A DNA stretch of 63,926 nucleotides, counting the filler, from Nitrospirota bacterium (GTDB lineage: Bacteria > UBA2233), in the NCBI GenBank assembly GCA_011620345.1. It is 8 parts of 8 records of this genome, joined end to end, with 100 filler letters (N's around TTAATTAATTAA, not from the genome) between each part and the next. Parts side by side here need not be neighbours in the genome. Positions count along the whole stretch, not along the records: positions 51,635 to 59,389 come from WOZJ01000007.1; 7 more parts are not named here. The stretch is one strand, 5' to 3'. Below are positions 1 to 63,926 of this stretch, one piece after another. Position numbers and translations under genes: made by a program. Position 1 is the stretch's first letter; each line of letters begins with the position of its first letter. The notes under the pieces were generated by a model that saw only the letters and a program-made list of their open reading frames with translations, made no database searches and was not told the DNA's origin.

Positions 1-98
1 GATTCGTGTTTGCAATGGCGTGGCGATGAGCGCCATGGGCTTCGTCGTTATAACCGAGATGCAACGCCAAATCGGTTCATCTAAGAGGGTAAGAAGCC

Positions 99-1358
99 TT
101 ACAACAAAAGCAGACTCAAAGAGGGCACGACGACGATCAGCGACAACGCCAAAAGTAGCAATACCTGGAAGGGAATGGAAAGCACGTAAACGGTGGCGAT
201 CGGCTGCTGGAACTTGTAGCTCGACAAAAACAGGTTAATGCCGATGGGCGGGGTCAGGTAGCCTACCTCCATGCAGGTTAAAAACACGATGCCCAAATGG
301 ACGGGGTGGACATGGAAGGCCTGGGCGATCGGGACGATCAAAGGCACGACGACGACTATGGCCGAGAAGATGTCCAAAAGGCACCCCACGATAAGCAAGA
401 AGAGTACAAGCGCAAAAAGGAACGACGTCTGAGAAGCAAGGTAACCTTGGCTGAAGGCAAGTAGCCTTTGTGGGTACATCTCGTACACGAAGAAGTTCGT
501 AAGCCCAAGGGCCAGCCCAAGGATCACAAAAAGCGCGCCCGTGATGACCATGGCGTCCACAATGACCCCCCAAAGCCTCCTTACGGGAACCTCCCTATAG
601 AGGAATACCTCGGCCACGATGGCGTAGGCGGCCGTGATGACGGCGGCCTCGAGCACCGTGACAAATCCCCCGTATATCCCGCCAAGCACGAGAAACGGCA
701 AAGGGAGCTCGTAGCGGGCTTCGATCAGGGCTTGGCGGATCACGGACACATTCGGCTTTTGCGTCGGGATTCCTTGCTTGATGGCCACGAACATGCTGTA
801 GAGCGCCAGGATGACGACTAAAAGGATGCCTGGGATGACGCCGGCCTTGAACAGCTCTGTCACGTCCGTTTGGGAGATCAACCCGTAGACGATGATCGGC
901 AGGCTAGGGGCGAACAAAAGCCCTAGGCTGCCGGATGTGGTAACGAGCCCTAGGGCGAACCTTTCGGAGTAGCCCTCCTTTATGAGTGCTGGGTACAAAA
1001 GCCCGCCCACGGCCAGGATGGTCGCCCCGGATGCGCCCGTGAACGCCGTAAAAATGGCGCAGGAAACGAGCGTAACGATTGCAAGCCCTCCAGGCAAAAA
1101 CCCAAACAGTGCGTTCGAAACCTCTACCAGTCGCCTTGGCATGCCGGATTCGGCAAGCAGAGAGCCCGCAAAGATGAATAAGGGCAGCGTGGCCAAGACT
1201 GGCGCCTGGGCGAGCCTGTAGACCTCTTGGATCAGGATGGCCCCGTCGAGCCCTGAAACCAAAGTCAGGCATAGGTAGGCGACACCACCGAGAATCAGGT
1301 AAAGGGGCAGGCCAAAAAGACCGGCGCCTAAGATGAGACTAACAAGAGGGGTGAGCAT
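99..1358 (-). CDS. dctM: TRAP transporter large permease subunit
   Basis: Highly hydrophobic ~420 aa with DctM motifs (PLFIFAGSLL, GSLGLLFAPS, EVGYLTPPIGINLF); last gene of a T-P-Q-M operon; start may be 1370. Confidence 0.93.
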   Translation of the reverse strand: MLTPLVSLILGAGLFGLPLYLILGGVAYLCLTLVSGLDGAILIQEVYRLAQAPVLATLPLFIFAGSLLAESGMPRRLVEVSNALFGFLPGGLAIVTLVSCAIFTAFTGASGATILAVGGLLYPALIKEGYSERFALGLVTTSGSLGLLFAPSLPIIVYGLISQTDVTELFKAGVIPGILLVVILALYSMFVAIKQGIPTQKPNVSVIRQALIEARYELPLPFLVLGGIYGGFVTVLEAAVITAAYAIVAEVFLYREVPVRRLWGVIVDAMVITGALFVILGLALGLTNFFVYEMYPQRLLAFSQGYLASQTSFLFALVLFLLIVGCLLDIFSAIVVVVPLIVPIAQAFHVHPVHLGIVFLTCMEVGYLTPPIGINLFLSSYKFQQPIATVYVLSIPFQVLLLLALSLIVVVPSLSLLLL

Positions 1359-1869
1359 GGGGCATGGCATCTCTAGCTTCGGTTACGGGGATAAAAACGC
1401 TTAACAGGTACCGAAGTGTGCTCGTAAAAAAGAACATGAAGATCGCGAACGTCAGCACCCAGTAAGGAAGAGCAAGCGAGAACGAAAACTCGCCCGAAAC
1501 CCATTCCATCCGAAGAAACCGGAAGGCGGCCCAAAGAAGCGCAAGGCTGATCAGGAAGGAAAGAAGGTCCATTAGCCTCCTGAAAGCGCGCCAAAAGTGC
1601 CCGGGCACGGCGCTCGAGAAGACATCTACCGTAATGTGTCGCCTTGTGTATGTAGCCAGGCTTGCCCCTAAAAACCCAACCCATAAAACCCCATGCCGGA
1701 TAGCCTCGTCGGCGAACCCAAGCCCCGTGCCGAAGAGGTTGCGAAGGATAACTTGTGCAGCCCCCAGCCCCAACACCCAGACAAAAAACAGCACAACGAG
1801 CGCCTCTTCGAACCTGGCCAATATCGCCGAAAACCTAGGGGCTAGCGGTGGGGGCACCTTGTTCGGCAT
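1339..1869 (-). CDS. dctQ: TRAP transporter small permease subunit
   Basis: 176 aa, four predicted TM segments, QVILRNLF...DEAIR...LWVGFLGA...HITVD pattern; lies between dctP and dctM. Confidence 0.9.
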   Translation of the reverse strand: MPNKVPPPLAPRFSAILARFEEALVVLFFVWVLGLGAAQVILRNLFGTGLGFADEAIRHGVLWVGFLGASLATYTRRHITVDVFSSAVPGHFWRAFRRLMDLLSFLISLALLWAAFRFLRMEWVSGEFSFSLALPYWVLTFAIFMFFFTSTLRYLLSVFIPVTEARDAMPHAHPSC

Positions 1870-2915
1870 TACCGGGAAAGGCCTTGAGGTAGGGGTTTTC
1901 CTAACATTTTCAACAGCTCGACGAGCAAGCTTTTTGGGTACTGCCTGCCTGCCATCCGGACATAGAGGGCATCGAAGCGGCGCTTGAGCTCGGTCTTGAC
2001 ATCGTCAGAAAGCGGGACGCGTTCGATCCCCCTGCCAGGAAAAGCCTCGAGGAGCTTTGCGTTGTCCTGCCTGGCCACGAGCGCGATCTTCCTTGCGTAG
2101 GTTTGGAACGCCTTCGCAACCGGCCCTTGGTAGGCTTCTGGAATCGCATCGAATGCACCCTTTTCCATCACGAGAGCGGCCGAGCCGTATACAATTGGGT
2201 AATCCACCATCGAGCCGACGTGCGGCTGCCACTGAAGCGCCACGGCGGCAAGCGGGGTGTTGTAAAAGGCATCGATAAGCCTCGTCTGGAGCGCCGTGAG
2301 CACCTCGGGTACGGCAATCGGCACGGGCGTGACGACTCCTATCGACTTGAACACCTCCATGGCATAATCATCGCCCGCCCAGACCCAGACCCGCACGCCT
2401 TTTAGGTCCTCGAACCTCCTGACGGGCTTTTTAGAGAACAGGTACACGAACCCGTTCTCCGCCCACCCCATCAGCTTGAAGCCTTGCTTTTCAAATTCCG
2501 GGGCGAAAAAAGAGGGGGTTAGCGTGCCTAGCGCCTTGTCTACCTCGGCTTCGTCCTGGAACATGAGCGGAAGCTCTAGGATGCGCTCAGCGGGCAGAAT
2601 TTTGCCTAGCCCCATCCCTGTAAGCCCGGCACACTGGAGCTGCTTGAGGCGCATCTTACGGACCATATCGGCATCGTCTCCCATAATACCGCCCGCGTAG
2701 AGGACGAGCTCCACCTGACCGTCGGTCTTTTGGGCAATCTCTTTCCTTAGCTCTTCGGCCACGTTCATCCAGCTCGAGCCCGCCGGCGCGAGCGAGGCAA
2801 ACCGAAGCGTCGTTTTGGCAAGCGCCTTGGCTCCAGTTCCGAGCATGAACCCGGAAAACAAAAGGAAAGCCACGAGCCGGGCGGTTCTCTTGGGGCGCAA
2901 TGCATTCATACCCAT
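1869..2915 (-). CDS. dctP: TRAP substrate-binding protein DctP (TPAT P component)
   Basis: Signal peptide then LRFASLAPAGSSW...GGIMGDDADMVRKMR; start chosen at MGMNA after a purine-rich RBS. Confidence 0.9.
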   Translation of the reverse strand: MGMNALRPKRTARLVAFLLFSGFMLGTGAKALAKTTLRFASLAPAGSSWMNVAEELRKEIAQKTDGQVELVLYAGGIMGDDADMVRKMRLKQLQCAGLTGMGLGKILPAERILELPLMFQDEAEVDKALGTLTPSFFAPEFEKQGFKLMGWAENGFVYLFSKKPVRRFEDLKGVRVWVWAGDDYAMEVFKSIGVVTPVPIAVPEVLTALQTRLIDAFYNTPLAAVALQWQPHVGSMVDYPIVYGSAALVMEKGAFDAIPEAYQGPVAKAFQTYARKIALVARQDNAKLLEAFPGRGIERVPLSDDVKTELKRRFDALYVRMAGRQYPKSLLVELLKMLGKPLPQGLSR

Positions 2916-2931
2916 ATCCCTTTCCCCTTCT

Positions 2932-3804
2932 TTAGAAGTAGTCTTTTTTATGCGCAAGCATCCAGTCGGCCTTTTGCTTTGCCAGGTCGTTCACGAGCCG
3001 CGCTTCGGGAAGGATGTCTGGGTCGGCCCTGAGAACGCGCTGGAGCACCCTATCGAAGGCATCTTCTTTCTTGAATAAAGTCAGATAGTACCTTGCGTAG
3101 AACACGTCTACCAGAAGAAATTTGCCATTTGTCACATCCCGGGCAGCACGAAACTCCTGAATAGCCTTTTTAGGGCCTCCGCCTAAGAGCTCCGGCAAGG
3201 AAGCGTATAACGCGGCATAGAACAAATGACTCAGGCCGTAGAAATACTTGCCGTCAATTTGTTGGGACCTTTGAATGAGGGCTATCACGTAGGGCATGTC
3301 CATCAAGGCTACGGCATCGGCCTTTTTTAAATTGAGAAGCTGTCCCCAGGCAACCCCAGTCCAGGTGAGCGCCCCTAGGTACTCGGGCCCAACTTGAGGG
3401 GCGGCCTCCAGGATACGGTTTGGCCCCTTTGCCTTCTTGAACGGCTTAGAGTTCTCGAGCGCCTGAAGCCCGCGGTCACGGCCGATCCTGTAAAACTCCT
3501 CTGCATAGGCGGGGTTCTGATCTTCGACAAACAGGGCGTAAGAGGTGTAAGCCTGGGCACAGAGCGTAAGCAAGCGGGTGTCTTTTGGGGCAAACTGGGC
3601 CAGCGCGTCTACCAACATGAGCAGGCCAGGAAGCCCCTCCTCGGTCAGTTTGGCGCTGCTTGTCTGCATGAGTTTATCGACCGTATCGACAAGAATAGGG
3701 CCGGAGGCCTTGACCCCCTGGCGCTCCATGGTGGCACAGCCGAAAGGAAAGATCGAAACGAGTAAGCCCAGCAGAACAGGTAATAAAAAGCGCCGACTCC
3801 GCAT
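2932..3804 (-). CDS. tatT: TRAP-associated TPR lipoprotein TatT (TPAT T component)
   Basis: Lipobox-like PFG-C, helical repeats, C-terminal LLGGGPKKA...FLLVDVFYARYY...NDLAKQKA pattern; directly upstream of dctPQM. Confidence 0.85.
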   Translation of the reverse strand: MRSRRFLLPVLLGLLVSIFPFGCATMERQGVKASGPILVDTVDKLMQTSSAKLTEEGLPGLLMLVDALAQFAPKDTRLLTLCAQAYTSYALFVEDQNPAYAEEFYRIGRDRGLQALENSKPFKKAKGPNRILEAAPQVGPEYLGALTWTGVAWGQLLNLKKADAVALMDMPYVIALIQRSQQIDGKYFYGLSHLFYAALYASLPELLGGGPKKAIQEFRAARDVTNGKFLLVDVFYARYYLTLFKKEDAFDRVLQRVLRADPDILPEARLVNDLAKQKADWMLAHKKDYF

Positions 3805-4011
3805 CTTTCCCTCCTTGATTTTAGACTCCAGACCCCTTTGTTGTAAGCCCAGATTCTCTGGCGAGGTCGTGTGCTAGTCTGAACCCGAACGCCATGACAC
3901 TTATCATCCCATCCTTAAAACTCTCCGTATCCGTGCGATTGAGATTATACCAAAGAAGGAACCTTTTATTGCCCATCCGAACCACACGCATCGAAGATGT
4001 GTCCGAGACCA

Positions 4012-4200
4012 TTACGCCATCATCCCCCCTTGAACGTAGAGCTTGCGGAACATCTCGTATGGCCTGGAGCTGAAATCTTCTTGGGTGAGACTTGGCCCCA
4101 TTTAGAGGACCGCGACGTCCATCCCTCGGCAAGCAAGCCGGTAGGCCACAGAGGCTCCGCCCGTCCCCCAAGCCTATAACGAGAACCTCCGGGGTTGAAC
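4012..4200 (-). pseudogene. N-terminal remnant of a GMC-family FAD oxidoreductase
   Basis: Manual translation gives PEVLVIGLG, then one extra G in the 4165-4169 run, then TGGASVAYRLACRGMDVAVL*MGPSLTQEDFSSRPYEMFRKLYVQGGMMA*: a Rossmann GxGxxG with a stop (4102-4104) where Glu is expected. Confidence 0.7.
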
Positions 4201-4246
4201 ACGAACAGGCCCAAGGAACAGCCCTAGCCCTACCATGAAGGCCCTT

Positions 4247-4282
4247 AAAAACTAAAGCAAGGAAAGCGTCTCCTTGCTTTAG
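4247..4282 (-). terminator. Intrinsic terminator-like hairpin
   Basis: Perfect 12-bp stem CTAAAGCAAGGA/TCCTTGCTTTAG (4252-4282), 7-nt loop, followed by TTTTT on the minus strand. Confidence 0.65.
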
Positions 4283-4553
4283 ATGGGTGAAAAACTTCGT
4301 TTCGTTCGTTCTATATCGAGCTCAGGTCAGAGCTCGGCCGGTACCGCATTCAATAGGTAGGCTTCAAAAAAGGCTTCCGTCGTACTCCTTACTTTTAGAG
4401 CTTGTTTATAGCATAGAAGTAGGTTATTATCAAAAACGTGGTTGGTCATGAAGCACTCATGCTAAAGGGTCACCAAACAGAAGAATCTCCTCTTTAATCT
4501 TTAATCTTTAATTATTTATTCTCTTTCGATAAAAAGTTTATGGGGTAAAATAA

Positions 4554-4990
4554 TTGAGAATCAAAATAACCTTGGTTTTATGCAGCATACTGTTTTTCTT
4601 GTATGCCCTTGGTGGTTTTACGTTTGCCCTGGCGACTAAGACCACCATATCCTTGGTTAACCATATTGGTGAGGGTATTTTTGGCCTAAAGCCCTCCCCA
4701 TTGCCAGAAAGCGCCTTCTTTAGCCCCCTTGCAGCCGGAATGATGGCCACGATCCTTCTTGCATGGCCGAGAGTCCCCCGGAAACTCTCCTCAAGATTCT
4801 CGTCCCTGTACTCGGGGCTCGCTTGCCCCAGCTTGGGTTTATCCGGCTATACCACGAAGGCGCCTGGTTTTCCAAAGGGCTGGCCGCTGTCGAGACCCAC
4901 AGGCCAGAGGGCATAAAAGTTCCCTTGCACGCCTACGCCTTTATAAAAAAGCGCTACAAGGAGCTCAAAACCAACATGCGTACCACGTAA
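4554..4990 (+). pseudogene. Possible frameshifted small membrane protein
   Basis: ORF 4554 has hydrophobic segments up to GMMATILLA and overlapping ORF 4763-4990 continues with LLKILVPVLGA, ending just upstream of the ALDH RBS. Confidence 0.3.
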
Positions 4991-5006
4991 AAAAGGGAGG
5001 TTAGAG

Positions 5007-6524
5007 ATGGCCAGCGATCCAGATTACGGAATGTTCATCAACGGCGAGACTATTTCATCGGCCTCCGGAGAGGTATTTCAACTGACCGACCCCTCTACGG
5101 GCGAGCCGTTCACCACGGTCGCCAAAGGCAGTCCAGACGACATCGACAGGGCCGTACGCATAGCCCGCGAGGCCTTTGAATCCGGGGTGTGGAGCGAAAA
5201 GAGCCCCAAGGAGCGGGCGGCAATCATGCGGGCGATTGCGGCCAAATTCCTCGAGCGAGCCGAGCAGTTTGCCTTGGCCGAGGTTCAGAGCTCAGGCACG
5301 ACGATTAGGCGTTTCCTGAACGTAGACGTCGTTTTGGTAATGGATTTATTCCTTCGGATGGCCGAGATGCTCGAAGAGTTTCCGCACAAAGAGGTGCTCG
5401 ATGCCATCCCCATTCCAGGCCCATCGCACGATTTTGTCATCCGCGAGCCCATAGGCGTCTGCGGGATGATCACGCCCTGGAACTTCCCCTTGATTCTCGC
5501 AAGCTGGAAGGTGGCCCCCGCCCTGGCCATGGGAAACACGATGGTTATCAAACCGGCGAGCTACACGCCTCTGTCCACGCTCCTTTTGGCCGAGGTTTGC
5601 ACCGAAGCGGGCGTACCGCCGGGCGTAATCAACGTCGTTCCGGGGCCTGGCGGCGTCACCGGCGAATCGCTCGTCACACACCCAGAAGTAGACAAAATTG
5701 CCTTCACGGGCTCGACCGTCGTGGGCAGACGGATCATGCAGCTTGCCGCGGGCACGATCAAAAAGGTCACGCTCGAGCTTGGCGGCAAGTCGCCCAACAT
5801 TATTCTGGACGATGCCAACCTGGACGTTGCCGTGCCAGGGTCGCTGTTTGCCTTCTTAATGCACAACGGTCAGGTCTGCGAATCCGGAACGAGGCTCTTG
5901 GTTCCAAAGGGCCTTCATAACGAGATCCTCGAGAGAATGTGCGCCATCGCCAAGAATTTGAAGGTTGGAAGCCCGTTGGATCCAACGTCCGACATGGGCC
6001 CGATCGTATCCAAATCCCAGCTCGAGACGATCCTAAGCTACGTCGATGCGGGCAAGCAAGAAGGCGCAAGGCTCGTCATCGGCGGGAACCAGCTCCATCC
6101 CGAGGGCTACGAGGGCGGCTACTACATGGAACCCACGATATTCACGGACGTTAAAAACGACATGCGAATTGCCCAGGAAGAAATCTTCGGGCCCGTGCTT
6201 GTCGTGATCACGTACGAAGACTTGAATGATGCCTTAAGAATCGCCAACGACACGATTTACGGGCTTGCGGGTGGGGTATGGACCCAAGACCCCGAAAAAG
6301 CGCTCTACGTCGCAAGGAAGATCAAGGCGGGCACGGTATGGGTCAACGACTGGCATATTTTACGGAACGACGGTCCGTTCGGCGGCTACAAGCAGTCAGG
6401 CATCGGCAGGGAGTTGGGGCACTTCGGCCTGGAGGAGTACAGCGAAGTCAAGAGAATACATACGTCCATGGTGCCCGAGCGCGAAAAGCGGGCCCTTTAC
6501 GACCGCGTGTTGACGCTTCGATAG
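5007..6524 (+). CDS. NAD(P)-dependent aldehyde dehydrogenase
   Basis: ITPWNFP, FTGST, LELGGKSP, catalytic GQVC, EEIFGPV, PFGGYKQSGIGRE; RBS GGAGG. Confidence 0.96.
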   Translation: MASDPDYGMFINGETISSASGEVFQLTDPSTGEPFTTVAKGSPDDIDRAVRIAREAFESGVWSEKSPKERAAIMRAIAAKFLERAEQFALAEVQSSGTTIRRFLNVDVVLVMDLFLRMAEMLEEFPHKEVLDAIPIPGPSHDFVIREPIGVCGMITPWNFPLILASWKVAPALAMGNTMVIKPASYTPLSTLLLAEVCTEAGVPPGVINVVPGPGGVTGESLVTHPEVDKIAFTGSTVVGRRIMQLAAGTIKKVTLELGGKSPNIILDDANLDVAVPGSLFAFLMHNGQVCESGTRLLVPKGLHNEILERMCAIAKNLKVGSPLDPTSDMGPIVSKSQLETILSYVDAGKQEGARLVIGGNQLHPEGYEGGYYMEPTIFTDVKNDMRIAQEEIFGPVLVVITYEDLNDALRIANDTIYGLAGGVWTQDPEKALYVARKIKAGTVWVNDWHILRNDGPFGGYKQSGIGRELGHFGLEEYSEVKRIHTSMVPEREKRALYDRVLTLR

Positions 6525-6557
6525 ACCAAAGCTTAATTTCTACGAGGAGATGCAACG

Positions 6558-7751
6558 ATGCCGACGACGCTATCCCAGTTTTTCTTAAAAACGGCCGTTT
6601 ATCAGGGCCAGGGGGCGCTTGCGATGGTCCCAGACCTCTTGGCCGGCTTGGGCGCCAAAAAGGCCGTCCTGTTCTCGGATTCTGGGATTCAAAAGACCGG
6701 CCTTGTGGACAAACTAGCAAGGCTCTTTGATCTCCCCTCCAAGGGGGTAACGACCACGCTCGTGGGCGTGTTTACGGACATCCCTCAGGATGCCGAAAGC
6801 TCCAAGATTAACGAAGGGATCCGCTTTGTCCGTGAAAAGGGCGCGGATGCGCTCGTAGCGATCGGCGGGGGCAGCGTGCTCGATTTCACCAAAGGCGTAA
6901 AGTACGGGCTGTACAAAGGGGTGGAGGACATTTTGGATGTCATCCCGGGAAACTTCGCGTTCGTTCCCTGGCCAAAAGCGCAGCTCATCCCCATCCCGCA
7001 CCTGGCCATTCCCACGACTGCCGGGACAGGAGCGGAAGTCTCGCCGATCTGCGTCGTATACAACGAAAAGCAGCGGGTCAAGGCAAACCTCCTGCACCCG
7101 TTCGTCAACGCAGACATCGCGGTTTTAGACCCAGACGTAACGCTAGGCCTTCCAAAGTCGCTTACGGCCTCGACCGCGTTCGATGCGCTCACGCATGCCG
7201 TAGAGGCACTCTTTTCTCCTACGGCGTTCGCCTTTACAGACGGGTTCGCGCTGAGGGCGACCGAGCTTATCTTCCGCAACCTTCCCAAGGCCCTAGAAAA
7301 CCCGAAGGATGTCGAGGCCAGGAGCGAGCTTTTGGCCGCATCGGCCATGGGGATTACGGCCTTTACCTACGCGTTGTCGGCCATTCCGGTGCACAACCTT
7401 GCGCATGCGCTGGGCGCGCAGTACCGGATTCCTCACGGGCTTGCCAACGCGGTCCTTCTTACGCGAGTCATGGAAGCCATGCCGGAGTTCTACGAGAGGC
7501 GGGCCAGAGACCTGGCCAAGGTACTCGAGGTTCCGCTTGAAGGCGATGGCCGAAAGCTCCTTGAGGCCTCGATCGAGGCAATCAAGGGCTTAAGGTCCCG
7601 ATCCGGCCTGCCGGACACGTTCAAAGAGTTTCATATCCCGAGCTCCGAGCTGGACGCTGCCGTCATGGCAGTCATGAAAGACCCCTCCGGGGTGCTCTTT
7701 CCCATCCCGGAAGAGGCGATCCGGAACATCGTCTCATCGGTCATCGGTTGA
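6558..7751 (+). CDS. Iron-containing alcohol dehydrogenase
   Basis: GGGSVLD, PTTAGTGAE, DALTHAVE, HNLAH, PHG metal-binding motifs. Confidence 0.94.
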   Translation: MPTTLSQFFLKTAVYQGQGALAMVPDLLAGLGAKKAVLFSDSGIQKTGLVDKLARLFDLPSKGVTTTLVGVFTDIPQDAESSKINEGIRFVREKGADALVAIGGGSVLDFTKGVKYGLYKGVEDILDVIPGNFAFVPWPKAQLIPIPHLAIPTTAGTGAEVSPICVVYNEKQRVKANLLHPFVNADIAVLDPDVTLGLPKSLTASTAFDALTHAVEALFSPTAFAFTDGFALRATELIFRNLPKALENPKDVEARSELLAASAMGITAFTYALSAIPVHNLAHALGAQYRIPHGLANAVLLTRVMEAMPEFYERRARDLAKVLEVPLEGDGRKLLEASIEAIKGLRSRSGLPDTFKEFHIPSSELDAAVMAVMKDPSGVLFPIPEEAIRNIVSSVIG

Positions 7752-7773
7752 CACCAACAGGCAGGAGGGTTTC

Positions 7774-8775
7774 ATGGGCTGGCCAAAGGCCTTTATGCAA
7801 TGTTCGATCGCAGCGCTGTTCACGGTCTTGCTCTTCCAAACCTCTATGGCGGCCGAGCCGGCCGTGATCAAGATCGCCACGCTCGCCCCCGATGGGACGG
7901 CCTGGGCGGAGCTCGCCTCCAAGATCAAGCGCGACATCGAAAGCGCCACATCGGGGCGCGTGCGGGTAATTCTGTACCTTGGCGGCGTGATGGGCAACGA
8001 TAAGGACACGGTCCGCAAGCTCAGGCTGGGCCAGCTCCAAGGGGGAGGGTTCTCGGCTGAAGGAACCTTCCTGGCCTGCCCCGAGACGGGCGTCATGCAG
8101 CTGCCGTACCTGGTCGATTCCTACGAAAAGGCGGACAGGGCACGTGAGCTGATCCGTCCCGACCTTGATGCGGCCGCCCAAAAGAACGGCTTCAAGCTCC
8201 TTTGTTTTATCGAGCAGGGATACGATGCGCTCTACTCGAAGGACTTTCCCATCCGAAAGCTTGAAGACATGAAGAAGGTCCGCACGTACGCATGGTCCGG
8301 CCCAATCGAGGAAGAGATGCTCAAGGCCCTGGGAACAAGCCCGTTCGCCATCGGGGCGGCAGAGTCCGTGGCCGCACTGCGCTCCGGGATCGTCAACACC
8401 GCTCCTGCGCCCGCTCAGTGGGTCCTTGGCACGCAAGAATACACGTTCCTTAAATACATCAACCTGCACAACTGGCACTACATGCCTGCCGCGATCGTCT
8501 TGACCCAAAAGGCCTTCGCAAGCATTTCTTCGGAAGATCAACGGGCCGTTTTGGAGATCGGCAAACGCTACGAGCCCTTGTTCGTCAAAGAGGCTAGGGA
8601 ATCCGAAAGGAAGTGCTACGAGGCCTTCCAAGAGTACGGAATGCAGATGGTTACGCTCAACCCCCAAGAAGAAGCCCTCTTTAGGAAAAAAACCCGCCCG
8701 GTATGGGACAAGCTTGTGGGAAGGTATTATTCCAAAGAAATGCTAAAGAAAATCGAATTTCTCGGAGCCCGCTAG
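7774..8775 (+). CDS. dctP: Second TRAP substrate-binding protein (DctP family)
   Basis: Signal peptide, IKIATLAPDGTAW...GGVMGNDKDTVRKLRLGQL; paralog of 1869-2915. Confidence 0.9.
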   Translation: MGWPKAFMQCSIAALFTVLLFQTSMAAEPAVIKIATLAPDGTAWAELASKIKRDIESATSGRVRVILYLGGVMGNDKDTVRKLRLGQLQGGGFSAEGTFLACPETGVMQLPYLVDSYEKADRARELIRPDLDAAAQKNGFKLLCFIEQGYDALYSKDFPIRKLEDMKKVRTYAWSGPIEEEMLKALGTSPFAIGAAESVAALRSGIVNTAPAPAQWVLGTQEYTFLKYINLHNWHYMPAAIVLTQKAFASISSEDQRAVLEIGKRYEPLFVKEARESERKCYEAFQEYGMQMVTLNPQEEALFRKKTRPVWDKLVGRYYSKEMLKKIEFLGAR

Positions 8776-8811
8776 CTGGTCAGCTAACAGGGTTAAAGGG
8801 CGCAAACCAAA

Positions 8812-8860
8812 AAAGCCCAAGGGCTGGCATGGCGCGGCAACGTCCTAGCCTTTGGGCTTT
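8812..8860. terminator. Hairpin between convergent genes
   Basis: AAAGCCCAAGGGCT (8812-8825) and AGCCTTTGGGCTTT (8847-8860) form an inverted repeat with one G-T pair. Confidence 0.5.
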
Positions 8861-9017
8861 GGAGGGGCAAGCGCGGGGGCGTAGGCCTTTTTGTAGACCA
8901 TGACGGCCCGCTGGAACCGGATAACGACCGTCCCGTCATGCTTGTAGCCGGTCGTTTTAACACGGATGATTCCCATGTGCGGCCTGGATTTGGACTCGCG
9001 CTTTTCGAGCACCTCCG
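8845..9017 (-). CDS. MaoC-family dehydratase, C-terminal fragment truncated by contig end
   Basis: Not in the ORF track; manual translation EVLEKRESKSRPHMGIIRVKTTGYKHDGTVVIRFQRAVMVYKK...PKG* matches a hot-dog fold C-terminus. Confidence 0.8.
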
Positions 9018-9117
9018 NNNNNNNNNNNNNNNNNNNNNNNNNNNNNNNNNNNNNNNNNNNNTTAATTAATTAANNNNNNNNNNNNNNNNNNNNNNNNNNN
9101 NNNNNNNNNNNNNNNNN
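9018..9117. other. Artificial contig-joining linker
   Basis: 100 nt of N containing TTAATTAATTAA; identical linkers at 17728-17827, 26364-26463, 34980-35079, 43571-43670, 51535-51634 and 59390-59489. Confidence 0.99.
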
Positions 9118-9147
9118 CTAACATCCATCCTGCCATTCTTACCGCCC

Positions 9148-9177
9148 TTGACAAAGGGAAATGCCGCGTGGTATACA
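9148..9177 (+). promoter_or_regulatory. Putative sigma70 promoter of the ehr/hyf-like operon
   Basis: TTGACA, 18-bp spacer, TATACA with TG two bases upstream; about 210 nt before the first gene. Confidence 0.45.
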
Positions 9178-9387
9178 TAATGCCCGGTTCGATCGCGCCG
9201 AAAGCCTTGGATGGCGCTGGCGTATCGCTTCTCATTCCCCATTGTTTCACGTGCCAGAAAGGTCATGGTGGAAAGAACCTGCAGGCAGAGCGTCCTAAGG
9301 CGCGCCGCCGAACAACCCGCCCCTTGCTTGCCCAAACCGATCGGTCTGCGCCGACGCGTTTTTGGCTCCCAATAGCTGGACCCGTTG

Positions 9388-11358
9388 ATGGTACTTGTGA
9401 TTCTTGGGGCTGTCGCCCTTTGGTTGCTCCTTAGCCTTTTTGCCCTTCTGCTTAGGGAACGGTTTTATTTTGTCTTTCCTTTAAGCGCCGTCGGCTCTTT
9501 GTGCATTTTTGCCGGAAGCGTATGGGCCCTTTCCAAATCCCAGCCTGAAATACCGCTCGCCTTCTACTTATCCGGATTTTTACTGCACTTGCGCCTGGAT
9601 GCCTTAGCCTCGGTCTTTCTAGCCTTGCTTGGCGCTTCATCTTTTGGCATTTCTTTGTATTGTCTGGGGTATTTTCGCCGGACCCAAGGCGCGAATCCTT
9701 CCCTGCTCGGCTTTTGGTATCACCTTTTCCTTTCCGCCATGGCACTGGTTTTGTTGGCCGACGATGCCTACGCCTTCATGATGTCCTGGGAGATCATGGC
9801 GCTTTCTTCGTATTTTCTGGTCGTTACCGACCATCGCATTACGGTCATTCGTAAGGCCGGATTTTTGTACCTCCTCATCGCCCACCTCGGAGCATTTGCC
9901 ATTTTGCTCTCGTTCGCCATCTTGGGGAAAGGGGATTGGAGCTTTGCCGCGATGCGCCAAATGGATCATAGCGCGGGTGCAGCAAGCGTGGCCTTCCTTC
10001 TTTCGCTGTTGGGCTTTGGCGCCAAGGCGGGGGTATTGCCCTTTCATGTCTGGCTTCCGGAAGCACATCCAGCGGCACCTTCCCCGGTATCGGCTCTCAT
10101 GAGCGGCGTTATGCTCAAGACGGCCGTTTACGGCATGATGCGCGTTGGCTTCGATCTTCTGCCCCTGCAATTATGGTGGTGGGGGGCCATCGTCCTTGGG
10201 CTTGGCTTGTTGGCAGCCCTCTTCGGCGTCCTTTTTGGCGCGGTAGAGACCGACATGAAACGCCTGCTCGCGTATTCGTCCATCGAGAACATCGGCATTC
10301 TACTGGTCGGCATGGGGCTCGGGCTGATCTTTTTTTCGTTTGGCATGGCACCCATCGCGGCCCTGGCCCTTACTGCCACCTTGTACCACGCCATCAACCA
10401 CTCGTTGTTCAAATCCCTCCTTTTTCTTGCAACCGGTTCGGTATTGCACGCCACAAGCGAGCGGAACCTGGGCAAACTGGGCGGGCTCATCCACCCCATG
10501 CCCAAAGTGGCCCTGCTTACGCTTGTCGGAGTCCTCGCACTTGCCGGTTTGCCGCCTTTGAATGGCTTTGCCTCCGAGTGGCTTCTTTTACAGACCTTTT
10601 TGCTGACGCCCTCCCTGCCCAATTCCTTCCTCAACATGCTGATTCCCGTGGCGGCGGGCGGTCTTGTGCTGGCAAGCGCGCTTGCCGCTTACGTAATGGT
10701 CAAGTTCTACGGGGTTGTTTTTCTAGGACAGCCGCGCGAGGAAAAACTTAAGACGGCTCACGACGCCGATTTTTGGGAGAGGCTCGGCATGGGGTGGCTT
10801 GCTGCGGGGTGCATTCTTCTAGGAATCTTGCCCGTGTCGGCAGTCTTGATGCTCGATAAGGCCACGAAGCTCCTGGTTGGCGTAGGCATCGGCCAAACCG
10901 CCGGCAAGAGCTTCTTTTTTCTCACCCCTATCGCCTCCGAGCGCGCAAGCTACAGCCCTTTGTTTTTCTTGCTGGTCGTCTTGGCCGTGGTGATTTTGAC
11001 GTTTGTCGCCGTCCGGTTTTTCTACCACGGCAGGGTGCACCGCGCGCCCGCGTGGGATTGCGGGTTCGGCGTGCTCACACCTCGCATGGAAGATACGGCA
11101 GAAGGCTTCGGGCAACCGATACGTCGGATTCTTGAGCCTGTTTTTTCTATCGAGCGGCAGATGCCCGACCCATTTTCCGAAAAACCTCGCTACCACATCC
11201 AGGTGGAAGACCGTCTCTGGACGCTTCTTTATCGCCCGATCGTCCGCGTTACCGAGTGGGTTGCAGCCAGAATCGCCATTATGCAGCACGGTCGAATCTA
11301 TGGCTACCTGCTTTATATGTTCGCCACACTCCTCCTTTTGCTCTTTTTAGCACGATGA
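9388..11358 (+). CDS. hyfB: Hydrogenase-4 component B-like antiporter subunit (Ehr complex)
   Basis: WEIMALSSYFLV, HVWLPEAHPAAPSPVSALMSG, LLAYSSIEN, WDCG motifs. Confidence 0.92.
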   Translation: MVLVILGAVALWLLLSLFALLLRERFYFVFPLSAVGSLCIFAGSVWALSKSQPEIPLAFYLSGFLLHLRLDALASVFLALLGASSFGISLYCLGYFRRTQGANPSLLGFWYHLFLSAMALVLLADDAYAFMMSWEIMALSSYFLVVTDHRITVIRKAGFLYLLIAHLGAFAILLSFAILGKGDWSFAAMRQMDHSAGAASVAFLLSLLGFGAKAGVLPFHVWLPEAHPAAPSPVSALMSGVMLKTAVYGMMRVGFDLLPLQLWWWGAIVLGLGLLAALFGVLFGAVETDMKRLLAYSSIENIGILLVGMGLGLIFFSFGMAPIAALALTATLYHAINHSLFKSLLFLATGSVLHATSERNLGKLGGLIHPMPKVALLTLVGVLALAGLPPLNGFASEWLLLQTFLLTPSLPNSFLNMLIPVAAGGLVLASALAAYVMVKFYGVVFLGQPREEKLKTAHDADFWERLGMGWLAAGCILLGILPVSAVLMLDKATKLLVGVGIGQTAGKSFFFLTPIASERASYSPLFFLLVVLAVVILTFVAVRFFYHGRVHRAPAWDCGFGVLTPRMEDTAEGFGQPIRRILEPVFSIERQMPDPFSEKPRYHIQVEDRLWTLLYRPIVRVTEWVAARIAIMQHGRIYGYLLYMFATLLLLLFLAR

Positions 11359-12299
11359 GCAAGCTTATGGGCATCCTCTTTCAGCTCTTCCAATCGCTTT
11401 TGGTTATTGCCTTCGCGCCTCTTTGGCTGGGTTGGATCAATCAATGCCGGGCATGGCTGTTGAACGCCAAGGGTGCGGGCGTCTTCCAGCCTTACCGCCA
11501 ATTGCGCAAACTCTTTTCCAAGGATGCAGTGCTTGCTGAAAACGCCTCTCCCGTTTTTCGCACCGCGCCCTACGTCATCTTTGGCTCTATGTGGCTTGCG
11601 GCGGCCATGGTCCCGATATTCGTCCCGGATTTGCCCTATGCTCCCGCGGCGGATGTGATCGCCCTGACCGGCGTGTTTGCCGTGGCGCGCGTCTTTCTCG
11701 CGCTGGCGGCCATGGATGTCGGTACAGCCTTCGGCGGGCTTGGCGCAAGGCGCGAAATGTTCGTGGGCTTTTTGGCGGAACCGGCACTCTTAATGGTTTT
11801 TTTTGCCGCATCCTTAATTAGCCAGTCCACCTCGCTTTCTACGATTGTCAAAACCCTGGCTCATCCGCCCTTTGTTTTTCATCCGAGCCTTGCGTTCGCC
11901 GCCGCAGCCTTTCTCATGGTCTTTTTGGCTGAAAACGCCAGGCTTCCGGTGGATAACCCCAGAACGCACCTTGAGCTCACCATGATCCATGAAGCCATGG
12001 TGCTTGAATATTCGGCAAGACACTTGGCGCTCATCGAGTGGGCCTCAAGCATCAAGCTTTTTACCTATACGGCCCTTGGCATTGCCCTTTTCTTCCCTTA
12101 TGGCATTGCCCTTACCTGGAAAGGGCTCCCTATAGCCTTTTTGGCGCTTGTTCTCAAATTCTTCCTGGCGGGCGTCTTTCTGGCGGTATTTGAGACGTTA
12201 TGCGCGAAGATGCGGCTTTTCCGTGTGCCAGAATTCATGGGCATGGCCTTCTTGCTGGCGGTCTTGAGTATGTTCACCCACGTCCTTTTGGGCTCCTAA
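11355..12299 (+). CDS. hyfC: Hydrogenase-4 component C / NuoH-like membrane subunit
   Basis: QPYRQLRKLFSK, AENARLPVDNPRTHLELTMIHEAMVLEYS; ATGA overlap with hyfB stop. Confidence 0.92.
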   Translation: MSKLMGILFQLFQSLLVIAFAPLWLGWINQCRAWLLNAKGAGVFQPYRQLRKLFSKDAVLAENASPVFRTAPYVIFGSMWLAAAMVPIFVPDLPYAPAADVIALTGVFAVARVFLALAAMDVGTAFGGLGARREMFVGFLAEPALLMVFFAASLISQSTSLSTIVKTLAHPPFVFHPSLAFAAAAFLMVFLAENARLPVDNPRTHLELTMIHEAMVLEYSARHLALIEWASSIKLFTYTALGIALFFPYGIALTWKGLPIAFLALVLKFFLAGVFLAVFETLCAKMRLFRVPEFMGMAFLLAVLSMFTHVLLGS

Positions 12300-12947
12300 A
12301 TGCTGGAATTCGTCAACTTCCTTGCGGCACTCCTTCTTCTGATTGCCTTTGCCATGCTTGCGCAAAGACGAGAGTTCCCCTTGATAAACCTTTTCGCGCT
12401 GCAAGGCTTGGTCTTGTCAATCAGCACCTTTTCCGTTGCATTCATGACCGGGAAAAACCATCTTTATCTTTCGGCCGCCATGACGTTTCTTCTGAAAGCT
12501 ATCGTTCTTCCCGTCATTCTTCGCCGCCTGGTACGAAGGCTTGGCGTGCAATGGAGCACGGAAACGCTCCTGAACATTCCGACAACAATGCTTTTGGGGA
12601 TCGTCCTCGTGGCGTTCTCCTTCAATCTCGCCAACCCTGTTTCAAGGCTGGCGGGAACGGTCACGCACGGCACCTTCGCGATTGCCACGGCGAGCGTGCT
12701 CCTTGCTTTCTTGATGATGGTCACCCGCAAAAGAGCCATATCCCAAGTCATGGCCTTTTTGGCGATGGAAAACGGTCTTTTTTTTGCGGCGACAAGCGTG
12801 ACGTATGGCATGCCGATGGTGGTTGAAATCGGCATCGCGCTCGATGTGCTCGTTGGCGTCTTTATCCTGGGGATTTTCCTTTTTCAGCTGGCCGAATCGC
12901 CAGACCACCTCGATTTGAGCCACCTCGAGAAAATGAAGGCGGACTAA
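12300..12947 (+). CDS. hyfE: Hydrogenase-4 membrane component E
   Basis: LKAIVLP and AISQVMAFLAMENGLFF...MPMVVEIGIALDV. Confidence 0.9.
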   Translation: MLEFVNFLAALLLLIAFAMLAQRREFPLINLFALQGLVLSISTFSVAFMTGKNHLYLSAAMTFLLKAIVLPVILRRLVRRLGVQWSTETLLNIPTTMLLGIVLVAFSFNLANPVSRLAGTVTHGTFAIATASVLLAFLMMVTRKRAISQVMAFLAMENGLFFAATSVTYGMPMVVEIGIALDVLVGVFILGIFLFQLAESPDHLDLSHLEKMKAD

Positions 12948-14387
12948 GTGGAGATTGGTTTCATCCTTGGGGTCCCCCTCTTAGGGGGGATCACTCTCGC
13001 CATGCTGGGCCAAAAAGCATGGGCATCCGCCCTCAATAGCCTCTTTTCCTTCTTGCTGCTTGCCGCCACGGCCTTTCTCGTGCTTCGCTTCGTCAAGCAT
13101 GGCCCCTTTAGCGCCTTTGGGGAACAGTTTTTCATTGACTCTCTGAACATTTTCTTGATTGCCCTGACCTCCCTTGTCGCCTTTACCACCTCGCTTTTTA
13201 GCGGAACCTACATGCGCCGCGAGAAAGAAGAGGGCCGGCTTACCCCTGGCAGCCTGCACCTCTACCACTCTATGTTCCAGATCTTTGTCCTGACCATGGT
13301 CCTCGCCCTTTCGTCCAACAACCTGGGCATTTTGTGGGTATCCATGGAGGCGGCGACACTTTCAACCGTTCTTCTGGTCTCGCTTTATCGCACCAAAGCA
13401 GGATTCGGGGCGGCATGGAACTATTTCATCCTTTGCAGCGTGGGAATTTCCCAAGCGCTTTTTGGCACGATTCTGCTTTATTTCTCCGCCGCGCAAGTCG
13501 CTGGCCCCGACGAACATGCAATTCTTTGGACGCACTTAGAAAGCATCAAGGATTCGTTGCCGCCAAGCGTCGTTTCCCTTGCCTTCATTTTCCTGCTTGT
13601 CGGTTACGGCGCCAAGGCAGGCCTTGTTCCCCTCCACAACTGGCTGCCCGATGCGCATGCCGAAGGGCCAACGCCGGTGTCCGCACTTCTGTCCGGGCTT
13701 TTGCTCAACGTCGCCTTGTATGCAATTCTACGCGTAAAAATCCTGGTCGACGGCGCCCTTCATTCCAACTTTGCCGGCAATCTCATGATGGCTTTCGGCC
13801 TTTTGAGCGTGGTCGTCGCCGCCTTCTTCCTTCTTCGCCAGAAGAGCTTGAAGCGCCTCTTTGCTTATTCTTCCATCGAGCATGTAGGCTTGATGACCTT
13901 TGCCTTTGGCCTGGGCGGGGTCGGCAGCATGGCCGGCCTCTTGCACATGACTACCCATACCCTGGCCAAGTCCGCGGCCTTCTTCGCGGCAGGCGAAGTC
14001 ATCCAGAAAGCACATACCCAAACAATGGGCGACATCCGCGGCGTCATACGCCAAATTCCAGGGGCTGGCTGGGGCCTTATGTTTGCAGGCCTTCTGTTGG
14101 CCGGTATCCCCCCTTCCGGCATTTTTCTAAGCGAGTTTATGATGCTGGGATTAAGCGTTCGTCAAGCGGTATGGACGTTGCCCTTCATGCTCGTAGGCTT
14201 GGGAGTCGGCTTTGCGGCCATTGTCTGGAAAATTCAGGAGATGGTCTTTGGAGAGGCGAAGGCGACGAGCGTTTCCTTTTCTGCGCCTCTGGTGTGGATT
14301 CACCTCGTCTTGGCGATCCTTTTAGGTTTTTATATTCCGCCGTATCTTCTGCATTGGTACCGCGAAGCGGCGAAACTTCTAGGATAA
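12948..14387 (+). CDS. hyfF: Hydrogenase-4 component F-like antiporter subunit
   Basis: NNLGILWVSMEAATL, HNWLPDAHAEGPTPVSALLSG, AYSSIEH. Confidence 0.92.
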   Translation: MEIGFILGVPLLGGITLAMLGQKAWASALNSLFSFLLLAATAFLVLRFVKHGPFSAFGEQFFIDSLNIFLIALTSLVAFTTSLFSGTYMRREKEEGRLTPGSLHLYHSMFQIFVLTMVLALSSNNLGILWVSMEAATLSTVLLVSLYRTKAGFGAAWNYFILCSVGISQALFGTILLYFSAAQVAGPDEHAILWTHLESIKDSLPPSVVSLAFIFLLVGYGAKAGLVPLHNWLPDAHAEGPTPVSALLSGLLLNVALYAILRVKILVDGALHSNFAGNLMMAFGLLSVVVAAFFLLRQKSLKRLFAYSSIEHVGLMTFAFGLGGVGSMAGLLHMTTHTLAKSAAFFAAGEVIQKAHTQTMGDIRGVIRQIPGAGWGLMFAGLLLAGIPPSGIFLSEFMMLGLSVRQAVWTLPFMLVGLGVGFAAIVWKIQEMVFGEAKATSVSFSAPLVWIHLVLAILLGFYIPPYLLHWYREAAKLLG

Positions 14388-14397
14388 GGGTAGCCCC

Positions 14398-15945
14398 ATG
14401 GATCTTGCAGGTTTTACGGCCATGCTCCAGACGATCAGCAAAGCCCCTAAAGCGGCCTACGGCGTGTTTGAGGTATCGAAGCTGCGACCTGCCTGCAGCA
14501 TCCTCCAGTCAGCGGGCGGGCGGCTTATCGCCCTCTGGGGGAGTGATGAGCGCGAATCTCTCGATGCACCTTGCCCCTTTGCCCTGCACCTCGCCTTTGC
14601 CCTCGGTCCAACGCTTGGGCTGGTCTGGATTGCCATTCCTCTCGAAGCGCCCGAATACCCGAGCATTCATGACATCTTTCCGGCCGCATCACGGATGCAG
14701 CGCGCCGCCTTTGATTTGTCCGGGCTTTCCGCGATCAACAGCCCAGACGCCAGAAAATGGCTCCGTCACGGAGCATGGCCGCAAGAGGCATTCCCCCTGC
14801 AAAAACGCTTTTCCGGCTCTTTCCCCATAGAGGCCGATGATTACCCCTTTGTCACGGTCGAAGGCGACGGCGTATCGGAAATTCCGGTAGGGCCAGTCCA
14901 TGCCGGAACGATCGAGCCAGGACACTTTCGCTTCTCGGTCGTTGGTGAAAAAGTGCTGCGCCTGGAAGAGCGGCTGGGTTACACGCACAAAGGCATCGAA
15001 AAGCGCTTTGAATCGCTCGGGATGATGGACGGCGCACGCCTGGCTGGACGAATCAGCGGAGACAGCACGGTCGCTTACGCATGGGCCTACGCAATGGCAA
15101 TCGAAAGGGCGACGGGCACAACGCCGCCCCAAAGGGCCCTTTGGCTACGGGCCCTTTGGCTCGAACGAGAGCGCGCGATGAATCACTTGGGCGATTTGGG
15201 CGCCATAGCGAACGATGCCGGGTTTGCGTTTGGGCTTGCCCAGTTTTCCCGCCTCAAAGAAGACCTGTTGCGTGAAAATTTTGCCATGAGCGGCCACCGC
15301 TACCTCATGGACGCAGTTGTTCCAGGCGGGGTCGCTGGCGACCCCGGGGATCGTCTTGTCCACGTCGTCGATGAAGCCCAAAGATTTGAAGCGGAGCTAG
15401 ACGAGCTCAAGGCCATATACGACGATCACGCCGGCCTGCAAGATCGTTTCCGGGGAGCCGGGCGTCTTTCCCCAAGTCTTGCCGCTAGGCTTGGCGTGGT
15501 CGGTCTTGCCGCCCGCGCGAGTGGCAAAGCCATGGATTTGCGGGCAGACTTTCCTTCCTCGCCCTATGACCAACTTGACCTCAAAATCGCTACGGCGGCC
15601 GAGGGCGACGTGGCCGCGCGAGTGGCCGTACGCTTTGCCGAAATCCAGGAATCCCTTCGCCTGTGGAGAATCATCGCGCAAAGAATCCCGTCGGGCAGCG
15701 TCCTGGAGCCAATACCCCCAGACCCCCCTCCTGCCCTAGGCGTAGGATGGGTGGAGGGCTGGCGAGGCGAAGTATTGATTGCGCTCGCGCTGGGCAATCA
15801 TGGGGCACTTGCACGCGTCCACGCGCATGATCCTTCCTGGCAAAACTGGCCGGCACTCGAGCACGCCGTCTTGGACAATATCGTTCCCGATTTTCCTTTG
15901 ATCAATAAATCGTTTAACCTCAGCTACAGCGGTCACGACCTCTAA
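14398..15945 (+). CDS. Ehr large subunit (HyfG/NuoCD-like) lacking NiFe ligands
   Basis: GPVHAGTIEPGHFRF and LGYTHKGIEK present; L1 reads RISGDS and L2 reads FNLSYSGHDL, with no CxxC pairs. Confidence 0.92.
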   Translation: MDLAGFTAMLQTISKAPKAAYGVFEVSKLRPACSILQSAGGRLIALWGSDERESLDAPCPFALHLAFALGPTLGLVWIAIPLEAPEYPSIHDIFPAASRMQRAAFDLSGLSAINSPDARKWLRHGAWPQEAFPLQKRFSGSFPIEADDYPFVTVEGDGVSEIPVGPVHAGTIEPGHFRFSVVGEKVLRLEERLGYTHKGIEKRFESLGMMDGARLAGRISGDSTVAYAWAYAMAIERATGTTPPQRALWLRALWLERERAMNHLGDLGAIANDAGFAFGLAQFSRLKEDLLRENFAMSGHRYLMDAVVPGGVAGDPGDRLVHVVDEAQRFEAELDELKAIYDDHAGLQDRFRGAGRLSPSLAARLGVVGLAARASGKAMDLRADFPSSPYDQLDLKIATAAEGDVAARVAVRFAEIQESLRLWRIIAQRIPSGSVLEPIPPDPPPALGVGWVEGWRGEVLIALALGNHGALARVHAHDPSWQNWPALEHAVLDNIVPDFPLINKSFNLSYSGHDL

Positions 15946-15959
15946 ACCGGAATTGCTCA

Positions 15960-16484
15960 ATGGAAAACATCGTCAAGAAAATACTTAAAACAGGGATCAA
16001 GAGCGAAGCCGCCCCTTTTCCCGATGAACGCTTGCGGGTTCTTCGCGGGCGGCTTTCTGAAGCGGTCTTGCGCCGCTTCGGGCGGGCGCTTGCCATAAGG
16101 CACGTGGATGCAGGCTCATGCAACGCTTGCGAGCTTGAAATCAACGCCATGCACAACCCTTACTACAACCTTGAAGGCTTGGGCATCCATTTCGTGGCCA
16201 GTCCTAGACATGCCGACCTTTTGCTGGTGACCGGGCCAGTATCACGCCACATGGAGCTTGCCTTGAAGCGCACTTATGAGGCTACTCCAGACCCAAAGCT
16301 CGTCGTCGCTTGCGGCGATTGCGGCGTTTGTGGCGGAATTTTCGGGGAAAGCTACGCAAGCCTAGGGCGCGTGGCCAACGTGATTCCGGTTGACGTTGCA
16401 GTGCCCGGATGCCCGCCTTCGCCTAATGCCATCATTCAAGGCATTCTGACGGCGCTGATGCCAGAAGCCGAAACCCAGGCTTAA
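15960..16484 (+). CDS. Ehr small subunit (HyfI/NuoB-like, one [4Fe-4S])
   Basis: GSCNACELE, SPRHADLLLVTGP, GDC, PGCPP. Confidence 0.93.
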   Translation: MENIVKKILKTGIKSEAAPFPDERLRVLRGRLSEAVLRRFGRALAIRHVDAGSCNACELEINAMHNPYYNLEGLGIHFVASPRHADLLLVTGPVSRHMELALKRTYEATPDPKLVVACGDCGVCGGIFGESYASLGRVANVIPVDVAVPGCPPSPNAIIQGILTALMPEAETQA

Positions 16485-16568
16485 ACGTAAAAAGGCCCTG
16501 GCGGCCTGCCAATATCCGCTCAGCATGGCATCGTCATGCCCACGGACGGGGGTTGGGAAATCAAAACG

Positions 16569-17414
16569 CTAGAACAGGGCAATATTGGGCAGCTCGTAGC
16601 CTTCGCCCGGGGGGCGCAAGAACGAGCGTACGAGGTGCACGCAGGAAAAATCACCGCGCGAGATGGCGTGCATCAACCATGGGTCTTGCCCTAAGACTTT
16701 GCGGGCGATGGTAGCGGCATCCATCCCCTTTTCGCTAAGCGGCAGGATTTTTTCCATGAGCCCCTCCATAAAGGCGAGCTTAGCCTTCAGGGCATTTTCT
16801 GGATCGGAAAGAACGCCCTTGTGGTAGCAGAAGGCAAATTTGGGCCTTAAACCGATTACGCGCCTTAGTGAATCCATCAGATCCATGGCATTTTCGTAGG
16901 GTCTTGCGCACGGAACCTTCGCGCTCAAGAACAAATCCCCCAAGAAAACCCAGCGCCTTTCGGGCTCAAAGAATACCACGTGATCGTGAGCATGTCCTGG
17001 CGTGGGGATGACCATGAGCCGTACCTTGCCGGCCTCGAGCGTATCTGGAAGAGGGTTTGCCTCGAGGCCATCTGGAACTCCCCAAAGGAGTCTTCTATAG
17101 GCGCCATGGGCCATGATCGAAGGGTTTTTTAAGATAGGCAAGGAAGCTTTCGGTGCAAACACGGGGATTCCAAAAGCGGCCTTCAGGAATGCGCTGTTGC
17201 CTATGTGGTCCTCGTGGGCGTGGGTGTGCACGATAAGCTGGGGTGGCTTGGCTTGAAGTGCCCTGGCAAGCGATCGTCTGGCCCGAAAAAACCCGGAGTC
17301 GATCAGCACGTCCCCAAGAAGCGGAACGAACGTGCCGTAAGACAACACGCCCGATAGCCGTGTTTGAAGCCGCACAAGGGTAAGCTCGTTGGTTAATTTT
17401 TTGAGCTCGAACAC
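16569..17414 (-). CDS. MBL-fold metallo-hydrolase
   Basis: LIDSG, HTHAHEDH, TPGHAHDH, GDLF; GTG start chosen after GAGGAG. Confidence 0.88.
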   Translation of the reverse strand: MFELKKLTNELTLVRLQTRLSGVLSYGTFVPLLGDVLIDSGFFRARRSLARALQAKPPQLIVHTHAHEDHIGNSAFLKAAFGIPVFAPKASLPILKNPSIMAHGAYRRLLWGVPDGLEANPLPDTLEAGKVRLMVIPTPGHAHDHVVFFEPERRWVFLGDLFLSAKVPCARPYENAMDLMDSLRRVIGLRPKFAFCYHKGVLSDPENALKAKLAFMEGLMEKILPLSEKGMDAATIARKVLGQDPWLMHAISRGDFSCVHLVRSFLRPPGEGYELPNIALF

Positions 17415-17440
17415 GCCGCCAGCTCCTCGTTTCTGTTCTC

Positions 17441-17727
17441 TTACGCCTCGTTTTCTACTACGGGGAGGCTCTCCCTGCCGTTTAAAGACCTCTTGGATGA
17501 AAGACCTTCTTGGGACTCTATCCTCTCCTCCAAATCGATAAACCCCTGGCCCGGGCACTCGATAAGAAGGCGCATGGCCCCTCGATGTGTTTGAACTTTC
17601 AGTTTACCACGCATGGAACAGCAGAGGGCTTCCATCCCTATTGCAATTGCACACCTTAGAATGAATGGCCTGGCAACATCCCAAGGCGCTTGATGCACCA
17701 CGGAGGGTGTTTTAGAATATTGAGGCT
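17441..17727 (-). CDS. Possible 3' fragment of an unidentified gene
   Basis: Frame of ORF 17441-17701 stays open to the contig end and stops just upstream of the MBL gene RBS; no recognisable motif. Confidence 0.3.
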
Positions 17728-17852
17728 NNNNNNNNNNNNNNNNNNNNNNNNNNNNNNNNNNNNNNNNNNNNTTAATTAATTAANNNNNNNNNNNNNNNNN
17801 NNNNNNNNNNNNNNNNNNNNNNNNNNNCGTCATGCCCGGTGCTCTCGGGAAC

Positions 17853-18881
17853 TCAGCCGCCTCGAAGCACGTCCTTTAGCGTGGCCATCTCACGGAACGC
17901 TCTCCAAGCGTGCATCAAAAGGCTCGCTGCAAGGATGGCGCCCGTTCCCTCGCCAAGCGCCATGTCGAGCGAAAGAATGGGTCTTGCACACAGCCGCTCG
18001 AGCACGGCCTTTGAGCCCGCCTCCCTGCCAACGTGCCCAAAGAACACGCACTTGTCGAGCTCTGGCTCGATAAGCCTCGCTACGAGGAACGCGGCCAAGG
18101 AAATGACCCCGTCGAGGACGGCCGGGATACGCCTTTTTTTAAGCCCCGCGTAGAACCCGGCAAGCGCCGCGATTTCGAGCCCTCCAAGTTCGGAAAGCAC
18201 GCTGACCGGGTCTTTTGGGTCCGGCCCTCGCTCGTTTAGCGCGCGTGTTACAACCCCTACCTTCTTTTCGTAGCCCTCCGGGTCGAGCCCGGAACCCCTG
18301 CCCACGACGCACTCCGGGGCCAGGCCCAAAAGAAGCGCAATGATGGCCGCGGAGGGAGTGGTATTGCCGATTCCCATCTCCCCGCCGATGCCGAGGTTCA
18401 CTCCTGCCTGGGCGAGGAGCCCCGCGTAGCGCTCCCCAACTTCCAGCGCCCTTTGGACCTCGTTTTCGCCCAACGCTGGGCCCTTCAAAAAGTTGACCGA
18501 GCCTTTTCTTATTTTGTCTTGAGAAACGCCCGGTATTCCTACAGTATCCGCGTCCACCCCCACGTCCGAAACCCAAAGCTTCGCCCCGATCGAGCGGCAG
18601 AACACCGAAATACATGCCCCACCGCTTGTGAAGGCCTTGAGCATCAACGCCGTCACTTCTTTTGGGTAGGCGCTAATGCCTTCCTCCGCCACGCCGTGGT
18701 CGGCGGCGAACACGACAACGCCGGGCCGAACCTCTTGAACATCGATGCTACCCCATACGGCCGCAAGGTTGGCCGTAAGCTCTTCTAGGCGGCCAAGCGC
18801 CCTTTTTGGCTTGGCCTTGCCTTCCCACGTAAGGAGCGCATCGTGATACAGCCGCTCATTCCACACGCATTGGGTCCTCAA
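17853..18881 (-). CDS. cobT: Nicotinate-nucleotide--dimethylbenzimidazole phosphoribosyltransferase
   Basis: LGRLEEL, FAADHGV, GEMGIGNTT, GGLEIA, LGEGTGA. Confidence 0.93.
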   Translation of the reverse strand: MRTQCVWNERLYHDALLTWEGKAKPKRALGRLEELTANLAAVWGSIDVQEVRPGVVVFAADHGVAEEGISAYPKEVTALMLKAFTSGGACISVFCRSIGAKLWVSDVGVDADTVGIPGVSQDKIRKGSVNFLKGPALGENEVQRALEVGERYAGLLAQAGVNLGIGGEMGIGNTTPSAAIIALLLGLAPECVVGRGSGLDPEGYEKKVGVVTRALNERGPDPKDPVSVLSELGGLEIAALAGFYAGLKKRRIPAVLDGVISLAAFLVARLIEPELDKCVFFGHVGREAGSKAVLERLCARPILSLDMALGEGTGAILAASLLMHAWRAFREMATLKDVLRGG

Positions 18882-19291
18882 GCCGGCCGGAAGGCAAGGT
18901 AGGCCTTGGAAACGCCCGCTTCCATTGCCTTGGGAAAGCCCGCCTTGAGGGGCATTCCGATTTTGATAGTTTCAGGCCTTTTGGTGTCCACGCCTTCGAT
19001 GCGGCCGACGATCCGGACGCCCTCATTCAACTCGACAACGCCCACTATGTAGGGGTTGTCCCGGCCGTAACCTTGTTCCGCCATAGACTTAGGAACGACA
19101 AAGATCGAGGTGAAGGCGATCAGCTTGCCATCGCCTTGAAACTCCTTCCATTCGAGCGCGTCCTTGTAGCATTGCACGCAAAAAGGCCTTGGCGGCAAAT
19201 ATATGGCCCCGCATTCCTTGCATTTCACGCCCATGAGCTTGGCTTCTTCCATGCCCATCCAATAGCTCAGCTCGTTGAACGACATTTCCAT
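18878..19291 (-). CDS. Zn-ribbon/OB-fold (DUF35) thiolase partner protein
   Basis: CKECG...PPRPFCVQC and PYIVGVVELNEG; RBS AAGGAG. Confidence 0.9.
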   Translation of the reverse strand: MEMSFNELSYWMGMEEAKLMGVKCKECGAIYLPPRPFCVQCYKDALEWKEFQGDGKLIAFTSIFVVPKSMAEQGYGRDNPYIVGVVELNEGVRIVGRIEGVDTKRPETIKIGMPLKAGFPKAMEAGVSKAYLAFRPA

Positions 19292-19316
19292 CGTGGTCTC
19301 CTTTGTTTCCAAATAT

Positions 19317-20585
19317 TTAGCCCTTTTTCTGGAGGATCGTGAGCGTGCAGGTTCCGCCCGTCCCGCCCAAGTTGTGGGCGGCGCCCACGCGCAAATCGGC
19401 GATGGGAACCTGACGCTCCCCGGCCCTGCCCCTAAGCTGAAGCCAGATTTCGAGGACCTGGGCGACACCCGTAGCCCCCACGGGATGGCCCTTACACTTG
19501 AGCCCGCCAGAGGTGTTGATGGGCTTGGGCCCGCTCCTTCGTGTCAGCCCATCGTTTACCGCCTTGATCCCCTCGCCGGGGGCAAAGAAGCCTAAATCCT
19601 CGGTATGGATGACCTCGGCAATGCTGAAGCAATCGTGTACCTCGGCGATCTGGATATCTTTAGGACCAAGCCCGGACATGGCGTAGGCCTCCTTGGCAGC
19701 CTGCTTCGTGGCCTCGAACTGGGTTAGGTCCTCTTTTAAGTACAAAGGGTACCCCGAGCCCTGACCGAGCCCCACTACATGGACGGGCGTATCGCTAAAG
19801 CCCTTGGCAATCTCCTCGGCCACGAGCAAAAGGCAGCAGGCCCCGTCGCTGATCGGGCTGCAATCAAAAAGCCTCAGAGGCCAGGCAATCTCCGGGTTTA
19901 CCCTGGGGTCGGAAAGAAAGGCCCGTTCGTCCTCCCAGCTTGGCACGGGCTGACCCTTAGCCTTCGCCTTTTCGGCCCTCTGGGCCATGAGTTCCTTTAT
20001 CGTCACGCCGAACTGAGCCTTGGGGTTGAGCTTTGCGTTCTCGTGGCTTTTGAGCGTCACGGCGAACAAATCGTCCGCGCTCGCCTTGTAGCGCTCAAAA
20101 TAGGCCGTCGCGATGGTCGCAAAGATGCCCGGGAACGTGAAGCCCGTTTTCCACTCGTACGGCGAGCTCGCCATGGCAAGCCCCTCGGTCACCTCCTCGG
20201 TAGAGCGCTTGGACATCTCCTCGAGCCCTCCAACGAGCACGATGTCGTACATCCCGGAGGCCACGGCCTGAACGCCCGCCCGGAACGCGAGCGCCGAAGA
20301 GGCGCAGGCACCCTCCAGCCTGGCCGCGGGCCTTGGAACGATCCCTAGCAGGTCGGTAAGAACCGGACCTAAGTGAGACTGCTTGAGAAAGAAATCACTC
20401 GAGAAGTTTCCCAGGTAGAGGGCTTCGATGTCTTTTGGGTTCAGCCCGTTGTCCACAGAATCCAGCATCTCTAAAAAGGCTTGGGCGAACAGGTCTTTGT
20501 AATCTAAACCTTTGAACATTCCGAATTTGGACATCGCCCCGCCTACGAGGCACACACCCCTTCCTAGCTTTGGGGTTCTTGACAT
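19317..20585 (-). CDS. SCP2-type thiolase
   Basis: EGACASS, DCSPISDGA, EVHDCF, KGHPVGATG; start MSRTPK after AAGGAGG. Confidence 0.92.
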   Translation of the reverse strand: MSRTPKLGRGVCLVGGAMSKFGMFKGLDYKDLFAQAFLEMLDSVDNGLNPKDIEALYLGNFSSDFFLKQSHLGPVLTDLLGIVPRPAARLEGACASSALAFRAGVQAVASGMYDIVLVGGLEEMSKRSTEEVTEGLAMASSPYEWKTGFTFPGIFATIATAYFERYKASADDLFAVTLKSHENAKLNPKAQFGVTIKELMAQRAEKAKAKGQPVPSWEDERAFLSDPRVNPEIAWPLRLFDCSPISDGACCLLLVAEEIAKGFSDTPVHVVGLGQGSGYPLYLKEDLTQFEATKQAAKEAYAMSGLGPKDIQIAEVHDCFSIAEVIHTEDLGFFAPGEGIKAVNDGLTRRSGPKPINTSGGLKCKGHPVGATGVAQVLEIWLQLRGRAGERQVPIADLRVGAAHNLGGTGGTCTLTILQKKG

Positions 20586-20628
20586 GATGCTCCCTCCTTG
20601 GGTGTTTCTTTGGTAGATTCTTTGAATC

Positions 20629-21192
20629 CTAACGGTCCGGGCGCTTTGGCCGGAATTCCGCCCAGAATACGCCCCTGAAATCGCCCGCCTTAAACCCTCT
20701 TGCTTTATCGCCTGGGTAGAGCGCATCCAGAATGGCCGCCACGTCCTTATCGAGCCGCTCGCCATGGCATGGCAGGCACATCTCCGCAACAAAAATGGGC
20801 TCGACGTAGCCTGCCCACCCCCCTTGGAGCAAAAGCGCATTAGGAGTCGCCTCGCTCGGGCTCTTTTGGTAAGCCTCAAGGTAGGGAGTAACCCATGACT
20901 TGGGCGCGTTGCTTGGGCTTCTTAGCTTGGGACTCGTTCGGCCAAGTCGGACACTTTGAGAGCTTAGCCTCGAGGCAATTTGGGGCGCCCGCTCCTGGCA
21001 GATGACGACGGCGTGCTCTGGCCCTTGCTTAAGCGCAGCCTTAAGCTCGGCCATCAAGGCTTGCTTGAAAGGGGCGATCAGCATTCGCCCCTGCTCGATC
21101 AGCATGGCCTCGCCCTCCCCTTGGGCACGCGGGGGAAGCCAAAGCGAAACAACGAAAACCATGGCCAAAAAACCCTTTCGCCTCTTAAGCAT
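20629..21192 (-). CDS. DUF3365 (Tll0287-like) periplasmic monoheme cytochrome c
   Basis: Signal peptide, KLRSPSNAP, CLPCHG, YPGDKARGFKAGDFRG. Confidence 0.88.
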   Translation of the reverse strand: MLKRRKGFLAMVFVVSLWLPPRAQGEGEAMLIEQGRMLIAPFKQALMAELKAALKQGPEHAVVICQERAPQIASRLSSQSVRLGRTSPKLRSPSNAPKSWVTPYLEAYQKSPSEATPNALLLQGGWAGYVEPIFVAEMCLPCHGERLDKDVAAILDALYPGDKARGFKAGDFRGVFWAEFRPKRPDR

Positions 21193-21203
21193 AAGGCTTG
21201 CCT

Positions 21204-22196
21204 TTATTGATTACAGAGTTTCTTATGGATCTCTTCCCAGAGTCCCTTTTCTATGGCGTAGATATCCCTAAAAAGCTCGCCCGCCCCTCGAAGCCTGTCT
21301 TCGTTTTTCTCTTCGGAGGCTTCCTTCAAAAGCTGGGCCGCCTCGCTCCAGAGTTCGGCAGCTTGTCCCATCCGCTCGGGTGCGTTCATAGCGCAAAGCC
21401 AAGGAAGAAAACCGCAGGCTTCGGTTAGGTACTCCGCGTAGAGTTTGCGGAAATTCCCGCCACCCGTACCGCGGCGCTCGATCGCCTGGTAGCCGAACCT
21501 TGCACACCATGCCCAGCGCTCAGGCAGCTCTCTTGGCCAGCTTTCGACCTCTTGGCCAAGAGCCCTTAAGGCATCCAGCCCTAAAGGGTAGCGCGACTCG
21601 AGCAACGATTCGGCGTTTCCCTTTAGGGCCTTGGCAATCGGCCCTGTCAACCCTTTCACCTCGAGGTTTGCAACGGGTGTAAAGTAGTTTTCCATAGGCC
21701 AAGGGCCATGAGGGGAACCCATGGCGGCCTGCAGGTCCCCGTATGCCAGCTCTTGCCACCCCTCTCTTTCGGTGTCCCCGACAAAGAACACCCTCGAATT
21801 ATCATCGTAGCCGCCTATCAAAATGCAGTGGCTAGAAAAATGAGTACTCGATTTGTAGTAGGGGAGGTAGTACAAATCTGTCAGGGCAAGTACGGGTAGA
21901 TTCGCATTGATCGCCTCCTGAATATCTAGAAGCGGAAAATCCTTCCTCGGCCGCCAAAAAAAAGGGTAGCCCAGGTTTGTCAAGAAAGGCGGAACGAGGA
22001 ACAGGCTCCGGCCCGTAAAGAACCTCGGCACCTGGGCGCGGTCGTCTTTCATGTAGATAAACCCAAGCCCGCTTCCTAACCCAAAGCACAACGCCTCTGA
22101 AAACGGATGCCCATGATAGACCATGACATCCCGGAGAGCGGAAGAGCAGCAGTGCGCCCCGGGAATATGCTGCAAACCCTCAACAATCCTAGGCAT
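21204..22196 (-). CDS. BtrH N-terminal / DUF4872 protein
   Basis: HCCSSALRD, EALCFGLGSGLGF, DLYYLPYY...HFSSHCILIGGYD, ERRGTGGGNFRKLYA. Confidence 0.82.
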   Translation of the reverse strand: MPRIVEGLQHIPGAHCCSSALRDVMVYHGHPFSEALCFGLGSGLGFIYMKDDRAQVPRFFTGRSLFLVPPFLTNLGYPFFWRPRKDFPLLDIQEAINANLPVLALTDLYYLPYYKSSTHFSSHCILIGGYDDNSRVFFVGDTEREGWQELAYGDLQAAMGSPHGPWPMENYFTPVANLEVKGLTGPIAKALKGNAESLLESRYPLGLDALRALGQEVESWPRELPERWAWCARFGYQAIERRGTGGGNFRKLYAEYLTEACGFLPWLCAMNAPERMGQAAELWSEAAQLLKEASEEKNEDRLRGAGELFRDIYAIEKGLWEEIHKKLCNQ

Positions 22197-22473
22197 CGGC
22201 CTTCTACCCACACGCAAAGCGTTCATTCATTTCTTTTAAGCCTAATCGAAAAAGGCTTCTGAAAACAAGCCTCGAACTCCCCCAAAAAAGTAAAGATGTT
22301 GCCCTACCCCTGATACCGGGCAAGTCAGCGTCAAAAGCGCCTCCCCTTGTAGGCATAGCCTCCATTCAAGGCTTGCCCTTTGCATTCGTGTATGGTAAGA
22401 AAGAAAAAACGCCATTTTATGGTTGTACATTACCACGGTTTGACAGCAGGAAAAGTATTGTATGCAAGGAGGC

Positions 22474-24099
22474 ATGATGGAAACACGGCAAACACCTCGT
22501 TTCCCTTTCGATAGCATAACCGAAGAAGGCGTCAAAGAGTTGAGGAGGCGATACAACCGGGTCAATCGCTGGGTCGTGGCAGACATGGTAAGAAGGAGCG
22601 CCTACCGCTTCCCAAATAAGCCCGCGCTCATATTCAACGATACAGCGCTTACCTATACCGAGCTCGAGCGGGCGCTCAATAGGGTCGGGAACGCCCTTCT
22701 TTCGCTTGGCCTCAAAAAGTTCGACAGGGTCGCCGTACTCGGCCACAACACGATCCACCACGTCCTGGCCTGGCTCGGGATCCTCAAGGCGGGCGGCATC
22801 TACGTCCCATTGAACTTCATGCTCAAGGGCAAGGAGCTTGCCTACCAGGTCAACCACGCTGACGCCAAGGTGTTGATCGTCGAAGATAGCCTCTTGGGCA
22901 ACATCGAGGGGGTCTTGGCCGAGCTTCCGAGCGTGCATCAGCGCATTTGGTCAAACCAGGGCTTCGGTCAGGAGGCGCCAGAAGGCTGGCTGGATTTTGA
23001 AGCGTGGATGTCGGGCGCATCAGAAGAAGAGCCCGATGTAGAACTCTACATCGAAGACCCAGTAGAGATCTGCTACACCTCTGGAACCGAAGCCCTGCCC
23101 AAGGGGGCTGTATTGATGAACCAGAACCTGTTTGCCCAGTACATGTCCGCCGCGCTCGCCTGCGAGGTTTCGGAAGAAGACGTGGGGCTTAGCGTCATGC
23201 CGATCTTCCACGCGGCCGAGCGAGGGGCCAGGCTCGCCACCGGGCTGCTTGCCGGCATGACCAACGTCCTCATGCTCCTTCCAAACCCCGACGAGGTTTT
23301 TCGCTTGATCCAAACGCACCGTGTCACCTTGATGTTCTTGCCCACGACCTACTGGATCATGCTGCTCAACCATCCTTCTTTCAAAGAATACGACTTAAGC
23401 TCGCTCAAAAAGCCGATGTACGGGGCCTCCATCATGCCTGTGGCCGTGCTCGAGCAAATTCTTCAGAAATTCCCCGGCTGCAAGGTGTACAACTCCTACG
23501 GCCAGACGGAGACCGCGCCGTGCAACTTCCACCTCGATCCACGCTACGCGCTCACAAAGCCGGGGTCCGCCGGGATGAGCGGGCTCAACATGGAATCAAG
23601 GCTCGAAGACGACGCGCATCGCGCTATCGAGACTCCCGGCATCCCTGGCGAGATCGTAAGCCGTGGAGGCCACGTGTTCCTTGGCTATTTCAAGGACCCC
23701 CAAAAGACCGAAGAGGCCATGGCGCACGGCTGGTTCCACACGGGCGACATCGGCGTGGCCGACGAGGACAACTTCGTGAGCATCGTGGATCGAAAAAAGG
23801 ACATGGTTAAGACGGGCGGGGAAAACGTGTCTACTCGCGAGGTGGAAGAGGCGATCTACAAAGACCCGCGCGTCCAAGAGGTGGCCGTAATAGGCATTCC
23901 AGACCCAAAATGGGTGGAGGCGGTCACGGCCGTCATCGTCCCAAAGCCCGGGAGTACCATCAAGGAAGAAGAAATTCTAAAACTTTGCAGGCAAGACTTG
24001 GCAGACTTCAAAGTGCCCAAGCATGTCGTTTTCGTAGAGGAGCTCCCTAGATCGAGCTCGGGCAAAATCTTAAAGCGTGAGCTACGCAAACGCCTCTAG
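22474..24099 (+). CDS. Acyl-CoA synthetase (AMP-binding)
   Basis: YTSGTEALPKG, YGQTE, WFHTGD, DRKKDMVKTGGENV, SGKILK; RBS AAGGAGG. Confidence 0.94.
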   Translation: MMETRQTPRFPFDSITEEGVKELRRRYNRVNRWVVADMVRRSAYRFPNKPALIFNDTALTYTELERALNRVGNALLSLGLKKFDRVAVLGHNTIHHVLAWLGILKAGGIYVPLNFMLKGKELAYQVNHADAKVLIVEDSLLGNIEGVLAELPSVHQRIWSNQGFGQEAPEGWLDFEAWMSGASEEEPDVELYIEDPVEICYTSGTEALPKGAVLMNQNLFAQYMSAALACEVSEEDVGLSVMPIFHAAERGARLATGLLAGMTNVLMLLPNPDEVFRLIQTHRVTLMFLPTTYWIMLLNHPSFKEYDLSSLKKPMYGASIMPVAVLEQILQKFPGCKVYNSYGQTETAPCNFHLDPRYALTKPGSAGMSGLNMESRLEDDAHRAIETPGIPGEIVSRGGHVFLGYFKDPQKTEEAMAHGWFHTGDIGVADEDNFVSIVDRKKDMVKTGGENVSTREVEEAIYKDPRVQEVAVIGIPDPKWVEAVTAVIVPKPGSTIKEEEILKLCRQDLADFKVPKHVVFVEELPRSSSGKILKRELRKRL

Positions 24100-24123
24100 G
24101 AGTCCTCGCCAAAGAGGCCAAGG

Positions 24124-24996
24124 TTATACCTCAACCCCGATGTAGTGATTGACGGCCTTTCCGATGCCAAAGTTGAGGACCGCAACGCTAAGGCAGACCG
24201 TGCACATTTCTAGGAAGCGGCGCTTGAAGGGCAGGTCTTGGGCCAAGGAGGTGTAGAAGGCAAACGCTGCCACGATCAGCACGACAAGGGAAAACGAAAG
24301 CCCGAGGCTTATGAACGGGTTGGTCAGCACAAAGAAGGGGAAGATTAACATTGTTACCGTCAACACGTAGGCAAACCCCGTAAGAAGCCCAGACTTAACC
24401 GCGTTTTTCCCTTCTTCTTCCCTTGCCGAGAGGTACTGCGACGCCGTCATGGACATCGAGGCGGCCAGCCCCGTAATTAGCGCAACCAACGCGATTGTTT
24501 TTGGGTTGCCGAGAGCGAGCGTCAGCCCGGCAAGCACGCCGGTAAGCTCAATCAAGGCATCCGATAGCCCCAAGATAATGTCGCTCGTGTACTTAAGTCG
24601 GTCTTCTTCGATGAGGCCCAAAAGGGCGTGCTCAAATTCCTCTTCTTCTTGGATCATCCGCTCGATATCCGCGATCTCCGGTATGCCCGCTTTGAGCTCG
24701 ATCAGCGCCCGCATGTTCGATTCCTCAACCCGTTCGATCAGTTTGATCCCGAAACTCAACCCAAAAATCCTTGCGATCCAGGTCAAGAATAAGACCTTAA
24801 GCCTCGAGGGAGCAACGTCTTTGTTTGTCAGCCGTTTCCAGAAATCGTAGTGGGAGCGCTCGACGGCAGCGATCTTTTTTAGTACCTCCTTGTTCCTTGG
24901 CTCGGACACGACGCGAGCAAGATTCGCGTAAATCTTGGATCCGGTCACTTCTTCGCGCTGACGCTCTAGAAGCCGCTTGGCTAAAAGCTCCGCCAT
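24124..24996 (-). CDS. VIT1/CCC1 transporter with N-terminal ferritin-like domain
   Basis: IYANLA...ERSHYDFW helical N-domain; ILGLSDALIELTGVLAG...SMTASQYLS VIT1 signature. Confidence 0.87.
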   Translation of the reverse strand: MAELLAKRLLERQREEVTGSKIYANLARVVSEPRNKEVLKKIAAVERSHYDFWKRLTNKDVAPSRLKVLFLTWIARIFGLSFGIKLIERVEESNMRALIELKAGIPEIADIERMIQEEEEFEHALLGLIEEDRLKYTSDIILGLSDALIELTGVLAGLTLALGNPKTIALVALITGLAASMSMTASQYLSAREEEGKNAVKSGLLTGFAYVLTVTMLIFPFFVLTNPFISLGLSFSLVVLIVAAFAFYTSLAQDLPFKRRFLEMCTVCLSVAVLNFGIGKAVNHYIGVEV

Positions 24997-25023
24997 GGTT
25001 TCCCTCTTTTACAATTGTAAGTA

Positions 25024-26292
25024 CTAGCGGTTTTGCGCTCCGAGGCGCTTTCTTCGTTGCTCTTGGTACAGCGCCGCATTGGCCTGGCGGATGAGACCTT
25101 CCTTATCAAAGGGAATGCCTAATGCCACGGAAATCCCAAAACTAAGCCCAAAAAACCAGGCATTCTCTGCCTTGGCCCTCTCGACCGTCGCCATAACGCG
25201 CCCGATGATGTTTTTTAGCACCTCTTCGTCCGCCCCGGGAAGGATCGCGGCGTACTCGTCGCCTCCCACCCTCGAAACGATGTCGTCTTTCCTGAATGCA
25301 TTCATAAGAATGTTGGCGGCGAGCTGAATCGCCTTATCGCCTAGCTTATGGCCAAACCTGTCGTTGGTTTCCTTCAGGTTGTCGATATCCGCCACGATCA
25401 GCCCAATAGGAACAAGCCTTCCCTTAGAAAGCCGCTCAAGCTCTTTTTCGAAATAAGGCCGGTTGTAGAGCCCTGTGAGCGTGTCGTGGAAGCTGTAGTA
25501 TTTCAGCTCCTCTTCGAGCCGTTTGATGTCCGAAATGTCGGTCAGAACGCAAACGGCCCTTTCCTTCTTCCAGGTTTCGAGCGTGCTAAGGAGCGCGAGC
25601 GAAGCGATGACGTACGTCCTCGTTTGATCTTTCCGGATCAGCTCGACCTCCGTCCGTACGGGCACATCGAGTGAGAGCACCTTCGTAAGGCCATCCCGGA
25701 ATTCGTACAGGTCTTTCTTGGAGAACAGCTCAAACCACGAAAAGGCCGGTTCTATGAGCTCGGCCTCCTTGTAGCCCGTAAGGGACTCGGTGACCCTGTT
25801 CACATCGTAGACCCTGCCATCCTCATCCAGCACCAATACGCTATCGGAGGCGTTGTCCACGATTTCCCGGAAGTACCGCTCGGAATCTTCTAGCCGTCGC
25901 TTGAGCCGCTCGATCTTTGTAACGTCCCTGACGATCAGCGCAAACAAAGGGCCGTCATTTTCTTCGGTTGCCTTCCCCAGGCATGCGACCCACAAGGCTA
26001 AATCTAGCCTCTTGCCGTCTTCGAGAACATGCGCAAGCTCGAGCTCTAGAGGCATTTCCAAGGCGCTGGCCTTTTCCATACCCGCCCGAAGCGCGCTTAC
26101 CTGATCTTCTAGGAGCGCCTTGAGAAGCGAGCGTTCACCCGCCAAGGGAGTAACCTCTCGAGAAAACAGCATCTCAACGAAACGATCGTTGGCAGCGAGA
26201 ACGGTGAGGTTAGAATTGACGATCGCCAACCCCTCCTTTGCCTTCGCAAACATTCGGACAAGACCGTCTCGAAAGTGCTCCAAGGGTTCCAT
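25024..26292 (-). CDS. PAS-PAS diguanylate cyclase (GGDEY variant)
   Basis: HDTLTGLYNR, DIDNLKETNDRFGH, RKDD I-site, RVGGDEY. Confidence 0.9.
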   Translation of the reverse strand: MEPLEHFRDGLVRMFAKAKEGLAIVNSNLTVLAANDRFVEMLFSREVTPLAGERSLLKALLEDQVSALRAGMEKASALEMPLELELAHVLEDGKRLDLALWVACLGKATEENDGPLFALIVRDVTKIERLKRRLEDSERYFREIVDNASDSVLVLDEDGRVYDVNRVTESLTGYKEAELIEPAFSWFELFSKKDLYEFRDGLTKVLSLDVPVRTEVELIRKDQTRTYVIASLALLSTLETWKKERAVCVLTDISDIKRLEEELKYYSFHDTLTGLYNRPYFEKELERLSKGRLVPIGLIVADIDNLKETNDRFGHKLGDKAIQLAANILMNAFRKDDIVSRVGGDEYAAILPGADEEVLKNIIGRVMATVERAKAENAWFFGLSFGISVALGIPFDKEGLIRQANAALYQEQRRKRLGAQNR

Positions 26293-26498
26293 GGGGCCAT
26301 CCTTTTCGTTCGTTGGGAAACTTTTTTCCTTATTCTAGCAGCAATTGCAAGCGGACAAAGCGCNNNNNNNNNNNNNNNNNNNNNNNNNNNNNNNNNNNNN
26401 NNNNNNNTTAATTAATTAANNNNNNNNNNNNNNNNNNNNNNNNNNNNNNNNNNNNNNNNNNNNGTCCCTGCCCGGCGCCTCTGGGGATCGATTTGCGC

Positions 26499-27995
26499 CT
26501 ATTGTTCCTTGACCCAGCCCTTCGAGCGGGCGACTGCGTCAAGCCATCCGGCATAGTGACCATTTGCCGTCTTGGCAGCGGATGCGGGGCGAATGAGGGT
26601 TTCTTCGAAGGGAAGGGCCTTGATTGCATCCAAGTCTTTCCAAATGCCCTTGGCAAGACCGGCACCTAGCGCGGCGCCAAGGCTGGTTACCTCGAAGGTG
26701 TGCGCAAGGACGAGCTCGGTGCACGAAACATCCGCGCAGGTCTGCATCAACAAAGGGCTTCTTGTACCGCCCCCGTCGGCTTTAAGCCTTTGCGGGCGTT
26801 GGCCTAAATCCTTAGCCATCGCCTCGAGGACATCGCGGCATTGGAATGCGATTGCCTCGAGCGCGGCCCGCGCGATGTGGGCCTTGGTCGTGTGGCCGCT
26901 CATGCCCACGATCGTCCCCCTTGCGCTCGCATCCCAGTGCGGCGCGTAGAGACCGGAGAACGCAGGGACAAAATAAGTTCCGCCGGAGTTCGGAACGCTT
27001 TTGGCCAGCCTCTCGATTTCCTGGATGCTTTTCACAATGCCCAGGTTGTCCTTGAGCCAGCCAAGGAGTGCCCCGGTGATGGCGATCGGTCCTTCAAGGG
27101 CGTAGGATGCATGGCCAGAGTCTAGCGTGCAGGCAACCGTAGGGATCAGCCCGTTTTGCGAACGCACGGGGGCTTGGCCGACGTTGACAAGGATAAAGTT
27201 GCCCGTACCGAACGTATTCTTCGCCTCTCCGGGCTTAAAGCACCGCTGGCCGAACAGCGCGGCCTGCTGATCTCCTAGAATGCTGGCGATTGGAATGGAC
27301 CCAGAAGCCCCGAAGGGATGCATATCCACCTCTCCGAACGTACCTAGGGACGGCCGAATCTTTGGCAGCGCTTCTATGGGTATCCCAAAAATCTCGAGCA
27401 TGCGAGGGTCCCATTCCCTGGTTTCGAGGTTCATCAGCAACGTTCGTGAAGCGTTCGTCGGTTCTGTCAGGAAGCGCCCAGTCAGATGCCAGAGGAGCCA
27501 GCTGTCCACGGTGCCGAGGCAAAGCCTGCCATGGGTCAGCGCCTCCTGAACGGCCGGGATATGTTGCCTTAGCCAGGCCATCTTGGTCGCGGAGAAGTAA
27601 GGGTTCAAAGGTAGCCCCGTCACTTCTTCGATCGTTTGGGCCGTCCCGTCTGCTTTGAGCCTTTGGCATGCTCCGGCTGTTCTGGTGTCTTGCCAAACGA
27701 TCGCGTTGTGCAAAGGCTTTCCTGTTTTTGCATCCCAGGAGAGCACTGTTTCGCGCTGGTTCGTCAACCCGATTGCGGCGAGTTTGAAGTCGGAACCCTT
27801 AAGGCAAGCCCTAATGACGCCGCGGACGTTGGAAAGGAGCTCTTTAGGGTCGTGCTCGACCCATCCAGGGTTTGGGTAGAACTGGCGGTGTCGTTTATAG
27901 GCCTGCCTTACAACATGCCCTTGGGTATCGAACACTATAAAGCGGCTGCCCGTCGTGCCCTGATCGAGGGCCCCCAGATAGACGCCTTCGCTCAT
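26499..27995 (-). CDS. glpK: Glycerol kinase
   Basis: LDQGTTGSR, GWVEHDP, TNQRET, GDQQAALFG, VPAFSGLYAPHW. Confidence 0.96.
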   Translation of the reverse strand: MSEGVYLGALDQGTTGSRFIVFDTQGHVVRQAYKRHRQFYPNPGWVEHDPKELLSNVRGVIRACLKGSDFKLAAIGLTNQRETVLSWDAKTGKPLHNAIVWQDTRTAGACQRLKADGTAQTIEEVTGLPLNPYFSATKMAWLRQHIPAVQEALTHGRLCLGTVDSWLLWHLTGRFLTEPTNASRTLLMNLETREWDPRMLEIFGIPIEALPKIRPSLGTFGEVDMHPFGASGSIPIASILGDQQAALFGQRCFKPGEAKNTFGTGNFILVNVGQAPVRSQNGLIPTVACTLDSGHASYALEGPIAITGALLGWLKDNLGIVKSIQEIERLAKSVPNSGGTYFVPAFSGLYAPHWDASARGTIVGMSGHTTKAHIARAALEAIAFQCRDVLEAMAKDLGQRPQRLKADGGGTRSPLLMQTCADVSCTELVLAHTFEVTSLGAALGAGLAKGIWKDLDAIKALPFEETLIRPASAAKTANGHYAGWLDAVARSKGWVKEQ

Positions 27996-29674
27996 ACCCC
28001 CTCCAGGACGGCGTCCATGCGCGCCGCATAGGCCCTGTATGCGCTCGCCTGGGCTTGGAGCGCTTGGGGGGGCGTGCCGAGCTCTTTTTGGAGGAGGCCC
28101 ATGATCGCATCCAAAAGCCCGACGCCGTGGTCCGGTAGTATCCAGGCAAGCCGAAGCCGGGTTTCCATAAGTCCCCTTACATCCACCGCCATGCCGTAGC
28201 GGATGTGGTAGAGCGCTTCTGCGAGCACGGGCCTTGTGCCGTCCAAAAGAGGGGTTGCCAGGCTGGGTGATTCCGCAAGGATATCGAAGAGTCTCGGCGT
28301 ATCGGCTCCGTACAGGCGAATTAACGCTTGAACGGCGCTAGCGGACAGCGTAACGCCTGGGGTTTTCAGCCATTCGGGCTTAGGCTTGGGTTCTATGGGG
28401 GGTTTGAGCTCCGGGGGGGGTTGGCCGGGGAACAGCGCTCGGAAGGTATCCAGCCCCATCAGGAGAAACGTGGTGAGCTTTCCTCCGAGCAGGTGCGTGA
28501 GTCCGGAAGGGCTGCGGACAATCTTGTGCTTTCTTGAAAGGCGCGACGAAGCCGTTCCTTTTTTTTTGGAGGCTTCAAACACCAAAGGCCGCAAACCGGC
28601 AAAATGGCCGAGAATATCCGGCCTTTCGATCTTTATGCCCAAAAAGCGCTCCGCCTCGGAAAGCAGGCTTCGAACTTCCGCTTGCGTGGCCATAGGCTCG
28701 CTTAAGTCGCCCTCAAAGGCGCTGTCTGTCGTTCCTAGCAGCACCTTTCCCATCCATGGGATGAGGAATGCGATCCGGCCATCCGAGGTTTCTGGAAGCA
28801 CGACCGAAGCATGCGACAGGCGAAGCTTGTCCGGAGAGAGCACGAGATGAACCCCTTTGCTGGGCAATAGATGAACGCTTGAGCGAGGGTCGAGCGCTGC
28901 CAGGTTTCCGGCGAAAACGCCCGTAGCATTCACCACGTGTGCCGCTCGAACCTCCAGAGAGTTGTTGGCCAGCTCGTCATGCGCCTCTACCCCCACGACC
29001 TTCCCTGAATCCATAAGAAAACGATCAGCCCGAAGGTGGTTTGCAATAACGGCCCCATGCCTGCCTGCCGCACGGAGTGCTGCCAGCGTAAGGGCCACGT
29101 CGTCTGCCTGGGCATCGTAGTATAGCAAGGCCCTCTTGAAGCCTTCTCGTTTCAAGAATGGGGCCAGCGTGAATGCCTCGTCAGGCCGAAGGGCGGCGTG
29201 CCTTTGGGTTTGCGTGCCTATGCTCAGCGCCTCGTAGCAGCTGAGCCCGATACGGAGGCTTAGGCCTCTGAGCGCGCTAGGGATGAAAGAGGGCATGCCC
29301 AACGGTTTTTTAAGGCCCTCGTACAAGGGCAGTAAGAATGCCAGCGGCTCGACTAAGGAAGGGAAGAGCGAAAGCAGCCGTCCGCGCTCCCTTACGCCCT
29401 CCATGACCATAGGAATGTCAAGCTGGGAAAGGTAGCGGATTCCACCGTGAACGAGCTTGCTCGAGCGTGAGCTCGTGGCCGATCCAAAATCGCGCTGCTC
29501 GATCAGCGCCGTTCGCTTTCCAGCCAGCGCGCATACCAGAGCGATTCCAGCTCCCGAAATGCCGCCCCCGATAACGAGCACGTCGAAGGAGCTCCCGCTT
29601 AGTGCACGAATAGAGCCGTCTCTGTCCATACGGCTTGCCGGAGGGGTTGGGGTGTTCGACCGAAATTTGTTCAT
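27992..29674 (-). CDS. glpD: FAD-dependent glycerol-3-phosphate dehydrogenase/oxidase
   Basis: IGGGISGAG, TSSRSSKLVHGGIRYL, KGVHL, GLRPL, GGKLTT; overlaps glpK. Confidence 0.94.
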   Translation of the reverse strand: MNKFRSNTPTPPASRMDRDGSIRALSGSSFDVLVIGGGISGAGIALVCALAGKRTALIEQRDFGSATSSRSSKLVHGGIRYLSQLDIPMVMEGVRERGRLLSLFPSLVEPLAFLLPLYEGLKKPLGMPSFIPSALRGLSLRIGLSCYEALSIGTQTQRHAALRPDEAFTLAPFLKREGFKRALLYYDAQADDVALTLAALRAAGRHGAVIANHLRADRFLMDSGKVVGVEAHDELANNSLEVRAAHVVNATGVFAGNLAALDPRSSVHLLPSKGVHLVLSPDKLRLSHASVVLPETSDGRIAFLIPWMGKVLLGTTDSAFEGDLSEPMATQAEVRSLLSEAERFLGIKIERPDILGHFAGLRPLVFEASKKKGTASSRLSRKHKIVRSPSGLTHLLGGKLTTFLLMGLDTFRALFPGQPPPELKPPIEPKPKPEWLKTPGVTLSASAVQALIRLYGADTPRLFDILAESPSLATPLLDGTRPVLAEALYHIRYGMAVDVRGLMETRLRLAWILPDHGVGLLDAIMGLLQKELGTPPQALQAQASAYRAYAARMDAVLEGV

Positions 29675-29823
29675 GCCCTTTAGTATGCAGAGCCGCCCTG
29701 TCGGCTGTCAATTTTCTTTTTGGGCGCAGGACAGAGCTTGCTCGCTGAATTTCCTTTAGCTTGACAAAGAGGCGGTCCGGTTCGAAAATACAACGAGGGG
29801 GAACGCACAAAAAGGGGCGTATT

Positions 29824-30645
29824 TTGCGGGCTTGGTTGTTTGCTCCTGCTGACGACCCAAAAAAAGCGGCTAAGGCGTTGGCCTCCGGTGCGGATGTAGT
29901 CGTACTCGACCTAGAAGACGCCGTGTTGCCCGATCAAAAAGAGGCGGCCAGGCAAGCGTTGGCCGGGTTGCTGGCAGAGCGCCCATCTTCTAATACGCGC
30001 GTGTTTATAAGGGTCAATGCTCCGGGTTCGAAGGATTTTTTGCGGGATTTAACCTCGCTCAAGGTGCTGAACACGGACGGCATCATGGTGCCGAAGGCCG
30101 AGCGGCCTGAATCCTTGGAGCCCCTTTGGGCAATTGGCAGAAACGTCGTCCTTTTGATCGAAACGGCGTTGGGGCTAGAGCGGGCACCCGAACTGGCCAG
30201 GGCGCTTCCTGGGCTGCTCGAGCGGCTCGCGTTCGGCTATCTGGATTTTGTCGCGGATATTGGGGCAAGCTGGACGATTACGGGGGAAGCATTGCTGTAT
30301 GCGCGCTCGAGGATCGTGCTGGCCAGCCGGATCGGCGGCCTTGAGCCCCCGCTGGATGGGGTATATCCTACACTGGATGACGCAGGCGGCCTCGAGAAAG
30401 AATGCCGGGCGGCCAAAGTCCTCGGGTTTGGCGGCAAAATGATTATTCATCCCAAGCATATCGCCGCCGTCCAAGAAGCGTTCGCCCCAACCCAAGAAGA
30501 GCTGGATCGAGCTAGGGGCATTCTAGAGGCGTTTGAGGCGGCCACAAAAAGCGGCCAAGGGGTCGTTGTGTACCAGGGCCGTTTCGTGGACAGGCCCGTT
30601 GTCTTGTGGGCCGAACGGGTTGTTCGGCTTTCGGGCGAATCGTAA
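29824..30645 (+). CDS. CitE/HpcH-family CoA-ester lyase
   Basis: LFAPAD, LDLEDAV, IRVN, VPK, LIETALG, GKMIIHP, VDRP; start uncertain (ORF open from 29761). Confidence 0.9.
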   Translation: MRAWLFAPADDPKKAAKALASGADVVVLDLEDAVLPDQKEAARQALAGLLAERPSSNTRVFIRVNAPGSKDFLRDLTSLKVLNTDGIMVPKAERPESLEPLWAIGRNVVLLIETALGLERAPELARALPGLLERLAFGYLDFVADIGASWTITGEALLYARSRIVLASRIGGLEPPLDGVYPTLDDAGGLEKECRAAKVLGFGGKMIIHPKHIAAVQEAFAPTQEELDRARGILEAFEAATKSGQGVVVYQGRFVDRPVVLWAERVVRLSGES

Positions 30646-30819
30646 AACGGTGCAACAAAGTTAAGAAAGAAAGGAGACATTGTATGCGATCATGTCGTTT
30701 GCGCAAGATGACAAAGAAGGGGCCTAGTTTGGCTACGCCATCCTTAACCCAGTCGCTTGGCGGGAAAAAGCAAACAACGCCTCAAGCTGGCCCTTGCATT
30801 CTTGCGTAGGACGCGATTC

Positions 30820-31362
30820 GTGAGTTCAGGGGAAATTTCCAAGGCGAGCCTTAAGCCCCTTCTTTCCGCTGAAACCATTCATCGCCGGGTAGGGGAGCTT
30901 GCTTTAGAGATATCGAAAGACTACACTCCGGATGGTTGCGTTGTATTGAGCGTGCTCAAGGGCGCGTTCATGTTCACGGCCGACCTCATCCGGCATCTGC
31001 AGGTTCCCTTAGAGCTGGACTTTATCCGTGTTCAGAGCTACGGGAACCGGATGAGCACCTCCGGCGAGGTCGCCTTGATCAAGGATGTCGAGATCGACCT
31101 TTCCGGCAAAGACGTGCTGATAGTGGACGACATCGTGGAGACGGGCTACACCCAGGCGTTTATGTTGCGACACCTGGCAATGTTTCGTCCCCGTTCGGTC
31201 AAAATATGCGCCCTGCTCTGGAAAAAAGCGCTCCTTCGGGTCGAGGTTCCCGTTCACTTTCATGGGTTTACGATCGGCCCAGAATTCATAGTGGGCTACG
31301 GTATCGACTACGCGGAGCGCTTCAGGGAACTTCCAGACATTTATACGGTCCAGGAGAGATGA
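30820..31362 (+). CDS. hpt: Hypoxanthine phosphoribosyltransferase
   Basis: VLKGAFMFTADL, VLIVDDIVETG, FIVGYGIDYAERFREL. Confidence 0.95.
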   Translation: MSSGEISKASLKPLLSAETIHRRVGELALEISKDYTPDGCVVLSVLKGAFMFTADLIRHLQVPLELDFIRVQSYGNRMSTSGEVALIKDVEIDLSGKDVLIVDDIVETGYTQAFMLRHLAMFRPRSVKICALLWKKALLRVEVPVHFHGFTIGPEFIVGYGIDYAERFRELPDIYTVQER

Positions 31363-32249
31363 TTCTTGTTTGTCCCCGCTGCAATGCGCGGTACGAGGCA
31401 CGGCTCAAGGACCCCTCGAAGCCCCTTCCTAAGGGGAACTTGAAGATCCGCTGCCTTGCCTGCGGAAACCCTTATCTCGCCACGGAAGGTTCCATCCAAC
31501 AAGATCTCTTCGGCGGCCCTTTAGAAAGTCCTAAGGAGGCGGAGCGCCCAAACAGCAAGCCCCTTTCGGACTGGAAAGGGGCCGCGGAAGATCGGGCCCC
31601 GCTACCCGATTTCCCGTCTTTCGAGGAGATCGAGGAGCCTTTCGGGGTGGAACCTTCCTCCGACGAGGACATGCCTAGGTCCCGAGTTTCCTCGCGATCC
31701 TTGCTTTTCCCGATATTTCTAGTGTCGCTGCTCTTGGGTAGTGTTATAGGGGGGGTAATGCTTTATCGGACCTTTCGAGGCCCTGCATCTCTGGACTCCG
31801 AGCCTCGGGTCCAGGCCAATGCCCCTGGCGTAAAACCAGAAGGCCTGCCTAGCATCCCCTTTTACGCGCTGACGTTCGAACGTATCCATGTAGAAAAAAG
31901 AAAGAACAGGTTCGGTGAAACCTTCGTGCTTGTCCGGGGCCGGGTGAAGAACTTGGGAACGCTAGCCGTTCATGAGCGCGTTCGCGCCGTTGCCAGGGCC
32001 TACACGAAGAAAGGGCAACTCAAGGAGACTAAGGCTTCCCCGCTCGGAAACGACATTACCCCTTCTATTGCGGAAGAAGCGTCCGTTTTTGAGTTGATCG
32101 CAAGGAGCGAGCTCCCTTCCCCGGAGGGGATGGTCGTCCCGCTAGAACCCGCGGAGAGCCTTTCTTTTTGGCTGGTATTTCCAGACGACGGCCGCACAAT
32201 CGACCACCTCGACCTCTCGATCGAAACCGGGCCGCAGGAAGGGGCCTAG
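31359..32249 (+). CDS. Zinc-ribbon (MJ0042-like) single-pass membrane protein, DUF3426-like C-terminus
   Basis: MILVCPRCNARY...IRCLAC, acidic linker, one TM segment, beta-rich C-domain; ATGA overlap with hpt. Confidence 0.78.
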   Translation: MILVCPRCNARYEARLKDPSKPLPKGNLKIRCLACGNPYLATEGSIQQDLFGGPLESPKEAERPNSKPLSDWKGAAEDRAPLPDFPSFEEIEEPFGVEPSSDEDMPRSRVSSRSLLFPIFLVSLLLGSVIGGVMLYRTFRGPASLDSEPRVQANAPGVKPEGLPSIPFYALTFERIHVEKRKNRFGETFVLVRGRVKNLGTLAVHERVRAVARAYTKKGQLKETKASPLGNDITPSIAEEASVFELIARSELPSPEGMVVPLEPAESLSFWLVFPDDGRTIDHLDLSIETGPQEGA

Positions 32250-32254
32250 AGAGA

Positions 32255-32482
32255 CTACGAGACGTTTGTTTTCTGGGATTCCTGATGGGCCGCTTCTTGC
32301 TGAACCCGTTCTTCCTCGCGGGCTGCCGGCGTGATGTTGATTTCTTCTTTCTCGTTTAGCGATTTCTTGAACCCGCGAATGCCCTTTCCTAGCGCAGACC
32401 CAACCTCCGGCAGCTTCCCCGCGCCAAAGATGATCATTACGACGGCAAGAATTAAAATGAGCTCGGTCGTACCAATGCCCAT
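32255..32482 (-). CDS. tatA: Twin-arginine translocase TatA/E subunit
   Basis: [40 protein letters not shown]. Confidence 0.96.
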
Positions 32483-32543
32483 ATTGTTACTCTCCTATGG
32501 ATTGTTTGCAGGCCTACATACAAAAAGCATACACCCAACCCAT

Positions 32544-32909
32544 CTAGCCGGCAAGCGTCGCGATGAAGCGGGCAGCCCAACGAAAGCAAGCGAGCAGCAT
32601 GCACGTCGCCACCATTGTTACACTAAGAAAACTGAAAAACTCGCCCCCTCTGGGATGCCCTAAGATTGCCGCCCGGAGGATGACGCCTAAAGGGATGCAT
32701 ACGAGCCATGCAATCCATAGCGCCTTCCAAGAAGGTGGCTTGTAGGTGCCCAACAAAGGCGCTAGGGCATACCATACGATCAAGAGGGGCAGGGCATTTC
32801 TCAGGACGGACGGGACATCGATCGAGCGGTTGTGCGAGGCCACCCCGATCGCCGCGAATGCGACCAACGCCAAGGCATCGAAGAGAACAAGCGCTAACGT
32901 TCCGGTCAT
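32544..32909 (-). CDS. DUF3054-family membrane protein
   Basis: D..ALVAFAAIGVASH...ALPLLIVW pattern, four TM segments. Confidence 0.8.
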   Translation of the reverse strand: MTGTLALVLFDALALVAFAAIGVASHNRSIDVPSVLRNALPLLIVWYALAPLLGTYKPPSWKALWIAWLVCIPLGVILRAAILGHPRGGEFFSFLSVTMVATCMLLACFRWAARFIATLAG

Positions 32910-32935
32910 TGGGTCTCCTAGGATGGATACTGCTA

Positions 32936-34834
32936 CTATTTCGGCGGATTATTGTTGCCCGCCTCTTCATAGAGCCCGTCTATCGTCCGAATATACTGAT
33001 CGATCACGGCCTTGCGGCGAACCTTGAGCGTTGGAGTGATCTCGCCAGTTTCTAGGCTGAAGGTGTTGGTGAGCACCGCGAAACGCTTGATCTGCTCGTA
33101 GCGCGCAAGTCTGGCGTTGACGGCGTCGATGGCTTCTTGAACGGCCTTGTTCAATTTTGGATGATTGGCAAACTCTTTAGGCGAAAGACGTTCGAACTCG
33201 TCGCCTAAGAGCTTTTTAACTTCTTCCGGGTTGGGAACGATAAGGGCGGAGATGAACTTTTTCTTGTCGCCTACCACGCACACGTCGCCCACGATCGGGA
33301 AGGTTTTGAGCATATTCTCGATCGGCTGCGGGGCGACATTCTTTCCGCCTGCCGTAACGATAATGTCTTTCTTGCGGTCTACGATACGAATGAAATCTTC
33401 CGCGTCGATTTCGGCGATATCCCCCGTATGGAGCCAGCCGTCCGGCTCGAGCGCTTCTTTTGTTTCCTTTTCCATTTTGTAGTAGCCCTTCATGACGATC
33501 GGCCCGCGGACTAGGAGCTCCCCATCCGGAGCGAGCTTAACCTCGACATCCGGGATGGTGACGCCAACCGTACCCAGCTTTCTTTTGTGGATCCTGTTGG
33601 CGCAAACGACGGGGCTCGTTTCGGTCAGGCCGTAGCCCTCCAGGACGACAAGCCCCAACGCCGAGAAGAACTCGGCGATCTCCTTGGCCAAAGGGGCGCC
33701 GCCCGATACGGCCACGACGAACCTTCCGCCGAAGCCTTCGCGTATTTTTGAGTACACGAGCTTATCGGCTACCAAGTAGCCCATGTGCAGCCATAAGGGC
33801 ACGTTCCTATCCGAAAACTCCCTTTCCATCACGGCCTTGCCCACGTTGAGGGCAAAAGAAAATATTCCCCGCTTGATTGGCGAAGCTACCTTGAGGCCAT
33901 CTTGGATCCGCATGTACATTTTCTCGTACACCCGCGGGACGGAGATGATGGCAAGAGGCCTAACCTCTTTAAGGTTTTCGGGTAGCTTGTCGAGGCTCTC
34001 GGCGTAGGCGATCTTCGCCCCTATAAAGAGCGCCAAATAGTACCCGCAGGTTCTCTCGAGCACGTGCGAGAGGGGTAAAAACGAAAGAAACACGATATCC
34101 TCGAGGTTAGGGACGACATCGAAACACCCGATGGCGTCGCTAATCAAGTTTCCATGGGTAAGCATCACGCCTTTGGGTATGCCTGTTGTCCCCGAGGTAT
34201 AGATGAGGGTGGCCAAGTCTTCCAGGTGAATGGCGTCAAGGCTCTTGGCGAGCTCGGCATCGCTCAAGGGCGCTTCGTCCTTGACGAGCGCCTTCCAAGA
34301 AAGAACGCCTTTGGTCAAATCTACACCCTCGTCGTCGAACACGATCACCCTTTCGACGTGCGACATCTCCTCTTTGACCTGAAGCAGCTTGGCTAGCTGG
34401 TCTTTGTTTGAAGCGAACACGATGCGGCTTTCGGAATGCTCTATGAGATATGCAACGTGTTCCGGCGTTTCCGTCGCATAAATGGGGACGTCGGTTGCGC
34501 CTAGAGTTAGGGCGGCCAAATCGGACAAGGCCCACTCTGGCCTATTTTCCGATAGAATGGCCACCTTGTCCCCTTTTTTCACCCCTAATCGTTTCAAGGC
34601 GGAAGCAACCTTCCTGACGAGGTTGGCCGCTTCTTGGTAGGAGATGTCGACCCAGCGCCCGTTCGTTTTGTAAGAAAAAGCAGGTTTGCCCGAGATCTTT
34701 TGGGCTTGGTAGAAGAACGCCTCCGGCACGCTCTGGACCGTCTTCAGCTTTGGATCGATAAAATCATACGCCGACCTTAAGCCCTGTAGAGTGTAAACCT
34801 TTCCGTCCACTACATACTTTTTTCTTGAGCGCAT
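32936..34834 (-). CDS. Long-chain fatty-acid--CoA ligase
   Basis: IYTSGTTGIPKGVMLTHGN, FLPLSHVLER, EGYGLTE, GWLHTGD, GEITPTLKVRR. Confidence 0.94.
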   Translation of the reverse strand: MRSRKKYVVDGKVYTLQGLRSAYDFIDPKLKTVQSVPEAFFYQAQKISGKPAFSYKTNGRWVDISYQEAANLVRKVASALKRLGVKKGDKVAILSENRPEWALSDLAALTLGATDVPIYATETPEHVAYLIEHSESRIVFASNKDQLAKLLQVKEEMSHVERVIVFDDEGVDLTKGVLSWKALVKDEAPLSDAELAKSLDAIHLEDLATLIYTSGTTGIPKGVMLTHGNLISDAIGCFDVVPNLEDIVFLSFLPLSHVLERTCGYYLALFIGAKIAYAESLDKLPENLKEVRPLAIISVPRVYEKMYMRIQDGLKVASPIKRGIFSFALNVGKAVMEREFSDRNVPLWLHMGYLVADKLVYSKIREGFGGRFVVAVSGGAPLAKEIAEFFSALGLVVLEGYGLTETSPVVCANRIHKRKLGTVGVTIPDVEVKLAPDGELLVRGPIVMKGYYKMEKETKEALEPDGWLHTGDIAEIDAEDFIRIVDRKKDIIVTAGGKNVAPQPIENMLKTFPIVGDVCVVGDKKKFISALIVPNPEEVKKLLGDEFERLSPKEFANHPKLNKAVQEAIDAVNARLARYEQIKRFAVLTNTFSLETGEITPTLKVRRKAVIDQYIRTIDGLYEEAGNNNPPK

Positions 34835-35079
34835 TGGGCATCTCCGTCGTCTAATGATAAAGTGTTCTGCTTAAATCATTCGCAATGAAGGCTATACGAA
34901 ATACAATTTTAGTAAACCATAGGCCAAGAGTGCCGTCAAGCTGCGAGTTCGACATGATTTTTCCGCTAGCCTGTTCTTTNNNNNNNNNNNNNNNNNNNNN
35001 NNNNNNNNNNNNNNNNNNNNNNNTTAATTAATTAANNNNNNNNNNNNNNNNNNNNNNNNNNNNNNNNNNNNNNNNNNNN

Positions 35080-36738
35080 CTCAAGGAGGCCCAAGCCAGA
35101 CTAGAAGAAGAGGCAAAGTACCGACAAGAGGTATTCGAAAGGGCGCTCAACGGAATGGCCGTAATCGATCCCGTGACGCTTCGGCACTTTGAGGTCAACG
35201 GCGCCCTGGCCGAAATTCTGGGCTATTCTAAAGATGAGCTCCTGGACCCTCAGTTCGATTTTCTCAAAGTCTTCGTGCCCGAGGACGCCCCCAAGGTCTT
35301 GAATGCGCTTAAGACGGCGCTGGCCACGAAAGCCTCCATCCGCTACGAGGTCTCCCATCAAAGAAAAGACGGGGGGCACCGGCACGTGCTCGTCCAAATC
35401 TCCGCGCTCGCCCCAAGGATCGGTTGGGAATCGGAAAGGTGCCTGGTCGTGGTCTCCGACATCTCGGATATCAAGCACCAAAGCGATTTCCTCGAGGGGT
35501 TGTTCCAAATCTCTCCCGTGGGGCTCTTCGCCTGCGATATTGAAACTGGCACCCTGCTCGAGGCAAACCCCGCATTCCTCGCCATGCTGGGGTATTCCCA
35601 AGAAGAGCTCCTTGGCAAGACCTGGTACGAGATCACCCCCCCGGATGTCGTCCAAAGGGAGCTTCAGGAAAACGAGGCCCTCCTTAAGGGCGAGATCCCT
35701 ATGATCATCAGGGAAAAGGTGTTTTTCAAAAAAGACGGGACGGAGATCCCCACGATCCTGTACTTCTCCAAGTTCTTCGACCCAAGGGCGAACAAAGAGA
35801 TCTACGTCGACTTCGCCGTGGACATCTCCGAGATTAAAAAGGCCCAAGAGCAGCTGGATAAGGCCTACCGGTACTTCAAGACGATCTTCGATACATCCAG
35901 CGAAATGTTCATCGTATGCGGCCCTGACGGCAAGGTTCGGGATGTCAACCGGGCGGCGGAGTTCCTCTTTGGCTACAGCAAAGAAGAAATCCTGGATCCC
36001 GGCTTCGATTGGCGGTGTTGCGTGCATCCTGAGGACCTCCCTTCCATCCTTGATGCGCTCGAGACGGTCCAAAAGGATAACGTCTGCCGCCGTCTGGAGG
36101 TGAGGGGGATCAAAAAGGACGGCTCCGAAATCTTTCTGTTAGCCTCCTACACCCCGATCGAAGCCTTTGAAGAGAGTTCCGGGGGCCGGCTCATCCTACT
36201 AGGCATTTACGTGGACATCACGGAAACCAAACGGCTCGAGGCCCACCTTAGGTACTTAAGCTTCCACGATTCCCTCACGGAGCTTTTCAATCGCGCCTAT
36301 TTCGAGCAGGAGCTGGATCGGCTCTCCAAGGGGAGGAGGGCTCCCGTCGGGGTTATCATCGTCGACCTGGACAATCTCAAGCCCGTCAACGATACCCTGG
36401 GGCATGCCGAGGGCGATGCCCTGCTTAAGCGTGCGGCCAGGGCGCTGAGGGAGGCCTTCAGGGCCGAGGACGTGATCGCCAGGCTGGGCGGGGATGAATT
36501 CGGGGTCATCCTGGTCGATGCCGACAAAAAGGCGCTCGAAGGGTCTATAGAAAGGCTCCAAAAGGCCATAGATCAAGGCAAAGAGAACGGAACGACCCCA
36601 AAGCTATCCATCTCTGCCGGCTATGCCATCGCCGAAAAGACGCCTTTCGAGCCGGGGGAGCTTTTTCGGGCGGCGGACCGGGCGATGTACCGAAACAAGG
36701 TCACCAAAAAACGCGGGCTTACAAGAGGGCATCTATAA
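35080..36738 (+). CDS. Multi-PAS diguanylate cyclase, 5' truncated at contig edge
   Basis: Frame open from the contig start; three PAS repeats; HDSLTELFNR, RAED I-site, RLGGDEF, ADRAMY. Confidence 0.92.
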   Translation, partial: LKEAQARLEEEAKYRQEVFERALNGMAVIDPVTLRHFEVNGALAEILGYSKDELLDPQFDFLKVFVPEDAPKVLNALKTALATKASIRYEVSHQRKDGGHRHVLVQISALAPRIGWESERCLVVVSDISDIKHQSDFLEGLFQISPVGLFACDIETGTLLEANPAFLAMLGYSQEELLGKTWYEITPPDVVQRELQENEALLKGEIPMIIREKVFFKKDGTEIPTILYFSKFFDPRANKEIYVDFAVDISEIKKAQEQLDKAYRYFKTIFDTSSEMFIVCGPDGKVRDVNRAAEFLFGYSKEEILDPGFDWRCCVHPEDLPSILDALETVQKDNVCRRLEVRGIKKDGSEIFLLASYTPIEAFEESSGGRLILLGIYVDITETKRLEAHLRYLSFHDSLTELFNRAYFEQELDRLSKGRRAPVGVIIVDLDNLKPVNDTLGHAEGDALLKRAARALREAFRAEDVIARLGGDEFGVILVDADKKALEGSIERLQKAIDQGKENGTTPKLSISAGYAIAEKTPFEPGELFRAADRAMYRNKVTKKRGLTRGHL

Positions 36739-36926
36739 CAGCAAGATTTGGAATGAAACCCAAAGGAGTCCACAAGGTTCAAGAAGGCTGGAGGGCGATC
36801 TCTACCGAATTTGTTGCCACGACTGGACTTTAGCATGCTTCAATGCTCCTGTCCTAGTTGTTTATCCCATCATACGATGGAGTAAAATATAGCTAATGTT
36901 ACACCTATTAAGGTCACGAAGAAGCC

Positions 36927-39149
36927 ATGAAGGAGATTGAAAGAAGGGCATTCTTGAAGGGCGTCGGCTGGCTCGTCGTCACGCTGGGTATCCTGCCCAG
37001 GCTTGGAGTGAAAGCCATGGGCGATGAAATACCCTTTGCTTTTTTAGGCGATTCCCTTGAGAAAACCCCCGGGCTCGATGCCTGGCTTCTACTTGCCCAA
37101 GACGGTACGGTTGTAGCCTTTACAGGAAAGGCGGAACTTGGTCAGGGTATTAAAACGGCATTAGCACAAATTGTCGCCGATGAGCTAACCCTCCCCATAG
37201 GGCGGATCCGAATCATCACGGCGGATACGGCGCTGACTCCCGACGAGGGCTACACGGTGGGCTCTCTTTCCGTCCATCAGTCCGGCACCGCTCTCAGAAA
37301 GGCAGCTGCAACCGCCCGCGCCATCCTGATCAAGCTGGCCGCAAAGCGCCTTAAGGTCCCGACAAGCAATCTCGTGCTCCAAGAAGGCATGGTCATCAAA
37401 AAAGGAGAAGATGGCGGGCTTCCCTATATCTCCCTCCTTGAAGGCGGACGCTTTTTGGCAAGAGTCAATCCAGATATCCCGACCCAGCCCTTCGGAGCCT
37501 ACCGCAGCGTTGGCCAATCCGTTCCTAGGGAAGACCTCGAGGACATCGTCTCGGGCTCCAAGCGTTACGTCCATGATATCGAGTTGCCGGGCATGCTCTA
37601 TGGGGCTGTTGTCAGACCCCCCGGCTATGGAAGGCGCCTGCTCAAGCTCGATGAGGAGGGCTTTGGTAAGGAATGCTCAAATGTTAGGCTCGTCCGTAAT
37701 GGGAGCTTCTTGGGAGTGATCGCTAAGGATACCTGTGGGGCTTTCCAAGCCGCCGCATGCCTAGAGCGTTATGCCATCTTTAGTGAGCCTCGAAAGCTTC
37801 CAAAGGAGGAAGCGATAGAAGAGACACTACGAACTCTCAAGTCAAAAACGAGTCTTGTTGCGAGAAGGGGCCGTGTAGAGGCTAGGGAGCTCAAGGCCGC
37901 CCGGATGCTGGAAGCCACATTCTTCAAGTCTTATCAGGCGCACGCTTCCATCGCCCCTTCAGCGGCCGTTGCCCTGTATGAGAACGGTCGCTACCGGGTG
38001 TGGACGCATTCCCAGGGAGTATTCCCCCTAAGAAAAGACCTGGCGAAGGTTTTGCGAATCAAGGAAGAAGGCCTTCGTTTGAGTCATGTTGAGGGGCCTG
38101 GATGTTACGGCCACAACGGGGCCGACGATGTGGCGCTCGATGCCTGTTTACTCGCCCGGGCCGTTCCCGGAAAGCCTCTCAAGGTTCTCTGGTCACGATC
38201 GGACGAGTTTGCCTGGGAGCCTTTTGGAACCGCGATGGAGGTCCGCCTAAGGGCGTGCCTGGATGCAGGCGGGCGGGTAAGCGTTTGGCGTAGCGATGTC
38301 TGGACGGGCAGCCACGCTACGAGGCCCGGCATCGGCAAAAAAGACGAAACGTCCTTGATCGCCTCCCACGCGATCGAGCAATCGCTAAAGCGCGAGCCCG
38401 TTTTCGACCCAGGCGGCGGGGAACGTAACGCCCTTCCCTTGTACGCCTTTGAGGCCCTAGAGATCAAAAAACACCTGATACTAGAGCCGCCCCTGCGCGT
38501 TTCGGCTCTGCGCTCTTTGGGGGCGATGGCAAACGTGTTCGCGATCGAGTCGTTCATGGATATGCTCGCTCTTGAGGCGCAGAAAGACCCCGTCGCCTTT
38601 CGTATCGAGCATCTAAAAGACGAAAGAGCTGTAGCGCTTATCTTGCGGCTCGCCAAGGCCGTCAAATGGAGCCACCCCGGCAGGAAAACAGGCCTGGGCG
38701 TGGGTTTTTCTTTTGCCCGGTATAAGAACGCGGCCGCTTACGTTGCCGTGGTCGTATGGGTATCGGTCAACGAAAAAACGAGGCAAATCCGCGTTCAAAG
38801 GGTCGTTGCGGGGGTTGACCCTGGGCTTGCAATCAACCCAGGCGGCGTCCGGAACCAAGCCGAGGGCGGCATTGTCCAAGCGCTCAGCATGGCGCTTAAA
38901 GAGCGTGTGCGCTTTGAGAAGGACGGGATTCAATCTCTCGATTGGCAAACATACCCGATCCTTGGCATCGAAGAGAGCCCAAAGGTCCGTGTGTTCGTAT
39001 GGGGAGAGCCCCAAGCGCCTTCCGTGGGCGTTGGTGAGGCGCTCATGGGGCCGACGACTGCCGCTTTGGCCAATGCGGTGTTCGATGCTACCGGGGTTCG
39101 GCCGTTTCGCTTGCCGATTGGAACCCACTCAAACCCCTTTGGGCTGTAG
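36927..39149 (+). CDS. Tat-exported XDH-family molybdopterin subunit (NicB/IorB-like)
   Basis: ERRAFLK Tat motif, GKAELGQG, GPGCYGHNGADD, LRSLGA, GVGE. Confidence 0.9.
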   Translation: MKEIERRAFLKGVGWLVVTLGILPRLGVKAMGDEIPFAFLGDSLEKTPGLDAWLLLAQDGTVVAFTGKAELGQGIKTALAQIVADELTLPIGRIRIITADTALTPDEGYTVGSLSVHQSGTALRKAAATARAILIKLAAKRLKVPTSNLVLQEGMVIKKGEDGGLPYISLLEGGRFLARVNPDIPTQPFGAYRSVGQSVPREDLEDIVSGSKRYVHDIELPGMLYGAVVRPPGYGRRLLKLDEEGFGKECSNVRLVRNGSFLGVIAKDTCGAFQAAACLERYAIFSEPRKLPKEEAIEETLRTLKSKTSLVARRGRVEARELKAARMLEATFFKSYQAHASIAPSAAVALYENGRYRVWTHSQGVFPLRKDLAKVLRIKEEGLRLSHVEGPGCYGHNGADDVALDACLLARAVPGKPLKVLWSRSDEFAWEPFGTAMEVRLRACLDAGGRVSVWRSDVWTGSHATRPGIGKKDETSLIASHAIEQSLKREPVFDPGGGERNALPLYAFEALEIKKHLILEPPLRVSALRSLGAMANVFAIESFMDMLALEAQKDPVAFRIEHLKDERAVALILRLAKAVKWSHPGRKTGLGVGFSFARYKNAAAYVAVVVWVSVNEKTRQIRVQRVVAGVDPGLAINPGGVRNQAEGGIVQALSMALKERVRFEKDGIQSLDWQTYPILGIEESPKVRVFVWGEPQAPSVGVGEALMGPTTAALANAVFDATGVRPFRLPIGTHSNPFGL

Positions 39150-39270
39150 CGTTTTCTCCTATCCACCACTTCGGCAAGAGGATGGGTTGCTCAGCCAAGC
39201 TGATGGCATGGGTTCCTTGCGCAGGATATTTTTGTATTTCATTGGACAAACTTTTCCTTGGTGCACTATA

Positions 39271-39879
39271 TTATTCATCCTTCGGCCGTTCGAAAGCTTC
39301 CTTGGCCTCAAGGTAAACCTCGGGTGTGTCCAAATCTTGCAGGATTCCTTGGTCGTTAAGCTCCACAAAACGCACATGTTTAGCAAATCTTTTGATCAAG
39401 CATTTCAGCGTCTCTTCAGGCCGAAACGCTCTTAAGTATTTCATCGGAAGCAGGATGGGATGGCCCTTCTTTTCTTGGAATATTGGAATCACTATTTGGG
39501 AGGCATTTTGATAAAATACGCCTGCCATTGTCTGGATTGTCTTCGGCTTCACGAGCGGGTGGTCGACGAGATGGACGAGGACGCCTTCCGTGTTGGCTTT
39601 TAACGCTTTAATCCCTACCCGTAAAGAATCCGCCATGGCTGAATTCGGTTTGGGGTTCGTTTCGACCCGTACTGGTAGGTCCTTGGCAAGCGCCTCGAGG
39701 CACAGACGAAGCCCGGGGTGAGTCACGAGGACGACCTTGCCCACTCCCCCGTTCAACATTGCCTCAAGGCAAAGGGTGACTGCCGTCTTACCCTGGAAAT
39801 CAAGCAGGGGCTTGGGACTTCCCATGCGCCTGGATAGCCCGGCTGCAAGAAGAAGCCCCGTTATGTTCGGACAGGTCAT
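39271..39879 (-). CDS. mocA: Molybdenum cofactor cytidylyltransferase-like protein
   Basis: LLAAGLSRRMGSPKPLL, VDHPLV, GHPIL, DLDTPE. Confidence 0.88.
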   Translation of the reverse strand: MTCPNITGLLLAAGLSRRMGSPKPLLDFQGKTAVTLCLEAMLNGGVGKVVLVTHPGLRLCLEALAKDLPVRVETNPKPNSAMADSLRVGIKALKANTEGVLVHLVDHPLVKPKTIQTMAGVFYQNASQIVIPIFQEKKGHPILLPMKYLRAFRPEETLKCLIKRFAKHVRFVELNDQGILQDLDTPEVYLEAKEAFERPKDE

Positions 39880-40648
39880 AGCTACGACGTAGCTGAATGA
39901 TTTCGGCAAGGATAGAAATGGCAATCTCTTGTGGCGTTACGGCACCGATGGGCAACCCGACGGGTGTTCGGATTCGCGCGATGTCTTCCTTGGAAAACCC
40001 CCTTTCTTGAAGAAGGTCGAACAATGCTGCACGCTTGCTCTTCGAGCCGACAAGCCCGATGTAACGGGCCGGGGTTTTGAGCGCGGCAAGAACCACGTTG
40101 AAATCGTGGGTATGACCAAACGTAGCCACGACAATGCAGCTGGATGGCCCTACATCGACCCCTTGGAATGGGTTGGCATAATCGATAAGAACGGCCTTGA
40201 TCCCCCCCTCTAGCTTTTCCTTGGCCCGTTCGAGGTATTCAACCCTGCTATCTAAAAGTACCATCCGAAAACCAAGGGGTTTCGCAAAAACGGCGAGCGC
40301 TTGCCCGATATGGCCTGCCCCCGCAACGATCAACTCGGGGTTGGGTAAAAGGGGCTCGATGTAGACCTTTGCCGTGCCCCCGCACATCGAATCGTTCTCT
40401 TTCGAGAGCTCGAGTGAAAGCAGAGTTGAGCGCTCATCTTCAAGCGCAAGAAGGGCCTGCTCGATCACGCCAAGCTCCATCTTGCCCCCGCCTACCGTTC
40501 CTAAGATCGTACCGTCCTCATAAACGAGCATCTTGGCCCCGGGCCTTTGCGGGACAGATCCGGCTACTTCGACGACGACCGCGAGCGCAACGCGCCTTCT
40601 TTCCCTAACGGCGGCAGCGAGCTCCTCGAAGAAGGCCCCCTCTTCCAT
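39800..40648 (-). CDS. xdhC: XdhC/CoxI family molybdoenzyme maturation factor
   Basis: GSVPQRPGAKM, GTVGGG, CGG, GAGHIG, YIGLVGS, PVGLPIGAVTPQEIAISI. Confidence 0.93.
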   Translation of the reverse strand: MEEGAFFEELAAAVRERRRVALAVVVEVAGSVPQRPGAKMLVYEDGTILGTVGGGKMELGVIEQALLALEDERSTLLSLELSKENDSMCGGTAKVYIEPLLPNPELIVAGAGHIGQALAVFAKPLGFRMVLLDSRVEYLERAKEKLEGGIKAVLIDYANPFQGVDVGPSSCIVVATFGHTHDFNVVLAALKTPARYIGLVGSKSKRAALFDLLQERGFSKEDIARIRTPVGLPIGAVTPQEIAISILAEIIQLRRSYDLSEHNGASSCSRAIQAHGKSQAPA

Positions 40649-40661
40649 CCTTTGTCCTCTT

Positions 40662-42845
40662 TTAAGCCTTTCCGAGCGCTTCCTTGACGCCTTTGGGTGT
40701 CATAGGCAGGGTTCGGACCCTCGCACCAGCCGCCCGAAATACACCGTTTGCTACGGCGGGGGCAATGGGCGGCACGCCAGGCTCTCCGATTCCCCCTTGG
40801 GGCTCGTTGGTGTTGAGGATCTGGACTTCGATCGAGGGCGCTTCGGGCATCCGAAGGAGTCGGTAGGTGTCAAAATTCTTCGATTCCACCCCTCCACCCC
40901 CAAACCTCACGCGCTCAAAAAGGGCCGCGCTAAGCCCCATCAGGATTCCTCCCTGAATCTGGGCTTCGATGATGTCGGGGTTCACGTAAGGCCCGCAGTC
41001 CACCACGGCCCATACGTCATGCACACGGACTATACCCGTTTCTTTATCCACGCTAACCTCGGCCACTTCCCCTACAAAGCTTCCGAACGAGAAGTGCAAC
41101 GCAAGCCCCTTGGTCCGGCCTTCCTTGGCAGGCTCATGCCATTTGGCTTTCTCGCCTAGCGCCTCCAGCACCCTCCTGGCCCTTGGGTTATCCTTAAGGA
41201 GTGCAAGCCGAAACTCGAGTGGGTCACGGCCCGCAAGATAGGCCATCTCGTCCATGAACGATTCCACGACAAAGGCGTTATGGCTGTGCCCTACGCTCCT
41301 CCAGTAGCCCACGGGAATCGGCATGTCTACGCGGACATACTCGACAAAGAGGTTGGGAATGCTATAAAACGTATTCTCCACGCCTTCGATCGCCGATGAG
41401 TCTATTCCGTCCTTTAGGTCGTTTGGGTTCCACCTGGACGAAATCGAGGGAACGGCCATCCTGTGCGACCAGGCGACGAGGTTGCCTTGAGTATCCAATC
41501 CACCAATAACCCGAGCGGCGTTTCCCGGCCGGAAGAAGTCATAAGCAATGTCCTCTTCGCGGGTCCATACCAGCTTGACGGGCTTCCCGGAGGCCTTGGA
41601 GAGGCCTACGGCCTCCTTGACAAAATCAACTTCTGCACGCCTGCCAAACCCTCCCCCCAAGAACGTCGTATGAATAAAGACGTTGTCAGGGCTCACACCA
41701 GCGACTTCGGCGGCGGCCGCTTGGCTCATCGTCTGGTTTTGTGTCGGCACCCAGACGTCTACTTTGTGTTTTTGGACGTACGCGACGCAGTTCATCGGCT
41801 CGAGCGTCGCATGGGCGAGGTACGGCAAGAAATAGCTCGCTTCGAGGCGTTTCGCGGCCCCATCAAGGGCCTTTGGCACGTTGCCCGCGTGCTTAACCTC
41901 GACGCCGTTCTTTTGCAAGTCCTCGCGAAATATCCTCTCGACAAGAGCATCGTCGAGGTCGGCCTGAACCCCCTTCCCCCACTGAACTCCAAGCACAGAC
42001 CTCCCTTTCCAAGCGGAATCGAGCGAGTCGGCCAGGATGCCCACACCCGACTCGAGGACATGAACTTGACGAACGCCCAGGATTGTTTTCGCCCTCGTCT
42101 CGTCAAGCTTTTCTAGCTTTGCTCCGAATGCTGGAGGCCTTGCGATGCTTGCATATAGAATGCCTGGCAAGAAGACATCCAGTCCGAACTGTGCCTTACC
42201 ATCGACCTTGCATGCCGTATCGAAGCGCTTGAGAGGCTTTCCAATGTAATGAAATTCTTGTGGATCTTTGATGCGCGGGTTCGAAGGTAATGGTCGCTTG
42301 GCGGCATCTTTCACGAGCTCCCCATAGCTCAGCCCATGGTCTTTGCCCTTGGCGAACACACGTCCATGTTTGGCGTAGCATACGCTCGGCTCGGCCCCTA
42401 ACTTCTTCGCTCCCACCTCGACGAGCATTTGCCTGGCCTGGGCGGCAGCAAACCTTAAGACGGGGTACATATGCCGGATGGACGTACTTCCTCCCGTCAT
42501 CTGCATACCAAACCCAGGGTCTTTAAAGGCCTCGTCGGCCGGTGCGGTCCTGACGGTGACCTGACCCAAATCGACCTCGAGCTCCTCGGCCACGATCGTG
42601 GGCAGGGCCGTATACACCCCTTGGCCCATTTCGGATTTGTTGACCAGGATGACGGCACGGCCATCTTCGCGGATGAAGAACCACGCAACAGGGCGAAACC
42701 CTTTACTTTCAACATCCTTCGCCAGCAAGACCTCCAAGCCCCAAGGAGTGGTTACAATCGCCAGCCCAAGCCCTGTTATCGAGATCGCGCCCCGAAGAAA
42801 GGCCCTTCTGTTCACGGGCCCCAGAATGGTAGGGTTCGTTTCCAT
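40662..42845 (-). CDS. iorB: Tat-exported isoquinoline-1-oxidoreductase beta-like molybdopterin subunit
   Basis: NRRAFLR Tat motif, SEMGQG, TGGSTS, GGGFGRR, WRSVGHS, GGIGEPG. Confidence 0.9.
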   Translation of the reverse strand: METNPTILGPVNRRAFLRGAISITGLGLAIVTTPWGLEVLLAKDVESKGFRPVAWFFIREDGRAVILVNKSEMGQGVYTALPTIVAEELEVDLGQVTVRTAPADEAFKDPGFGMQMTGGSTSIRHMYPVLRFAAAQARQMLVEVGAKKLGAEPSVCYAKHGRVFAKGKDHGLSYGELVKDAAKRPLPSNPRIKDPQEFHYIGKPLKRFDTACKVDGKAQFGLDVFLPGILYASIARPPAFGAKLEKLDETRAKTILGVRQVHVLESGVGILADSLDSAWKGRSVLGVQWGKGVQADLDDALVERIFREDLQKNGVEVKHAGNVPKALDGAAKRLEASYFLPYLAHATLEPMNCVAYVQKHKVDVWVPTQNQTMSQAAAAEVAGVSPDNVFIHTTFLGGGFGRRAEVDFVKEAVGLSKASGKPVKLVWTREEDIAYDFFRPGNAARVIGGLDTQGNLVAWSHRMAVPSISSRWNPNDLKDGIDSSAIEGVENTFYSIPNLFVEYVRVDMPIPVGYWRSVGHSHNAFVVESFMDEMAYLAGRDPLEFRLALLKDNPRARRVLEALGEKAKWHEPAKEGRTKGLALHFSFGSFVGEVAEVSVDKETGIVRVHDVWAVVDCGPYVNPDIIEAQIQGGILMGLSAALFERVRFGGGGVESKNFDTYRLLRMPEAPSIEVQILNTNEPQGGIGEPGVPPIAPAVANGVFRAAGARVRTLPMTPKGVKEALGKA

Positions 42846-42862
42846 ACTCTGCCCCTTTTCTT

Positions 42863-43330
42863 TTACTCCTGGACCGAGGTAGCCAATGCGACATCAATGG
42901 CCTCTAGGATCCTCGGGTAGGTGCCACACCTGCACAGGTTTCCTGCCATCGCTTGGACAACTTTCTCACGGGTTATCTTAGGGTTTTCATTCAGCACGGC
43001 AATGGCCTGCATGATTTGGCCTGGCTGACAGTAACCGCATTGGGGAACTTGCCTTTGAACCCACGCCCGTTTGACGGGGTGGTCGGATGGAATGCCTTCG
43101 ATCGTCGTCACACGCTTTCCGAAGGCATCGCCCACCGGGACCGAGCAAGAACGAACCGCCTTGCCTTCGAGATGAACCGTACAGGCGCCACACTGGGCAA
43201 TGCCGCAGCCAAATTTCGTCCCAGTTAATTTCAAATGCTCTCGAATGACCCAAAGCAACGGAACATCCGGGCTAACGCCCACCTCGTAGGTTTTCCCGTT
43301 CACAATGAGGGTTGATTTTGCCTTGGGCAT
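42863..43330 (-). CDS. iorA: (2Fe-2S)-binding small subunit
   Basis: [32 protein letters not shown]; start MPKAKS after GGAGG. Confidence 0.93.
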
Positions 43331-43456
43331 TTTTTCCCTCCTCCCGATCGCTTCAAGTTTAACAACGGGCTTTATTTTAACATGCTCCATCTTTTCAAAA
43401 GAACAAGGTTGTCGAGTAACCGTGTAAGATTCGTGCCTTGAGTCAAGTCGATTAAG

Positions 43457-43570
43457 GTCGAAGGGGGACGGCACATCTCTGTGCCATACTCTCCTAAGAA
43501 CCCGGAGTGCGAGTTTTCTCGCACCGGGCTCAAGCCTCTGCAAAGCCCCCTACGACAGGAGCCGGCATTT
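43457..43570 (-). mobile_element. Group II intron 3' end (domains V and VI), cut by contig edge, possibly degenerate
   Basis: Minus strand GAGCCCGGTGCGAGAAAACTCGCACTCCGGGTTC (43531-43498) is a 34-nt domain V with AGC triad and AC bulge, followed by TTAGGAGAG, a GAGA-loop hairpin and a terminal GAC. Confidence 0.8.
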
Positions 43571-43670
43571 NNNNNNNNNNNNNNNNNNNNNNNNNNNNNN
43601 NNNNNNNNNNNNNNTTAATTAATTAANNNNNNNNNNNNNNNNNNNNNNNNNNNNNNNNNNNNNNNNNNNN

Positions 43671-43721
43671 CCCCTAAATGCATGGCCGTACCCGCCGGGG
43701 CTGGAAAGTCTTGGGCTATCG
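43671..43721. repeat. Degenerate REP-like copy at contig start
   Basis: ATGGCCGTACCCGCCGGGGCTGGAAAGTCTTGGGCTATCG aligns with ATGGCCACGCCCGCCGGGCCTGGAAAGGCCCGGCTATCG at 51490-51528. Confidence 0.65.
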
Positions 43722-43773
43722 GAGGGCGGCTGCCCGCTTTTGCCGGTTGCATGCCTATGCTAAAATATACGTG

Positions 43774-44154
43774 ATGAAGTGGAGCATAGGGGTTGATGTC
43801 GTCAGCATAGGGCGCATTGAACAGCTGGCATCCCGCCATGCGGAGAGGTTCTTCAAGCACGTATACACGCCCGCAGAAGTCGAGTATTGCCTTAAAAAAA
43901 AGAAAACCAGCTCGCTACACTTTGCGGCCAGGTTCGCGGCCAAAGAGGCGCTCGTCAAGGCGATTGGTACAGGGTTTCGTGATGGAATTGGGTTTCGGGA
44001 AATCGAAACCATCCATGACCCCCTAGGGAAACCCATGCTCGTGCTCTACGGGAAAGCGCTCGAGCATGCGCGTCTTCAAGGTTTTTCTTGTTTCGAGCTA
44101 TCCATCACGCACGACCCTCTGGTGGCTATCGCGGTCGTCCTCGCCTGTTCTTGA
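43774..44154 (+). CDS. acpS: Holo-[acyl-carrier-protein] synthase
   Basis: IGVDVV, FAARFAAKEALVKAIGTG, GKP, LSITHD. Confidence 0.95.
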   Translation: MKWSIGVDVVSIGRIEQLASRHAERFFKHVYTPAEVEYCLKKKKTSSLHFAARFAAKEALVKAIGTGFRDGIGFREIETIHDPLGKPMLVLYGKALEHARLQGFSCFELSITHDPLVAIAVVLACS

Positions 44155-44157
44155 CTA

Positions 44158-44234
44158 TGGCGCGCCCGGCAGGGCTCGAACCTGCGGCCTAAGGATTCGA
44201 AGTCCTTCGCTCTGTCCATCTGAGCTACGGGCGC
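44158..44234 (-). tRNA. tRNA-Arg (anticodon TCG)
   Basis: 77-nt cloverleaf GCGCCCG...AAGGA-CTTCGAA-TCCTT...GCAGG-TTCGAGC-CCTGC-CGGGCGC-G-CCA with encoded CCA. Confidence 0.96.
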
Positions 44235-44381
44235 ACATGAAGGGAGGTTATAGTATAATGAGAAAAGAAGATAGATTCTAGCCTTGAGCCTATGATGTCC
44301 TTGTTGCATGGGTCTTAGGTGCAGGGCCAGGGCGGGATCCGCCCGAGGGTAACGGACAACCAAGACGTAGGGGGAATAGGC

Positions 44382-46301
44382 ATGGACCTTAAGGATCTCA
44401 TCCAAAAAGATAGGGAGCGCAAAAGAAAAGAAAAGTTCGAGGGTACGTTTTTGGATTATCTCGAGCTTGTCAAAGAAGACCCCACCACTCCAAAGCTCTC
44501 CCACAAGAGAATCTACGAAATGATCAGCCGGGATGGCTACGAGACCTTGGACCCAGAAAAAGAGGTTCGCGTCCGAAACATTTACGGCGAGAAAGTTCGT
44601 GTTTACAACTTCTTCAAGGACGAGTTTTTCGGAATAGAAAAGGCAATCGAAGAGATCGTCAAGTACTTCCACGCGGCAAGTCTTGGCGGTGAGGAAGCCC
44701 GCCAGATGCTCTACCTGGTGGGCGCGGTGGGCTCTGGCAAAAGCTCTCTTGTCGAAAAGCTCAAATCCGCGCTCGAGGAGCGGGAGCAAATCTACGCCCT
44801 AAGCGGCTGCCCAATGCATGAAGAGCCGTTGCATCTCGTGCCCCGCCACCTGCGCGGGCAGTTCGAAGAAGAGCTCGGCGTCAAGATCGATGGCGACCTT
44901 TGCCCCGTGTGCCGTTGGCGGCTAGTGAACGAGTACGATTCGCAGTACGAGCGTTTTCCCGTCAGGCTTGTCTCGTTCTCCAAGCGCAACCGTATCGGGA
45001 TCGCGGCCGTCCCGCCCGTCGACCCGAACAACCAGGACACCTCTGTTTTGATCGGAAGCGTGGACATCTCCAAGATCGACAAGTACCCAGAAGATGACCC
45101 AAGGGTTCTTCGCCTCAACGGCGCGTTCAACGTAGGCAATCGTGGCTTGATCGAGTTCATCGAGATTTTTAAGAATGAGATCGAGTATTTGCACACGATC
45201 ATCACGGCCACGCAAGAAAAAGTCATCCCCGCACCCGGAAAGCAGAACCTGATCTACTTTGACGGCGTGATCGTGGCGCACTCGAACTTTGCCGAGTGGA
45301 ACAAGTTTAAGTCCGAGCTCACGAACGAGGCGCTTCTCGATAGAATCGTCAAGATTGAGATTCCCTACTGCATGGAGCTCGACCAGGAGGTACGGATTTA
45401 TCAGAAATATATCAAAAAAAGCCACTTTGAGGCGCACATTGCCCCCGGGACGATCCGTTTCGTCTCTATGTTTGCCGTGTGCTCCCGCCTCAAGGAGACC
45501 AACAAGGTGGACATCCTGACCAAGATGAAGCTTTACAACGGAGAGGACGTGATTGACAAGGGCAAGGTCAAGAAGGTCTCCGTCCAGGAGCTCAAGCGCG
45601 ATGTCGAAGGGGAAGGTTTCTCTGGGATCTCGACGCGCTTCGTCATGAAGGCGATCTCGGATGCGATCGTTGAAAGCGAGCACGAATGTATCAACCCCTT
45701 GCAGCTTCGGGACGTCCTGATCCGGAAGGTTCGTCAGCTTACTATTGCGGATGAGGAGAAGAAGCGCTACTTGACGCTTCTTACCGATACGCTCCACAAA
45801 GAGTACCTAAAGGAGCTCGAGCGGGAGATCATGAGGGCATTCGTCCACGCCTACGAGGAGCAGGCCGAGGGGCTGTTCAACAACTACGTGGACCATATCG
45901 AGGCGTTCTGCAACAAGACCAAGCTCAAAGACCCGGTTACGAAAGAAGAGGTCAACCCGGACGAGCATTTTATGCGCTCGATCGAGGAGCAGATCGGAAT
46001 TGTGGGCGAGGCGGCCAAGGGGTTCCGTCAGGACGTCATGGCCTACTTGATGAGCATGTTCCGGAAGAACGAGAAGGTAGCCTGGAGAAGCTACGAACCC
46101 TTGAAGGAGGCCGTCGAGAACAAGCTTATGGCGAGCGTCAAGGACCTTTCCAGGATCGTGACGAAGGCGAAGATCCGCGACAAGGAGCAGCAGCAGAAGT
46201 ACAACGTCATGGTTGCCAAAATGATCGAGAGCGGCTACTGCGAACACTGCGCCGAATCGCTTTTGAAATACGCGGCCAACAACCTCTGGACGACGGAATG
46301 A
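44382..46301 (+). CDS. prkA: PrkA/YeaG family AAA+ protein
   Basis: FFGIE, GAVGSGKSSL, CPMHEEPLHL, GNRGLIEFIE, EGFSGISTRF. Confidence 0.94.
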   Translation: MDLKDLIQKDRERKRKEKFEGTFLDYLELVKEDPTTPKLSHKRIYEMISRDGYETLDPEKEVRVRNIYGEKVRVYNFFKDEFFGIEKAIEEIVKYFHAASLGGEEARQMLYLVGAVGSGKSSLVEKLKSALEEREQIYALSGCPMHEEPLHLVPRHLRGQFEEELGVKIDGDLCPVCRWRLVNEYDSQYERFPVRLVSFSKRNRIGIAAVPPVDPNNQDTSVLIGSVDISKIDKYPEDDPRVLRLNGAFNVGNRGLIEFIEIFKNEIEYLHTIITATQEKVIPAPGKQNLIYFDGVIVAHSNFAEWNKFKSELTNEALLDRIVKIEIPYCMELDQEVRIYQKYIKKSHFEAHIAPGTIRFVSMFAVCSRLKETNKVDILTKMKLYNGEDVIDKGKVKKVSVQELKRDVEGEGFSGISTRFVMKAISDAIVESEHECINPLQLRDVLIRKVRQLTIADEEKKRYLTLLTDTLHKEYLKELEREIMRAFVHAYEEQAEGLFNNYVDHIEAFCNKTKLKDPVTKEEVNPDEHFMRSIEEQIGIVGEAAKGFRQDVMAYLMSMFRKNEKVAWRSYEPLKEAVENKLMASVKDLSRIVTKAKIRDKEQQQKYNVMVAKMIESGYCEHCAESLLKYAANNLWTTE

Positions 46302-46322
46302 CGGAATAGGAGGAGGCTGCCA

Positions 46323-47504
46323 ATGGCCATTTTTCAAGACCCCATAACCGACGAGCGGCCAGACCCGACCGCGGCCGACAGGGCCAGGCACAAAGAAAAG
46401 GTCAAAGAGGCGATCAAGGAAAACATCGCGGACATCGTGGCAGAGGAGTCCATCATCGGCCAAAGCGGCGACAAGGTCTTCAAGGTTCCCATCCGCGGCA
46501 TGAAGGAGTATCGGTTTGTCTACGGGGACGATGCAGGCGTAGGGCAGGGGTCCGGCAATGAGAAGCGGGGAGATGTTGTCGAGAAGGGCGGAGTTCAAGA
46601 TGAGCTCGGCAGGCAGGGTGCTGGCAATCAGAAGGGCGCCGAGTACTACGAGACGGAGATTACCTTAGAGGAGCTTACGGACATCCTGTTTGACGACCTC
46701 ATGCTGCCTAACATGGTCAAACAAAGGCTCAAAGAGGTCGAATCCAAACGCGACGTCGTCTTCAAGGGGGTCCGAAAGAAAGGCATCATGGTCCGTCTGG
46801 ACAAGAAGCGGACGGTCGTCGAGAAGCTCAAGCGAAAAGCGGCGCAAGGGCGGATGGAAGATGAAGAGTTCTCCTTCACTGAAGATGACCTTCGCTTCAG
46901 GAAGCGCACGGAGAGGATGCGAAAGCACTCGAACGCCGTCGTGTTTTGCGTGATGGACACCTCGGGCTCGATGAACAACACCAAGAAATTCCTGGCCAGG
47001 AGCTTTTTCTTCCTGCTCTACAAATTCTTGGAGCTCAAATACCAAAACATCCAGGTTGTGTTCATCGCGCACACGACCGAAGCCAAGGAGCTCTCAGAGG
47101 TCGAGTTCTTCACCAAGGGTGAAGACGGGGGGACGTACCTTTCCTCGGGCCAGAATAAAGTCCTCGAGGTTGTGCATGAAAGGTACGACCCGAGCGCATG
47201 GAACATCTACGTGTTCCATGCCTCGGATGGCGACAATTTCGTCAACGACAACGAGCGCAGCATTCGGTCGATGAAAGAGCTGTGTCAAATTGCCAACCTA
47301 GTCGGCTTCTGCGAGATCGACTTGGCCGAGGATGCATTTTACTACTCCGGCTCGTCCAAGATCCTCCACCTGTACCATAACGCGCTTGCTTCCTGCCCCA
47401 ACTTCTCTACGGCCGTAATCAAGAACAAGTTCGACATCTACAACGCGTTTCGGAAGGTCATCAAAAACGACAAGACGAAGGGCGCCGAGGAGGTCTATGC
47501 CTAG
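46323..47504 (+). CDS. yeaH: YeaH/YhbH (DUF444) vWA-like protein
   Basis: DRARHKEKVKEAIK, MDTSGSM, FIAHTTEA, GGT, HASDGDN. Confidence 0.92.
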   Translation: MAIFQDPITDERPDPTAADRARHKEKVKEAIKENIADIVAEESIIGQSGDKVFKVPIRGMKEYRFVYGDDAGVGQGSGNEKRGDVVEKGGVQDELGRQGAGNQKGAEYYETEITLEELTDILFDDLMLPNMVKQRLKEVESKRDVVFKGVRKKGIMVRLDKKRTVVEKLKRKAAQGRMEDEEFSFTEDDLRFRKRTERMRKHSNAVVFCVMDTSGSMNNTKKFLARSFFFLLYKFLELKYQNIQVVFIAHTTEAKELSEVEFFTKGEDGGTYLSSGQNKVLEVVHERYDPSAWNIYVFHASDGDNFVNDNERSIRSMKELCQIANLVGFCEIDLAEDAFYYSGSSKILHLYHNALASCPNFSTAVIKNKFDIYNAFRKVIKNDKTKGAEEVYA

Positions 47505-48750
47505 CTATACCAAGCAAGACCTCGAAGACTACGCCAGGAAGGTCGAGCAAAAGGCGGCGGAATTCGGCCTCGATCACTACGAGGTGGTCTACGAAGTGTG
47601 CGGCCATGCGACGATGATCAACCGAATGGCCTACTCGGGGGTTCCGTTTCGCTACCACCACTGGTCGTTCGGTAAGGCCTACGACGTGATCAACACGAGC
47701 TACACCTACGGCGTGGGGGGCTTGCCCTACGAGATGGTCATCAACGCAAACCCTGCGATCGCCTACTTAATGGCGGATAACCCCTTGGCTGTCCAGGTCT
47801 TGGTGATGGCGCACGTCTTGGGGCATGTAAATTTCTTCAAGCATAACTACGTGTTCAAGAAGACATACCCGCAGGATGCGCTCGCAAGCTTCAAGGTGCA
47901 TGCAAGACGGATCAATGGCTTTATTGATACATACGGAATTTCGAAGGTCGAGAAATTTCTGGACGCGGCCAAGGCCTTAGAATTCAATACCATGCGCATG
48001 ATCTTGCTCCTCGAAGAAGGCCCCTCCGAGCCTGAGGAGTGGAAGCCCAGGAAAAAAGTGGAAGAACCGGCGGAAGATATCTTGCTGTTTATCAGGGACC
48101 ACAACCCCATGCTCGAGCCCTGGCAGAAGGATATCCTTACGATCGTCCGCGACGAGGCCCTGTATTTTCTTCCGCAGATCGAAACGAAGATCATGAACGA
48201 GGGCTGGGCAACGTTTTGGCATTATCGTATAATGAACGCTTTGGAGTTGCCGTTCGATATGCAGATGGAGTTCTTGAAGCTTCACAACCGGATCGTGCAG
48301 CCCTCTCTCGGAACTGTCAACCCTTACGCGCTTGGCTTTTCCATCTGGCAGGATTTGGAAGGCCGGATGGGTTTGGAGGGGCTCTTTTCGGTCATGGAGG
48401 CCAATCGGGACGTTTCCTTCGTTCGTCAGTTCTTGACCCGTGACATTATGGAGCGACTCCATATGTTCGCCTACAAGAAGAAAGGGGCGAGCGAGGTGGT
48501 TATCAAGGAGGTTGCAGACGATAAGGGCTGGAAGGACGTACGCGAAGAGTTGATCCGCTGGATCGGCGTAAACAGCCTGCCGGTCATCAAGATTGTAGAC
48601 GTCGAACCCGACGGCACGCTTGTGTTGAAATACTTTGGAGACGGAAGGAAGCTGGATCCCGAATACAAGGAGCACACGCTTCGATACGTCGAGCTACTGT
48701 GGGGCAATCGGGTCAAGATGCTCGAAGCACCCATGACCAATGTTTCATAA
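47497..48750 (+). CDS. SpoVR/YcgB family protein
   Basis: RYHHWSFGK, LPYEMVIN, AHVLGHVNFFK, ETKIMNEGWATFWH, NPYALG. Confidence 0.94.
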   Translation: MPSYTKQDLEDYARKVEQKAAEFGLDHYEVVYEVCGHATMINRMAYSGVPFRYHHWSFGKAYDVINTSYTYGVGGLPYEMVINANPAIAYLMADNPLAVQVLVMAHVLGHVNFFKHNYVFKKTYPQDALASFKVHARRINGFIDTYGISKVEKFLDAAKALEFNTMRMILLLEEGPSEPEEWKPRKKVEEPAEDILLFIRDHNPMLEPWQKDILTIVRDEALYFLPQIETKIMNEGWATFWHYRIMNALELPFDMQMEFLKLHNRIVQPSLGTVNPYALGFSIWQDLEGRMGLEGLFSVMEANRDVSFVRQFLTRDIMERLHMFAYKKKGASEVVIKEVADDKGWKDVREELIRWIGVNSLPVIKIVDVEPDGTLVLKYFGDGRKLDPEYKEHTLRYVELLWGNRVKMLEAPMTNVS

Positions 48751-48783
48751 GTAGGTTAACCTAAACGCTTTAGGAGTTTGTTC

Positions 48784-49230
48784 ATGGAAACGGTAAGGAC
48801 AGAGTTTGCGACGCCGAAAACAAAGAAGCAGGGCTGGTATCTTGTGGACGCAAAAGGGGTGAACCTAGGAAGGCTCTCGGCTAGGCTTGCCCGTATTCTC
48901 ATGGGGAAGCATAAGGCTTGCTACACCCCCCACGAGGATACTGGGGATTTCGTTGTCGTAATCAACGCCTCGAGCGTGAGCGTAACCGGAAAAAAGATGA
49001 CAGACAAGGTATACTACAGCCATTCCGGCTATCCCGGGGGCATCAAAGAAAGGGTGCTCCAGGATGTGTTGGCGGTTCATCCGGAGAGGGTGCTCGAACA
49101 TGCCATTCGCGGGATGCTTCCCAAGAATCGGCTCGGGCGGGCCATGTTCAAGAAGCTCAAGGTGTACGCGGGGGAAACGCATCCCCACGAGGCGCAAGGG
49201 CCTGTCAAGATCGATCCGCTGAAATTTTAA
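48784..49230 (+). CDS. rplM: 50S ribosomal protein L13
   Basis: WYLVDA, LGRL, YTPHEDTGD, HSGYPGG, GMLPKNRLGR, HPHEAQ. Confidence 0.98.
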   Translation: METVRTEFATPKTKKQGWYLVDAKGVNLGRLSARLARILMGKHKACYTPHEDTGDFVVVINASSVSVTGKKMTDKVYYSHSGYPGGIKERVLQDVLAVHPERVLEHAIRGMLPKNRLGRAMFKKLKVYAGETHPHEAQGPVKIDPLKF

Positions 49231-49251
49231 CGAAGAGAGGAAAAAGAAAGA

Positions 49252-49641
49252 ATGGCCATGCTCTCACATGCGGTTGGAAAGCGAAAGACGGCGAGCGCGC
49301 GGGTGTTCCTAAAAGAAGGCGCGGGAAAAATCATGGTGAACGGTAGGTCGATCGAGAATTATTTCCCGACGGCGATGCTCCAGAATACAATCAAAACTCC
49401 GCTACGGATCGTTCAGCGTGAGGAAATTTACGACGTCGCCGTGAACGTCGGGGGGGGCGGCGTTTCCGCCCAGGCGCAGGCGGTTCGGCACGGCATTGCC
49501 AGGGCGCTCGTGCTCATGAACCCAGAGCTTCGGCCGGTCTTTAAAAGGGAAGGGCTGTTGACCCGCGACCCAAGAGAAAAAGAGCGCAAGAAATACGGCC
49601 AGCCCGGCGCAAGGAAGCGCTTCCAGTATTCCAAGCGTTAG
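49252..49641 (+). CDS. rpsI: 30S ribosomal protein S9
   Basis: GKRKTASARV, GGGVSAQA, LTRDPREKERKKYG, RFQYSKR. Confidence 0.98.
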   Translation: MAMLSHAVGKRKTASARVFLKEGAGKIMVNGRSIENYFPTAMLQNTIKTPLRIVQREEIYDVAVNVGGGGVSAQAQAVRHGIARALVLMNPELRPVFKREGLLTRDPREKERKKYGQPGARKRFQYSKR

Positions 49642-49660
49642 AACCCTTGGAGGGCTTGGC

Positions 49661-50707
49661 TTGACGCGCGGGCCGGTACGGGTTGCCATCTTTGGGGCGA
49701 GCGGCTATACGGGCTATGAGCTTCTTCGGCTGCTCAGCGGGCACCAAGGCGTAACGATTTCCCGCTTGTTTCGAGAAAACCCCCCATACGGTCCGCTCGA
49801 GACGTTGGGCGGGCCCTGGGCCCATTTTCAAGGGCTTTACTTTGAGGCCTACGAGGAGAGCTTGCTTGAGGGGGTGGACGTAGCCTTTTTGGCGCTGCCC
49901 GCAGGAAGCGCCGCGCCTTTTGTGTCAGGACTCCTTAAGAAGGACATCCGTGTTATTGACCTAAGCCCCGATTTTCGGTTTCGGACGAAAGGCGGATACG
50001 AGGCTGTTTACGGTCCGCACCCATGCCCCGAGCTGCTTGAAGAGGCGGCATACGGCCTTCCAGAATTTTTCGGAGAATCCATCCAAAACGCGCGACTCGT
50101 GGCAAACCCAGGCTGTTATGCCACCGCAACGCTCCTGTTTTTGTATCCCCTGGTAAAAGAGGGCCTTATTGGGCAAGGGCCGATCGTAGCGGATGCGAAA
50201 TCTGGGTTTTCTGGGGCGGGCAAAAAACCCACCCAGAAGGGTGTATTTTCAGAGGTCAACGAGAATTTTCGGGCGTACAGCCCGCTTGTCCACCGTCATG
50301 CCCCTGAAATGCTCGACGTGCTTGATAGGTTGGGGGCCAAAGCGGTTCCACTTCGTTTTGTGCCCCATTTGCTTCCCATCAATCGCGGAATTCTGGCTAC
50401 GATTTACGTCCCGCTTGTGCGTGCCATGGATTTCTCCGAGATCGCATCGGCGTTTCAAGCCTGCTACGAAGGCTCTCCGTTCATCCGCCTTCTGCCTAGT
50501 GGTGTGCTGCCGGAAACGAGCGCCGTACGAGGCACTAACTTCTGCGACATCGGGTTTGTAAACGTAAAGGGGTATCCAGAGCTCGTCGGGTTCTCCTGCA
50601 TCGACAATTTGGCCAAAGGGGCGAGTGGCCAAGCAGTCCAGAACTTCAACCTGATGATGGGGTTCGAGCAGACATGCGCGCTCTTGGGAGCGCCTTTGTA
50701 TCCTTAG
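49661..50707 (+). CDS. argC: N-acetyl-gamma-glutamyl-phosphate reductase
   Basis: GASGYTGYEL, DLSPDFR, ANPGCY, SGFSGAG, IDNLAKGASGQAVQN. Confidence 0.96.
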   Translation: MTRGPVRVAIFGASGYTGYELLRLLSGHQGVTISRLFRENPPYGPLETLGGPWAHFQGLYFEAYEESLLEGVDVAFLALPAGSAAPFVSGLLKKDIRVIDLSPDFRFRTKGGYEAVYGPHPCPELLEEAAYGLPEFFGESIQNARLVANPGCYATATLLFLYPLVKEGLIGQGPIVADAKSGFSGAGKKPTQKGVFSEVNENFRAYSPLVHRHAPEMLDVLDRLGAKAVPLRFVPHLLPINRGILATIYVPLVRAMDFSEIASAFQACYEGSPFIRLLPSGVLPETSAVRGTNFCDIGFVNVKGYPELVGFSCIDNLAKGASGQAVQNFNLMMGFEQTCALLGAPLYP

Positions 50708-50824
50708 GGCTGTGGAGCGGTGAGTAGGCTTTGTTCTTATGGAAGAGTGTGGTATAGCTAGGAAGAAGGCTTAAGACCGCCGCACTCAATGGACTGTTGC
50801 ACGCAACAATAGGGGGGACCGCGC

Positions 50825-51424
50825 ATGTTTTCCCGCCTGAAAGAAGATGTTCGGACGGTTTTTGCCAAAGACCCTGCCGCTCGGAGCGTGCTGGAAGTGC
50901 TCTTGTGTTACCCCGGGCTTCATGCCCTTTGGTTTTACCGGATCTCCAACGCCCTTTGGAAATGGAACGTAAAGTTGCCCGCTCGGCTGCTGTCGCATTT
51001 CGGAAGGTTCATGACGGGGATCGAGATTCATCCGGGATCAAAAATCGGCAGGCGCTTTTTTATCGACCACGGCATGGGTACGGTCATCGGCGAAACGGCC
51101 GAGATTGGCGACGATGTGCTGATGTACCAAGGTGTGACGCTGGGCGGCACGAGCTTGAAAAAAGGGAAGCGGCATCCGACGATCGGCAACGGCGTCGTGA
51201 TTGGCGCCGGGGCCAAGGTGCTGGGACCGATAAGGGTAGGGCACGAAGCAAGGATAGGGGCGGGAACCGTCGTGACTCGGGACGTTCCTGACGGGGCGAC
51301 CTGCGTAGGAGTGCCTGGCAGGGTCATCTTCAAGGCTTCTTCGGAAAAAGGCCAGACCATCTATTTAGGCTCTCCCTGCAACGAGGGCTCGCTCCCAAAA
51401 GAGCTCGAGTGCAGGCCTGACTAA
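50825..51424 (+). CDS. cysE: Serine O-acetyltransferase
   Basis: [40 protein letters not shown]. Confidence 0.95.
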
Positions 51425-51457
51425 TTGTTTTATTCCGGCCCATCGTATGATAGAGCA

Positions 51458-51528
51458 CGATAGGCGGGACATTCCTGTCCCGCCTAGCTATGGCCACGCC
51501 CGCCGGGCCTGGAAAGGCCCGGCTATCG
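51458..51528. repeat. Inverted REP-like doublet (REPIN/BIME-like)
   Basis: CGATAG-GCGGGACA-TTCC-TGTCCCGC on the plus strand and CGATAG-CCGGGCCT-TTCC-AGGCCCGG on the minus strand, 17-nt spacer, at a contig end. Confidence 0.75.
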
Positions 51529-51668
51529 AAGGAGNNNNNNNNNNNNNNNNNNNNNNNNNNNNNNNNNNNNNNNNNNNNTTAATTAATTAANNNNNNNNNN
51601 NNNNNNNNNNNNNNNNNNNNNNNNNNNNNNNNNNGCTTTATCCGTGACAACCTTTATCCGGCCTACCT

Positions 51669-51965
51669 TTAGGGAAAAACGTACCAAGCGCAAGGGAAGT
51701 CCCACAGCCCGCCGCATGTGTGCCTGCCTGGCGACGTCTGGGAGAGAGGGAGCGGACCCAACGAGGGCTCCTGCCCTTGCGGGGCAAAGAACGTGTAGCC
51801 CCCCGTTCCTTGAGGAAAGCCCGCGGGTTGGACCCCTGCGGGCCCGGCAGGCCTAGCCTGCGAGCCTCCCAACGCCTGCTGGGCATAAGCATGGCTGAAC
51901 CCAAGCGACGTGATTAAGGCGCCCGCCGCTACCTTTAGGGCGAAACGGCTACCTTGCCGAGGCAT
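51669..51965 (-). CDS. Small putative secreted Gly/Pro/Gln-rich protein
   Basis: Signal peptide ending AYA; start overlaps the gntR stop; C-terminus CGGLWDFPCAWYVFP. Confidence 0.55.
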   Translation of the reverse strand: MPRQGSRFALKVAAGALITSLGFSHAYAQQALGGSQARPAGPAGVQPAGFPQGTGGYTFFAPQGQEPSLGPLPLSQTSPGRHTCGGLWDFPCAWYVFP

Positions 51966-52647
51966 CAGAAGAGTTGCCCTGCACGGCCGGGATATGTTCT
52001 TTTTTCTTGCGCAGCTCCCGGGTCAAGACCCTGGCGCCTTCCATTGCGTTCTCCCAAACTAAGCGACCGGCTTCGTCTGCATCCTTCTTGCGAAAGGCCT
52101 CTATAATCTTGGCGTGCGTCTTGAACGTATCCCTGCCGTCCTCGGTAAGCGAAATGGCAATGCGGTAGCGCCTGTATTGTCTCACAAGCTGCTCGTTGAT
52201 CTGAACGATCTTGTCGTTTCCGCAGGCGTTGACAAAGACGGAGTGAAACTCGTTATGGGCCTTGAGGACGGCGGCGGAGTCCTCTTTGCCGGCCATGCGT
52301 TCGAGCTGCTCGTTGAGCTTCTCCATTTTCTGAAGATCCTTCTCCGTCAGCCTGTCCACGGCTTTCCTAGCGGCGTAGCTCTCCAGCAGCGCTTTTAGTT
52401 CGTAGAAATCCTCGACGTCTTTTTCGTCCCAGCTTGAGACGACGGCCCCCCTGTGGGGGTAGATGTCGATGAACCCCTCGGCCGCAAGTTCCCTGAAGGC
52501 TTCGCGCACGGGAGTACGCGAGATCTGGTATTGTTCGGCCATTTCTTCTTCGGTAAGCCGTTCGCTCGGCTTGAGCTGTCCTTTGACGATGGATTCCCTG
52601 ATTGCCTCGACCACTCTTTCTCGCAGCGTCTTGTAAGCGCGCACCAT
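51949..52647 (-). CDS. GntR-family (FCD) transcriptional regulator
   Basis: ISRTPVREA winged-HTH motif and FCD-type C-domain (HNEFH); RBS AAGGGGGG. Confidence 0.93.
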   Translation of the reverse strand: MVRAYKTLRERVVEAIRESIVKGQLKPSERLTEEEMAEQYQISRTPVREAFRELAAEGFIDIYPHRGAVVSSWDEKDVEDFYELKALLESYAARKAVDRLTEKDLQKMEKLNEQLERMAGKEDSAAVLKAHNEFHSVFVNACGNDKIVQINEQLVRQYRRYRIAISLTEDGRDTFKTHAKIIEAFRKKDADEAGRLVWENAMEGARVLTRELRKKKEHIPAVQGNSSDASAR

Positions 52648-52816
52648 ACCCCCCCTTGTTCAGAAGAGCCTTTTTAAAGCTCGGACTCCTTGATGGATAA
52701 AGTTGATAGTGCACATTGTATCGTATATATTGTTCCTTGCCAAGCCCCAGCATAGGGATGAACGTCTTTGGTGTGACAATGCCTTTTTCGAGTGGAATCC
52801 AGGGTTAAAACCCGAT

Positions 52817-53170
52817 TCACGGCCTTTCGTTGCGCTCTTGCTCGGCCTTGCACTCGATGCACAAATCGGTGACGGGCCTGGCTCTTAGCCTTTCTATGTG
52901 GATTTCCTGTCCGCAATGGATACAAAGGCCGAAGGTACCCGTCTCGAACCGCTCGAGCGCCTCGTCGATCTTCTTGATGAGCTTTCGCTCCCTGTCCTTG
53001 ATCTTTAAAATGGAGATCCGTCCATCCTCGATCTGGGCCCGGTCTGTGGGATCGGAAGTTTGCCCCGGATCAAGCTGGCCCTTTTGAGAAAGCTGTATCG
53101 CCCCTTCGAGGAGCTCTTCTTTCCATCGAAGCAACGCCTCTTTGAGCAGGATCAGTTCTTTTGCGTTCAT
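52817..53170 (-). CDS. dksA: RNA polymerase-binding protein DksA
   Basis: DPTDRA acidic tip, DRERKLIKKIDEALER, CIHC...ERLRARP...LCIEC. Confidence 0.93.
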   Translation of the reverse strand: MNAKELILLKEALLRWKEELLEGAIQLSQKGQLDPGQTSDPTDRAQIEDGRISILKIKDRERKLIKKIDEALERFETGTFGLCIHCGQEIHIERLRARPVTDLCIECKAEQERNERP

Positions 53171-53195
53171 GACGTCTCCGTTCGTATGGCCTCCA

Positions 53196-53693
53196 TCAAT
53201 CGCCTTCCAGGTAGCGGGCAAAGCCGTTTAGGTCCTCCAAGAACCGCCGCATAAGCCTTTGGTGGCTTGCTTGGTAGTATACGCGCCCGCAGCTTGGGCA
53301 TGTCCAGAAGCGTTCCATGTTCCTTGCGACATGGGTAGGAATGCGGCCGATCACCTCTCGTTTTGGAGCAACTAGGAGCCTGGCGTTGCATACGGTGCAA
53401 AGGCCTCCCATAACCCTGCTCGGCTCGAGAAATTTGAGCAGCGGGGCGATCTCGAGAAGCTGGTCTCGGACAACGTTGCAATGGAGGAGGTAGAATGCAA
53501 CCGGAGGGCATTGTAGGGTAAGGAGCCGGTCCTTCGTAACCAGCACGCGACTGTCCCGGAGCGTGAGCGCGACAAGCTGCTCGTCTGGCCCTTTTGGGTA
53601 GTAGCGGGCATCGAAACGGAGGATTCTAAGCCACCTTGCAAGCCTTCCCAGCATCGTATCCAGCATTAGCCCGCCGTAGGAAGGCCGATTCAT
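53196..53693 (-). CDS. Mut7-C (PIN-like RNase) domain protein
   Basis: DTMLGRLARWLR, RVLVTKD, CTVCN...CPSCGRVYY. Confidence 0.88.
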   Translation of the reverse strand: MNRPSYGGLMLDTMLGRLARWLRILRFDARYYPKGPDEQLVALTLRDSRVLVTKDRLLTLQCPPVAFYLLHCNVVRDQLLEIAPLLKFLEPSRVMGGLCTVCNARLLVAPKREVIGRIPTHVARNMERFWTCPSCGRVYYQASHQRLMRRFLEDLNGFARYLEGD

Positions 53694-53856
53694 CGATTTT
53701 CTCGCCTATGTTTATGTCAATTTGGAGGCTCCTTTGATCATAGCAAAACTTTCTCGGCCTTGACATTGTTTCCTGGGTGCGTTGTAGAATTTGGAGAGGG
53801 CCAAAGGAGAGTTTGACGACGATAGCCTTGCCTAAGGAAACAACAGGAGATTCTGT

Positions 53857-54900
53857 ATGCCCAAGCGTGTGGGGATTTTAACCGGCGGAGGCGATTGTCC
53901 AGGCCTAAACGCCGCCATCCGTGCCGTTGTTCGTAGGTTGCTTCCCGAGAACATCGAAACGATCGGCATTCTCAAGGGCTGGAAGGGGGCATTGGAAAAA
54001 GAAACCATGCCTTTGGGCGTGGACGAGGTAGCGGGCATCCTGCCCAGAGGCGGAACAATCCTTAGGACTTCCAGGACAAACCCGTTGAAGCATGATGGTG
54101 GGCTGGAGAAAACCGTTAAAAACCTGGAAGGCCTAGGCATTGAAGCGCTCGTAGCGATCGGAGGGGAGGATACGCTCGGCGTGGCCTCGAAGCTGTTCGA
54201 GGCGGGGGTGAAGGTCGTCGGAATCCCAAAGACGATCGACAACGACCTTTCCGGTACGGACATGACGTTCGGGTTCGACACGGCCGTTTCCATCGCAACC
54301 GAGGCGATCGATCGAATCCACACGACCGCCGAGTCGCACGATCGGGTCATGGTCGTCGAGGTGATGGGCCGCTATACCGGATGGATCGCCGCTTACTCTG
54401 GGATCGCGGGCGGGGCGGATGCCATCCTTATCCCTGAAGAGCCGTTTTCGCTCGAAGAGGTCGTCAGAATCATAAGAAAGCGTCACGAGCGCGGCCGGGA
54501 TTTCAGCATTGTCGTCGTTGCGGAAGGCGCCAAGTTTGGCGATGTGGCCGAGAAGAACATGCTGGTCGTTCAAGACGCCCGGATGGACGAGTTCGGGCAT
54601 GTCAAGCTTGGAGGGATCGGCAACGTCCTGGCGCGGGAGATCGAAGATCAGACAGGCTATGAAACCCGGGTTACCGTCTTGGGGCACATCCAGCGAGGGG
54701 GGACTCCGACGGCGTTTGACCGTGTCCTGGCCACCCGGTTCGGGGTTTTCGCCGCAGATCTCGTGTTGCAAGGCAAGTTCGGGCATATGGCTGCGTTGCG
54801 AGGGATGCAGATTGCGGATGTTCCGCTGAAAGAAGCCACGGGCCAGGTTAAAAAGCTCGACAAGAAGATCTTCGAGGTTGCGAAGGTCTTCTTCGGCTAG
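53857..54900 (+). CDS. pfkA: 6-phosphofructokinase, probably PPi-dependent
   Basis: TGGGDCPGLN, IGGEDT, PKTIDND, EVMGR, LGHIQRGG. Confidence 0.95.
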   Translation: MPKRVGILTGGGDCPGLNAAIRAVVRRLLPENIETIGILKGWKGALEKETMPLGVDEVAGILPRGGTILRTSRTNPLKHDGGLEKTVKNLEGLGIEALVAIGGEDTLGVASKLFEAGVKVVGIPKTIDNDLSGTDMTFGFDTAVSIATEAIDRIHTTAESHDRVMVVEVMGRYTGWIAAYSGIAGGADAILIPEEPFSLEEVVRIIRKRHERGRDFSIVVVAEGAKFGDVAEKNMLVVQDARMDEFGHVKLGGIGNVLAREIEDQTGYETRVTVLGHIQRGGTPTAFDRVLATRFGVFAADLVLQGKFGHMAALRGMQIADVPLKEATGQVKKLDKKIFEVAKVFFG

Positions 54901-54945
54901 CCTCTTTTTTTTCGCGAGCAGCGCAAGGCGGGGCATTTTGAGGGC

Positions 54946-54967
54946 TTAGGAGGCAGAAGCCTCCTAA
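54946..54967. terminator. Hairpin between convergent pfk and cytochrome operon
   Basis: TTAGGAGGC-AGAA-GCCTCCTAA, perfect 9-bp stem. Confidence 0.5.
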
Positions 54968-55065
54968 ACGGCGCTGGTTTTCCCGGGAGGGCCCTCCCCG
55001 TGGCTAGGCCGAAAACTTCTCCGGTGCATGCCGTTTTTTCGGTGTTCTCTAGGTGGTTGCCGTGG

Positions 55066-56487
55066 CTATCGGGCAAAGCGTCCTTCCTGCCTTCGGTGCC
55101 TTGAGGCGTCGTGGCAGGGGTAGCAATCTTGGCTGCGCTGTTTTTTTTCCTCTTGGGCGCAGCGGCTATGGGTTGCAAGCGGAACCCTCCAACGCTTTTC
55201 GTGGGCCTTCGAATGCAGAATCACCTGCCCGTTTTTCTCCCTTAGGTGGGGGAGTGGCTCGTTAGCATCCGTTATTCCAATACGGTCTCCTAGCTTAAGG
55301 GCAGGAAAACCCCTCCTGTAGCTTCTCACAACCCAAAACGCCTCATCGGCCCCGCTTGCAAGCGTTCGGAGCGCGGGCAACGAGGTTTTTGTCCCATGGC
55401 AGGTCTTGCAGCGAACCCTTTGGAGCGCGTCCTTATTGCCCGTCAGGTGGCCATCGCCCATGACCTCGGTGCGGGTATGGCAGTCGATGCACTCTAACTC
55501 GACCTCACAGCGGGCGAACTGGGCCTGGGGGATGTAGTAAGCCTTCCAGCGGTCCGCATTGGGGTCCGTGATCGCCGGCCTAGGAATGTCCGCCCTGTAG
55601 AAGAATTCAAGCCTCAAGGAGTGAACCCCTTGGTTGTGACAGGCATTGCAGGCCGTATACGAGATGGCCGTCGTCATTTTGTGGTAGGGCGCATGGCCGG
55701 CCTCGTTCTTTTTGATCGCCTTGTCTTTCCCCAAATAGCGGCCGCTTGGCCGAAAGGGGACATGGCAGGCCGCACAGCCTGAAAGGTGCCTGGCGTCGGT
55801 GTTTTTTAAATCATGGCCCGTATGGAGATGACAAAAGCTCAGGCAGTTCTTTACGAAGCGCGTTTTTTGCGGGTTGTCCTCCGGCCGAAAAGGTGCGAGC
55901 GAACTGGCTGCAAGCATGCGTTTTTCTCGGATCTCTGGGATCAGTCCGAGGGCCTCTCGGGCTGGGCTTACGCCAAACCGGGCAAGCTCGTCTTTTTGCC
56001 AGCCCAGGGCAAACGCGGCCTTGGCGATCTCGGAGGCCTTGGTGGCCATGAGTGTCAAGGGTACGCTCGCAGACGGGCTCCTTGAAGGGTTATCGGACCT
56101 TACGTGGCAGCCTTCTTTCCCGCAGGTCTTTTCTTGAACCTCAAGGGTGGCCGGGTTTCTTTTTCCAAGAAGCCCTTTGTGGGCGCGTGGCTTCGAAAGC
56201 GCAAGAGCGTTTCCTCCATGGCAGACCACGCAGCCAAACGCCCGGGTAGGGTGCGCCGGGCTGATCTCTTCGATTCCAAAATGGCAGGTAAGGCAACGCT
56301 CCGGCTTTCCTGTAAGCGTGGGCACGACCGTCATTGGCTCTGCGCTAAAGCGTCTCCAGGGCTGCATGGCATCCTTGATAAAGACAAGAATGAGCGCGGC
56401 CCCACCAAGGACAACGCCTACGATGGCGACAAGCCTCCAGGCGTCTTTTACGGCCCATGCGAACCGTCTCAAGGCCAAGAAAACCAA
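55066..56487 (-). CDS. Membrane-anchored multiheme cytochrome c
   Basis: N-terminal TM segment; CLTCH, CVVCH, CAACH, CNACH, CIDCH, CKTCH, CYPCH plus CGKEGCH and CLSFCH. Confidence 0.9.
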   Translation of the reverse strand: MVFLALRRFAWAVKDAWRLVAIVGVVLGGAALILVFIKDAMQPWRRFSAEPMTVVPTLTGKPERCLTCHFGIEEISPAHPTRAFGCVVCHGGNALALSKPRAHKGLLGKRNPATLEVQEKTCGKEGCHVRSDNPSRSPSASVPLTLMATKASEIAKAAFALGWQKDELARFGVSPAREALGLIPEIREKRMLAASSLAPFRPEDNPQKTRFVKNCLSFCHLHTGHDLKNTDARHLSGCAACHVPFRPSGRYLGKDKAIKKNEAGHAPYHKMTTAISYTACNACHNQGVHSLRLEFFYRADIPRPAITDPNADRWKAYYIPQAQFARCEVELECIDCHTRTEVMGDGHLTGNKDALQRVRCKTCHGTKTSLPALRTLASGADEAFWVVRSYRRGFPALKLGDRIGITDANEPLPHLREKNGQVILHSKAHEKRWRVPLATHSRCAQEEKKQRSQDCYPCHDASRHRRQEGRFAR

Positions 56488-56828
56488 AGCCTAAAAAAGA
56501 GCGTGGCTAAAACCCAAAAGCTCAAGAGACCGATCCCAAGACCTTTTATGGCCGTATGTCTTCTCATCGGAAAGTATGGCAGCAAAACAAGAAAGCAAAG
56601 CGCTAGCATAGGCAGGAAAACCCCGGCAAGAAAGGGCGAAAAGATCAGCAAGAGCCCTTGGATCGCCACGAAAATCCACGGCGCTGGGGCAACTCCGCCT
56701 TGAGGGGGCCCGCCAACGATCAAGCCGGAAGGAAAAAGGGCCGCAGCGAGGGCCAAAAGCCCCAAAGCCAACAAGAATACGGCTCCCTCTCGCCTAAGAA
56801 GTTCTCTTCTTGGGATAAAACCCTTCAT
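56469..56828 (-). CDS. Cytochrome b subunit IV-like membrane protein
   Basis: Three TM segments, APWIF at the PEWYF position, LLPYF; directly after the split cytochrome b. Confidence 0.75.
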   Translation of the reverse strand: MKGFIPRRELLRREGAVFLLALGLLALAAALFPSGLIVGGPPQGGVAPAPWIFVAIQGLLLIFSPFLAGVFLPMLALCFLVLLPYFPMRRHTAIKGLGIGLLSFWVLATLFFRLWFSWP

Positions 56829-57478
56829 AGGCCCCGACTGACCCCGCCATCCCGACGCACGCGGTAAAAGTGCCATGCGCACAGCCCGAGCGCCAAAAAA
56901 GGCAACACCCCGCAGTGGAGCGCGTAGAGCCTGAGCCCAGCGCCCTGGCCTACGGGGTCGGCACCGAAAACGAGGGCTTGGAAGATTCCGCCCAGCAAGG
57001 GAACCTCCCCCAAAAGCCCGAACGCCACCCTAGAGGCATCCATTGCCCTTTCATCGCCGATCAAGAGGTAGCCGCTGAAATCTAGAAAGAATGTCAGCAC
57101 CAAAAGGCTCATGCCGATGAGCCAGTTCCCCCGACGCGGCGGGGCAAAGGCACCCGAGGCCAGCACCCTCAGCGTATGGCCAACGAGCACGATAATCATG
57201 AGCTGGCCCGCGAAGAAATGCAGGCTCCTTAGGAAAGAGCCGTAGGCTAGGGCCTCTTCGATCGTCAAGACCGAATCAAGGGCCTCGCTTGGCGATCCTG
57301 GCTTATAAAAGGGCATCAAAAGAAATCCCGTGAAGATCAAGACCACAAAAAACCCGAAGGAAAGCCCACCTAAGCAAAGAGTGGGCCAAAGCCCCGCGGC
57401 GTCTTTTGGGATCTTTGGCGGATGGATGTGCGCCAAGAACCCGAATATCCCGTTTCGGTTTGTGCCCAGCGCCTTCAT
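56825..57478 (-). CDS. Cytochrome b6-type N-terminal subunit
   Basis: TLCLGG, H-x13-H in helix B, H-x14-H in helix D, NWLIG, FSGYLL. Confidence 0.92.
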   Translation of the reverse strand: MKALGTNRNGIFGFLAHIHPPKIPKDAAGLWPTLCLGGLSFGFFVVLIFTGFLLMPFYKPGSPSEALDSVLTIEEALAYGSFLRSLHFFAGQLMIIVLVGHTLRVLASGAFAPPRRGNWLIGMSLLVLTFFLDFSGYLLIGDERAMDASRVAFGLLGEVPLLGGIFQALVFGADPVGQGAGLRLYALHCGVLPFLALGLCAWHFYRVRRDGGVSRGL

Positions 57479-57906
57479 AGGCGAAACTCCGGGCCGGCCT
57501 CGATGGTCAGCCCGGCCTTAAGTCGAGCTTCGCTCACCTTAAAAAGCTTTAGGCGCTTGAGGGGCCTGACGGCCGGCCCTTTGAGCACCCGACCCCCTAG
57601 ATCGTATTCGCTCCCGTGGCATGGGCATGAAAACGAGGATTCCAGCGGAACAAAACGAACAGGGCACCCCAAGTGGCTACAGCGGTTCAAAAGGGCATAG
57701 GAGCCTTTTTTGTCGCGCACAAGCCAAGCGAGCCCTTGGTTGCCGAGAAGGGGTTCTTCGCCTCCTTGGGGCTTTGTGAGGTCGAACTCCTCGAACTCGG
57801 GTACCCTCCCCTCTGGGTTAGAGCCAAGATAGCCTAAAACGAGCTTCAAAAACCCCAATGCGGGCAAGGCCAAAAGGGCTTTTACAAGGTTCCGCCTTGC
57901 AAACAT
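57475..57906 (-). CDS. Rieske [2Fe-2S] protein
   Basis: ARRNLV Tat-like anchor, CSHLGC and CPCHGSEYD boxes, GPAVRPL. Confidence 0.94.
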   Translation of the reverse strand: MFARRNLVKALLALPALGFLKLVLGYLGSNPEGRVPEFEEFDLTKPQGGEEPLLGNQGLAWLVRDKKGSYALLNRCSHLGCPVRFVPLESSFSCPCHGSEYDLGGRVLKGPAVRPLKRLKLFKVSEARLKAGLTIEAGPEFRL

Positions 57907-58015
57907 CCGAACCTTCGGGTATTCAGAAAGTTCCGGCCGGGGTAAAAACGCCCCGGCCGGAACTTTCACGCAAGTAATTCAGGCCCAGAGGCCTCAAGCC
58001 AAGCAAAAACCCTGC

Positions 58016-58369
58016 CTACTTGGCCCCGTAGCTGGCCGCCTTTTGCTGCCAGTCGCTCGGATGGCACGAGCCACAGTTGAACTGCAGGTCGTCAAACGGG
58101 TTGACCATGCCCTGGTGCGCCCTGGCCTTGTCCGTCGCGCCCGGCTGGCCGGCGTGGCAGTAATCGCAGGCATCGAGGTTGGCGTGGTCTACATGCCATT
58201 TGCCCTGGTTCGAGACGGGCTTTTGCTTTTGGATCTCATGGCAGCTCTTGCAAGAGCTCACCGAAGACCCGCAGGCAGCATGAAGAGGGCCTACTCTATA
58301 CAGCCCGCTAAAAAGAACGATCGCTATACTTGAAAGAAGGAGCTTCTTCTTGAAACCCGGTGGTTTCAT
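58016..58369 (-). CDS. Small periplasmic triheme cytochrome c
   Basis: Signal peptide; CKSCH, CDYCH, CGSCH; RBS GGAGG. Confidence 0.88.
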   Translation of the reverse strand: MKPPGFKKKLLLSSIAIVLFSGLYRVGPLHAACGSSVSSCKSCHEIQKQKPVSNQGKWHVDHANLDACDYCHAGQPGATDKARAHQGMVNPFDDLQFNCGSCHPSDWQQKAASYGAK

Positions 58370-58411
58370 GGCACAGTAAACCTCCATTTTTTTACAGGGC
58401 AACATTCCTTT

Positions 58412-59254
58412 CTATAGGCCTCTAGGAGGATGATTCGACCAATCGACCTTCTCGATATCTACATGGCATGTCGTACAGTTCATCTGCGCCTTGACGTTCA
58501 AGTTGTACGCATTCTGGGCATCGACATGGCAAGTAACACAGGCCGAATATTCTCCTGAAGGCTCATAAGTCGCTAAGTACTTCCCGTCATAGTCATCGTT
58601 GATCATTTTGGCGACATGAAACGCCACGTCTCCGGCAACCTTGGCGCACCTGTCGGCCCTTTCAGGGCTGAGTGCCGTGATCGAAGGCCGTTCTTTCCTT
58701 GCACCGTTGACCCATGTGGTGACGCTGATGTGGCATATCGGGCTTTTGGCAACCGTCTTGGGTTGATTTTTGTATTTCGCGTAGGCATCATGGTCCGTGC
58801 TTGGAAATTCCTGCTTGGAATACCAGTCGAAAAGATCGTTTATGAGCTTTTGATACGTCAATGGATTGCCCACGAGGTTTAGTACGGCCGCAGCACCATT
58901 CAACGTGCCACAAACCGTTCCCCATCCGGCGATGCCCCCACCGCCGTAGCGGTACATATCCACGGGAAGCGTCGTAAAAGGCGCTCCGATATCGGCCTGC
59001 AAAGCCCTAACGAGTGTTGCCGCCACGGCGAACATGCACTCTCCCTCATAAAAGTTCTCGTACGCGCTCTGCCGGATCGCAACAGGATCAAAGCGGTAAG
59101 AGCCTAAAGTCCAGGGCAGTCTGAGCGTTCTGGGCGCCTCCAGGGTTTGCGCCATACCATCTTGGCCTAAGAGCCTACCCAACCCAAAAGCCCCGCCTGT
59201 TATCACCCCTGCGGCCATCAAAAGACCTCTTCGCGAAACGTTTCCCTCAGACAT
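58412..59254 (-). CDS. Split-Soret cytochrome c-like (C-GCAxxG-C-C family) protein, Tat-exported
   Basis: SRRGLL Tat motif; YGGGGIAGWGTVCGTLNGA, ICHISV, RCAKVAGDV; C-terminal CVTCH and CTTCH. Confidence 0.85.
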   Translation of the reverse strand: MSEGNVSRRGLLMAAGVITGGAFGLGRLLGQDGMAQTLEAPRTLRLPWTLGSYRFDPVAIRQSAYENFYEGECMFAVAATLVRALQADIGAPFTTLPVDMYRYGGGGIAGWGTVCGTLNGAAAVLNLVGNPLTYQKLINDLFDWYSKQEFPSTDHDAYAKYKNQPKTVAKSPICHISVTTWVNGARKERPSITALSPERADRCAKVAGDVAFHVAKMINDDYDGKYLATYEPSGEYSACVTCHVDAQNAYNLNVKAQMNCTTCHVDIEKVDWSNHPPRGL

Positions 59255-59312
59255 TCTCTCCTCTCCCCTTTTTGGCCTAAGGAGCGCCCCTTTTGGCCTC
59301 AAGCACTTGCGT

Positions 59313-59389
59313 TTAGTAGGCTACGGGGAACCCCGCGGCCGTCCAGTTGGTCGTTCCGCCGATTAAGTCATACACCTGCGTGAATCCCT
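59313..59389 (-). CDS. Rhodanese-like domain protein, C-terminal fragment truncated by contig end
   Basis: Not in the ORF track; manual translation GFTQVYDLIGGTTNWTAAGFPVAY* matches the rhodanese C-terminal GF..V..L.GG...W...G.PV pattern. Confidence 0.75.
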
Positions 59390-59489
59390 NNNNNNNNNNN
59401 NNNNNNNNNNNNNNNNNNNNNNNNNNNNNNNNNTTAATTAATTAANNNNNNNNNNNNNNNNNNNNNNNNNNNNNNNNNNNNNNNNNNNN

Positions 59490-60030
59490 AAGGCACGATG
59501 ACGTAGGGCCAAAGCGGCTCGTACTCCCAAATGCTGTAGTTTAGCTCTAGGCTTGCCGAGCTGCCACACTGCGAGATGACCGTGGCGCGCGCGGCGGGCA
59601 AGGAGAACTGGGGCAGAATAATTTCGCCCTGGATGGCCTGGCCCTCAGAGATGAAGGCAAGCGGCACGCCGCCTGGAAAGCTGAGCGTAAAAAGGGCATC
59701 GTACGCATCTTGTGTGTTTTGGGATTGGGTATTTCCGTAGCCAGACGGCGCGGGGACGATGCTCAGGCTTGTTTGCCCGCCCCTCGGGAAATCCAAAATT
59801 ACCTCCCTTAAGCCATTTTGGGCGGTCTGCACGGGAAGCATGGGCCCGTAGGGGCTTTCTGGGTCTGGGCTTACGGTAACGGCGATGCGCCCTCCTTGGG
59901 GGGTGAACGCGTACACTGCGCCGTTGCACCGAAGGCTGGCCTGGGCGGGCGGGCTTTGAGGAAAAGCCGACCCAACGGCAAGAAGCCAGGCAAACGCCGC
60001 CATTCTTAAAACGCGTCCGGCATTCCCCAT
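59490..60030 (-). CDS. Hypothetical exported protein, 3' truncated
   Basis: Signal peptide-like N-terminus; ORF runs off the contig start. Confidence 0.6.
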
Positions 60031-60112
60031 CAACGGGAATCTATGATAATATGGGCTTTCAGCGGGCATGGGGCCTGCTCCTTATTTGATGGTGTATACT
60101 GCAGAACGACAG

Positions 60113-60700
60113 ATGACACGAACGAAAACCCTGATTATTTGCAGCGTGGCTTTCTTTCTGGCCCTTGCTGGATCGTCCGCGATTTTTGCCCAATCGAGCC
60201 CGTCTTCCTCCTCTTACATTAATTTTAACGTGTCCATCAACGTGCGGGAAGGGCCGGGGGTCAGTTTTCGCTCGGTTGGTTCCGTCAAGCCTGGAGACCG
60301 GGTTCAGGTCATCGGAAAACAGACAGGCTGGGCCAAAATTCGCCCCGAAGGGAAGGCGCTGATCGGCTGGGTTGCCGAAAGTTTCGTAAGCCAAGGAGCG
60401 CCCCCCATAGTCCTGATCGAAGAGCATAACGATGCCCTTGCCAAGAAAGATGCGGAGATCGAAGCCCTCAAGCGCGAGAACGAATCGTTCAAGCGCATCG
60501 TGGGCACGCTTCCAAAGGAGTTCCTCCGGCCTGATGTTCCCGTCGAAGAGATGCTCAAGCGGCAGGTTGATTATTACGACCGGCTCGTCCGGCTGAAATG
60601 GTTCATGGGCGGAGGAGTGGTCTTTGTCGTAGGGCTGTTGTTTGGGGTTCTTGTCGGACGCGGCAGGCGTAGGTCCCAAAAGCGGCTGATGTTGGATTAG
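60113..60700 (+). CDS. SH3b-domain protein with coiled coil and C-terminal TM (YgiM-like)
   Basis: INVREGPG, GWAKIR, GWVAESFV, WFMGGGVVFVVGLLFG followed by basic tail. Confidence 0.85.
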   Translation: MTRTKTLIICSVAFFLALAGSSAIFAQSSPSSSSYINFNVSINVREGPGVSFRSVGSVKPGDRVQVIGKQTGWAKIRPEGKALIGWVAESFVSQGAPPIVLIEEHNDALAKKDAEIEALKRENESFKRIVGTLPKEFLRPDVPVEEMLKRQVDYYDRLVRLKWFMGGGVVFVVGLLFGVLVGRGRRRSQKRLMLD

Positions 60701-60711
60701 GCGGCCGAACC

Positions 60712-63261
60712 GTGGGATTTTCGCTTGCCTTCCGCCTTCTTAGGGGCTCGCTCAGGCATGATATGCTCCGGGCAGCACTTACGCTTTTTACAATAACCCT
60801 TTCGATCGCCTCGTTCTTCTCCATCCTCACCTTTAACATGAACGTGATGGAAGCCTTCCGCAAGACGCTCGAGGCCTTTTCCGGAAGGGCCACGCTAGAA
60901 ATCCACACGCCGAAGGTTGGGATTCCAGAAAGCTACCTCGAGACGGTACGAGACATGGGCGAGATTAAGGTGGCCGCGCCCGTCGTCCGCGGCATGGTCT
61001 TGCTCAAGGGGCTCAAGGACCTGCCCGTACAGGTAATCGGCATCGACCCGTTTTCTGACAGCGCGATCCGTAGCTACGAGTCCGGGGATGAAAACGTAGA
61101 AGACCCGCTCAAGTTCCTCACCTCTCCAAGAAGCGTTTTGCTGCCCAAACGCTTGGCTCAAAGGCTCGGGCTCGATACGGGGGGATCCTTCGAGGTTCTT
61201 TCTCCTTCAGGAGCCAAAAAGCTGGAGGTTCGGGGGACGGTTCGCGAGGTTGGGCCGGCTACGATTTTTGGCGGGGAGGTGCTGATCATGGACTACTGGG
61301 CGGCACAGGCCCTGCTCGCCAAAACCGAGAGTGTAGACGAAATTTCCGTTCTGGCAAGAGAAGGCGTTGCCGTTGCCGGCCTGAAGGCAAAGCTTGCCAG
61401 GGCTTTGCCCGGCTACGTGAATATCGAGGAGCCTCAGCTAAGGAAAGAGGGCGGAACGAGAATTCTCGGTTCGCTGGAGTTCCTTCTAGGGTCCGTTGGG
61501 ATGCTTGTGATGGGCGTAGCGTTTTTCGTGGCTTACAACACGTTCCAGGTTGCCTTCTTAAGGCGTTCGCGGGAGTTCGGAATACTGCGGCTTGAAGGGG
61601 CAACCACCACCCAGCTGATCGGGTTCCTTTTGACCGAAACCCTTTTGATCGGCGTGCTCGGTTCGCTTCTTGGCGTATGGCTAGGGTTTTGGCTCGCCAA
61701 GCTCAACTTCTTGCTGGGCAAAGAAATGGTGGCCGCGCTCTACTTCCGTATGCTTCCCCGTGAAATGACCGTATCGCAAACCTATGGCATTCTTACGGGC
61801 GGGGTAGGGGTAGCGGTTAGCATCCTAGCCGGTGTCATTCCCGCCCTTTCCATGAGACGCTTGAGCCCGCTCGAAGCGCTGAGGCCGCTAGGTTTTCGTC
61901 AGAATGGTGCCCTAGACCGTCCAAAGGTCACGATGGGGGTGTCGGCGTTCATGCTCTGCGCCTGCGTTGCCGTTGTCAACGTTAGGGCTCCGGCCATTCC
62001 GGTTTTTCTTAAGGGTGCGCTTGCCATACTGCTTGCCTTTGGGGCGTTTGGCGTGGCGCTGCCGGTTTTGCTGCGTACGAGCGCAAAGGTGCTTCGTTCG
62101 GTCTTGGGGGATCGAGCGCTGCTAAAGCTGGGCACGGAACAGTTCGAGAGGACGGCGAAACGGAGCGCGTTTGCCGCGTTTGCAGTTTTGCTTAGCTTCA
62201 CGCTGTTTATAGGGATTGAGCTGATCCTAAAGAGCTTTCAAGGGAGCGTGTACAACTGGGCCGTGTACACGATCCGGAACGACCTGACCGTTCTCCCAAA
62301 GGGGGCGATGCCTGGCAGGCCCACGTTTCCGCTTCCGCAGGGCTTGAGGGGGCGTATTGCACGCGTCCCTTCCGTGGAATCGGTCGGCAGGTACAGGGCA
62401 ATCCAAGTTCGGCTTCCGGAGAAAAACTACGAATGCACGCTCCAAGCCTACGATTTCGACGTGTTTTACCGCTATTCCAAGGATATCCTGATCAAAGGAC
62501 GTCCCCCGGCGCCGAACGCACCGAACGAGGTGGTCGTTTCCTACACGCTTTCGAGGAGGCTTGGGCTTGACACGGGCGACACCTTTCTTCTGGCGGGGAA
62601 AACGAACGCGCGCCGGGTCAAGGTCGCCGGGGTCATTCAGGATTACTCGAGCGAGCGTGGGGTCGTAGGGTTGGATTACGCATCCTACCAAGAGATGTTC
62701 CAAGACGGCACTGTCGAGAGCTTTTCGGTGTACCTCAAACCTGGAACCGGCCTTGAAGCTGCAAGAGCCGAGATCTACCGCGTGCTCGAGCCTGCTACCC
62801 CAGTGTCGATCCTGAGCAACAAGGAGTTCAAGGCCGAAGTTCTTTCGATCATGGACCGCTTCTTCATGATTCTTTCGTTGATTGCCTACACGGCGTTGGG
62901 GATCGGCGCCTTTTCCATGGCCTCGATCTTGATTTCCCAGATTCGCGAAAGGCAAAGCCAGCTTTCTTTCCTTCGCGCCATCGGGGCCAGCAGGGGGCAG
63001 GTCAAGGGGCTTATTTATTTAGAGACGTTCTACTTGGCCGCGTTCGGCTGGCTTTTTGGCAGCGTGCTGGGTTGGATTATGGCAAGGCTTGGTGTGATCT
63101 TGATAGGGGAGGGGACGGGGTTTTTCATCGGCCTTCGGTTCGATCTGCAGCCATTCGCCATGGCCTTGGCAGCCGGGGGGACGCTTGCACTCCTGACGTC
63201 GATGATTCCAGCAAGGCAGGCCGCGGGCCTGGAGATCGTCAAGGGGCTGCAGTACGAATGA
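60712..63261 (+). CDS. FtsX/MacB-like ABC transporter permease (duplicated architecture)
   Basis: Two periplasmic plus FtsX halves; RSREFGILRLEGA and RQSQLSFLRAIGA; ends GLQYE. Confidence 0.88.
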   Translation: MGFSLAFRLLRGSLRHDMLRAALTLFTITLSIASFFSILTFNMNVMEAFRKTLEAFSGRATLEIHTPKVGIPESYLETVRDMGEIKVAAPVVRGMVLLKGLKDLPVQVIGIDPFSDSAIRSYESGDENVEDPLKFLTSPRSVLLPKRLAQRLGLDTGGSFEVLSPSGAKKLEVRGTVREVGPATIFGGEVLIMDYWAAQALLAKTESVDEISVLAREGVAVAGLKAKLARALPGYVNIEEPQLRKEGGTRILGSLEFLLGSVGMLVMGVAFFVAYNTFQVAFLRRSREFGILRLEGATTTQLIGFLLTETLLIGVLGSLLGVWLGFWLAKLNFLLGKEMVAALYFRMLPREMTVSQTYGILTGGVGVAVSILAGVIPALSMRRLSPLEALRPLGFRQNGALDRPKVTMGVSAFMLCACVAVVNVRAPAIPVFLKGALAILLAFGAFGVALPVLLRTSAKVLRSVLGDRALLKLGTEQFERTAKRSAFAAFAVLLSFTLFIGIELILKSFQGSVYNWAVYTIRNDLTVLPKGAMPGRPTFPLPQGLRGRIARVPSVESVGRYRAIQVRLPEKNYECTLQAYDFDVFYRYSKDILIKGRPPAPNAPNEVVVSYTLSRRLGLDTGDTFLLAGKTNARRVKVAGVIQDYSSERGVVGLDYASYQEMFQDGTVESFSVYLKPGTGLEAARAEIYRVLEPATPVSILSNKEFKAEVLSIMDRFFMILSLIAYTALGIGAFSMASILISQIRERQSQLSFLRAIGASRGQVKGLIYLETFYLAAFGWLFGSVLGWIMARLGVILIGEGTGFFIGLRFDLQPFAMALAAGGTLALLTSMIPARQAAGLEIVKGLQYE

Positions 63262-63270
63262 ACGACGCGT

Positions 63271-63909
63271 TCAGCCGCCCTGCTTCGTTTCGCTTCGCTC
63301 GGCCAGCCAGCCGATAAGCGGCGGGACCCAGCAAAGGTTGGCGACGATCGTCTCGAGTGCCGTATAGACTTGGGTTGTTGGGCTGAACCCCAAAAGCCTT
63401 GCAGAAAGGAGCCCTAAGGGGACCAATACCACCACCGTAAGGCTTGCCATCATGACGCTCGAGCGTACGTAGGCTCGAAGCGCGCGGCTCCAGCCATTCT
63501 CTTGACGCTTGAGGAATAAAAAGCCCGATACATTACCCCCTATCTGGTCGGAGAGCGCGTAGAAGTAAGGAATATAGAACCCTTCGATACCGTAGACGTC
63601 CACCCCGGCAAGACGGCTGCCGAAATCAACGACCCATGGCACCGCCATCCCAAAGAGCTTGCCCCACCCGTAGGCCTCGGCCATGCCGGCCTTGGCCCCA
63701 GAAAGACGCTGCCGTACGGCAAAAAGCCCCTCGAATAGGCTCTCTCCCTCACCCGACAGCGTTCGGACGAGCACTTGGCCTAGAGCGCTGCGCCCTAGAT
63801 CTTTGGCATCGAGCAGGAAGCCGGCCAGTAGCCCCGCTCCGTACCCCAAAAATGTGAACTGGATGAGCTCAGAAAACCTTCCCTCTTCGTTGGGCTCTTT
63901 GTGCTCCAC
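63271..63909 (-). CDS. Hypothetical membrane protein
   Basis: 212-aa ORF with several hydrophobic segments, convergent on the permease; start near window edge uncertain. Confidence 0.7.
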   Translation of the reverse strand: MEHKEPNEEGRFSELIQFTFLGYGAGLLAGFLLDAKDLGRSALGQVLVRTLSGEGESLFEGLFAVRQRLSGAKAGMAEAYGWGKLFGMAVPWVVDFGSRLAGVDVYGIEGFYIPYFYALSDQIGGNVSGFLFLKRQENGWSRALRAYVRSSVMMASLTVVVLVPLGLLSARLLGFSPTTQVYTALETIVANLCWVPPLIGWLAERSETKQGG

Positions 63910-63926
63910 GACGGAAACGGGCTTTT

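Follow-up and report, generated by a model that had tools for sequence, protein, structure and literature searches.

A split b6-type Rieske/cytochrome b operon with a nonaheme cytochrome and a split-Soret cytochrome homologue in a Nitrospirota bacterium

In an anaerobic Nitrospirota bacterium, we found an operon whose products are probably (we estimate about 0.6) a split b6-type Rieske/cytochrome b complex with a nonaheme cytochrome as its c-type subunit, and a split-Soret cytochrome c (SSC) homologue and a small triheme cytochrome as periplasmic partners. As an observation, the operon is confirmed. It lies within a window of 63,926 nucleotides, the whole stretch of DNA analyzed, which consists of eight contigs separated by N44-TTAATTAATTAA-N44 spacers. 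The combination of SSC with a Rieske/cytochrome b cluster was observed a single time, and the contig concerned is short and ends beside it.

The operon lies at one end of the contig that spans positions 51635-59389 (7,755 bases), with its genes on the minus strand and a convergent phosphofructokinase gene as the downstream neighbor. It comprises close-set genes preceded by a rhodanese-like tail cut by the contig end. The earlier note had described seven co-oriented, tightly spaced genes; six are indeed complete and co-oriented, whereas the seventh is a weakly assigned 24-residue fragment, so that the count becomes six genes and a fragment. From the rhodanese tail to the nonaheme gene, the intergenic gaps measure 58, 6, 46, -4, -4, and -19 bases, and an ATGA overlap joins the start of the cytochrome b gene to the Rieske stop. 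GC content is even over the operon genes (0.52-0.59). A scan of 54700-59389 gave no sigma-70-like promoter; there are 13 terminator-like sites, compared to 8.3 ± 2.2 in shuffles. We infer from the sequence that the genes are co-transcribed.

The earlier note had proposed a split b6-type Rieske/cytochrome b core in which an anchored multiheme replaces cytochrome f/c1, and the anatomy proved to be as claimed. The Rieske [2Fe-2S] protein (57475-57969, minus strand; PF00355, E = 7.8e-12) carries CSHLGC and CPCHGS boxes and an RR-containing N-terminal anchor with one TM-like segment (residues 28-46); its true start may be an internal Met at residue 22. Its nearest solved structures are Kuenenia 9RK3 (E = 2.5e-13) and 9RK4, followed by b6f PetC. 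The b6-type cytochrome b (217 aa; 56825-57478, minus strand; PF00033, E = 2.6e-27) corresponds to the four-helix N-terminal half and in the PDB matches cytochrome b6 at E = 4.8e-28, as compared to 1.2e-14 for the best bc1 cytochrome b. The four heme His and the CLGG-motif Cys match b6 in the alignment, and the protein probably carries a heme ci site. Next to it, the subunit-IV-like membrane protein (119 aa; 56469-56828, minus strand) starts with an ATG overlapping the cytochrome b stop and has three to four TM-like segments. It gave no match in Pfam, NCBIfam, or PDB sequences; however, it aligned with the C-terminal part of six natural cytochrome b fusions (P0013, P0023, P0025, P0028, P0034, and P0114; E from 5e-6 to 4e-11), and its nearest ESM Atlas clusters are labeled "cytochrome b C-terminal/petD" (score 0.94, 218/256 features). 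The Qo motif reads APWI in the window protein and APWI or APWF in six fused relatives.

The membrane-anchored c-type cytochrome (473 aa; 55066-56487, minus strand) has one N-terminal TM segment and nine heme motifs, of which seven are CxxCH, one is Cx4CH, and one is Cx3CH; each of them is invariant in 28 of the 28 aligned homologues; the "7-9 hemes" given previously thus resolve to nine. Judged by sequence, it would stand in place of cytochrome f/c1. No relative was found among PDB sequences at E ≤ 1. Its family is large: among 1.84 billion representatives, it matched 560 clusters at E ≤ 1e-3, 267 at E ≤ 1e-10, and 44 at E ≤ 1e-30, and the taxa named among the matches include Anaerolineae, Thermoflexales, and Clostridiales. 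The small triheme cytochrome (129 aa; 58016-58405, minus strand) has a hydrophobic N terminus and CxxCH motifs at residues 52, 80, and 111, and weakly resembles the initial three-heme portion of nonaheme family members. It matched PF14522 Cytochrome_C7 below the cut-off (E = 0.0025) and positions 17-84 of the NF040943 ExtM profile (E = 0.0015), and its nearest ESM Atlas cluster is "cytochrome c7-like" (score 0.94), which we treat as a lead.

Fusions link three of the membrane proteins. In the 756-aa protein P0114, cytochrome b, subunit IV, and nonaheme are joined colinearly, with 42, 40, and 41% identity to the respective window proteins, and cytochrome b and nonaheme are fused in nine further proteins. 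Five cytochrome b-subunit IV fusions align with the window's subunit IV in their C-terminal part. The match lists of both also include contigs of equal size (6755, 2969, and 6998 bases), which were counted as shared. Because of the natural fusions, cytochrome b, subunit IV, and the nonaheme are shown to be parts of one complex.

The SSC homologue (280 aa; 58412-59254, minus strand) starts with the ATG at 59254, the same Met at which its relatives begin. It combines a twin-arginine signal, a C_GCAxxG_C_C-type domain with four Cys, and two C-terminal CxxCH motifs. Along residues 69-283 of the 296-aa ORF form, it aligned with the Desulfovibrio desulfuricans ATCC 27774 SSC (1H21, E = 1e-31), a full-length homologue in which all four Cys and both CxxCH are matched. 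This match, like the Pfam matches of the cytochrome b and Rieske proteins, lies far beyond what chance would give. It scored 40.7 bits against PF09719 (cut-off 27) and 141 bits against NF047622, which is under the equivalog cut-off of 400. All of the 21 sequences compared keep the RR pair, the four Cys, and the second CxxCH. Both the Tat-exported, SSC-like diheme protein and the small triheme thus turned out as previously described. The SSC also remains without a settled role, as had been said: according to the accessible text of PMC4215793, it had no fitness phenotype in D. alaskensis G20.

Several known systems resemble the core. The b6f and Firmicute b6c menaquinol:cytochrome c reductases share the split cytochrome b6 and subunit IV, the CxHxGC and CxCHGS Rieske boxes, the heme ci-site Cys, and the 14-residue His spacing in helix D; in contrast to them, the window has an anchored nine-heme cytochrome instead of cytochrome f or a subunit IV-cytochrome c fusion, and APWI instead of PEWY or PDWY. 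According to the available parts of PMC12954380 and PMC4683180, multihemes stand in place of cytochrome f in the Rieske/cytochrome b complexes of anammox bacteria and Methanoperedens. In the Kuenenia complexes Kustd1480-1485 and Kuste4569-4574, as far as described in the accessible part of PMC12954380, the four-helix cytochrome b is b6-like and is accompanied by a subunit-IV-like protein, and a hexa- or octaheme replaces cytochrome f; these complexes also supply the two nearest solved Rieske relatives. However, the operon lacks their NAD(P) oxidoreductase subunit and HAO-like octaheme, its multiheme is without a PDB relative, and subunit IV was modeled with five helices in Kuenenia (same portion of PMC12954380) as compared to the three to four TM-like segments here.

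The nearest named relatives of the four-gene core are Geobacter ExtP and ExtM (Cbc6), though under both equivalog cut-offs: cytochrome b scored 192.8 bits against NF040969 ExtP (cut-off 290) and the nonaheme 167 bits against NF040943 ExtM (cut-off 800). The extHIJKLMNOPQS cluster encodes rhodanese, Rieske, cytochrome b, and multihemes, with ExtI tied to selenite/tellurite reduction (Jahan et al. 2018, PMC5877670, accessible text). The comparison drawn in the earlier note was apt, with ExtP and ExtM as the best NCBIfam matches. The available portions of PMC5877670 and PMC13591261 give the G. sulfurreducens ExtMNOPQS/Cbc6 (CbcMNOPQR) and ExtHIJKL genes the same set of Rieske, b-type cytochrome, small membrane protein, large multiheme, and upstream rhodanese-like gene. 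A one-to-one mapping onto Ext failed, given the scores and a contig without ExtI, ExtJ, ExtKL, ExtN, and ExtS. In addition, the nonaheme covers only positions 16-393 of the 599-position, 12-heme ExtM model, the multiheme comes last in the operon but first in Geobacter, and the cluster as described in the accessible text of PMC5877670 has no SSC gene.

We consider that the module is best read as a route by which the menaquinone pool and periplasmic cytochromes exchange electrons, with the SSC and the triheme most likely being partner soluble electron carriers of the complex. Judged from the reference-genome SSC loci considered below, the SSC link to Rieske/cytochrome b looks lineage-specific. 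Menaquinol would be oxidized at the Qo site (APWI), and electrons would pass to the Rieske cluster and the nine-heme wire, then to the triheme and/or the SSC, a predicted Tat-exported protein with two hemes and a four-Cys iron centre, and from there to a periplasmic acceptor. The direction of flow, the type of quinone, and the substrate are all matters that we infer, and the same chain could also run in the opposite direction.

This reverse operation, in which a periplasmic donor reduces the SSC or triheme and electrons enter the menaquinone pool through the nonaheme and Rieske proteins, is the strongest of the alternatives, although we regard it as somewhat unlikely. It draws on the Qo motif of the window protein and of six fused relatives. 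The APWY clade comprises split cytochromes b from multiple phyla with a CxGG motif, none of them characterized according to the accessible text of Kao and Hunte 2014 (PMC4122944), which places it in delta-Proteobacteria, Chloroflexi, Firmicutes-like lineages, and others. This range overlaps with the taxa named for the nonaheme matches. Both the clade and the window protein have Pro at the second motif position and therefore no acidic residue. As this APW-type motif lacks the acidic residue and the same text holds no characterized complex of the type, ordinary quinol oxidation is not assured. Reverse operation was proposed there for the clade from the G. metallireducens p-cresol cluster, but is itself unproven. 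The likeness is drawn from motifs, and these differ in part: the fourth residue is Ile rather than Tyr, and the second motif is LCLGG rather than the typical WCMGG. The available text does not mention a multiheme subunit for the clade. Moreover, the contig carries no gene for a donor-oxidizing enzyme.

A further alternative, which we hold to be unlikely, is that the Rieske, cytochrome b, subunit IV, and nonaheme proteins are the sole functional unit, and that the SSC, triheme, and rhodanese are lineage-specific neighbors with their own periplasmic job, such as stress or detoxification redox, merely adjacent or co-transcribed. Evidence for it, and against the main reading, comes from the 79 SSC-family loci of reference genomes, at which linkage was checked from the SSC side. 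At none of them is there a homologue of the Rieske, cytochrome b, subunit IV, nonaheme, or triheme proteins, and only 7 have another ORF with at least two CxxCH within 5 kb. Their neighbors are mostly regulators (16 sigma-54 response regulators, 15 histidine kinases, 10 ArsR, and 6 MarR) and in other cases cytochrome c maturation genes (ResB 10, CcsA 8). The nearest reference-genome SSC (L001, 56% identity) comes after succinate dehydrogenase-like genes. Among the fused relatives compared, the nonaheme family is joined to cytochrome b and never to SSC, and the SSC matches share no equal-size contigs with cytochrome b or nonaheme relatives, a weak and indirect indication. The 46-base gap between the triheme and Rieske genes is the widest among the complete genes, but it has no promoter-like site, and the tight co-orientation, the even composition, and the resemblance of the triheme to the first nonaheme module all speak against this reading. 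So does L042, where an SSC-like gene and genes for NrfC-like, NrfD-like, and 13-heme proteins share an apparent operon; this is a different quinone-interacting module and one analogue of an SSC placed in such an operon.

The earlier note had placed the chain between the quinone pool and sulfur or selenium species. Its operon anatomy and Ext likeness held, whereas its sulfur/selenium part, which relies on 24 rhodanese-like residues, gains no support beyond that fragment. The tail (59313-59389, or 59316-59387 in the gene list; minus strand, 24 codons and stop), 58 bases upstream of SSC, matched positions 102-123 of the 126-position NF041203 profile for rhodanese-related (seleno)protein at E = 0.0018 (18 bits, cut-off 115), and a Pfam search returned nothing at E ≤ 1. 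The cut gene is probably a single-domain rhodanese; none of 27 edge ORFs at the other contig edges of the window provides its N-terminal counterpart. We regard as very unlikely an Ext-like chain in which the rhodanese acts on sulfane sulfur or selenium and the SSC or multihemes use quinone-pool electrons to reduce polysulfide, thiosulfate, selenite, or tellurite. The Ext cluster does have the rhodanese-like ExtH, and ExtI deletion impairs selenite/tellurite reduction (PMC5877670, accessible text), but the available text of PMC13591261 calls the role of Cbc6 itself unknown, and the absent Ext counterparts and low scores count against the analogy. Linkage of the SSC and rhodanese genes in other genomes, which the earlier note had put forward as a check, went partly against it: beside the unlinked loci above, there was no Rhodanese domain among 147 scanned SSC-neighbor representatives, although a few SSC-family loci carry ArsR regulators (10 of 79), ArsP permeases (7 of 79), or YeeE-like sulfur-transport genes (4 of 79), which count in its favor. 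An inner-membrane module for metal-reducing extracellular electron transfer, like the Geobacter Cbc complexes feeding porin-cytochrome conduits, is more improbable still: the ExtP and ExtM similarity and a c7-like triheme that we presume to resemble Geobacter periplasmic shuttles (weakly backed by PF14522 and ESM Atlas) speak for it, but the contig has no porin or outer-membrane multiheme, and three operon ORFs are the only ones with at least two CxxCH in the whole 64-kb window.

Returning to the quinone-linked complex, the four-gene core of Rieske, cytochrome b, subunit IV, and nonaheme belongs to a widespread uncharacterized class.

The operon (55066-59389, minus strand) is located at the right edge of the window's seventh contig (51635-59389, 7,755 bases), one of eight contigs sorted by falling size from 9,017 down to 4,437 bases. 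The contigs are joined by spacers consisting of 44 N, TTAATTAATTAA, and another 44 N (9018-9117, 17728-17827, 26364-26463, 34980-35079, 43571-43670, 51535-51634, and 59390-59489), and some ORFs, for example 59434-60069, extend into the N runs. Genes flanking a spacer are not neighbors, and the sequence past 59389, which belongs to another contig, is uninformative on the operon. In the direction of transcription, the contig begins in the middle of a gene, followed by six complete co-oriented genes for a split-Soret cytochrome c homolog (SSC), a triheme cytochrome, a Rieske protein, cytochrome b, a subunit-IV-like protein, and a nonaheme cytochrome. The intergenic gaps are, in this order, 58, 6, 46, −4, −4, and −19 bases, with the Rieske and cytochrome b genes overlapping by four bases. 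The operon is bounded by a convergent phosphofructokinase gene, beyond which lie genes for a Mut7-C RNase-domain protein, a DksA-type protein, and a GntR/FCD regulator. GC content is even over the operon genes and their downstream neighbors (0.52-0.59), and a promoter scan found no sigma-70-like promoter within the cluster. Terminator-like hairpins numbered 13 in the cluster versus 8.3 ± 2.2 in shuffled sequences, an enrichment that is not clear. We infer that the genes are cotranscribed; the single observed instance of the cluster lies where a short contig ends.

Elsewhere in the window, another contig carries a hydrogenase-4 (Hyf)-like membrane module (9385-15945, plus strand) with HyfB, HyfE, HyfF-like, and NuoD/large-subunit-like proteins. 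A PrkA-YhbH-SpoVR trio occupies 44319-48750 (plus strand), with a tRNA gene just upstream (44161-44234, minus strand). The region 36927-43543 encodes two molybdenum subunits of the xanthine-dehydrogenase/aldehyde-oxidoreductase family, an XdhC-like maturation factor, and a [2Fe-2S] subunit; segments of the protein encoded at 36927-39149 match family models in an unusual order.

The cytochrome b of the operon (217 residues) matched PF00033 with 96.3 bits (cut-off 27.2) and, among PDB entries, aligned better with cytochrome b6 (E = 4.8e-28) than with the best bc1-type protein (E = 1.2e-14). All four of its heme histidines align with cytochrome b6 structures, and 14 residues separate its helix-D ligands, the same spacing as in b6. 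The cysteine of its LCLGG motif aligns with that of YCLGG in b6, which binds heme ci/cn. The subunit-IV-like protein, 119 residues when counted from the ATG overlapping the cytochrome b stop, had no sequence match in Pfam, NCBIfam, or PDB. Its sequence can be aligned with the C-terminal region of five natural cytochrome b fusions, P0013, P0023, P0025, P0028, and P0034, and in the ESM Atlas it falls beside "cytochrome b C-terminal/petD" clusters (0.94, 218/256 features). At the PEWY position it carries APWI, and the Qo motif of six fused relatives is APWI or APWF. Cytochrome b and subunit IV together have the features of a split b6-type protein, with a predicted heme ci site. The Rieske protein matched PF00355 with 45.4 bits (cut-off 20.3), contains the boxes CSHLGC and CPCHGS, and has an N-terminal anchor that includes RR. 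Its nearest solved relatives are from Kuenenia stuttgartiensis (9RK3, E = 2.5e-13; 9RK4, E = 2.6e-12), followed by PetC of b6f. With these Rieske boxes and a four-His cytochrome b, the operon is predicted from sequence to encode a complex of the bc1/b6f superfamily.

The nonaheme cytochrome (473 residues) has one N-terminal transmembrane helix, seven CxxCH motifs, one Cx4CH, and one Cx3CH. Because all nine motifs are kept in 28 of 28 aligned homologs, the heme count, previously put at seven to nine, could be narrowed to nine. The candidate sixth ligands of the family are only four to five extra histidines (H79, H103, and H269, with H265 present in 25/28), one methionine (M343), and one lysine (K427); two extra cysteines, C327 and C443, are also invariant in the alignment. 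For several hemes of the family, ligation may be atypical or involve a neighboring subunit. The identity of the protein as a nine-heme NhcA-type cytochrome was considered and rejected, as no PDB entry matched its sequence at E ≤ 1. A tblastn search against 72,556 plasmids gave no match. A word-indexed search retrieved 455 family members at E ≤ 1e-10, mostly of ~435 residues, while an exhaustive search of 1.84 billion representatives returned 560 clusters at E ≤ 1e-3, 267 at ≤1e-10, and 44 at ≤1e-30. The records are Chloroflexota-, Firmicutes-, and Desulfobacterota-like; the few source names are Anaerolineae, Thermoflexales, and a Clostridiales MAG.

One database relative, P0114 (756 amino acids), is a colinear fusion of cytochrome b, subunit IV, and nonaheme, with 42, 40, and 41% identity to the respective window proteins. 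Besides P0114, nine of the 333 proteins compared fuse cytochrome b to a nonaheme, and three pairs of cytochrome b and nonaheme matches lie on equally sized contigs (6755, 2969, and 6998 bases). The fusions and the equal contig sizes justify regarding cytochrome b, subunit IV, and the nonaheme as parts of a single enzyme. Other, more distant fusions, ~900 amino acids long, join cytochrome b to an ExtM-like multiheme domain and carry GPWY or GPWF (P0287, P0289, P0293, P0299, P0312, P0323, P0324, and P0332). They appear to represent a second fused lineage, apart from the APWI/APWF group, and recall the GPWY clade described in PMC4122944.

The earlier note had likened the operon to the Geobacter Ext/Cbc6 cluster. 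The closest NCBIfam model of the cytochrome b is indeed ExtP (NF040969, 192.8 bits full-length) and that of the nonaheme is ExtM (NF040943, 167 bits); however, both scores are under the equivalog cut-offs of 290 and 800, and the nonaheme covers only ExtM positions 16-393 of 599, with nine heme motifs versus 12. According to PMC5877670, the Geobacter extHIJKLMNOPQS cluster encodes the rhodanese-like ExtH (49 kDa), the porin ExtI, ExtJ, the five-heme selenoprotein ExtKL, the 12-heme ExtM, the 10-heme ExtN, the Rieske protein ExtO, the cytochrome b ExtP, the membrane protein ExtQ, and the four-heme ExtS. The window cluster is similar to the O-P-Q-M part, but its M is shorter and comes last; on the contig, which is cut at the rhodanese-like fragment, no counterpart of N, S, I, J, or KL was found. 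In contrast to the 49-kDa ExtH, that fragment matches a small single-domain rhodanese model. The roles of Cbc3-6, including Cbc6/CbcMNOPQR, are stated to be unknown in a 2026 review (PMC13591261).

A further resemblance is to the "APWY clade" of split cytochromes b defined by Kao and Hunte in 2014, whose members have CxGG and were all uncharacterized as described there (PMC4122944). For complexes of this clade, the same source suggested reverse operation, based on the p-cresol cluster of G. metallireducens. The APWI and LCLGG of the window proteins fit the clade closely but not exactly, as Qo positions 1-3 match while the fourth differs, and the likeness is one of motifs only. Compared to the b6f complex, the c-type subunit is the nonaheme instead of cytochrome f (PetA), and the Qo motif is APWI instead of PEWY. 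Replacement of cytochrome f by a multiheme protein has been described for anammox complexes (PMC12954380) and for Methanoperedens (PMC4683180). The four-gene core is a further member of a known, widespread, and uncharacterized kind, which takes in complexes of the Ext/Cbc6 and APWY types and, by design, those of the anammox type. Rieske/cytochrome b complexes bearing multihemes are widespread in anaerobes, among them Geobacter Cbc6/Ext, the APWY clade, and the nonaheme family of ~435 residues; we know of none outside anammox that has been studied biochemically.

Upstream of the core, the SSC gene encodes 280 residues when started at the methionine at 59254, as in its relatives. The protein aligned over nearly its whole length with split-Soret cytochrome c of Desulfovibrio desulfuricans (1H21, E = 1e-31), including all four cysteines of the C_GCAxxG_C_C-type domain and both C-terminal CxxCH. 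It passed PF09719 (40.7 bits, cut-off 27) and failed NF047622, the equivalog model of the Desulfovibrio protein (141.4 bits, cut-off 400). The protein thus shows the traits of the family, namely a twin-arginine signal, the four-Cys domain, and a pair of CxxCH at the C terminus; in an alignment of homologs, all 21 sequences share the twin-arginine pair, the four cysteines, and the second heme motif. The hallmark of the family is a dimer whose stacked hemes give rise to the split Soret band, together with a [2Fe-2S] center. The cytochrome has been known for decades and its structure has been solved; to our knowledge, no role has been assigned to it. Another database protein, P0046 (454 amino acids, on a 3.4-kb contig), contains residues 1-92 of the window SSC (58979-59254) at 100% identity while the rest is unrelated, and it is probably an assembly or gene-calling chimera.

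The triheme protein (129 residues) has a hydrophobic N terminus and three CxxCH within its last 78 residues. Its matches to cytochrome c7 and c3 models are sub-threshold (PF14522 Cytochrome_C7, 18.1 bits, cut-off 24.8), and its position near c7-like clusters in the ESM Atlas (0.94, 167 shared features) is a lead only. Cytochromes c7 hold three bis-His hemes in about 70-90 residues. The triheme also bears weak similarity to the initial three-heme segment of ExtM-like proteins.

The truncated gene at the contig edge comprises the last 24 codons and the stop (59313-59387, minus strand), taken previously for a rhodanese C terminus. The fragment aligned with the last 22 positions of NF041203, a model of a small single-domain rhodanese-related (seleno)protein with 126 positions (E = 0.0018); Pfam gave no match at E ≤ 1, and the 24 residues are suggestive of a rhodanese C terminus and no more. 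The missing N terminus was sought among the ORFs at the remaining contig ends in the window and was found in 0 of 27.

We considered whether SSC genes accompany such clusters in other genomes. An alignment of 21 SSC sequences was scanned against one genome per GTDB species, which yielded 261 pattern matches, 220 of them encoding a relative; the best 80 correspond to 79 loci (L001-L079), taken with flanks of up to 10 kb. Even the best of these was only 56% identical to the window SSC. Thus, the scanned collection contains neither the window species nor any close relative with this gene. All ORFs of 50 residues or more from the 79 loci were searched by phmmer (E < 1e-3) with the window proteins, and 147 cluster representatives of the neighbors were scanned against Pfam; these drew on 72 co-oriented neighbors within 300 bases and on co-oriented ORFs of 85-560 residues within 2.5 kb. 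Homologs of cytochrome b, Rieske protein, subunit IV, nonaheme, or triheme were found in none of the 79 loci (best 80 of 220 relatives), and only seven had another ORF with at least two CxxCH within 5 kb. None of the 147 representatives contained a Rhodanese domain, a scan that covered ORFs of other sizes and on the opposite strand only partly. The linkage of SSC and rhodanese genes to a Rieske/cytochrome b cluster, on which the earlier note had staked its reading beforehand, did not recur in these loci. The absence from all 79 loci implies that the window arrangement is unusual for the family, and that SSC genes as a rule appear to lie outside Rieske/cytochrome b clusters.

The more frequent neighbors in these 79 loci (best 80 of 220 relatives) were sigma-54 response regulators (16), ABC ATPases (15), histidine kinases (15), ArsR (10), ResB (10), ArsP permeases (7), and MarR (6). 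In the closest locus, from a Deferribacterales MAG (L001, 2.9 kb), succinate dehydrogenase-like genes lie upstream of SSC. Among the 86 SSC-family ORFs of these loci, an RR motif was present in 63, and two CxxCH were found in 68, one in 16, and none in 2. The family would couple Tat export with periplasmic heme attachment, which is an unusual pairing. A ResB gene follows the SSC-like gene by ~72-103 bases in L015, L017, L019, L023, L030, L044, L063, L066, L075, and L079, which stem from Spirochaetia/Treponemataceae-type MAGs, with L066 labeled merely "bacterium"; a CcsA-like cluster is present in 8 of the 79 loci, in L019 directly after ResB. The ResB/CcsA-like genes look like a dedicated heme-attachment system for the SSC-like cytochrome. 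An Ignavibacteriales MAG carries an apparent operon (L042:1536-8884) for MarR, an SSC-like protein (394 amino acids), an NrfC-like 4Fe-4S protein, an NrfD-like membrane protein, and a 13-heme c3-like cytochrome, in this order, with a histidine kinase gene coming after it. It appears to be another case, distinct from the window operon, in which SSC lies next to a quinone-interacting module.

We favor, with a probability of roughly 60%, a reading in which the b6-type Rieske/cytochrome b complex and its nine-heme periplasmic wire would transfer electrons between the quinone pool, presumably menaquinone, and the periplasm, with the presumably cotranscribed triheme and SSC as its soluble partners. 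Nested within this reading is the same architecture run in reverse. The APW-type Qo motif in subunit IV, along with the published suggestion for the APWY clade (PMC4122944), makes reverse operation a serious alternative, which we consider less likely than not.

Somewhat less likely again, SSC, triheme, and rhodanese might be passengers with a job of their own, apart from the complex. Such independence would agree with the absence of Rieske/cytochrome b genes from all 79 SSC loci (best 80 of 220 relatives) and of SSC fusions from the 333 proteins compared, but it sits poorly with the tight gene spacing, the uniform composition across the cluster, the kinship of the triheme to the first module of the nonaheme, and the SSC-like gene within the quinone-module operon of L042. 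The relatives of the cluster itself include cytochromes b at 99, 83, and 81% identity, nonahemes at 98 to 71%, and SSCs at 88 and 77%; no SSC match was found on a contig sized like those of the cytochrome b or nonaheme relatives, a measure that is indirect and unreliable for multi-member clusters.

We regard as doubtful the more specific proposal that SSC is the dedicated periplasmic partner or the terminal reductase/oxidase of the APW-type complex, with the rhodanese delivering a sulfur or selenium substrate. A sulfur- or selenium-linked periplasmic chain, as proposed originally, seems improbable: it hangs on the 24-residue fragment and on a comparison with the Geobacter cluster, in which no function has been assigned to the Cbc6 part (PMC13591261). 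This link is the most attractive and the least supported part of the finding. A role in metal reduction is the least probable of all, as no outer-membrane component is present on the contig and, in the whole window, at least two CxxCH occur in only three ORFs, all of them in the operon.

The exact combination of genes, which the earlier note did not recognize as described, likewise did not turn up in our searches of the open-access literature, in whose full text we found no description of SSC in a Rieske/cytochrome b cluster. The available text of PMC11492766, PMC4215793, PMC5701242, and PMC8359318 does not place an SSC gene in a respiratory operon, and in that of PMC11492766, SSC is named in the reference list only.

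The operon joins two orphan systems, which leads to the testable hypothesis that the complex reduces, or is reduced by, SSC and the triheme. Conservation of the linkage in relatives would make the operon a useful starting point; otherwise, it would be a single-lineage arrangement of limited reach. Should SSC indeed be the partner of the complex and the rhodanese deliver its substrate, the operon would provide the first physiological pathway for SSC, and SSC would be the first defined partner for the uncharacterized APWY/Ext-like complexes.
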